Notes under the pieces: generated by a model
What the model saw: the letters and a program-made list of their open reading frames with translations, nothing else
What the model was told of the DNA's origin: nothing
The model's database searches: none
Shown: piece by piece, positions 1-47,753 of the stretch
Layout: each line of letters starts with the position of its first letter
Numbering within the stretch: position 1 is the stretch's first letter
Assembly: GCA_021432655.1 (NCBI GenBank)
Contig: MU271425.1
Coordinates: forward strand, 1 to 47,753
Length of the DNA: 47,753 bases
DNA from: Atractiella rhizophila
Lineage: Eukaryota
Reading direction: 5' to 3'
Program-made: the position numbers and the translations under genes

Positions 1-140
1 GGGCATGGAGAGGCGGAAAGAGGAGGGGCACGAAGGTGGAGGAGAGGTGTGCGGCGATCGAGGAGCGGTGTTGGAGGTATCCAGTGTGGTCCGATCACCG
101 CACACGGGTGTACGTACGAACGGTCAATGACCTGCTCTCC

Positions 141-221
141 CTAGGTGCTTACCACCAGGGATGAGCAGGTAGGAGTCTCGGATAATAGTCATGCTAGGTG
201 CTTACCACCAGGGATGAGCAG
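141..221. repeat. Two exact copies of a 28-bp direct repeat (141-168, 194-221) separated by 25 bp
   Basis: CTAGGTGCTTACCACCAGGGATGAGCAG occurs twice. Confidence 0.9.
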
Positions 222-1034
222 ATCCACAATAGGAAGGTATTGCCGCATTTGACCATTGTGTCTCACAAGTCCATTGGGATTTGAGGGGCTGAGTTATTGG
301 CAGGAGTGACAGGATGACAATGAGAAAGCTTGCCAACGTCGAACGGATCTCAGCATCCTCCCCATCTGCCGCCACTTGAATTGAGGTCCTTCAAATATGC
401 TGTCATGCATGCTTTTCACTCCCATGTTGCTCAGATTCCTTTCAACCTTCCAAAAACGGCGAATTTTTGTCCGTTTCTACGTTCCAATTCAAGGAGGTCT
501 CCCAGATCACGCTCTTTCATTCAATATCTATTGCAGCTAGTCCACTCCACTGTTCGATCCAAAACCTGCTCCTCAACCCTCCAGCTTCAGAGCTCTTTGA
601 CTGAAGATTGCCATCGTGGATGTGAATGAAGATTGAGGCAACGAAGTGCATATCGAAAAAGCGAACGACCGGTCAAATGGGCAAAGCTATTTGCAGCTGC
701 CGTGCAAGCTGCGGAACATGTTGTATTCTGCTATTCACGGTACAGAGGACTTCATTTGCATTTTGGCGTGTACAAATATGTAACGTGGATTAGAACCTCT
801 GACTTTGTTCCTCGCCTTCTATCTTGCCACCTTCCCGTCTGTCAATTCCGGGACTCGGCTTCGTAATGATCACACAAAGTCGTGTTTTTATTCACGCTGT
901 CAAAATCGGATTGTTCTATTGTACCAGTCGTCATCCCTTTCGAGGCTAGTGGAAAACTCGCACCGGAGGACAAGGAAGGAAGTGGGGATCACGTGAATAT
1001 GGAGAAGCAATAGGATGTTTGATGTACATCATGA

Positions 1035-1661
1035 TTGCAACCCGTCCCAATATTGCTTTCGCTGTCACTCAAGTTGCACAGTTTTGCGAAAATCCTCTTA
1101 CGGACCATTGGCAAGCCGCAAAAAAGACTATTTCGTTACCTTCGGGGAACTAGCAATGCAAAACTCACATACCAAACGGGGGTGAAAGACCTTGTTGGCT
1201 ATTCCGATTCCGATTTTGCTGCCAGCCACGATCGAAGGTCCATTTCAGGAACGCTCTTCACGCGCGCTGGAGGAGCGGTAATTTGGAACAGTAAGAAACA
1301 ATATCTAGTTACGTTGTCATCATCAACGGAGGCCGAATATGTTGCATTGTCGTCAGCCGCAAGAGAAGCATCATGGATCAGGAATCTCTTCAAGGATCTC
1401 CAAATCCCTCTCACTTTTCCCATCACTATCTACGGCGACAACCTTTGTTCCATCAACTTGCCAACAACCTCATCTGCAGACAACGAACCAAACATATTGA
1501 TGTCCCCATTTCACTATACACGCGATTGTGTCTCTAATCGAAAAATCGAGCTTCAATATATGGATACGAAGGAACTTCCAGCAGATATCCTTACAAAGGG
1601 AGTAAGCAAGATGAAGTTGGGAAAAGGAGCAATGAGTAAATTTGGGATGATGAATGAGTGA
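1035..1661 (+). pseudogene. Ty1/Copia pol remnant: RT C-terminus and RNase HI domain, frameshifted
   Basis: Motifs GYSDSDFA..DRRSISG, WNSKKQ, STEAEYVALS, HYTRD, MDTKELPADILTK are typical of Copia RNase H. Frameshifts interrupt the conserved segments. Confidence 0.9.
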
Positions 1662-1683
1662 AAGATGCATGAAATATGAATGT

Positions 1684-1869
1684 GAGGCGGAGTTTGATGG
1701 ACTTTTGCGCATTCTCATTTCTCTTTCTTCTTCTATTGCTTGATAATTGGCTCAAGGAACGGTGACGGGCTACGGTGATATTTTCTCACAAATATGCAAG
1801 ACCCCTGCAGTGAGAGTCCCATCGCTTTTTGGCTCGCATTTGCAGTGCTTACAGCTCCGTATCTCATCA
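1684..1869 (+). mobile_element. Candidate polypurine tract (GAGGCGGAG) and 3' LTR (1695-1869) of the Copia remnant
   Basis: A purine run follows the pol stop, then TGATG...CATCA inverted ends. The second Copia at 41349 has the same PPT-TGATGGA junction on the minus strand. Confidence 0.5.
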
Positions 1870-3760
1870 AAGCTGACTAGCGCAGTGGCTCCTTAAGAAA
1901 GCAACCAACAATTTATCATTGTGTCAAGAAGCAGTTCACAACGAAATCTCAACGAAACTAAAGATAACAACATTGACCGGAAAGCAATCACAGCTTATTA
2001 AAACCATGAGTCATTGAGGAAACGGGATTGCCTGCGGGAATGACGAAAATTAGGCATTTCAAAGTTGGAAAAAAGTTGGAAACGTGCCGTCTTGGTTCTG
2101 ATCTTCCATTTCACGGAGAATTTCTGCCGTCCTCTTAACAATGTCACCATCAGGTAACGCTTCAGTGCTGTTCAGGTCAAGGAAAAAGGCTTTCAGATTG
2201 TCCCACGTCAATAGCTGGATTCTTCCACCCGGCGTCCTCGGATAGACATAGACGCCTTCAGGAGCAATGGAGATGCTGGAGTTCCCTATTAAAGTATGTC
2301 AGCAGATGAACCATCCAGGAGGCCAGACCTGCTTCTATTCTGTTCTGGTGGAGAGCTGGATAATCGTGCTTTCGAGATATTTAGTGATATCCTTTCTCAG
2401 GTTTCCAATTTGGTTTGGTTAATGTGCTTGTGAACAATCGACGATATCCGTTTTATTGACCGCTCGAGATGAAAAATGCATCTGGGAGGCGGTCTGTTTC
2501 GCTCGTTCAGCTCGTCCAGACGAGACAGGCTGTACAGCCGAGTCTCCTTCTCGCGCGAGTGAACTCTCCTCCCTCTCGCGCGCAACCCCTCACCCCATTG
2601 CCAGAATCAACCTTGTTACTCGCGAATCAACTGTTCCTTGCGCGAATCAGCCTTTTAATCCTCAAAATCTGTCCTCGCCTCTCTTCGGTAAAGACACTAA
2701 TGTATTCCCAGCACCTACGACCAAACCTCATTCAATAAACTCGTTATGTCCATCAGCCCAAACAGTAACCATCCACCATCATCCCTAAGTATCTATACTT
2801 TCCTTCCTTTCGTCTTCATCGTACTGAAGTAATCCTCGAAGCCAAAATACATCACCAATCCTACGACCCTACCCAAGGAATTGCCTTTCCGCCATCCCAA
2901 TATCCAATCAACCCCTTCCCTTACCTTAACCCATCAATCATGCCAACAAACCGATCTGACCACTCTCCCCTGAATCCCTTTCTCCCACGAGACCTAACAC
3001 ACCCATCCAATCCTCACCATCCCTCAAACCAATCCCGGACAACGTCCAACTCCTTGACGGTAGATGCCAATACCAGTGTCCCCCTAGTGCCAATACCGAT
3101 TTCAACCCTCGTTCCCCTTCTCCAACCTCTCGTTCCAGCACCAAACCAACGCACGGTCCCATCCCCCTCAAAAGAGAGAAGGCAATCATCATTCGCGACC
3201 ACGATCTCCTTGGGTCAAAGAAGGTACCTCTTACCGAGAATCTCCCCACGACGTCAAACCTAATTACTTTGCCTTTGCAGGAAACCACGACGAATGCACC
3301 TCCAAGTCCTTGTGCGGAAATAGACCTCATTTTGTAATCATCTGCTTCTAGGTGTGCAACAACAGTCGTTCACACCATAACTAGCCCTTTGAGGAGCACA
3401 GTGTGGCAACATATTTGATGTTTGACGAAAGAGTTCCTCTAGGTACAGGAGCGCGCACGATAACCCCGCGCTAATCAGCAGGCATATACCCTAACATCGT
3501 GTACTCATGTACCATTGCACCACGAGGCCACTGGAGAGCTCCTTGCAAAGACCCTAACACCGTGCACCTCGCCTTATATTCGCGTATAGTAGAACGAGAG
3601 TACCGCAGAAAAAGAAATGCGAGGCAGAGAATAAGGCGCGATCAAAGGCGATCGCTCCAGTTGGTAGAGCGCCATACAGCGTCGAAACGATGGAGACGAC
3701 TTGGTGGATGGAAGCGAGGAGGGTTTGAATCCTTATCCTTATATATAACAAGTGTGTCAG

Positions 3761-3883
3761 TGCCCTCGTCCCTCGGGCATCCCCCCCCGCCAGGGGCTTC
3801 GCCCCTTGGACCCCTGCCTCCGGCGGCCACTGCGTGGAGCTTTGCCTCTGGCAGCCACTGCGTGGGGCCTCGCCTTCGGCGAG
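3761..3883. repeat. Cluster of six short GC-rich hairpins at the Helitron 3' end
   Basis: TGCCC-n9-GGGCA, AGGGGC-TTC-GCCCCT, CCAC-TGC-GTGG (twice), TGCC-TCT-GGCA, CTCGCC-TTC-GGCGAG. Confidence 0.85.
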
Positions 3884-4004
3884 CACAGACTCACCATATG
3901 TACTCTACTCTTTTCAAAAAACAATGAAAGCTGAGTGGCCTCCTCGTACCTCGGAGAACCACTTCAGCTTTTGACTATACTGTTAGGAACATGCTGAGAC
4001 ATGA

Positions 4005-7000
4005 TCAGTGATTGAGTACTCGTAACACTTCCTTGTAAACTACATTATCTGTTTGCTTGTTTTCTTCTCCTTGCTTTGTTTTGACCAATACTCGTAAATT
4101 GTTCGCATTTGAAACCCGTGAAAGACCAACATAAAGCTGCCCATGAGAGAAAGGAGAAGACTCTAAGTACAAACCCACTTGTCCAACAGATTGTCCTTGC
4201 ACTTTATTCAGAGTTAAGGCAAACGCTAAGCGCACAGGGAATTGAAAGCGCCGGAATTGAAAAGGAAGCTGGTTTGATACTGCACTGTCAATGCCAATTC
4301 AAGGAATGAGAACTGATTCGCCACTGTATGCACCTGTAATGATGGTTGCTTCGATGACTCGTCGGAGAAGCTGAGTGACAATGAGCCGCGTGCCGTTGCA
4401 CAGGCCAGCAGATGGATTGAGATTTCACAGAAGAATGATGGGTGCACCGATCTTGAGGTGCAAACGATGTGAAGGGAATCCAGAGATCTCCAGGGTATTC
4501 AGGTACTTAACAGAGAAGCGATTCCTGAGATCTCCCTCATCATCTATAATTTGATCTGTACTGTAATATACCAGATCTCCTGTGGATTCGAGCCACTGAA
4601 TCAAGCGATCATTGATGCCATCCACATCCACATTCTTTGCTGCTAGAATCCCCGGAGGTATTCTTGAAGGAAGCTCAGAGCAGGGATAATTCGTAGAGAA
4701 TCTAGTTGTCCGTAAATTGAGCGCAACAGACCATCTAGTCCTTCGTGGGATGGAATAATAGATCCATCTGGTATCGTTAAGGCTCCACATCCATTGTCTG
4801 ACGGATTATCGGTGAGACCATTTCTCATCAAGGAGCCACTGGGCAAATCTGGTCGCATGCTGAAATTCGGCTGGAGTCATTTCCTGTTGGCCTCGAAGAA
4901 GGCGAATATTGGTTTTCAAAGGCAGGACTTGAACATTCGGCCAGAAGTAAGAATTCATGATGCAGGCATCCACAATCTGAGCTCGGCTTCCATTTGGCAC
5001 TACCGGAAGACACTGTCTGCCATCTCCTGTGAACAGTATGTTAATAAAGAACTACTTAGAGGAAAGTATCATACCACAGAAAACTATAAGTGTTCCTCCA
5101 AATGGTCTTGAATCCTTTTTAAGGTCCTGCCCCAACTGATCCACACAGCTGACGGAGAGGCGATCACTCATAATGGCTTCATCCCACAGGATAATTTCTG
5201 CCTTGACATATAGCCTTCCATGATCACTTTGAGCCGAAATACCACAAACTGACTGAGCATCTGCATTGAGGGGAATCTTGAAGCGCGTATGAGTGGTACG
5301 ACCACCTTCAAGCAGAATAGCAGCAATTCCAGAAGAGGCTACTGCTAGTGCAATCTTCTTGGGTGATCTTACTCTTGCCAGTATAAGATTCTGAACAAAA
5401 GTCTTTCCAGTTCCTCCAGGCCCATCAAGAAAGAAGAGTCCTCCAGTACCACTCTGCCAGGCTTCGATGATTGTATCGTATGCATGTCGTTGATCCTCAT
5501 TCATAAGAGGAAGATCCCTATCAAGACGCTGCTCCAACTCCGTAATGTTGTACACCAGCTCTTATCCAAATATTCTTGTCTCTCCTCCCCATCGTCCAAA
5601 CCTGTGAGCAGGTAATGGCAGCCTATACTCCTCTAGTGTCTTGCCTAGACCATGTAGCAGATCCTCCAGCTCGATAAGGCATAAGTCTCGGATGTGGTCA
5701 TCAGAAGGTGCAGCGATTCCATAAACTGTTTGCAGAAGATGTGCACAATCGTCATTGAGCTTGTCATAGTGTCTTCGAAACAGTTGTAATGGTTCGTCGC
5801 AACTTCAAAGACCACAATATAGACAAAAAGAGAACGGATTGCTGATCCTCGTTTGATTACGTTGGCATCTTCCAGACACAGGTCCCATTCTTTGTCACTT
5901 TCCAGTAGACCTGACGCCACACAGGCTGCTTTGAATGTTTTGTGAACTTGACCATCAATTGTACAAATATCTTCAAAAAATTTAGGACTTGGGACCTTGT
6001 GAAGAAGTAGTCGAAGATAAAAGAGCTCCCCTTGTGATGGCGCAATATAATATATCCAACTAATAGCATCACCTTTCTCACGTATCTTCCAGCGCTTTGA
6101 ACTACTCTGCCAGACCAAGTGTCGAGGTGCTTAAGGATAGGTCCACAATCGGGAGACCTGGGGAGAGTCACGGCAAAATTGGAAAAATTCGCTGAGCATT
6201 GATTTCCCAATGTTTCTCCTTGAAAGTATATCTTCAGGTTGATCATCTTCTGCATTAAAAATGACCATCTATTGATTTGGAAGATGAATGCTCAGTCGAA
6301 TCACAGTTGGAGAGTGATCATGAAGCTTGAAGTGGAAAATCCGCCAGCACGCTAAAAATAATAACACTACTTAACTGTCAACTTTTGGAGAATGGACAAA
6401 ACGAACCTTCCGAAGCGCCAACATACCGTGCATCTAAATACTCTTTAATCTCATCCACTGGCTCTCTCGCTCCACTGGCATCTGATTCTAAGACTAATTG
6501 TGCTCTATCTGGCCCCTTGTATACGTATTTAAAGACATATTTGATAGAGCGAATTGAGATACAGATCTCCGTGTTGACGTGAGCCAGAAACTTCCTTAGG
6601 ACCCAAGGGTCAGAGGGCACTACCCATCGATTATCATATATAAATTCTTGACCCCGTATCATCTTCCGAAAAACCCGGCCGTTGTTACGTCGTCGATAGG
6701 TAGGGTAACCATTTTCGTTGATTCTTGTTTCCTCGACAAAAGGCTTGGGATACCCATTGCCACACTTTCCATCAACCATGCAAGGTGCATGTGGATTATA
6801 TTCACCACATGGACCATGTAGCATATGTTTGGTGACTATTTCAAACAATACAGGGTCCTTGTCCGGATCAGGCAGCTCTGCTTGAATTACTCTATTGATG
6901 GCTGCCTCGTCCCTGATAAGATCTTCAGGATGAAGAATCAACAGGATGTGCACATGTGGTAGACCTCTCTTCTGAAATTCAATGACCCAGACATACCCGA

Positions 7001-8576
7001 TAACCCTTCCAAAAATCTGTCGTACCACTAAATACTTGATGTACTCCAGAGCCTTCAGTCGAAAAACCCTTGAAACCAAATCTGGTCTATCCTCTGGTTT
7101 TTGTCCTGGTAGAAGGGCTTCCATGATCTCTGCCCAGTTTGGGTTGCAAGTGAAGGTTGTAAAGATATTTGGGGGTCCCTTGGCACCAACTATACCCATC
7201 GCATCCTGGAACAGCTGATTCATTGAACGCGGACTGCCAGTGAAACTTGATGGTAATATAGTCCGCCTTCCTATATCTTCTAAAGGATAGCCTTCCGCAA
7301 GGGCATCTGTAAGACCTTGATATACCTCAGCTCGAAGAATAGACTGATTGAACCGAAGGTAGAGGAGACGATATGCTTCAATTTGTGCATAAGCGTCAAC
7401 TACTAATTCTTGTAATAGCCGACCACCATAGAGAGGTAGTGAGAATATATCACTTCGTTGATGCAACATGTAAGAATAGAAGTCCATTTGGCTGACACGT
7501 TGTCGAACCCCGGAATTACCAACCCGCAGGCCATCATCATTGAAGTGCTCTCGCTCGCGAGGAGGAAGATCTGCAGGCAGGTCTCGATACGGAATCTGTG
7601 GATGCCATCCTTGGTCCCCATATGGAAACAGAAGAGGAAAACGAAGTGGAAGGTAATTTGAGTTGTGCTCATTGACACGCTGTAAGTTGCTACCGGTTGT
7701 GGTTGCACTGAGCTGGATGATAATATCTCTGGCCAATCCATATTCTTCTCTCTTGCCATCTCCTACCATCACCACAGCAACTTCGCTGGATACAGGAATG
7801 TTGTAGCGTCTTGGGTCCCAATCTTGTGGAGCTACTGTGCGAAGTGTAGTGTGGTGGTGGGATCCTGTTCCATTCTTTCTTTCGCAAATTTGTAGATCCT
7901 GGGATATGGGTTGACACGGAAGAGCATAGCCTGAAGTTCTTCGAGCGTAGTACGACTCAGTGAGACTGAAGAGTTCCGAACTCTTTGTTCAATCTGTACA
8001 GCTAAATCTGTAATGTAGACCTGTGCAAATGTTTCATACCCTTCTTGTTGTCGGAAAAGAGTGCCAATAAGGTGGCACAGCTCTCTCTGAATTTTGAAGG
8101 AGTAGGGACCGTGTCCAGGAATTGATACCTGGCGGACACCTAAGGATGTAAAGGCAAAAGCATTGTTGAATACCCTGATATGCTCTCGAAATTGCTTTGA
8201 GTCTATAATGATTGTTCCTCTCAGATATGTATACGCAATAAATTGAATAGAAATACTTAGCTGTTGTATTGTGATGTGTAAAAAGCTTTCGTAGCTCTTC
8301 AGGCGGAGGCGGAGGAACAGGTAGCAGCACCTTGTGGTGGAGACAGCACAATACAAACTTTGGATTTCGTTGAAACTTTGGATTTCGTTGTGGGCTGTTA
8401 ATGATCTTCTCTTCCATCCAATGAAAGGCTTTGCAATGTGTACAAAGTAATCCCCAAGTAGAGAGGTGGTGTGCCCCAAGATCCATATCAGGTGAGCAGT
8501 TGAATGCAGGATACTGACGTTGCCTTATTTCGCCTCGCAACAACGGGATTAATGCCCTATCCTCATCACTGTCCAC
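4005..8576 (-). pseudogene. Helitron Rep/PIF1-like helicase, spliced, with several frameshifts
   Basis: HUH Rep motifs FTTFTCNPNW, VIEFQKRGLPHVHIL, KYVFKYVYKGPD. PIF1 motifs GPGGTGKT, WDEA, FALTLNKVQGQS, FSHGQLYVGLSRV. A GT-AG intron at 6406-6352 restores EACWRIF. Confidence 0.95.
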
Positions 8577-9319
8577 ACCATCAGGATCAGGAGAGGATGG
8601 GTATGATTGGGCTTCTTCTTCACTGTACTCCTCAGACGTGGAGCCCTAGTTGATCTTGTCTCATGTTGAGGTGGAGTAGATGGAGTAGGATTAGAACATG
8701 CAGGGCGTCGCCTCTCTCTTACAGGTCAACTGTGGTGTAGTGGTGCCTCCTGCTGCAGAGATTGATACCGTTTGGATCGGCACTCTCGATTTCTTGTTTG
8801 ATTTCTCTGAATTGCACGTGGCATGAGAGTGTAGCTTGCTGCACATGGCAAAATGATGTAAGTGAAGAATACATAAGCTAGAGTACACACACCTATGCTC
8901 CTTTTGCTTGATTTGATTTGATGGTAAAGGACTCAGGGATACTATAGTAGATTGTTAGGAAGCATATTTGTGTTGAAAGAACTGTTTCACTTGCATGAAC
9001 ATTTGCTCACTTTCCCTCATAGTTAGGAAACAATGATTTTTGGCGCACGATGCGAGAAATCAGAGAAAGCGGTGAAGAAATCGCGTGCAGGCAACTTCGT
9101 AGCGCTGCACTTTTCGGGGTGACAAAATGTGACCCCACCGAGAATCAAACCCACATAAACATGATCCATAACCTGAACTTGCCACACACCAACTAAACCA
9201 CAGTACAACTTTTAATTTATATAAACTTACTTTGAGTAGGTAACCAAAGCTTTGCCCAAAGGGTCAAAAGTCACCTGACTTAGTCAGGAAAACAATTTTT
9301 TTTCGTCTTTCAAACAGGC

Positions 9320-10790
9320 TTTGCTGTATGCGGTTCGAACGGCGCCGACACGCGTATTCTGTTGGTATGCTCAGAATTCTGACAGGGTTGTTGCGGGCAG
9401 TGATATAAGAGCTCAAAAGTACATGCATGAGTCATGGTCAAACCCGTTGTGCTTTTTATATAAGGAGGATGTTTTCTCTTTACTACTGCCCTGTTCATCC
9501 TCCCCAAGATATCCCTCCTTCTGTGAACACAGCTTTACGCCAGTCTACGACCGCTCCAAGGTGGTCATTCGTGACCACAGGAACATGCGAGAGCAAGGTC
9601 TTCGGATAGACTGTGCGTCTGTCGCAGAAGCAGAGATGTCGAAAGACACATGCATTAACTGGAGTACAATCTGGTTTCGCTTTCCTGGTGTTGTTTTCCC
9701 TTGGTCTTTTGCCCTGGACTTTATGCATCTTATCTTTGAAAATATTATTCGCAATTTGCTTGCTTTTTTGGAGAGGCGAGTTCAAAGGATTAGATCACAC
9801 CGAAAAAGGACCCTACGTGTTCAACGAGCCAATGTGGGAAATGATTGGCGGCGAGATTGAGAAGATGAACAAGTTGACACCATCTATCTTTGGACGACGA
9901 GCACGGAACATATGGAATGACCAAGCCAGCCTGACAGCAGAAGATCTCGCCAACTGAATCCTCATTCAAGGTCCTTATGTCCGTGTCCTGCGCGGTCCGG
10001 GACGCCCGCCTTCCAACTACTACAAGCATTTCCTTGACTTAAAAAGATTGTCATTTTGTGCTTTGGCTATCGGCTCGATTCAGAAGGTCGAGCGGATGTG
10101 AGAGAGCATGTTGAGTGAAGGGAGGCAGATTATGAGCGGTAAGATATTTGTCATCCTCCGAGATTATCCCGCCATCTCTCACAGCTATTCCATGTCGCTC
10201 TGCTCTCCCCTCATTGTACTTGAAGTCAGAGCAGAACTTAGCAAATTTGGGGTTCAGGCTTTACTATCAGTACGAGTATCAGCGACTCTCTGCTTGCCCC
10301 TCCGTCCTCCATCGCTTCCTCCACATTCCTGACTTCCACGACTGGATTGGACCTTCTTGGGCAACATGGGCGTTTACAGGAGAGCACCTTTTCGGCATTC
10401 TCAAAACACATCTTGGCTCCCGTATCCATCCTTACGAAAACCTGATGAACCACATTGTCCAGATGGAGCAACTACGACAAATCAAGATCAAATATCATCT
10501 TACGTTTGACTCAGATAATGGCGGAAGCCTTACTCAAGGGAAAAGAATTCCGAAGTACGCTTGCTGCCTCCTCCATCCTTCGAAGGGACTGACTCTTTCC
10601 GATTTGTCGGAACATGAGCGCCGAAACCTCCAAAGGAGCTGGAAGAGGAGGGGATTGGACTTAGGGAGTGGGGGAAAGTAAAACTTGATCACAACGGTGA
10701 TACACTTGTCACTGGGCGGGGAGGATCAATACAGAGCGACTTTAGTCAATGTCGGAACTGGTGCAGGGTGCGTCTATCCTCTTTTCGCAA
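9320..10790 (+). pseudogene. Fragmentary CACTA/EnSpm (Tnp2-like) transposase, C-terminal half
   Basis: Motifs LDFMHLIFENI, PSIFGRRARNI, HRFLHIPD, IGPSWATWAFTGEHLFG, HPYENL are spread over several frames. No termini were identified. Confidence 0.75.
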
Positions 10791-11028
10791 GCTGATAACT
10801 AAGGAGAACGGCAGATTACCACCCACAGCAGCTCCAAAGCAAGCGCAAACAGACTGCCACGTCGTCATTTGCCACGTCGTCATTTGCGACCATCAACCAT
10901 ATATAGAAAGGAGCTTGAATGACTGGAAACAGTTGGATATTAAGCGATACGAGAACTTGACACGTATGCTGTCACCACTTCTTTTCTTCCAATCAGAGTA
11001 CTGACGCTACGAGAGGACACAGGACGAA

Positions 11029-11440
11029 ATGTGGTTAACAGACGCCCAAAAAATCGGTGTCGGCCTCACCTCCTTCGGCCTGCTCTTCTTCTTCCTCGGT
11101 GTCCTCCTCTCCTTGTCACTTCTCCTCGCCCTCGGCAACATCCTCTTCCTGGGCGGAGTAGTGCTCCTGATCGGTCCACAGAAGGCTGTTTACTTCTTCG
11201 CTCGAAAACAAAAGCTCTGTGGAACACTATGCTTCGTCATTGGGATCGTCCTCGTTTTCAGGAGACCATTCGTGGGCATGTGCGTGGAGAGCATAGGATT
11301 CCTCAACCTCTTTGGGGACTTCTTTCCCATCGTTCTCAGCTTCTTACGACAGTTGCCGGTTGTGGGAAACTTCTTGCTGTTGCCCGTGTGCAGGCAAGTG
11401 ACCGGATGGGCTGGCAGGTGTTAAACAGAGCCCAGTTTAG
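11029..11440 (+). pseudogene. GOT1: Got1/Sft2-family Golgi transport membrane protein, intronless, probably a decayed copy
   Basis: MWLTDAQKIGVGLTSFG...LLALGNILFL...IGPQK...FFARKQK...GFLNLFGDFFP...FLRQLPVVG is the Got1 signature. The usual FFD motif before LLALGN is absent. A 1-nt shift near 11404 would give the ending TDGLAGVKQSPV* (stop at 11438-11440). Confidence 0.85.
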
Positions 11441-14400
11441 GCGTAGGATGTGATGGGGGATATGGATTTGGCTTGGAGTTCATCTGGGCAGATTACATAT
11501 TGTATGACGAGAAAATGACACATCCTAGGTTCCGCTGTTCCTCAACGACTGGGACCTGTGACTTTCAAGTTCACAGTGGTCACTGTATCTGTCAACAACG
11601 AACTGCTGTGAACCGATGTCTTCGTTCCTTAGACGGAATAAGACTATCATTTCTGCCTTTATATGGTGCAATGAGGTTGCAATACCTTGAGATTTTTGAG
11701 ACGGACCACATCCTTGAAGAGTACCAACTTCTAACATTCTTCTCTTTCTTTGTCACAGTGCATTACTAGTATACTTTCTTCTTTATTACTTCTCTTTTTC
11801 CCTCGTGAGAGCAAGAAAACAAGGAAAACACAAGGACCTAACCCAAATTGCACAAGCCTGCGCAGTCGGAAACTGTGCAAGAAGGGACAATCGGGATCGT
11901 CCTCTGAGGTTCTATGCACTTGGTGATATATTCCTTCGCCCTCCCAACTCTCTCTCGTAGACTCCCCAGAGAGACCGACACTATTTTCAAGCATTTCCTT
12001 ACAACTCTCTAGACTCTCCCCTAGACACAGTGCTGCCAAGAAACAAAAAATGAAGGTCTCTCTTTCGCTATCGCTCTCTCGTCCCTTCTCGCGGCCATCG
12101 AGGCTGTTCATACAACAGGTGGTCGTCATGCTTTGAGGCTTCACAAGAGGGGCACATTGGACAAAGAGGATTCCACGGACAGTATGTCTTTCTTCTCTCT
12201 TCCCCGAACTTGAACTTGAGCGAGGTCGCCAAAAAATATGCCAAGCCTTTGTACTGGCCCCTGACTGACTGTTTCTTTCTTTGGTGGATGACAGAGCGAC
12301 TTGGTGGGATGTGGAGGACTCCGACCTTGCTGTGGAGAATATAACAAGCTGACGGAATTCGGTCGGTGCGTTGATGGAGGGGAGTATTGGCTATCGCTAG
12401 GATCACATTTGCTGCCATTGGATGTGCTCTCTATTCGTCAATTGTACAACTTCCTGCTTGTCACGGTTGATATCACGGACGGCGGGAGACTATGAAGCAA
12501 ACATGGCGGGAGAGTTCAAAGCTTTCACTTCTCGTACTTTGAGGCTTGAACTCGAGGACACTGAAGATTTCGAGCTATATAACAATAATGATCCGTACAT
12601 TCAGTTACTGCTGAAATGGCTTCGCCTTGTCCAATGTCAAGATCCATCGCATATTGGGTTAGCAAATCGATTCCGCTAGTAAGGCTCAATCTCTCGTCTA
12701 CCACCAGTTTCACCTACAAGAGCCTCAAGTGGTGTAGTTCAGCGAGAGGTGCTTGGAGGTGCTTTAATCTCTGTGTCACTCTCCCCCAATTTGTTCTAGT
12801 ATACTCGCTTCGATATGCTACTATATTCCTCGAATGTCTCTTTACTCCAAACACGTCTGCTCCACTAGCGAAAGTCATTGTCATATTGTTAGGTAGAGAT
12901 GGCAACTCAATTGACGCCATTCGAGTATAAAAAGCCCTACACAATCTCTCAGACAAGGTCACATTTTCTCATGCATACGAAATCATAATGTTTTTGATCA
13001 TCAAACAACATCAAACATCCAATCGTACTTAGCGATATAGATGGCTGCACGCTCCAAAATCGGGCTGTCAGAGATGGCGATGCGGTTGTCACTTGCAAAC
13101 GGTCGATTTCCTCGTCAGAAAAGCATGGTCATTCAATGATTATTAGAGTACAACACCTCTTGAAACTCCATGCCCTCATTGCTCAAACTGGCCAACATGC
13201 AACCAATGCAGCGAGAAAGGAGACGAAAGAATGGTAACAGTAATTTACATTTTCAAATCTCGACGCTTGGAAAGATTCTCTGCGTTACTGAAAAAATATG
13301 CTGGATAGTTGTACCTGGAGCAGCATCACGGGGTTCTGGAACGGGTTCCGTCGGCACGAGTGAAGACGGGTGAGAGCCATGGTGCGATCCCAAGTGAGAA
13401 TGATGGCTTGAGAGACCTTTCTCACTTCCCCCGCCTCCAGACCCGGTTTGTGCACCTGATTCTTGATCTGTACCACCCGAACCGCCACTGGCCCTTTGAA
13501 AGACTAGCTGCAATTGGCACTCTAGGTTCTCCATTCTACCCGTGAGCGTGACGACTACAGCCGTGAGCCCAGAATTCTAGCCTCACGTCTTCTTCCCTCA
13601 ACTCCCCCAACAAATCTCCTCCATCCCCATTTGTATATCACTTTCATCTTGAGGATTGTTCCACCATCTCTCTGTCGCTTTCATCCTCACATTGAAGATT
13701 TGGTCCCTAATCAAGATCAAGATCAGACTGATTGGGCTGGGCCATGTTGAGGCGATAAGACTGAAGATCAGAGGCTGGGTGCATGGGATTCCGTTGCTGG
13801 AGCTTGAGCTGGGCCTTGAAGGCACAGGGGATGCTCCGTGGATGTATGAGATGGCAGTTGGTGTTCGGGTTCTTCAAACAGACACCCAAAGACGTGATGG
13901 TATCAACGCATAGAGCTGCACTTGTTTCGACACGCATCTTGTCATCCTCTTCTTTCTTTTTCCTGGCTTGAGCTCTGATGTGAGGATATGGTGATGAAGA
14001 ATCCCTTGTAGGCCTTAAGGTGTCTCGAAGACGATGGTAAGGCAAGATGGAGTTGGAAGAAGTGGAACTCATTAAAAGATGGGTTAGGACGATGTTCACA
14101 ATAAATATTATTATGATCATCACAGCATATCTAGGGGCTCAGATAAGGTGAGACTCTGCTCTGGCAATGCTTAAATCAGGAATTCTAATAAGACTACCCT
14201 GTGCAGATGTGCATTATGCATGCGTTAAGTTCAGACATTGCAATTCCGCCGGGGCAAGTGGACGACGACAAACACTTTCCGTACTCCACCTCTTTATATT
14301 ATCAGCTCACCTAACCACTATCAACGTTCCCTCAATAACCTCTTGTTCATACCTCCATCGAGATGTCATGAAAAGAGAAGTCCTTTTCCCTTCACATCCA

Positions 14401-14514
14401 AATAGCCACTTGCCGCTACCTGTTATCGAATCTTTTGTTGGAGATAAGCGACAAACTGTGACAACTATAGTCACATGAGTGCCCCGCAATGCCCCGCAAT
14501 GTAAAATACACATA

Positions 14515-16124
14515 GGAGGATGACAGACCATCCCAACCCCTAATAATTCCAACAAAATCAACTCTAAGAGTTGTAGACATTCTGGGCATTGATGAAGAGA
14601 CCCAGAATGACCCTGTCCAGCTTCTGGACTTTGCCTTTTTAGAATTTCGCAATATGTGCAGGAAAAACAAGCTCAAAAATGCCAGAGGAGAATTCAAAAC
14701 GGATCAAACCGTAGTAGACAACATTAGCACTCTTTTTAAGACTGCCATTCAGATGCTGAAGCTAGACCCTCTCAGCGAAATGTGTCACATTACTTGTAAT
14801 CAAGCCATTGCGAACAATTCAATCGATTTGATCCTAGACAGACTAGAAGGGATTGAAAGCAAACTCTCAGAGGGAGTCTGTGTTCATGATACGAACACCA
14901 TCCGACCCACCTGGGTGCCAGATGCAAATGACTTCCCTCCGCTTAGCCTTCTCCCCTCAGTTCTAGCACCGACGAACGCTCCCACCCGTTCCAGGGCAGC
15001 TTCTAAGAAAGCTCGCCAGAGGCGAAATCGCTCTAGAAAGCTGACACTTTTCCCTCCCAATGACTCCGAAGCCCACCAAGTTGATAAATCCGAAGCGGAT
15101 TTGCTTGCTCAAGTTAACGAGGCCCTAGTCAAGAGATTGGTCTTCAGAGAACCGATTAGGGACAACACCCCGGAAGAACAGGAGAATAGTATCGTCACTG
15201 CTTCTGCAGTGGACAAACTACCTGGAGGGGAGGTTGACTCTATGGTTCAATGATACCATCGATTGCGACAGGGCATCGCAAACCTGCACAGAGTGGCTAG
15301 ACGCTTGCGGTGAACTCAAGGGCTTCACCCGAAATGTTCCAACGGACGTTGTGGTGATTCGCAGAGTCCAGACCGATTGGAATATAAGGGACAAGAGTCA
15401 GGTCAAGAGACTACTCTTAGACTGCAACAACTGGACAGAAATGGATGTTCTAAAGCTAGAATGGGTCTCGAAGAAAATTTTCAAAGACAAGAATGTAGAA
15501 AGCAACGCTCTCAAGAGCTTCTCATCCTTGTTGATTTTCTTCAAAAACGGAAAAGTCGCGGATGAAGCCATTGAAACAGGGGTGTTCTTCAATGGTCGAC
15601 ACCTCAACACCGAAAAATCGATTCGAGCCTTGCCACAATGCTTTAATTGCTTCCAACTAGGACATTTTGGTAGAAGCAGTCATAGAAAAGACAGGCCTGT
15701 TTGCAGAGCATGCGCAGAAGAGCACGATACAAGATCTTGCACAAAGCAACTAACCTGCTTCATGCAAGAAGGAACAGACCCATCTCCATGTGGAGATAAG
15801 ACCCCGATAGGTACACTCTGCTCACACGTGAGGGTAGCATTACGCTGCGCTTACTGTGGCGAGAAAGGACATGGCGCACACGGGGCCAATGGAGGAGACA
15901 ATTGCCTTAGGAAGAGAGCTGACAGAGCTAAAGCGAGATTAGTTGAAAGAGAACTAGGAGAATACTTTGAAAGGGATGAATGGGATGATGAACCCGAAGG
16001 GGCACCCATTCATCAAGAGGATAAAGAGGAGGGAAATGACGGAAGAGAACAGACGCCCAAGCTTGAGATGGGAAGTGAAACAACTGAGTTGCCAGTATTG
16101 AGCAACAATGAGGTTGTAGAATGA
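14515..16124 (+). pseudogene. LINE ORF1 (gag-like, Cys/His zinc knuckles), frameshift near 15240
   Basis: QCFNCFQLGH, CRACAEEH....C, CAYCGEKGH. The frame is open back to the element's 5' edge, which implies truncation within ORF1. Confidence 0.85.
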
Positions 16125-19100
16125 TAGAAGAAATCTTTACATGGCCTGATGCAGTCAGCGACACCAGTTCAGAGAGCGGTTTGGTCCCACCACACACTCC
16201 AGCAATGGTTCCAAACTCATCCGCCTCTAAAAGAATTCTAACAATCATTCAGCAAAATCACCATAAAAGAGGAACTATCACACACTCATTTCTACATTCT
16301 GAAGACCGTCTGGCAGACATCATTTTAATTCAAGAGCCTCCCACAGTTCTTCCTGACAGCGGGACATTTATTCGTTATCCCAGTTATAAAACAATTGCTT
16401 CAAAAAAAGCAAAAACTTCAGACTCTAGATCAGAAGTCTCCCGCTCTGTTATTCTTATCAATCTTAATACATTTTCGGGAGATTCATTTGTGGAAGTCCC
16501 CAGTAAATATCCTGATGTTTCAGCAGTGGTGATTTCACTTAAAGGGGGGGAAAGCTTCTTCGTCGTAAACGTATACAATGCGGCAGGGGGCAGACAGACT
16601 ATTAACAATGTTATGTCACTTTTAATGACGCCAGAGAAAGAGGAGCATTAAAAGAAGAGGACCTGATATATGTAGGGGGGGATTTTAACCTGCACCACAC
16701 CGAGTGGAACCCGGAAGGGTACATACGCACGGATGGCAACGCAGACTATCTCCTAGAAAACATGGAGGAGATGGGTCTAACCCTACGCTCTCAATGAGGT
16801 GTCCCAACATTCATAAGTGCCCTGGGACACGAAACAACCATTGATCTTATCTTCACTAATGAAATCGCCAATGAGTTCATAACATATTGCGTCACTGACC
16901 GAGGGGGAAACAGTCACAACTCGGACCACTACAAGCTAGTGACCAAGCTTTCGCTCCTTCCCCCAGCATTCAATCCATGTCGCCACTACAACCTCCAAAC
17001 CGCTAACTGGGAGTTGGTAAGAGAACACCTTCAAAAATCTGATCTGTTGGCAGGTATCCCAGGGGACATGGACGAACTAGCGACGAAAGAAAACATCGAT
17101 GCAGCGGTCGAACACCTCACCGCAGCGCTGGTTGACGCCATGAAACTGATCCCCAGAGTTTCCAAGAGTCAACCTACGAAGCGATGGTGGACGGAGGAGC
17201 TGTCAGAAAAGCGGAAAAAGGTCAACAAGCTGCGTAACAGGTTCCTCAAAGCGAAAAAGAAAGGCAGTGAGGAATCAATGGAGGAAGCTCGCTTGACCTG
17301 GCGGGGAGCAGCTAACCAATTCCATGCAGACATCAGACAAGCGAAGTCCCAGCACTTCGAAGATTTCCTCGCCGACCTGGACAAGAACTCCATTTGGACA
17401 GCTCACAAATATGGTAAAAGGGAGAACGGTGTCGCGACATCCCACCTCTCACTAACCCTGACAGCCTTGAAGACACCGTATCCTCCCCAGGGGAAAAAGC
17501 CTCCCTATTCCATTCCTCCTTCAATCCCTCAGCACGCCGATGTGACCTTTCTGACATCCCACATCCCCACACCCCTTCTCCAGCTCCCTCCCGCCCCCTA
17601 AAGATTGAAGAGATTGACGAAGCTATAGATAGAATCAAAACGAGTTCTGCGCCAGGACTATCGGGCATCTCCAACAAGATGATAAAGGAGGTTAGGTCGG
17701 AGATACGCCACCATCTCTTCAACATCTTCTCCGCCTGCTACATTGTTGGATACTACCCATCGTCCTGGAAGCACTTCACAACGATCATCCTATGGAAACC
17801 TAAACGAGCCGACTACTCCCTTCCTTCGGCCTACAGGCCCATTGCCCTCCTAGACTGCGTTGCGAAGGTTTTCGACGGCGTTATTTCAGCCAGACTCACC
17901 TTCCATGCAGAGAGCAATGGAGCGCTCCCCTCCCATCACTTCGGAGCTAGGCCAGGTAGATCCACCAATGACGCCCTACTAACAGTCACAGAGTTCATAA
18001 GAGAAGGCTGGACGAAGGGAGAGGTAACAGCCTCAGTTTCACTGGACGTAAAAGGGGCCTTCCCCACAGTAGTTCACACTCATCTAATCGACGACCTCAG
18101 GAAGAGATCAGTCCCAGAAAGCGAGATCGACATCATTGAGGCATGGCTGCGAGACAGACAAACGACTTACAACTTCGACGGATACACGTCAAAGCCTTTT
18201 GTCCTAGGAATTGGACTGGCTCAAGGATCTCCCTTATCTCCCATCTTATACTTGTTCTACAATGCTGACCTCCTTGACATACAGGCTCCGGAAGGGGACT
18301 CTCTCAAATGCGGGTTCGTAGACGACGTCCACATGAATGCCCGTGCGACGAACCCAGAACGGGCCATTTCCAACCTCGAGGTGATGCTCGACAAGGCAAT
18401 GGCTTGGGGTGAGAAACATGGTGCTATTTTTGAGGAGGCCAAGACGGATTTCGTCCTTTATGGTAAACGTAAAAAGATGAAGTCCAGATTCGGCAACCTC
18501 ACTATTCATGTTGAATCTACAACCATTATGCAGTCGCTGGAAATGAAACACCTAGGAATGCTCCTTGATTCCAGGTTAAGCTTCAATTCCCACCTAAAAG
18601 TGATTGAGAAGAAGGCGAAATCATCGCTCTCACTTCTGCCGACCCTCTCCAATACGACGAAAGGCATCCCACTTCTACACTATCGGCGCCTGGACGAGGC
18701 TGCAATCTGTGCAATGACAGATAACAACGCAATCATTTGGCACCATCTTGGAAAGAAGAGTGGCGGCGCAGCACGGCAAGAAATCGTTCAACGATACGCT
18801 CAAAGACTCATGCTCGGAGCCTTTCGCACCACCCCTACAACGGCTCTCTCCTATGACTCCAACCTTCCGCCAGTGGTGGCTCGCCTCGATAAAACGATTA
18901 CTCGAGCAATGATCAGACTGCTCTCCCTCCCGGACTCCAACCCAGCGGGCAGGATCGCAAAAAATATACTCAACTCTGCTCAACCCAAGAAACACCTCTC
19001 TCCTCTCAATTCACTCCTCCTCTCCGACAAACTCAACTTCTCCAAGGACCTCGAAATCATCCCTTCTTTCACCACCCACCCTGGCCACTCACCACCTTTC

Positions 19101-19558
19101 GACATCTTCATAGCGGACTCAAAGGAAGACGCGATGCAAGATTTCAAGAAGCTAAAGCAAGAAGAGGATGAAATTTGGATCTTCACGGACGGCTCAAGGA
19201 CGGAGGATGGAGTGGCATGCGGGCTAACGATGACGGAACCGGAGAACAAAGCGGGATACAGGATCAGCAACCAAGACGATAACACCATCTTCGAAGCGGA
19301 ACTAATGGGGATAGATCGAGCCTTGACACTGGGGATTGCGCTCAATAACTCAAGAGGAACCGTCTCGTCTACACGCATTTTCACAGATTCTCAGGCCGCA
19401 GTCAAAAGTTTATCGAAGAAACCGAAATGCAAACCTGGAGTCAGCTTGATCCTCAACATCAACAAGCTGGCAAACAGATTCCGAAGGCTCTTCCCCACCA
19501 GCTCCATCTCTCTCCATTGGATCCCAGGCCACAACAACGTCAAAGGCAACGAGCTAGC
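16121..19558 (+). pseudogene. LINE ORF2: APE endonuclease, reverse transcriptase and RNase H, with frameshifts and an internal stop
   Basis: APE: DIILIQEP, GDFNLHH, TTIDL, SDH. RT: YRPIALLD, SLDVKGAF, GLAQGSPLSPILY, FVDDV. RNase H: IFTDGS, FEAEL, FTDSQAA, WIPGHNNVKGNELA. Confidence 0.95.
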
Positions 19559-20060
19559 CTCGGTTGAAGAAGTCATCCTCGTGAGCTTTTAATGAGGATT
19601 TCTGGGTAGTCAAGTTTCCTCCACTCACAAATCATAAATAATCGAGTGAACTAATGCCTTACTTCGGCTGGAGCACAAGCATTCCGATCCTTAGAAAAGT
19701 AGAGAAAGGAAGTTTTAAGACCGTATGCGTCGTGAGCTTTACTTAGTTGTCAAAGAACCGGACTGTCGGTATGACCATACTACCATGTATAACTTGTGTT
19801 CGACTCGCCAACACGCCAACGCCGTTAACGCTTACAAAGCGAAGTATTAGAGGGTCGCTCGTGTGGTGAAACCACTGTTTCGGAGTTGATGCAAAAGACG
19901 TTGCTGTCTTGAAACAAACCGTGTCATTGAGTCAGACGTTAAGTCGCGAGTTTGCCGTTGAAGACCTAGAGCTTGAGTACATCTTTCCCCCAATTTACTG
20001 GTTTTACACGGTAATAACAGAAGTTTAATTCACAGTTTGAAGACCACAATCAAACGTTGA

Positions 20061-23000
20061 ACCCTACCGATAACACGGCCGTTTATGGCCGACCTGTCAC
20101 AGGCCACTGCCACGGCCTGAGGCAGGCAGGTGGTTTTGCTTTCTGCTGGTCAACCTGCTACTGCTCCTGCTCCACTCGTAATAGGGCAGGCAGGGTCTTA
20201 TCGCACCTGCTGCCGAAGGCCATCCTGCCAGACCAAATATCCCCCCCTCGCTCTACATCGTACCCATTTCCTTGACGCCCGTACATTTCTACACAGTCTT
20301 CCATGCACGAGGGACCAAGGACGAAGTCCAAGAGACTTTGACTCCTCGTTGCTGAGCTAACGTTATCCGAGAGCGTGTGGAATTTAGTGTCACACGTTCT
20401 CGTTAGTGTACGGGACCTTCCAACCTTAGGTCAGGTAGAGCAAGTGTGTGTACAATCATTGTATCAGTATCTGATGTTTACACTCCGTGAATTCTTTAGG
20501 GACTTGGTTCTATAACTGTATGTCTAGGTGCTCCGCTTAGGCGTTTTACATTTCAAGTACGTTGATGGCGTTCCGTTGCAGGTTTTCGGAGTCGTGGCTG
20601 ACGAAGGTAGAAGCGGGAAGACTTGTATTCTCGGATCCTTAGGGTATTTAGGTCGCGAGTGTTGAGGGTAGTTAGCTTCGACGGTATTTTACCGACTTGG
20701 GTTACCGTCCGGCAACGCCGTCGCCTGAGAGTAACTATACCACTTCTCCTTGTTTCTCCTCTTGCTTATCTGTTGATTCAGCTGTTTGCTTTTTCTTCTC
20801 AGCTTCGTTTCTCCGTCACATTCCTATGACCAAGTATGCGTCGGATCTCTACGAGCATGATTCAGAGACTAACTGTTTACTTCGTCCTACATGCTTGTCG
20901 GGACCGATGCTCGTAGACGTCGCTGTAGCATCGCGGAGAGTTTTACTACTTTTTCTTGGTGTTGGTGTATTGAAATACTGGTATGATTCTCGTCCTAGCG
21001 AGAGTAGTATGTAAAGGAGTTGGTTGCAGTGAAGCGATGATTGGTTCTAACCTGAATCTCGGAAGTCGACCTAAGCCGTGAGACAGATTCTTCCGTTGAA
21101 GTGAAGAAGTGGTGGAACTTGAGGTACAACGACTTTTACTGCTTCTTGGTAAAGTGAGCCGTAAGAGACTATACCGACTGGTTTTCGGCAGCTATGGCCA
21201 AAGGTCTGTTCCGTACGTTTTCGGGAAGCCTGAGACACCAACTGCCGTACGTCTGTCAGATTTTTGAAGTCTCTATCAGGGGAATTGTCCTCAAGCACGA
21301 ATCTACGGGCTCCTTCCCTCTTTCAGATCAATGGTGACGTGTTTTTCAAGTACGTCGAAATCGGCGGCTTTGGCCAGACGCACTTGGTATAGTCTCTTCT
21401 GTGGTTTAATGTCAACGTGCTTAGACTTCTGAGTCTGCACCAGTACGACCTGGAAGTTCGTTTTTATCGCATGTTGGTCCGGACTCTCGAGTCTAACTAT
21501 TAGTGCACTCCCCCGCCTTTTAGATGTTTTCTTTGTCCACAGATTTCAGCTACTCTTTGTTCTTCGTCGTTTTCTAGTCAGGATGTAACCGGTGAATAAA
21601 GGAAGTAGTGTATGAATGTGGTATCTCCCACTAACTAGGATAGTTCCACGGTAGGCGTCGTTCGTAGAGGAGGTCTGACCTGTTATCGGGCAGCTCACGA
21701 CGGTAAAGACGCGTAGTTTCGCCCACTGTCGGACGTAGGTATGTCATCTGCTCGGTTCCAGTCCTGCCATGCTGCTTTCTACTAAGAACGGACGTATTTG
21801 GGTACAGGTACATAGGCAGAACCATAGTGTGGTGACTATACACCGTGCCTCGGTCCTTGCTGTGTAAGGGTCCCAGCATATGTAAGTCTAGGTAAGTAAA
21901 GAAGTGTTCCAGTTCTGGTTGTCATTTGGCACCGTTTACGTCGTCAAGCTCGTAAGCGGTGATAGTTCTCCCGCTATCCATAATGGTTACGTCGGTAGAC
22001 GTGAGTTGTCCACGAGGCACAGTGGTTTCGCTCATCTAAGGTTGATGTTCCCTGAACGATTTGTCACGAAGTGCCCCTTAGTAGAGGTTGGTAGGCGTAT
22101 CATAGAACTCGTCAAAATACTGGAAGAGTTTATCGGTTTTTCCTAGTTACTGAACCTCTATTGCGTGTCTCCTTACAACTATTCCGTCGACCTTCTTAAT
22201 TTCGTGCAACAGGAGTGACTTAACTGCAGTGAGGAAGTCCATGACTTGACAGGAAAGTCTAGTGTCTGTGCCTAAGCCGATTTTGACGTGATGACAGTTT
22301 GACTCTCGAGTCTGCTATAAGATTTCGCGAATTTTGCCGTCATGCCCAGTGTCCCTCGTCTTTTAACCTGAGTAACTGTATGGGTTTCGAGTACGTTACG
22401 TTGCGACTAACGGGTACATGAAAATGTCGTCAGCAACTTGTTGCTCAGAGAACTGCTGGAGGAACAGTTTTCGAAGTCAGTGCAGGGGTTCCTCTGTTCG
22501 AAATCGAGACTGGCTTTTAGGGCTCAAGTCTCTCAACCTAGACTGGTACAATGTAACCTGAGCTAGTGTTGCAGAACTTTGTACACTGTTGACTTCTGCT
22601 CATGAGTTTCAGGACGACCCTACAGGGGTCTAGTCTTTCTCGCATAGATTTTTCTGACTTATTCAGTCTCAACAGGTTCAGCTTTAGCCAATTCTTCCTG
22701 TCTTAGTACTTCTACAGCCTCGTCTCCTACGTAGTCGAACCTTGCTCAAATGCACCTTCAGTCAAATGAGATAGCTAAGAGTGTATAGTCAATTAGTACA
22801 CTTAAGTTCCATCGCATACTTTTGTATTTCAAGTGGAGGAGACAACCTACGGACCTGCAGCTGATGAAGGCAGCTGATATAGGAGGTATATCGAGTAGTA
22901 TAGTTACTACTAACCCTTGACCTTCTTTAAACGGAGCTGAAGAGTCTCGAAGAGCCATCGGTGTGACCCCTGTTGTACCGTCTACAACAGGACTTCACGA

Positions 23001-24959
23001 ACCTAGCGATAGTATAACGTGTGTACCAAACAAGGAAAGGGACCGAAGGACACAGGACGACAGTGAGTTGAAAGGAAGTGTGAATCGAGCCTTAGGACTA
23101 CTGCCTACCACGCTCATTGTTGTTTTACGAACGCCTTCCGCAGCGTTCTCTAGAACGGTTCTCCCCCTAGATAAAGTCGCGTATGCTTGCGGTAGAGTTA
23201 ACGTACGGTGTACAGTAAGTAGAGCGACGGTAGCGTGAGGAACTTTGGGAACTGCAGACCGGTTTCCTCCGCTTCTCAGGACCACAATAAATAGTTCTCA
23301 CACAATGCTGGCGCCGTCTCCTTCCCCTACGCTCAGTCGATCCACTTCTTCTCAACTGACCCCTCAGCCTACTACGACAATACCACTTTGAGTTTCCACG
23401 CTATGGTTTCCAAGCGGAGGAGCAGTGACAGAGTCGGCGTTTCATTATCTTTTCTACCTATAAGATCGAGTCCCGCTATTAGTTCGTGGATGCATCAAGG
23501 AGTGTTGCTGCCTTCTCGACCAACGTTGATGACCTTCTACGATAACTCTGATAGCTCTTGTACAGGCTACTCTGCAACTCTTACGGCTAAGAGCTACACG
23601 CCTGAGCTACCTCCATATGCGTACTGTACGAACTAGACCGACAATCCACGGCCCTTCGACACTTCCGTATACACCTAGCAGTACTGGAACTCAGCGAACG
23701 GAACAGTCTTCTCCTGACCTTACCCTAACTTGACCATACTAATCAATAGAGTGTTCACAACATAAGAGACTATTAACGGTTGGACCTCGTCCGTTGGTTC
23801 ACTGAGCTCCAAAAGGTGTTACGTTGCATACTGTACAGATACTGCTTCTTGAGGACTGAAAGCGTTTGAGAGCTACACAAGGTGCCCAACGAGGTTGTAG
23901 ATCTTTGGAGATATGCCCTTAAGGGATAGAGGGAACTATGCTTTATGGCAGCTCGTGAGCAACTACGAATACTGTTCGAACGTTGAACCGTGGAGTTTAG
24001 TCTACGGAGAGACATGGGACAAATAAGATATGCACTCAGGAGGGAAGACAGTTATTTAGCAAGAACTACGAGTCTAAACGGAGCAACAGTCAAGATCTGG
24101 GTGCCTACCCATAGTTCATAACACTCGACGGGCATAAGAGGTTACGTCTGGCTTTTCTCTAACTCTCCGTGTTTCTGTTGAAACGCTCGAGACAAAGCCT
24201 CTCTCATAACGTCTCGTGGTTGAGGAAGGTAACAGCGTAGTCTACGAGTTCTACTTGTCGCTCCAAGTTGTTTGAGTTCCTTCTCCTTTGCACAGTTGGA
24301 CCGTCGGCTAGATTACTCCATAGTTCCGTCACGGCCAGTTGGACTTCTGAACCGAGTTTTTCTTGAGCTAGTAGAAAAACTTGTATTCGTTGAACTGACC
24401 CGGTAGTTAGGCGAAGATAAGACCTTTCTTCTTAGCGTGTTCTTAGAAGGGTTGGAAAGAGCATACCGTGTCCTATAGGAAAGGTACGGTCCTTTCATTA
24501 GAGTACCGTCGAAACCCATCGAACAACTACGGCTCATATCTCTCACGCCACCGCCATCTCGCGTAAAAAAGACCACGAGCACTATGGTAACCTTATGCTT
24601 CTCGAGCGAATCTAGGACTTAGATAAGCTCGGGAGTACAAAGAGTTCCAAAGTGACTCCTACGTGGCACTCTTCTCCTAACGACTCGACTTCGCTCTCTA
24701 CCTTTTCCGTAACCCGTAGCCCTTATATGTGATTCAACTCGTGTAGCCTAGAAGTTCCCATAAATGTATAAGACCGTGCGTTAGTTATATTAGTAAACGT
24801 GAGCAGGACTTGGCAGGGAAGCAGGAACTGGCAGGGCATGAAGTTCAGCGGGTTGGGGGAAAAGCTCCGGTCACCCTGCCCTATCCTGCTCCTGCTGTTC
24901 TTGTAGTGAGGCAGGCTGGTTTAGACGCGGCCGGCGTTTGCCCTGCTGTCGGTAGGGAT
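20061..24959. mobile_element. hAT element hidden in the mirror block (read as the base complement, left to right)
   Basis: The complement translates to LLDAWTS...GSHTGDNMA (22841), TDGASNNK (about 23100), CMPHVIHLAA (about 23200), ILDVRTRW...LSEEDW (about 23590-23720), NPLLFWK...LSRMAQDILSMP and AVERIFSGARD (about 24400-24600). The ends TGGGATGGCT and AGCCATCCCTA are TIR-like. No TSD was seen. Confidence 0.88.
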
Positions 24960-25043
24960 CCAGCTTCAAGTCAACTAGTTCAAGAATTCAAGAACGAGGC
25001 CTTACGTGTGAAATCGGTTTATCGCTGTTGGCGTGCACCTCCG

Positions 25044-26061
25044 AACAACAACAACAACAACACTAGTATAAAGTCTCGAAAGTCTGATATCAGTTGCATC
25101 GAGATGTAAACCCCTATAGTGTACACTCTTTTACTTCTACAATTGTCAGGTTGTTTCATTAGAACCTCCAACTTAGTCTTGGCTCTTATAACGCTGCTCT
25201 TTCACATTTCCTATACTTTTTTTCCGGGGGCCATTAGGGGCAATTTTAAATACAACCGCATCTTGCGTTCTTCGCCTACCCCCAATGATTTAGCGCTACC
25301 GATAACACACCAACCCAACATGCTCTACCCCTAACTGCTACATAAGTCAAGGAGGAAACGATATTGGAGTACCATGTACACACCACCATCTACCAACACA
25401 AGGATCCTCGTTATGGAATCTACCCAGTCACTACTCTAACCTACATTGAGCAAAAATCAGAAGGGTGAGGAGGGACTTGAGAAGAAGGAGGGGAGATGAA
25501 AGGCGGTAAACGAAAGCGAAGAGGAAAGAAGACAGGTTCTGAGAAACACGGGAAAACTAGGTATCCAACTTAAAGGGTGAGAAGGCCTACTTAAGGGTGT
25601 GACGAATGCAACGGAGGCCAAGCGAATTTTCCAGGAAGTCCCTAGCCTTAGTTTGCAGAAAGAAGGACTCGGACCGGGACTCGAAGAAGGAAAGCAGAAG
25701 CACAAGGAGCGTAAGTTTTTTATCCACCCACTGGCACAGCAAGTAAGGTGTCTTCAGCGTCATACCGAGTAGGTGCTGGGGCTACGCCACCTCCATAACC
25801 AACAACCTCTACACAGGCGACGGCTCAACATGCTTCTACCTACGAACTCGAGCACCGTAGAGGAATTCGTAAAGCTTCCAGACCAGGCTCCTCTCCACTG
25901 CTCTATCGTTCACCACCACAAACGGCCGTCTCTCACAGCCCTCAAGCGACCCATCCTTGGTTGACCAGCAATAATACCGGAAGTCACGCCTACCCGAAAA
26001 GCGTTACTGCTACACCGGACAACGACTAAGCCCTAGGCAGCGCGACAACCGGCGGCACAGG
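25044..26061. mobile_element. 3' end of a paralogous LINE copy in mirror orientation (RNase H end, CCHC finger, 3' UTR, (CAA)6)
   Basis: The reversed reading gives DTAANSAT...QLGSGHISNNQYLHRIG...CDFCGMNDTVTHLFFEC, then the UTR and tail, followed by a flank different from 31104. Confidence 0.95.
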
Positions 26062-26086
26062 NNNNNNNNNNNNNNNNNNNNNNNNN
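26062..26086. other. Assembly gap of 25 N
   Basis: Run of 25 N. Confidence 1.
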
Positions 26087-26105
26087 CCATACTGCGACTT
26101 CTGTG

Positions 26106-29100
26106 TAGGCTTGGTACACGGGGAACCCATGGCCCCGTGGGTTTTTCCGGGAGGTTTTGGGGCTCTGATGCCATCCCGTACCCGCCCTCGAACCCTCAAG
26201 GGTTTCCCCGTCGTTACAGGGGCATTCCCGCAGGATTGCTGGGAGGGGACGGGAGCCAAAGGGTTCACGGGACACTGACGGGATGGGAGGGGCGATATCA
26301 ATATTATTATCCACGTACTCTGCTAACCTCTCTGCACAGTTCAATAATCATTAATCATTCACCTATCAATCAATCAATCAATCATCATGCTTCCCTCCCC
26401 GCGCTCCGCCTTCTTCCTTGCCGCCTCTGCTCCCTTCCTCTTCTTCCTGTCATTCTGTTTCACAGCTCCAAATAACTCCTTCATAGGAGGCATGAATCCA
26501 TCCTGCTCCCAGAGCTTGAGCATCATGGCCGAACGAAAGACGGGGTCCGACAATTGATGACGCAAGTAAGAAACCGTCAGACGACCCCCTGAAAAGGCAC
26601 GCTCAACATCCACCGAAGTTGCTAGCATCTTCAATCAATGTAAAAAACAGAGATGAATGAAGCTGCATACCTGGGACTGCCATAATATCCATGGCCATCT
26701 CGTGGAACTTCACACGGAAATGCTCCTTTGCACGCTTTGCCTCTCGCCATTGCTGATAGTGGTACTTGAGGCCATCTAATTCTGTTGTCCCAGAATCATC
26801 CTGCAGGGTCTTGATAGGCAACGGGACACCTTTGATAAACTCTACAAGGTAGTCGGCAGTAGAGGTATCGTCTGCATCTTCAATCATTGCGTTGAGTTCG
26901 TACAATGTCCGAGCCTTCTTTCGTAGGCGTGGCACAGAGGTGGATGCCTGTGAGCAACAAATTAGGACTTAATTGTGGGAAGGAAAGTATAGAGGTTCCG
27001 GGTTGGACGCACAGAATTACCCGTTGCTGCTTTGTAATGCTGCTGCTGAAACTCCTGTAAGCTATCCATGGCTTCCATGATCCAAGCCTCTTCCCAATCC
27101 AATTTTCAAGTATACAGCCCGGCGGTTGGGATGAAGCACTTGAGTATCTGTCAGTTTCAATGCTGAAATGTTTGAGTAGTGAAAACCTGCAAAGAGCCCA
27201 TAGATAGATCTTCGAATCTTCAACTACTTTCAGAAAATATTTGTCCAAAACTGCCTGTGCAGTTACAGCGCCGGCTTGGACAGCAGCGTGCTTGTCAGGG
27301 AAGTGGATTTCGCCATCAAGCTCGTAAGTTTCATAGAGGCGAGAGAGATGGACACCGATATTATTGAAGAGGGGGATGACACTGGCTAAATTGGAGAAAT
27401 TGGCCCTCGACATCCAGTCTGTTGCCTGTTGGAACAGCTAAAGCAAAGTCTTAGCTTTTGGATAAAAAAAATAAATGGGAAAAACATACTTGCAGGGTCA
27501 GATTTGCTTGCTCCATAATTTCCCACTCCGTTCTTGTCAATCGGCATCGCTCAAGTTGTAAGCTCGGTTTACCACAAAGATTTCGCAATGCGTCCTTCAA
27601 GTCTATTGCTCGATCAATCATCGCACCTTCGCCATTCCAACGTGTGGGACAGGCTTTGACAAGGTGCACAGGAGGAGATAGAAACTTAAGAGGTCCTTCA
27701 GGATCCTCTTTTTGGAGAGTGGCAACCTCGTCGTCAAGTTTGCTTCTAAGCCCATCATTCAAGGCTGTCCTTTTGGCCAGATTCGCAAGCTATTTTGTTG
27801 ATTAAAGGACGGTGAAGGTGAAAGACAATGCATGCAGCGTACCTTCGTGAGCATGAAACGTGCCTCTAATTCTTCCTTCGGAGAACAAGTTGCTTTCACA
27901 GCAGCCTCTTCCCGAATTAGATCAATTGCAGCCGCTTGTGGTTGCACTTCTTCACTTTGGTCTATAGCAGAAGCATTAGATTGTTAGACCAATTGGCTAA
28001 ACCATACCTTCTAGTTCTGCTTCTTCAGTGAACCCCGACTCTCTCAGTTCTGCTTCCAATTGTGATAATGCCACTTCATCCGCAGTGACGGAAGTCCCAA
28101 TGCCTGCTATGACTCGTTTCTTCGTAACTGGCTTCTTGAAACGACTCAAAAATCCCTGGACATTGCATCATCTAATCAGTCTCCCATCACATTTTACTAC
28201 CAGAACCATACCTTTGCAACCAAGTTGAGTATGTGGTCAAAGCATCGCACTCGCAAATCTGCTCTCCAGAGAAGCATCTTCAGATACTTGACCCTGTTTT
28301 CCATTGCCATTGTGAATGTATCGTTGTTAGACGCACTGTCGCACGTTGGAGCCATGACCTGCGCAGAATGTCAACTCTCGAAGAAAGATTCCATGCGCAG
28401 ACTTGAACACGCACCCTCTCGCACACTTCATATGAATCCAATAAGCCATAGACCAAAGCAGCAATGTTATCTCCCGTATGTGAATCAAGAACCCTGTTCC
28501 TAAATTAAATGGGTTCTCACAATGAAGGACTTTGTACCGAATGAAACCAAGAGCAACTTTCTTTGCATCTCCCCGCTCGCGGAAGTGAAGGTAGACAAGG
28601 ACATAACTGAAGCCCTGAGGAGCTGTCCAGCCGTCCAGCGTAATGAAAAAGTTCCCAGGAGCAGCTTTTGACAGTTATTAGTATTGTTTACAGGATTCAA
28701 ACTCGGCACGTACCGAAATTCTGGCCTTCACCTTAGTGCGCACGTACTCCTGCAAGAATTTCGCATCCTCTACTACTCTGTGACGATCAATGTTTGGAAC
28801 ACTCTCTGATCCACCGTTCCCAAGCTTGAGGATCTCTCGGAAATAATGATCGTGTGTGACATTGAACGGACGAGCTGAAGTGGTGCAACAGAGAGCGGCA
28901 AGGACACGTCGGTAAGTGTCATGGTCCGTCTGGTCCATCACGTTGACCCATAGCTGATTCTCGCTGACCACAAGTTTTGTTTGCTGGCTCTTTGAAGATC
29001 CTTCGTCGCCCTGTAGACAGTCTTCTTAAATCCTTACCTAAAGCTCACAAAAGACCAACCTCAACACATTTGTCGGCGCTAACTTGCAAGCCTTTGGTAC

Positions 29101-30387
29101 TTCCGTCATCGCGAGCACGTTCATACGTGTGGTTCGGGTTGGTCTTGCAGACAAACGTGTAGAAAATGCGAAGTTCTCCTGACTTTCTACCAGATCGCGT
29201 GTCCCTCAGATAGGTACCGCGACGAAGAATTGGGCGTTCGTGATAATGAAGATATACGCTCGGTTTGTCGCTATTCTGTTGAACTTTGGACCTTCCCCAG
29301 CGTTGAATATCGAAGTCTATTGTAATATCAGAAAGAGATTTGGATGGAGTCTCGGAAGAAGGCCAACCAATGATCTCATCATCCTTCCAACCGTCAAAGC
29401 TGCTGTCCATCTTGAAGTCCACCCCTCGTGGTAGTTCCCGAGCATGCTTTCGAGGGGACCTGCGAATGGAATCCCCAACATCATCATCTGATGAATCAAG
29501 CTCGATGGTAGCAATATTTTGAGGGTCAGGGGTTCGGCAGGGGCTCTGATGACTGGTGTCGGAATTCATCGAATCTTTCCGAGTGTGCTTAGACATGATG
29601 GAATACCAGACAAGAAATGAGTGCAAGTGATTGCCAGGAAATCAGTCCTGTTTTATAACTTTTCGCCTCTGGGTACGGCCGATAGAGGCAATCCTCTACC
29701 AATTGCAAGGTCAACAGAGCACACAGATGCGGTATGTCATCCCCAATGGACTCGTCCGAAGCAGGCACTGACAATTTTTGTGTTCCAGCAGCCAGACAGA
29801 AGCTGCCGATAGCCATCAACAGCACATTCATTTGCTGGGAATTTGAATGTTTCATTTATTTCTTCATGCTGCTCTCATCGCAGGGACTCAAACCCATCTG
29901 CACTGTTCATTCAAGGAGGAGCACATTCGGTACACTCAACTTCAGAGAACTTCTTTGGAATCACTTAATTTTGCCAATATTCTCATCCGGGTTCTTTCAG
30001 AAGCAGATTGTACTCTAACCTTTTCATAGCTCTTTCTCCTATGCCCGCGCAGAATCGAGTGGAAGGCATCCAATTCTCTCTCCCGCTCACCCATGACATA
30101 AAAAAGGAAGGAATGACGGACTGTTTGAGGACTGTTTAAAATCTCGGGCTCTACTTTCAAGTTGGGACGGGAGTGAAGCATAGGATCAAGCATGAACTTG
30201 TGCACAGTTGCTCGAGAAGCTGTGCAAACCCACGGGTAGCCACGAGTTTCGAATTCGTAAATGTGTTTCCCGTCCCCTTCCCTTCCCCAGCAAGGATTTT
30301 GCCGCCGCTCCCGTGGGATCCCCTTAAGGGGAAGGGGATGGGAGGGTCACAGGTTTTGACGGAATCCAAAACCGTGTACCAAGCCTA
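26106..30387 (-). mobile_element. hAT DNA transposon, 4282 bp, inserted in the LINE zinc-finger region
   Basis: Perfect 16-bp TIRs TAGGCTTGGTACACGG (26106-26121, 30372-30387) and 8-bp TSD CTTCTGTG (26098-26105, 30388-30395). The mirror LINE copy carries the empty site. Confidence 0.97.
26374..29596 (-). pseudogene. hAT transposase, multi-exon, probably disrupted
   Basis: RPFNVTHD, CDSASNNDT, RCFDHILNLVAK (CxxH), CPTRWN, AMDIMAVP, SVDVERAFSGG (dimerisation domain). Confidence 0.88.
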
Positions 30388-30395
30388 CTTCTGTG

Positions 30396-30688
30396 GAATG
30401 AACGACACGGTCACCCACCTATTTTTCGAATGCGAGGAACACGAAGACGAAAGGAAGAAGCTCAGGGCCAGGCTCAGGAAGAAAGACATTCGATTCCGAT
30501 CCCTGAAGGACCTTTTAAGCGAACCGGAGGCAACGCAAGCAGTGTGGGAATTCAGCCAGAAGAGTGGGAAATTCAACCTATGGATCAAAAGGACACAAAG
30601 AGTCTTGGACAGAAGAAAGGAGAAGCGAAAGCAAATGGCGGAAAGTAGAGGGGAGGAAGAAGAGTTCAGGGAGGAGTGGGAAGACTAA
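30396..30688 (+). pseudogene. C-terminus of LINE ORF2 (end of the CCHC zinc finger)
   Basis: GMNDTVTHLFFEC...EEWED*. It joins PYCDFC at 26087-26105 once the hAT is removed. Confidence 0.9.
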
Positions 30689-31082
30689 AAACGAGTTACG
30701 TCCAATCTCATCACTGACCCATCTAAGGTATTGCTCCTAGGAACACAACCATCTACCACCACACATATACCATGAGGTTATAGCAAAGGAGGAACCGAAC
30801 ACATCGTCAATCCCCATCTCGTACAACCCAACCACACAATAGCCATCGCGATTTAGTAACCCCCATCCGCTTCTTGCGTTCTACGCCAACATAAATTTTA
30901 ACGGGGATTACCGGGGGCCTTTTTTTTCATATCCTTTACACTTTCTCATCGCAATATTCTCGGTTCTGATTCAGCCTCCAGGATTACTTTGTTGGACTGT
31001 TAACATCTTCATTTTCTCACATGTGATATCCCCAAATGTAGAGCTACGTTGACTATAGTCTGAAAGCTCTGAAATATGATCA

Positions 31083-31103
31083 CAACAACAACAACAACAA
31101 CAA
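31083..31103 (+). repeat. (CAA)7 LINE 3' tail
   Basis: Lies directly before the right TSD. The mirror copy has (CAA)6. Confidence 0.9.
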
Positions 31104-31147
31104 TAAAATACACATATACCCTGCTCACAAGGATTTTTTCCCTTCAC

Positions 31148-31227
31148 GCTTCCCAGTGTGATAAGAAGAATCCTAGGTGAGTTTCTTCTGCAATGTATGC
31201 TTCCCAGTGTGATAGGAAGAATCCTAG
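31148..31227. repeat. Two copies of a 29-bp direct repeat (one mismatch) separated by 22 bp
   Basis: GCTTCCCAGTGTGATA(A/G)GAAGAATCCTAG at 31148-31176 and 31199-31227. Confidence 0.9.
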
Positions 31228-31242
31228 TCTCAACATCTTTAT

Positions 31243-31860
31243 GTGCAGGAGCTTGAGTTGAAGGTGTCTGAGCTGAAGAGCTCTTTGGCAAGGGAACAGG
31301 TGGATAAAGATAAGTGGAAGAAGTTATACATGGAGAAGGATGAGGAGGTGGATCGTTTGAAGCTGGAGCTTGACAAGGCTAAGAAGTTGCTTCTACCTGC
31401 AAACTTGATGTTGAAACATCACACAGAAAGCAGGACGATGACACCTTCCGAAGCTGGTGCTGATTCTTCAGCAGACGATTGGATCAAGAAGCCTGTCAAA
31501 CCGTACCGGCCCGTCATCAGCAAGGAAGATGCTGACGAACTTGGGATCTTTTGGGAACGCAAACAAGCTGCAGCCTGCATGTGAACTGGTATTCAGAACA
31601 ATATCCTCGATCCGGTCCAGGTGCTGCACCAGCTTGTCTTTGACGAAACGGGCAATACTGTCGTCGTAGCAACACAGTTCTCGAGGAGAACCGCTGATGT
31701 CATACGAAATGATGCGACCTTCTATACGAAATCCTATCTGGACACTACGAAATCGATTAAGAAGCAGACTGGACTCTGCAGGACCATATATCTCCCAAAT
31801 ATCCTTCGTAGGCTCGAGGCATATTCCAGCTCAGTTCTCTGCCTTGTGAAGACTAACTAG
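31243..31860 (+). pseudogene. Hypothetical coiled-coil protein fragment of unknown family
   Basis: Glu/Lys/Leu heptad-rich ORF at 31243-31584, continued in frame at 31621-31860 after a stop. Confidence 0.35.
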
Positions 31861-32244
31861 ATAGGCACGAATCTTCGTAACATCTGTTCTAAGGAATACC
31901 AGCGGAAGTTCATACAACAACGAAGATGAACAGGACTCTGGGGATGCCCAGGAAGGAGGCCGGACTGTTATGAGAGGAGTGAAGAGGAAGCACGATGTTG
32001 ACGGGTTTGTGGGTTTGAGGGAAAAGAGAAAGAGAGTGCAGGTTTTCGAAGGAGATCAAGGTAAGCGGCTCTCATTAACGTGAACTTAAAAGGGATTGTA
32101 CTAAACAGCCCAGTAGAAGGTCCAAGAGTACCAGAGAATTTGAAGATGCAGAGCAAGAAGAGAGCGAGAACAATCATGCACACACATCCTTTATGTGTCA
32201 CTTATGTGTCACAGACCCCATCATGCTGATTCATTTGTTTTCTA

Positions 32245-32509
32245 CAAGTGTATCAGCGGCCTTCGTCCCTCAGGCCCCCCAACCCACTCGCAAGGGGCAT
32301 GGCCCCTTGAACCCTACTGTGACTGTTGTGAGGGTGAGGGTTCGAGTCCAGTATGAAACGCATTTTTTTATCCTTCAGAATAAAATTTCCTTGCAACTTC
32401 TGAAAGTGGCAAGCATATGGGCTACGATGGTATAATTCATTTCATTTTATTGTGCATGGTGAGGGAGGTGCGAGGGCTCAAAAGTGCGTCTTATGACTCA
32501 TGCCAAGAA
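32245..32509 (-). mobile_element. Non-autonomous Helitron-like 3' terminal segment
   Basis: CTTG|T end (32248-32245), hairpin GGCCT-n9-AGGCC and GGGGC-n4-GCCCC-TTGAACCC, alignable with 3749-3815. About 260 bp is shared with 33545-33804. Confidence 0.65.
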
Positions 32510-33544
32510 ACCCAACGCTCTTAGAAGAATAGATCAGGCTGACTTGCCAACTGATCCACTCAGGGCAAACATGACTTGGACCAGTCAGGACGAGGTACTT
32601 AAGAAAACCTACCCATCCAGCATTATTAAGGCAGCAATCAGTTTGTCCCCTTCTTTTGGCCATGTTGCCTTCTGACAGGATGATAGATGAGCTCAAAGCT
32701 ATGGTTATCGATGACCATTGTCTCACTAACCCCAATGTACTCGGCACGTTCATCATGGCCGGAGTACTGCCTCACTTCCATGCTGATTCCCATACAAATG
32801 ACAGTGATACGCTTGCCCAAACAACTACGAAACGCCTTCTAGCAGCCATCACATGTGCGGGAATATGATGTCAAGCTTCCAATCACTACTGACGACAAAG
32901 AGTACACCTCTGAGGACCTGTGAAACAACTCTCAAGGGGATACACTTGGCCACAACAGCCTTGGGGAGGAGAGCCTGTTCGGCTTGAGGAGATGGGAGAA
33001 TGTGGGTTTGCAGGAGGCGATTGGAGATCTGCTGCGAGCTGTGTGAAAGGTGCAAAGATCGCACAGCGGTTGTGTCAGCGATGGAAGGAAGGACATCCTG
33101 ATTCAAGGGAGGCAGCACCTTTACGTCTGAGCTTTAGCTGCATTGGAAGATTGGCGGAGAGTATGGTCGAAGCTTAGCTGGATGGAGGTCGCAGCAATGC
33201 TGTGACCATGAAGTCCTTTCTTACTCTTGCAAGATGCTGTTTAAGCTGATTTAGTACAAGGATGCACAATCAGCCAAAGAACTCAAGGGCACCATGGTAC
33301 CGGCTGAATATTCGAAAGCACTCCAAGATAAGATGCAGCTTCAAGATCGCCTTGCAGATTCGATCAAAATCGCAAAGGAGAAGGTTTCCGAAGTCGAACA
33401 ACGTCAGACTTATCATCCCCCTCTGCACTACACCGGTTGTGGTCTGAGTTTGTTATATCAATGAAAAGGAGAGTCAAGAGCTCAAGAGCAATTATCTTTT
33501 ATGATTGTTCCCAATCATTTCAAAATGATCTGCCTTTATAACAA

Positions 33545-33830
33545 CAATTGTGTCAGCAGCCATAGTCCCTCAGGCCCCCCAACCCACTGGCAAGGGGCTA
33601 TGCCCCTTGAACCCTACTGTGACCCTTGTAAGGGTTCGAGTGCAGTATGAAACACATTTTTTGACCTCTACAGAATATAATTTCCTCACAGATTTAGAAA
33701 GGCGTAAAAATGTGGAGTAAGATGGTATAATTCATTTCATTTTAATATCCCTCATGAAGGAGGTATGAACACTTCAACGTGTGTTTTATGACTGATGCTA
33801 AGAACGGATAGCTTTTAGCTGTAAGGATAG
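33545..33830 (-). mobile_element. Second, more diverged copy of the Helitron-like 3' segment
   Basis: Direct repeat of 32245-32509, for example GTCCCTCAGGCCCCCCAACCCACT and GATGGTATAATTCATTTCATTTTA. Confidence 0.65.
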
Positions 33831-34520
33831 GAAAGGATGCTATATCCTAACATATGGAGCATTTAAGTGTCATTCTCTTAAGAAAGCTGTACAGTTCCAC
33901 AGAAGCAGGAAGGAGACAGCCTAATCTCCCAGAGACAGAATGAGAGGACAATAAAGAAGACCATGTGGTTTAGACTATATATAATCTTCTCCTGTAAGGT
34001 ATAAATTTCACTTTGGACTGAGGACAAAAAAAAGAGATGTGGCCTGGTTGGTGACAGCAATAACAGACTCCAAAGCCCTTGAATTGCCATTGGGTATCTA
34101 TGTCCATTGGGATAGGTGCAGGGAGTGGAGGCGGAGGTGTCTGGATTGTCTTAGGAGGCGATAGAGCAAAGGAAGAATTGAAAGGTTTGTGATAGTGTGA
34201 TAGTTTGAGAGCTTTGGGCTGAATAATGGAATAGTCAATCGAGGTCTGAATTGAAGTCTCTTGGTTTCCTCTTTCTGTCTAAAGTTTCAATCAAGGATCC
34301 TTATGTTCGATTTCCACTCCATCAAGGTTGTAGCCCTGTCAAAAATGCTTTCCGGCTTTTGACAAGATTTACCAGCATTTTCCCCACTTTTTCGGTGTGA
34401 TGGAAAACTCACAAAATTTGGGTCAGGTTACTGATTTTTTTGCAGTTTTTCAGACACGCGAGAGACTGTTGATTGGCGCAAAAACAGGAATTTCCATTAT
34501 TTTCCCAAATTTGCAGCGTT

Positions 34521-36719
34521 TTAACATCTGCCGATCCCGTTGCCCCTCACACCTGCACCTACTCCTTCTCCTCCTCCTGCACCCTCCTGCACCCTTCTGA
34601 ACTTCAACCTCACAATGTTGTCGATGAGCCCGATGGCTTTGCTGCTGCTGTCTGAGTCGATGCCGATTGTTCCTTCCCTCACCGGTTCCAGTCCTGCCCC
34701 ACTGACTTTAGCAAAGCACAAACTTGCTGTATTGAACAAGATACAGACCGCTTTTTCAGCTTGTGAAAGCTGTGTATGCTCCTTCTCGCAATCTGGTTCT
34801 TCTACAAATTTGCCTGCAGCATGCTCTTGCTCAAATTGCTCCATCCGAAACCGCTTGTACATCTCCCTATATGTGAAATGCATGTTTCAGTTACACACAA
34901 TTGCCAGCAGGCTGTTGACACACCTTCCGCCCAGGATACGCTTAGTCGTAGCTCCTTTTGTCGCTGGCAAGTGTCCAATATGGAGCGGTGCCTGCCACTT
35001 TTCAGACAAGCTTTGCGTACATTGAGGAAGCAGCAAAAGCTTACCGCAACAGGTGTAAACGTGCGAGGTGGTAAAGCTGTCCTTTCAGCATACGGCCTCA
35101 CGTTTGTCACTGGCACCTACACTTAGCGAGAATCATAGGAAATAACCGTGGAGTACAGACCTGGCAAGTCCACGCTATCCACCGCGTTGCTTTCTCGCAC
35201 ATCGGCTCCTGGGTAACTCACTGCTGTGCCGTTACGCTCTGTTGTTTCGAGTTGGCGTACTGGTACAGCACCTGGGTCAGTACAAGGGCTGTCAGCCGCG
35301 AAGCAGTCAGGCTGGACAACACAGACGTTGGTGGTTTCGGCAACCGGAAGAGCATCTAAATGAGACAACAATGGGCTGTCTGAAGGAGCAGTTGAAGCAT
35401 CGGTTGTTAAGAAATCAACACTTCAGGAACAGAAACATACCGCGGACATTGACTGATATGCCTGCGCCAACTTGAATGCTGAGTTCCTCTGTGATTTTTG
35501 AAGTCGTAGAATCAGCGGCGCTGGAGTTGTTTGTGCGAAACGGAGTATGAGCTGGTCGGGTGATGTTGAGATTGGTGTCTATGGGTAATTGTTTATCAGT
35601 GAATGCACCAATGTGATGTACAAGTGCAACATTAGAAACGAGGGACAAGTTTGGAAAGAACATACTATTCTCTACGTCATTTCTTGTTTTTGACAGCTCT
35701 CCACGAGCATCCGTGACGTTGGACCCAGTTGGTACGTGGTCTAAACAAAGAGGTAAGTGTTCATGTCACATCTTTAAGAGAGTATCATACCACTGGGGTA
35801 TCCTGAACTCTGCAACAAAGCGTGGATCGGAATATCGGTGAAGCTGCTCAGTCTATCAGCTTCGTGAAAAGTAAAAGGAAAAGAATACAGGCTTTGATCC
35901 TGAAATAGAGCTTGCATTCTTCTTTACATAACTTCGATTCTCTGCTCTTCGCTCCTTTCCTGTCGCAGAGGGAGTTAAATGCTGAGTCAAAGACAGAGCT
36001 GGTGGAGAGAGGGATCCTTCTTCTCCAAGAACCTTCCCCGCATCTTCCTCGACCTTCAGTCGCTTCTCGCGACGCCGATCACCAGCTCTGTAACGTTCTA
36101 ATTGTCGATGTCTGCATTCAGCGAGGATGTGATCTGCCATGGCGTGTCCTTGACACTGCGTTAGCTCAGGAAACTTGCTTTCGAGCACAGCAACGCCTCG
36201 GATGCGATGAGAATGGAGAATCTGATGCCATGTCTTCCGTTGATGCAAAGGTCTATCATATATGGCATCCAGAATCTCGCGCGCTTCTCGTTTGATGTCC
36301 ATCACGCGTTCTTGAGGAACTTCCACGCCATTGAAGTCCCTCAACCATTCGTACTTCTTCCCGGCTCTGCCCTCAGCAGAAAGTTTCTGAAACTGCAATC
36401 TCCACTTCTTGAACTCCTCATAAGTGAACAGGAGACTATGAGATGGCATTGTCTGAGCTGGCCGGGGAAGGGTATACTGTTTATATTCCTTGGGTATGAT
36501 AAACTGTTGAGAGCTGGTAGACTGGGTAGGAGCAGATTGAGGTTTGTTTGCTGGCGTGACACTCGAAGAAAGATTGCACACAGCCAACCTAAGTGACACT
36601 TGTTGCCTTATAGCCTGCAGGATAAAAGCAAGGAACACGCACTGAAGGGACTCATTAAGGCTTCTAAGCCTTTCAACCTCTTTTTTCAACCCAAGATAAA
36701 CGGAGTTTCCTGACTTCAT
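34521..36719 (-). CDS. Accessory gene of unknown function inside the CACTA element (spliced, boundaries approximate)
   Basis: A 287-aa ORF at 35856-36719 with protein-like composition, plus further minus-strand ORFs down to 34521. Confidence 0.5.
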
Positions 36720-36869
36720 TAAAGCATGTTCATCCGCCTGTTGAATCTTCAGCCAGTCTCGTTCAGAAAGCTCAGAGAAGGGCTTTCGACTTTGCGGAGG
36801 GACTGAAGGTCGGGAGGATCATGAGCGTACGTACTGATACTAGGAATATTATCATACTGACCTTCAATA

Positions 36870-39501
36870 GTGGACGAGCTGGCTGCAAATCTCTTGTTGG
36901 CGGATGAACAACTTCATCGTCTCTCTTGTGAACAGAGAACAACGCAAGATTCTGACAGACAAGTTCATAATGTCATAGAGGAAGAGAAATACGAGTATAC
37001 ACCATTAACCCACGAACAAATTATCTCCCTTGAGCTTTTCATGATTTGCCATCGACGTGCCGCTGGAGACTTGTATGAGGATCTTCGCGCCTGGGTGGAG
37101 GAGCGATTCAAGACAAGCACACTTTCCCTCGAACGTATAAAGCGTTGCATCAAGGAGAAAAGCCATATAATGCCAGAGGCATTTGACATGTGTCCGAACT
37201 CTTGCATTGCGTATACTGGCGAATGGTCTGAACTCCCGGAATGCCTAAAATGTCACCTATCACGCTATCGAGAACCGACGTCAAAACCAGGAGGCAAGCG
37301 CAAGAAGAAGGTTCCTAGACAACAGTATTTCGTGGTTCCATTTGAAGCTCCCCTCCAGGCTCACCGGGCCACCCAAGAAGGAGCGTCTGCTTCAAAGCAT
37401 AGGGCCAGATGGACGAAGGACCTTCTCGAAAAGTGTCCCCAAGATGGGATGCTACCTGATATCCTCGACGATATCTATTGTGGTTCAGATTACCTCAAGC
37501 TTGCTCGTGAAAAGAAAATCTTACCTTCCGATACCGTTCTTGCCTTTTCTCTTGATGGAGCGCAAGTTTTCAACAACAAGAAGCCTTCCGATGCTATCTT
37601 TGTCATTATAATCAATTACAATCTCCCGCCGGAAATTCGATACAAGCAGCAATATGTCATCCCCATTGCAATTATCCCTGGCCCAAACAAGCCTTGGGAT
37701 CAAATTCCTTTCTTCATCCCATCTTTCAACGGGTCAAGCAGTTTTCAGTCAAAGGCTATCCGATCCATGATTCCCAGTTTAATATATGGTTTCGCTCCCG
37801 TCCTTTCATTGCCCTGGGCCTGTTTGATACAATCTGTGCAAGTGAGATGGGAGGGGAGGTTGGCCACACTGGCCGTCACGGATGCCACATCAATGGCTGC
37901 GCTTTAATTGAAGTGCATCAACCGTACTCCTATCTATTATTTACTCTCCTACGACCGCTCGACTATCAAGAATCTGAATTCAAGCGACCAGATTATGATC
38001 CCCGAAACCTTCCCATGGAGACTGCTGAAGAATATCGAGCCCACCTTGAAGAAATTCAAACGGCAAGACGTGCTGGTCAAAATCGTAAGGCAGCAGCTCT
38101 CCAAAGACAGTATGGAATTGTCCGCTACACCCCCTTTGCAGAAATTCCCACATTTGGAAACGGCCCCCTCTTCTGTTTTGTTGTTGACTGAATGCATCAT
38201 CCGAACCTGAACTTTCCTGAACTTATGCTTGGTCTCTGGCGTGGAACAATTTATCCTACAAACAAGAAACGAAGTGGATTGGGGAAGAGAAAGCGTAGTC
38301 AGATTGCGCAGCTCCCGTTCCCATTCCTGCTGAAGATTGGATGCCTTGGGAAGCTCTCATTGGGTCATTGTGGGAGCAGCATGGAATCGAGGTTGCAAAC
38401 ACCCGAATTCATATCCCCTCATCTTGGAATAAATTCCTTCGCAACATTGACATCAAGTATTCGGATTATAAGGCTAAAGAATGGGAAACATACTTTTATG
38501 GCCTTGGTCCTGGGCTCCTCGAAGGATATATCCCTGAGTCGTACTTCTCATATTACCTCAAGATTGTCTATTGTGTCCGGATCCTTCGAAAGCGGCAGAT
38601 TTCGCAACTGAGCTCAATCATGTTGAAAATCTCATTATTGAGTTTGTGGAAGAGTTTGAAAAATTGTATTATCAGAGGGACATCCATCGGATCAACTTTT
38701 GCAGAATTTCACTGCATAAATTTCTTCATCTTGTTGCCCAGACACGAAGAGTTGGGCCTTTCATCTCCGTCACTCAATGGACTCTCGAACGAACGATCGA
38801 CATTTTAGGATCACGACTTCGACAGCCTTCACCGCCATACCAAAATCTGTCTAGACAATGCATCCAGCAAGCTCAATGTCACGCTTTACGATCAATCGAC
38901 CCCACGCTCATGAAGAAACGCGCACTTCGTACCCTGCCTCGAGGAGCTTTAGATCTGAGAAATTCATATGCTTTGTTGCGAGCTTCTGTAACTTTGATTT
39001 GCAGTGACGTAGAAAAGACGGTTGTATCTGCTTTTCTACAGCGAATCCATGGGGAGATCGCATTGACGTGGGACGGAAGGTTTACGAAATGGGTGTGCCT
39101 GCAACTTCCTAATGGCGAGAGAGTTCGCACATGATGGAAAGAGCTCGAGCGGCCTATCAATGAAGTACGCATCAGTCGGAATATTATGTATCTACGACGA
39201 ACCATACCCTGGCTTGGAACAATGGGGCCCACACGAATTGAAATGCAATATGGTGAGGTATGCTTTTTCTTGGAAGTTTCACTGGCTTCGAGCATACATC
39301 ACCTGTCACTCATTCGACCGTATGGCGATTATGAGCAGCGCGACATCCACTCTGTTATTCTGAGCTGCAAGCCGGCTGTTGAAGGTTCCCTCGCTCATTT
39401 CCGTGGAAGATATCAAGGAAGTTGTTGCTGTAATTCCTAGACCGTGGTTCGATGACTGCTTCATTGTTCATAAACTGGGTTTGGATGTAGATAGTGATTA
39501 A
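36870..39501 (+). pseudogene. CACTA/EnSpm (Tnp2, Transposase_21-like) transposase with frameshifts and stops
   Basis: DMCPNSCIAYTG..C..C..SRY, DDIYCG, FSLDGAQVF, YNLPPEIRY, IIPGPNKP, HTGRHGC, VD*MH, QWTLERTI, PYQNL. Confidence 0.92.
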
Positions 39502-39638
39502 ATGGATCTCCTCTATATCACATCACTTCTCTGCATTCCCATCCGAGGTAAGGAAAAGTTTCTGAGCAGACAAGAATCTCTGTGGACGTGAGGAGGAGGC
39601 GGTGCGGCAAGATGAGGAGGCAGAGCAAACTGGTGGAG

Positions 39639-40189
39639 TATGGAGGTTTGCTGGGCTATGGGAATTTTCTGCACAATCTTGGCATCGCGGGACAGCCACG
39701 GACAAGACACGGCCTGGCTCCAGAATGTGTACAATACCTGTGAAAGGTCCTTGTGATTTCTAGTTTTTTAAAAGTGGCCTCTTATGAGATTACCGGGGAC
39801 AGTTTTTGCCTGTCCAAGGAGTCTGGATGAAAATGTTAGGAGAAGTGCAACTTGTGTTGCTGTGTATTATAGCAGCCCTGGATCACAGCACGAAACATGA
39901 CTCCCATACGGAAGCAAATCATTTGTCCGTATGGGAGTCATGGCGAGTCATGCTAGGTGAGCCGCCTTCACTTCGTGAAATCAACCGGAAAGAGGCAACA
40001 GTTGCTGGATGTGACTTTGTCCTGAAGGGGAACCTCACGAATCATGAAATGAAGGACAATCTTATAGCTTATTACCACAGATATGCAAGTTTGAGTGGAC
40101 TTGAGTACATCACTGAATCTATAAAGTCCGGTGACACTTTGTCACCGACTTTTACCGTAGGTTTCCCCATAGCCCAGCAAACCTCCATA
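39639..40189. repeat. 551-bp segment bounded by perfect 24-bp inverted repeats
   Basis: TATGGAGGTTTGCTGGGCTATGGG (39639-39662) and its reverse complement (40166-40189). Confidence 0.85.
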
Positions 40190-41149
40190 GCGGAGAATGC
40201 AGGCGGGTGCTGTGGCCAAACGTGAAGGAGAGATTGTAAGAGGTCTATATCGGCAAACAACATAGGTCAGAGGCTAGCAAATAGAATGGAGGACACCTAC
40301 CTTAACAGGAAGCTGTGCCATTTTTATACTATATCTGGACCACAACGGACATAGTATCGTGATGATTCAGCTGAAAGGGCTTTGTCAGTGAACTGGATCA
40401 ATGTCCAAGATGTCCTACTCACAGCTGCAGCAGAGTACTATTGGCAGAAAGAGAAAGACTTACTGAGTTTATGCAAATGAAGCTCAAATATTACCGGAAA
40501 CCATTGTGAGACCAGAGTTCTACTTGGCGGCAAAGTCTCTGAAGGCTGTTATCAAACGCCATGCGGAGCTGATTGGTACCACTGATAAAAATGACATCGT
40601 TGAAACTCAGTTGACAGATTGCGAAAAGCCTTCGACGAGGGAATCAGTGAAAGAAGTCCAAAGCGTTGGCCATGGAAGCGTACCGGAGAACGACTAACCC
40701 CCTCCTCCCTGCGCTTAACAACAGAGAAGCTCACATTAGCATGGATTAATATTGATTTCTTGCCAGCCCCTTTCAGCCCCCAGAAATTCCTAATTTTTCC
40801 AACTTTTCCCAACTGAGCCAGAGCTGAACTTGCTTTGCTGCAGGGGTTGCCGTGTCAGTCCAAAAATGCGGAAATTTCGTAGATATTTGTCAGCATTTGT
40901 TGCACAATCAAGGAAAGTGTGGGAAATTCAGGAAAGGACTTTTGACAGGGGTTGTAGGCTTATGTTCACTTCCAGCAAACTTGTCAGCCAATCCTTCCTC
41001 AAGATCTCACTCAAAAAGATGAATCAGAACTGTATCACCGTGCCTAGAGATTGTTTGATAGTGTTCAAATTTGAGAATATATGGATCCACAGTTCGGGAT
41101 CCTTGCTGTGCAAGGGCGTGACACTATTTTAGTGGAAACTTCTCTTCAT

Positions 41150-43085
41150 TATGTGTTACTACAGGGCACACCTGCAAAGTGCGAGATAACAATGAGTATA
41201 AGTCTTGTACTTGCAGGTTTACAAGCTTTATAACAGATAACAGAGAGATCCCTGTGGCAAAAGATTGGTCACAGTTCCAGAAAGTGCTCAAAGGAAACTA
41301 AACTGGCAAGTACGCATGTGGCGAAAGGAGGAGGCATACAGTTCCATCAAACTTCCCTCAAATCCTACTTTTGACTCATTCCAATTTCCTCCATAACTCC
41401 CATCTATCTTTAATCTTAAACACCGTTTGTAAGCATATCAGCAGGTAAGTCCTTCGTGTCCATGTAGTGTAGTTGAATTCTGTTGCTGATAACGCATTCA
41501 TGGATGTAATGGTAGCGGACATTGATGTGTTTTGTTCATTGACAGAAAGATGGGGTCGTTAGCAAGTTGGTGGGATCCAAGATTGTTGCCAAAGATGGTA
41601 ATTGGAGCGTTGATAGGGACTCCCGGTTGTCAAGGAGGGTGTGAAGCCATGAAGCTTTCTTGTGCTGCAAATGAAAGTGTGACCTATTCTGCTTCTCTGC
41701 TAGAAAGGGTAACTATAGATTGTTTCTTGCTTCTCGATATGATAGCACCACCTGCGTGCATGAAGAGTGCACTAGACATGGAGTTTCGATCGTGGCTGGC
41801 GGCGAAGCCTGAGTCTGACTATCCTGTAATTATGGCATGGAGGGGACTGGGGAGAAGGTCCTCGTCATAATCAACACCTTCATGCTATGTGTACCCTTGT
41901 GCAACAACCCTTGCATGGTATCTGACAGTTTCTCCCCCTGGACCAAGCTTCTCCCTCAATACCCATCAGAACCCAATGACATTTTCACCTTTCCGTGGCA
42001 GCACCATCTCCCTACTTCCTTTCTCTCTCCACGTCTCTCTTCCTCATAGAAGGCGTCTTGCCATTTGATGGCGTTTGGACCGGTGATGGCCTCTCCATAA
42101 TTCAATTCGGAGTGAGGTTGTGGGAGGGCGAGGTTACTGTGATGCAGGCTACTGTATCTGACAAGGGTAAGGCACCAGAGTACTTGGGAGGTCAGACGTG
42201 TGTAGCGTTGAGGGAATGAGGGTCGTGATTGTTAGGTTGAGGCGTCGGCAACACCATTCTGCTGAGGTGTGTAGGCAGCTGTGTGCTCATGTTTGATGTC
42301 GCGGGATTTGAGGTATGCCTTGAACAATTACTTGTATATTCGCCGCCGTTGTCTGATCTTAAGGCCCGTTTCGAGTTCAACTTTTGATTTGAATTCCTTA
42401 GAGAACGAGAAGACATCAGATTTATACTTCAGTACGTGAATCCACTTTCTTCTCGCTGCGTCATCTGTAAAGCTGAGCCAGTATTCAGATCCTCGGAGTG
42501 ATTTGATGGGTGCAGGACCCCATACGTCAGTGTGGATCAGTTCAAGCTTCTCTTTTGTGCGTTCTGTGGGACCGGGGGGGAATAGGCGTTCGTGTTGTTG
42601 ATCAAGGAGGCATCCGGTGCACCATGAGTGGTGATCCTCATCTCCTATCTCTACTCCTCTGACCATTCCCTGTTCTTGCAACAGCTTGAGGCTCCAGCTC
42701 CCTATGTGACTAAACAGCAGTGCCAGACATGTGAAGAGGCCGCCTTTCCGGCGCTCGTGAGTTTTGAGGTGGCGCTTGGCGCTTTCATTCATGATTACTG
42801 ACACATCCAACCTTCACAGTCTGCTTTCAGCAACGATTTCGGTGACCACCGTACCATCACCCTTCACCATCTTCCCTTGCCTGTTCACGGTGAATACAAC
42901 ATCGAAGCCTTGGGTGTTTAACTGGTCAGTGTAAAGGAGGGCACAATCAATTTCGGGGTCATAGAGAGTGTTAGTTATCTCAATTTCTCTTTCCACTCCT
43001 TTGACCTTCGTTAACATTTTGACAGTGCCCATGCCAATTGCTTGTGTGACAACGCCGTGGGATGAGCGGATGTGACACAAGTGGG
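41150..43085 (-). mobile_element. Ty1/Copia remnant: protease-adjacent region, integrase, RNase H, PPT and 3' LTR start; RT deleted
   Basis: LELIHTDVWGP, LRSDNGGEY, SDSGFAASHDR, SKKQ, MDTKDLPADML. PPT GAGGGAAG is followed by TGATGGA at 41349. The left boundary is approximate. Confidence 0.88.
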
Positions 43086-43091
43086 GCTTGA

Positions 43092-43165
43092 GCAGGGGTA
43101 TGAATGCTCAAAAGTGCATTTTATGACTCATGCCAAGAATGGATGGTTTCAGAGGTAAGGATAGC
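43092..43165 (-). repeat. Third partial copy of the 32245/33545 repeat family, abutting the truncated Copia
   Basis: GCTCAAAAGTGCATTTTATGACTCATGCCAAGAA...GTAAGGATAG matches 32476-32509 and 33770-33830. Confidence 0.65.
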
Positions 43166-43699
43166 ATCGAAATTGAGAAGGGTTTAGTAAAATATATAGA
43201 GTACATACCAAGAGTTCGTTGCACTGTTTCTGCAGACTGATAATGTTGATTATGATTTCTGTTTTCGAAAGATATCCAGGTGTACAGAGGGCGAGCCAGA
43301 GCAGGTAGATGGCCGTTCTTTGAAGTGCCATTTAAAGGCGATTTCGCTTCTAGCAGACGCCTAGACCCGGATGCCTCAAATTTAGGGGGCATTCAAACTG
43401 GAGTGTGGTATTCCTAATACACTTGACTGTTCACCCAGCCTCCTGGGCAGTTGGACTGACATGGTGTGACTCTGTCACACTAGTACATGATGGTTTCAGC
43501 AACATCGATCCATGCCCCTGAGGTGAGGAAAGACTGATGACGCAAGGCTGGTCATCTGGAACCCGGTGAGGGCTGCTTTTCAAAACTGCAAACTTCTGTT
43601 TAAAGACATGTCTGGCCAACATCTTCTATTTACAGGGAAGGTAAGCCCAACAAGCTCATAGACAAAATAGCACCCTACCAGCCGAAGCATAAACTAGAC

Positions 43700-44500
43700 A
43701 ACGCACCAATGTATCTAATCCCCTACTAGCAGCCCACACAACCATATCCGAGTCCTTCAATGTATTCAAGATTAAGCCACCCAAATCGAATAACTGGGTG
43801 GCATACAAACAACACCTCATAGTGGTCCTACGGGAGATCGAACTGTTAAACTATGTTACTGGATCAAAGAAGAAAAGACCTACTCTGGAGACAAAGAAAT
43901 GAAAGGATGGTGAGAAAGACACCATTATGAACCAGAAAGAACTTGACAAATTGGATGCAAAGGACGCCAAGGCACAGATGTGTATCGAGCTGACAATCAT
44001 CGATGGCAAGCTGATCCACTTGGCAGCAGCAAAGATGGCAGCAGAGATGTAGAAGCAATTGTGTATGGCGAAAGAGGCAAAGGGGATCTTAGGAATCCTG
44101 GTGGCAAGGTGTTGGTTGTATCGCTCATATGCTGAGGAAGGATTCAGCATGGTTGAGCACATCTCCACATTCAGAGAGGTTCAAGAGGAACTTGCCTTAA
44201 GGGGATACACTCAAGATGAAGACTTCGTATTTCTCCTTATCACATGGTTGCCAAAATCATGGAACAGGTTCACATCCCCATATTTCGGAGTACATTTGAA
44301 CAAACCGACCTTGTCGTCTCACAAGCTATCAGCACTACTGATTGAAGAGGGGAGGCAGAGGAAGGAGAAGTTGGGAGCACTAGAGACGGCGCTATTCATG
44401 AAAGGGAACAGGACAGCAAAACTGAAAATGGCAGGTGGCAGAGACAGGCCCAACAATGAGTGCTTCAACTGCCATAAGGGAGGGTATATGAAAGTTGAAG
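43700..44500 (+). pseudogene. Copia-type gag fragment
   Basis: MVEHISTF...ELAL.G...DEDF..LL...LPKSW and a degenerate knuckle CFNCHKGG resemble Copia gag (Retrotran_gag_2 type). Confidence 0.7.
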
Positions 44501-46559
44501 ACAAGTTCAAGAAGAATCCTGATCTTTGGAACAAGTCCTGCACTACATTCGAGCTTCAAAAGGGTCATATTGTGAGGGAAGCCTTATTCCAAAGCATCAG
44601 CAACTCCCATTACAACATCAAATAATGAAAACTGGCATAATGCAGCTGGCGAGCTATTTCGTGGATGAGCTTCTTCTCTTACAACTGTTCTGAGTGTCCT
44701 TCCCGATATCTTCTTACGCAAAAAAGCTCCTTGTCAAAATCAAGAACCACTCCAGCCAGCTGACTCACCATCACAAGCATTTCGGAAGAAGGTTATTCAG
44801 GCTGGTACCCACCACATCTTTCTTGTGGATCGGAATCTTCGCCTGGAAGAAATCTTATACTCTTCAAGCCAGTCTAAACTGCTGGACATCTTTTCGAAGC
44901 ACAAGTTTGGATTGGTTAAGTATGAAAACAGTATGTTTTCTGTACTTGCTACTGGGAGTAGTATATTTATTGATATTCCATGAGTTTAGATTTACAGGAG
45001 TTGACCTAGATCACTATAAAGCGAAGCAAAAGGAGCTCTTCCAGACTCTTAAGCCATATGATATTGAACATGTTGAAGTAACTATTATTGCTGTTATGAA
45101 TGGAACGGTTGTTATGAATGATGAGCTTCTTGTATACTCTGATGTTGAAATGGAGGTGTTTTCTAAGGCAGTAGGTCTTCTCTTGCCCAGTCTTCTCAAC
45201 ATAGGCATATATTTTATTAAACTGTTATAGAAACTCGAAAACACTCATTTACAACGTTCCGCGATCAGTTCGTCTCGCTTGCAAGACACATAGCAACCCA
45301 ATTGGATAGTGAGGATGATGTCACTGCTATGCTTGCCATCTCCTCCAAAACGCCCTCATCAAAATCGAGAACTTTTGGACTAGATATCAAGTCACGTCTG
45401 CTACCGTCTATTCGGAACTTTACAAAATCAAACCAGTCCCCATCTTCCATAAATATCGATGTGGAAACAGATCCACTGCCAGTTCCTCTGCCCACAAATG
45501 TCTCTCAATCTCGAATGTCACAGACCTTTACTTCAGCAAGAGACACATCGTTTGCAGATTATCAGGAGAAGAGTATAATTCAAATGTACTCTGCTGCCTT
45601 TTAGAAACTTGCGGCCTGCCAACTTCAGTTCAAAGCTACTTCTTGACGGAGAAGCAGCTGAAGTTGTTTGCTGAGAACTATAATAACCCCCATCTTATCT
45701 TGAACCCTGTGTATTACAATGCAGAAAACGGTGTTCTGACTAACAAATTCATTAGCGACGCTTTGGTGCTGAAAATGGTTTATTGCAATTGAGAAGGAGG
45801 TTGCTAGTCACGTTCAGAGAGTACCCAGAGGAGACTATGAGTCTGAACAATTTTATTGACAAGAAAAAGAACTTACTAACAATGTGTTGAGCAGCAATCA
45901 AACCATTCTGGAAACTACAAACGACACACCCTCCACCAGTGAAAGTGACATACATGAAGCCAACAAAGGAGGGCAACCTTGGAGCTGTAAAGACTTGTGG
46001 TCGATGTAAGAAGCAAAGGATGGATATCGTCAGAAGAATACGAACAATCACGACATCTGTGATTTCAACTTTCTGCATTGGTCCAAGGTTCCATACCCAC
46101 TGCCGAAGACCAACTTAAACAATGTCCTACTCTGTACAAATATGTTGGGGAAGTGGAGCATCGATGAGAATGTGGTAAAGAAGTTTTTCATGGGTATCAA
46201 GGATGGCAAAGTGCGGGACGTTGATCAATCAGTGGAGATGATCAATATGCGAGTTTTTATGGCAATGACATGGGTAGAGGAAAAGATGGACTGGGTTTTG
46301 ACAAAAGAAAGGTTGCATATTGAAGCAGGGAAGAGACAGTAGTGGTTCACTTAGTGAGTAGTCAGATGGCAATGGATATCTTTTGTGATTTCACACTTTT
46401 GAAATTTTTTAAAAAGATTGCAACAAGTATTATAAAACAAAAGCAAATTCTCAGCTTGTATTTGATCAATTACAACTGCAGTTACAAGAGAACTGAATGC
46501 ACTGTTGCGGAGCTGGACAATGTAAATAATGTGAGTTGCTGCCCTGCTTTGTTAATATC

Positions 46560-47753
46560 CCCCAATGCAAATAATCATTATACGTTATGATAGCTAGCTC
46601 TCAGACCTTGCATTCGATGTACTCCCACCTGAGATGCAATGGATAATGGCGAGGTAATAGGGAATCTTATCTCTGACATATATAGGGTGTGTATTTTTTC
46701 CTTCACTTTTTTTGATGTTCGCTCAATCTTATTACACATTATACGTAGTAATATCTAGCCCTCAGTCCCATCACTTACTGCACTCACGTCTGAATACGAT
46801 GGATAATGGTGGAGCAATGGGGAATTGTATGTTTTGAGATATGTGAGGTGCGTATTTTGTCCTCCGCTTTTAGAGTCCGGAGTGGCAGAGAGGCAAAGGC
46901 CTCTTCCAACTTTTCAAATAAGCTGAGGAATAGCAGAACAACGCTGCTGATGGTGACATCGGAGGCCGAAGACATAAGAGCAGTTACTTCGGCAAACTCC
47001 TCCAACCACGATAAGACGAGCTTGATTGCATCCCAGTCTTCCTCACTCAACCGCACACCTTTCAGATCTTGGGAGTAATATTGAGCAAAGTGGTCGACGG
47101 CGGAGCGAAAGAGAAGCGCGCGCTGCAGCATGCTGCAAGTTGAGGACCACCGCGTTTGAACGTCAAGGATAAGAACTTTTTCGGACTCTTCACTCTCGAC
47201 TAAGGTGGGACCGAGGAGCTTGAACCACATCTCCTTCTTCTGCGGTGATGAGCGAGCACATTTTACGATCGCTCGGAGCTGTCAATCCATCAGTTCAATG
47301 TTAACAGGGAGAAAGCAAGAGGAAACTTACCCGCTGGATAGCCGTTCCAACATCAGCATTCATGTCTGACGTTATTTGTCACCCAATCCCATTCCATCCA
47401 TCATTTCATCCAGTTTGGGATCTTCTTCCACAAAAACAGTCCCATCTGCATTAAGCAGGGTTGCGAGCTGACACTGATACGGCAATGCGGATTCATCGTC
47501 GTCATCGATGGGAACAAGAGGAGGGGGTTTGTTGTTATCATCGGAAACTTGAGGAGGAATGCCACTGGACTCGGGAGGGTTCTTGGGAGTGATGTCGCGG
47601 CCAGCTTTTGTGGATGCTGGCCATGCACCGAGTGCATTCAACAGAGACAAGGCGGCAAGATGGATGATGTGGGGGAGACATCTGCCTCGTCGTTCGTTTA
47701 CGGGGAAATCGATGTTGTCAGCATTGAAGAGATCCTCCAGCATGGCCATCATC
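46560..47753 (-). pseudogene. hAT transposase fragment running off the window end
   Basis: RCLPHIIHLAA, RSSPQKKEMW, ILDVQTRWSST, LSEEDWDAI. Confidence 0.88.

Follow-up and report, generated by a model that had tools for sequence, protein, structure and literature searches.

A string-reversed, uncomplemented block beside a 25-N gap in a LINE of the Atractiella rhizophila assembly, very probably a gap-filling artefact

Organization of the locus

The window, that is, the whole stretch of DNA analysed here, comprises 47,753 nucleotides of the Atractiella rhizophila genome assembly (contig C246:1-47753, GenBank MU271425.1). The assembly totals 51.5 Mb in 1,998 contigs. Between positions 13800 and 31500 the window shows a four-level nesting: a repeat common to contigs C128 and C189 carries a short host repeat (14436-14514 plus 31104-31236, about 200 bp); inside the latter lies a LINE, and inside the LINE a hAT-like element. 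The record of this LINE is broken by a block of 6,503 nt that ends at a run of 25 N. The features, in order, are as follows.

14502..14514, plus strand: LINE target-site duplication, 5' copy, 13 bp (TAAAATACACATA), identical to 31104-31116
14515..19558, plus strand: native LINE 5' part with the ORF2 piece 17418-19556, cut off at 19558; paralogue matches run from 14563
19559..26061, no strand assigned: mirror block, very probably a gap fill entered in the record as its plain string reversal; the reading direction is leftwards from 26061
19559..20059, no strand assigned: reversed flank of a hAT copy, matching the end of contig C1043 (489/494 identical)
20060..24959, no strand assigned: reversed hAT-family element matching copies on contigs C12 and C238, with no target-site duplication
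24960..25043, no strand assigned: spacer of 84 nt, 81 nt of it unmatched among the fetched loci when reversed
25044..25766, no strand assigned: reversed LINE 3' end (finger, 3' UTR, CAA tail) without the inserted element, mirroring 26087-26105 and 30388-31100
25767..26061, no strand assigned: reversed LINE piece, in agreement in length and content with the 295 nt that the native LINE lacks
26062..26086, no strand assigned: 25-N gap
26087..26105, plus strand: resumption of the native LINE, 19 nt, the last 8 nt being the left copy of the target-site duplication of the transposon that follows
26106..30387, minus strand: hAT-like DNA transposon within the native LINE, with 16-bp terminal inverted repeats and an 8-bp target-site duplication (26098-26105 / 30388-30395)
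30396..31103, plus strand: native LINE 3' end with CAA tail
31104..31116, plus strand: LINE target-site duplication, 3' copy, 13 bp, identical to 14502-14514

Pfam identifies a reverse transcriptase (RVT_1, PF00078, E 7.9e-23) and an RNase H domain (RNase_H, PF00075, E 4.7e-8) in ORF2 of the LINE, which we take to be Tad-like. Its upstream frames (14516-17601) are in several pieces, and public contigs differ from the window at many places there; decay of this particular copy or errors of assembly may account for it. The 4.3-kb element at 26106-30387 has five near-full-length copies at 96-97%. Five of its ORF pieces were searched and gave no Pfam match, so that the hAT label rests on its anatomy.

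Elsewhere in the window, a Helitron-like replication domain (PF14214, E 1.8e-56) is encoded on the minus strand at 6378-7988, with helicase-like frames at 5052-6130; Pfam returned no match for six of the eight window proteins searched. An inverted pair (1197-1603 / 41420-41824, 67%) and a direct pair (32244-32509 / 33544-33804, 78%) are probably old transposon pieces.

The block read backwards

When the window is reversed without complementation and compared with itself, a single match is found: 25044-25756 against 31100-30387, with 97.9% identity over 714 columns (E 0.0). A preliminary description, made from the sequence alone, had already given 25044-25755 as the mirror of 30388-31103. It had also proposed that the reversed reading completes the RNase H motif and runs on to a zinc finger. 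This is indeed the case: forward ORF2 (17418-19556) joins the reversed reading in frame at 19558 and continues through the end of RNase H and a CxxC..H..xxC finger to a stop. Five paralogous copies of the LINE agree with the forward sequence at 97-100%, all of them up to 19558. The same five match reversed bases 1-1015 at 97-98%, starting one base after the position at which each copy's match to 19558 ends. The self-match, the in-frame junction and the five paralogues thus bear out the central claim of that description, namely a mirror-image block, reversed, not complemented, and in frame with the LINE that it interrupts.

Matching the reversed string to the genome had been suggested as a check, and 6,422 of the 6,503 block bases match fetched loci of the same genome once reversed. 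As written, the block matches itself and two other places only, on contigs C509 and C185, both beside N runs. It contains no stop-free frame of at least 150 aa on either strand, and the translated matches of its forward and reverse-complement readings are confined to these two gap-side blocks. Coding potential of the block as written was rejected on these grounds. Its content is ordinary LINE and hAT DNA and includes no new biology.

Orientation was also scored by a reference-free model applied to 500-nt bins. Trained on contig C1 only, at orders 2-4, the model called 13/13 block bins reversed and 0/82 of the other window bins; at order 5 the corresponding figures are 12/13 and 2/82.

The true gap

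The native LINE restarts at 26087, which corresponds to reversed position 296. In the five paralogues the two native ends lie 295, 295, 295, 294 and 295 nt apart, and this intervening stretch is identical to reversed positions 1-295 at 286-291 of 295 bases. The earlier statement that the native LINE resumes past the N gap, and that the part it lacks equals the first 295 nt of the reversed reading, therefore holds in all five (294-295 nt). The comparison supports a true gap of about 295 bp within this LINE, which is present in many copies.

The 13-bp target-site duplication was not found after the tail inside the reversed block, where the best shared word is 6 nt. In empty-site copies, the two host repeats run on uninterrupted over both native flanks (for example, C337:44722-44800 and 44788-44920). 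Taken together, the duplication and the empty-site host repeats indicate that a single insertion spans the left and right contigs.

Donors and error profile of the fill

Read backwards, the block consists of a LINE 3' end (1,018 nt), the 84-nt spacer, the hAT-family element and about 500 nt of C1043 flank; the last three parts, some 5.5 kb, go beyond the preliminary description. The block lacks the 26106-30387 element and has a different 3' flank. Comparison with the native copy and the paralogues supports the earlier suggestion that it comes from another locus, and the 97-98% match of five paralogues to reversed 1-1015 supports a paralogous LINE as the source. The donor of the LINE 3' end was sought among five close paralogues, none of which carries the block's 3' flank. 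The spacer, which is presumably the 3' flank of the donor LINE, includes 81 nt (reversed 1020-1100) that have no match in the fetched loci, C70, C413 and C1413 included, and an orientation score near zero.

The hAT element in the block is about 96% identical to the C12 and C238 copies over 22861-24959 (2.1 kb); over about 20260-22860 (some 2.6 kb) it is insertion-rich and far less similar. Both copies score above the cut-off for PF05699, and this, with the terminal inverted repeats, identifies the element as a hAT. An 8-bp target-site duplication was not found around it; the two flanks differ, while those of the C12 copy match at 7 of 8 positions. The far end of the block is donated by the end of C1043: the next best match in the genome to the approximately 500-nt flank reaches 85% and covers part of it only. 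Since the hAT copy has no target-site duplication, the fill possibly joins two loci and may, judged by its flanks, be a chimera.

Long reads carry a known insertion bias. With the aligner set to favour gaps, the reversed hAT part shows 207 insertion events against 14 deletions relative to C12, and 59 against 3 relative to C1043; the control, the C238 copy, gives 8 against 4. The block thus departs from its source mainly by insertions, as would a fill derived from long reads, and we infer that the noisy middle of the hAT represents uncorrected long-read error. A diverged hAT subfamily was considered for this middle part and rejected: the C1043 copy, whose flank the block shares (489/494), is about 98% like C12 there and the block is not. 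Furthermore, the block's differences are mostly insertions of 1-2 nt.

Public contigs over the locus

Two public runs of one sample (X1 and X2) were compared with the locus. These are contigs, not raw reads, they are possibly the assembly's own source, and their records pass a filter that leaves some out. The share of the words of 9600-19558 present is 0.70 and 0.64 in the two runs. Over 13000-32500 the X1 and X2 contigs, which may be those from which the assembly was built, have depth 0 at 20161-26019, that is, in nine of the nine bins wholly inside the block. The values in the partial bin fit an end of cover at 19558 (62.5 = 830.6 x 49/651; 97.4 = 1293.5 x 49/651), where the paralogue matches also stop.

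At least one contig links 19558 to 30387 with 305 letters between them, the number expected for an uninterrupted LINE. This contig lacks the inserted element and is a collapsed multi-copy sequence (depth 831 compared with about 130-180 in the left flank); it therefore shows the structure of the LINE family, not of the window locus. Among the filtered X1 and X2 records listed, no cover matches the block as written in these nine bins. Missing read cover by itself is no proof.

Recurrence at assembly gaps

The preliminary description proposed scanning the flanks of every 25-N gap for other blocks that match only after reversal. By two-state segmentation we surveyed 52 contigs, which contributed 729,409 distinct bases and 18 N runs. 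The sample is biased, in that C509 and C185 were chosen for their block matches and the majority of the rest because they matched the LINE or a hAT; part of the same DNA also served to train the model. The survey found 12 reversed-like segments, 11 of which lie no more than 128 nt from an N run. The twelfth (C13:20542-21498) is a false positive, although still counted among the 12: its score is the weakest, at -24 bits, it lies near no gap, and it matches the LINE forwards. A reversed flank is present at 8/8 of the 25-N gaps (that of the window included, and one on both sides) and at 3/10 of the other gaps. Correctly oriented fills are invisible to the orientation test, and these counts therefore do not yield the reversed share of all fills.

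Reversed blocks sum to about 36 kb of the 729 kb in this biased sample. In a tile chosen blind (C1:1-170,000) they occupy 7.9 kb; of its four gaps, the single 25-N gap carries reversed flanks, on both sides (C1:66578-74465). Reversed-string matches in the fetched DNA were obtained for 8/12 gap-side blocks; for the other four (on C14, C37, C185 and C70) none was found in that DNA and their assignment comes from the orientation model only.

Whether a block lies to the left or to the right of its gap, the string in the record is the correct plus strand reversed; the sequence of the old contig end is carried on by the end of the block that faces the gap. After reversal the gap-side end of the window's block continues the flank in 5/5 close paralogues, and the same rule holds at C509, C1 and C6. 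At C6, two opposite fills of one gap (1716-4620 and 7533-10797) are identical at 384/384 positions once reversed and each reaches the far flank, as would be expected if a real 384-nt gap had been extended across from both sides. The two 25-N runs of C6 are separated by about 2.9 kb of forward sequence. In the DNA surveyed, the reversal fault is systematic in this record.

Some further places deserve mention. Beyond the window, on the same contig, a 25-N gap is followed on its right by a second mirror block (C246:55414-59728), whose reversal matches window positions 43706-46871 at 93-96%; the flanks to either side of this block overlap by 95 identical bases. Three other stretches (C262:49876-50343, C442:21544-21881 and C209:73548-73814) match other mirror blocks as written and are probably mirror blocks themselves.

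Origin of the block

We consider it nearly certain that the block is absent from the organism in this form and is a gap-fill artefact, a string reversal without complementation. The preliminary description had leaned the same way, and its reading is supported by the reversed continuity with the paralogues, the 13-bp duplication, the 295-nt gap, the kind of errors seen in the fill and the recurrence of such blocks at gaps. In the course of events that we envisage, a draft scaffold would have been interrupted, within a LINE present in many copies, by a gap of about 295 bp. A gap filler working with long reads would have used the LINE end at 19558 as its anchor and drawn its reads from another LINE copy. 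The resulting 6.5-kb extension would run from the 3' end of the donor LINE through the hAT element to the end of C1043 and, not being joined to the right-hand contig, would leave the 25-N gap. A strand-handling step that reverses without complementing would then have written it as the plain string reversal of the correct strand.

PBJelly is rather probably the program that made the fill. A 6,503-nt fill for a 295-nt gap, with the sides not joined and 25 N remaining, follows the pattern of its overfilled gaps. Flank extension and overfilled gaps are described by English et al. 2012 (PMC3504050), and overfilled gaps are also reported in PMC9635638 and PMC7757076, as far as the available portions of these papers go. 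In the parts at hand, one paper states, for short gaps, that PBJelly inflates them to exactly 25 bp (PMC6733440), another gives 25 as a default minimum gap (PMC6240028), and a third documents a lower accuracy of filled sequence (88.6-95.2% mean identity over three simulated sets; PMC8848313). A mark of 25 N for overfilled gaps, as the preliminary description had it, was not found in this text.

A different view of the same data, in which the orientation is still an artefact, is that the left contig truly continues into the reversed block and that the right contig, from another LINE copy, was wrongly scaffolded to it. In the portion of PMC3504050 available, 44% of the overfilled gaps in one draft are put down to scaffolding errors, and at C6 the reversed fills are the true local sequence. 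At our locus, however, the duplication at 14502-14514 recurs at 31104-31116 and not behind the reversed tail, and the empty-site copies of both host repeats pass continuously over both native flanks. We reject mis-scaffolding on these two grounds and regard it as very improbable. The most far-reaching explanation, that the block is real DNA produced by parallel-strand or 3'-to-5' copying that writes mirror copies into chromosomes, can appeal to the presence of the sequence in the record and to the fact that the read data examined are contigs and not raw long reads. We hold it to be wildly improbable: depth is 0 in two runs that cover both flanks, a family contig joins across, 11/12 reversed-like segments abut assembly gaps, the block middle carries insertion errors of the sequencing type, and C6 has a single 384-nt gap with fills from both sides. 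Templated synthesis runs antiparallel; its products are reverse complements, never reversals, and we know of no polymerase that writes mirror copies.

A variant that overlaps our preferred explanation, a gap fill written backwards, places the reversal after assembly, in a reformatting, patching or submission script, rather than in the gap filler. It has some plausibility, in that the literature searched yielded no paper on such a fault in PBJelly, although that program is widely used. On the other hand, each reversed unit runs from precisely an old contig end to an N run, and 8/8 of the 25-N gaps are affected, so that the step must have known the patch boundaries, and the 25-bp gap size is itself a PBJelly habit according to the accessible text of PMC6733440. 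We consider a later script possible, with the gap filler the likelier place.

The value of the finding is that of a data-quality warning: the record may hold many more reversed blocks. Such blocks mimic novel DNA, escape ordinary searches, split genes and inflate the genome. Findings beside N runs in this genome need an orientation test first, and the same screen would be needed elsewhere if a common tool is at fault. Tentatively, and with more doubt than confidence, we suggest that some gap-filling step in wide use has a fault, so far unreported, by which extensions that fail to close a gap are written out as plain reversals, and that many public assemblies are affected. If so, such assemblies would contain, next to 25-N gaps, kilobases to megabases of mirror sequence that conceals real genes and simulates orphan ones; a simple orientation score would detect all of it, and reversing it would recover the sequence.

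Comparison with known systems

In the literature searched, which excluded most subscription journals and software issue trackers, we found no paper on reversed, uncomplemented gap fills. The available sections of the papers cited above for PBJelly (PMC3504050, PMC6733440, PMC8848313, PMC6240028, PMC9635638 and PMC7757076) make no mention of reversal without complementation, and in this the block differs from them. In other respects, as far as these sections go, it resembles an overfilled PBJelly gap: a one-sided long-read extension far beyond the true gap, unjoined, with a 25-N residue and lower accuracy.

The host element is, in its general features, a fungal LINE of the kind that encodes reverse transcriptase and RNase H and ends in a finger. 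It shares with these the RVT_1 and RNase_H domains, a CAA-repeat tail, a 13-bp target-site duplication and the presence of many copies. The window copy differs from an ordinary one in that it is interrupted by a DNA transposon and that its frames are broken in the record. With hAT transposons (PF05699) the reversed segment 20060-24959 of the block shares terminal repeats and 96% identity over 2.1 kb to PF05699-bearing copies, but it lacks the 8-bp target-site duplication and its middle is laden with errors. Natural mirror repeats also exist: these are H-DNA-forming tracts, whose sequence equals its own reversal on one strand. They are short, low-complexity purine or pyrimidine sequences, whereas the block consists of kilobases of complex coding sequence beside assembly gaps.
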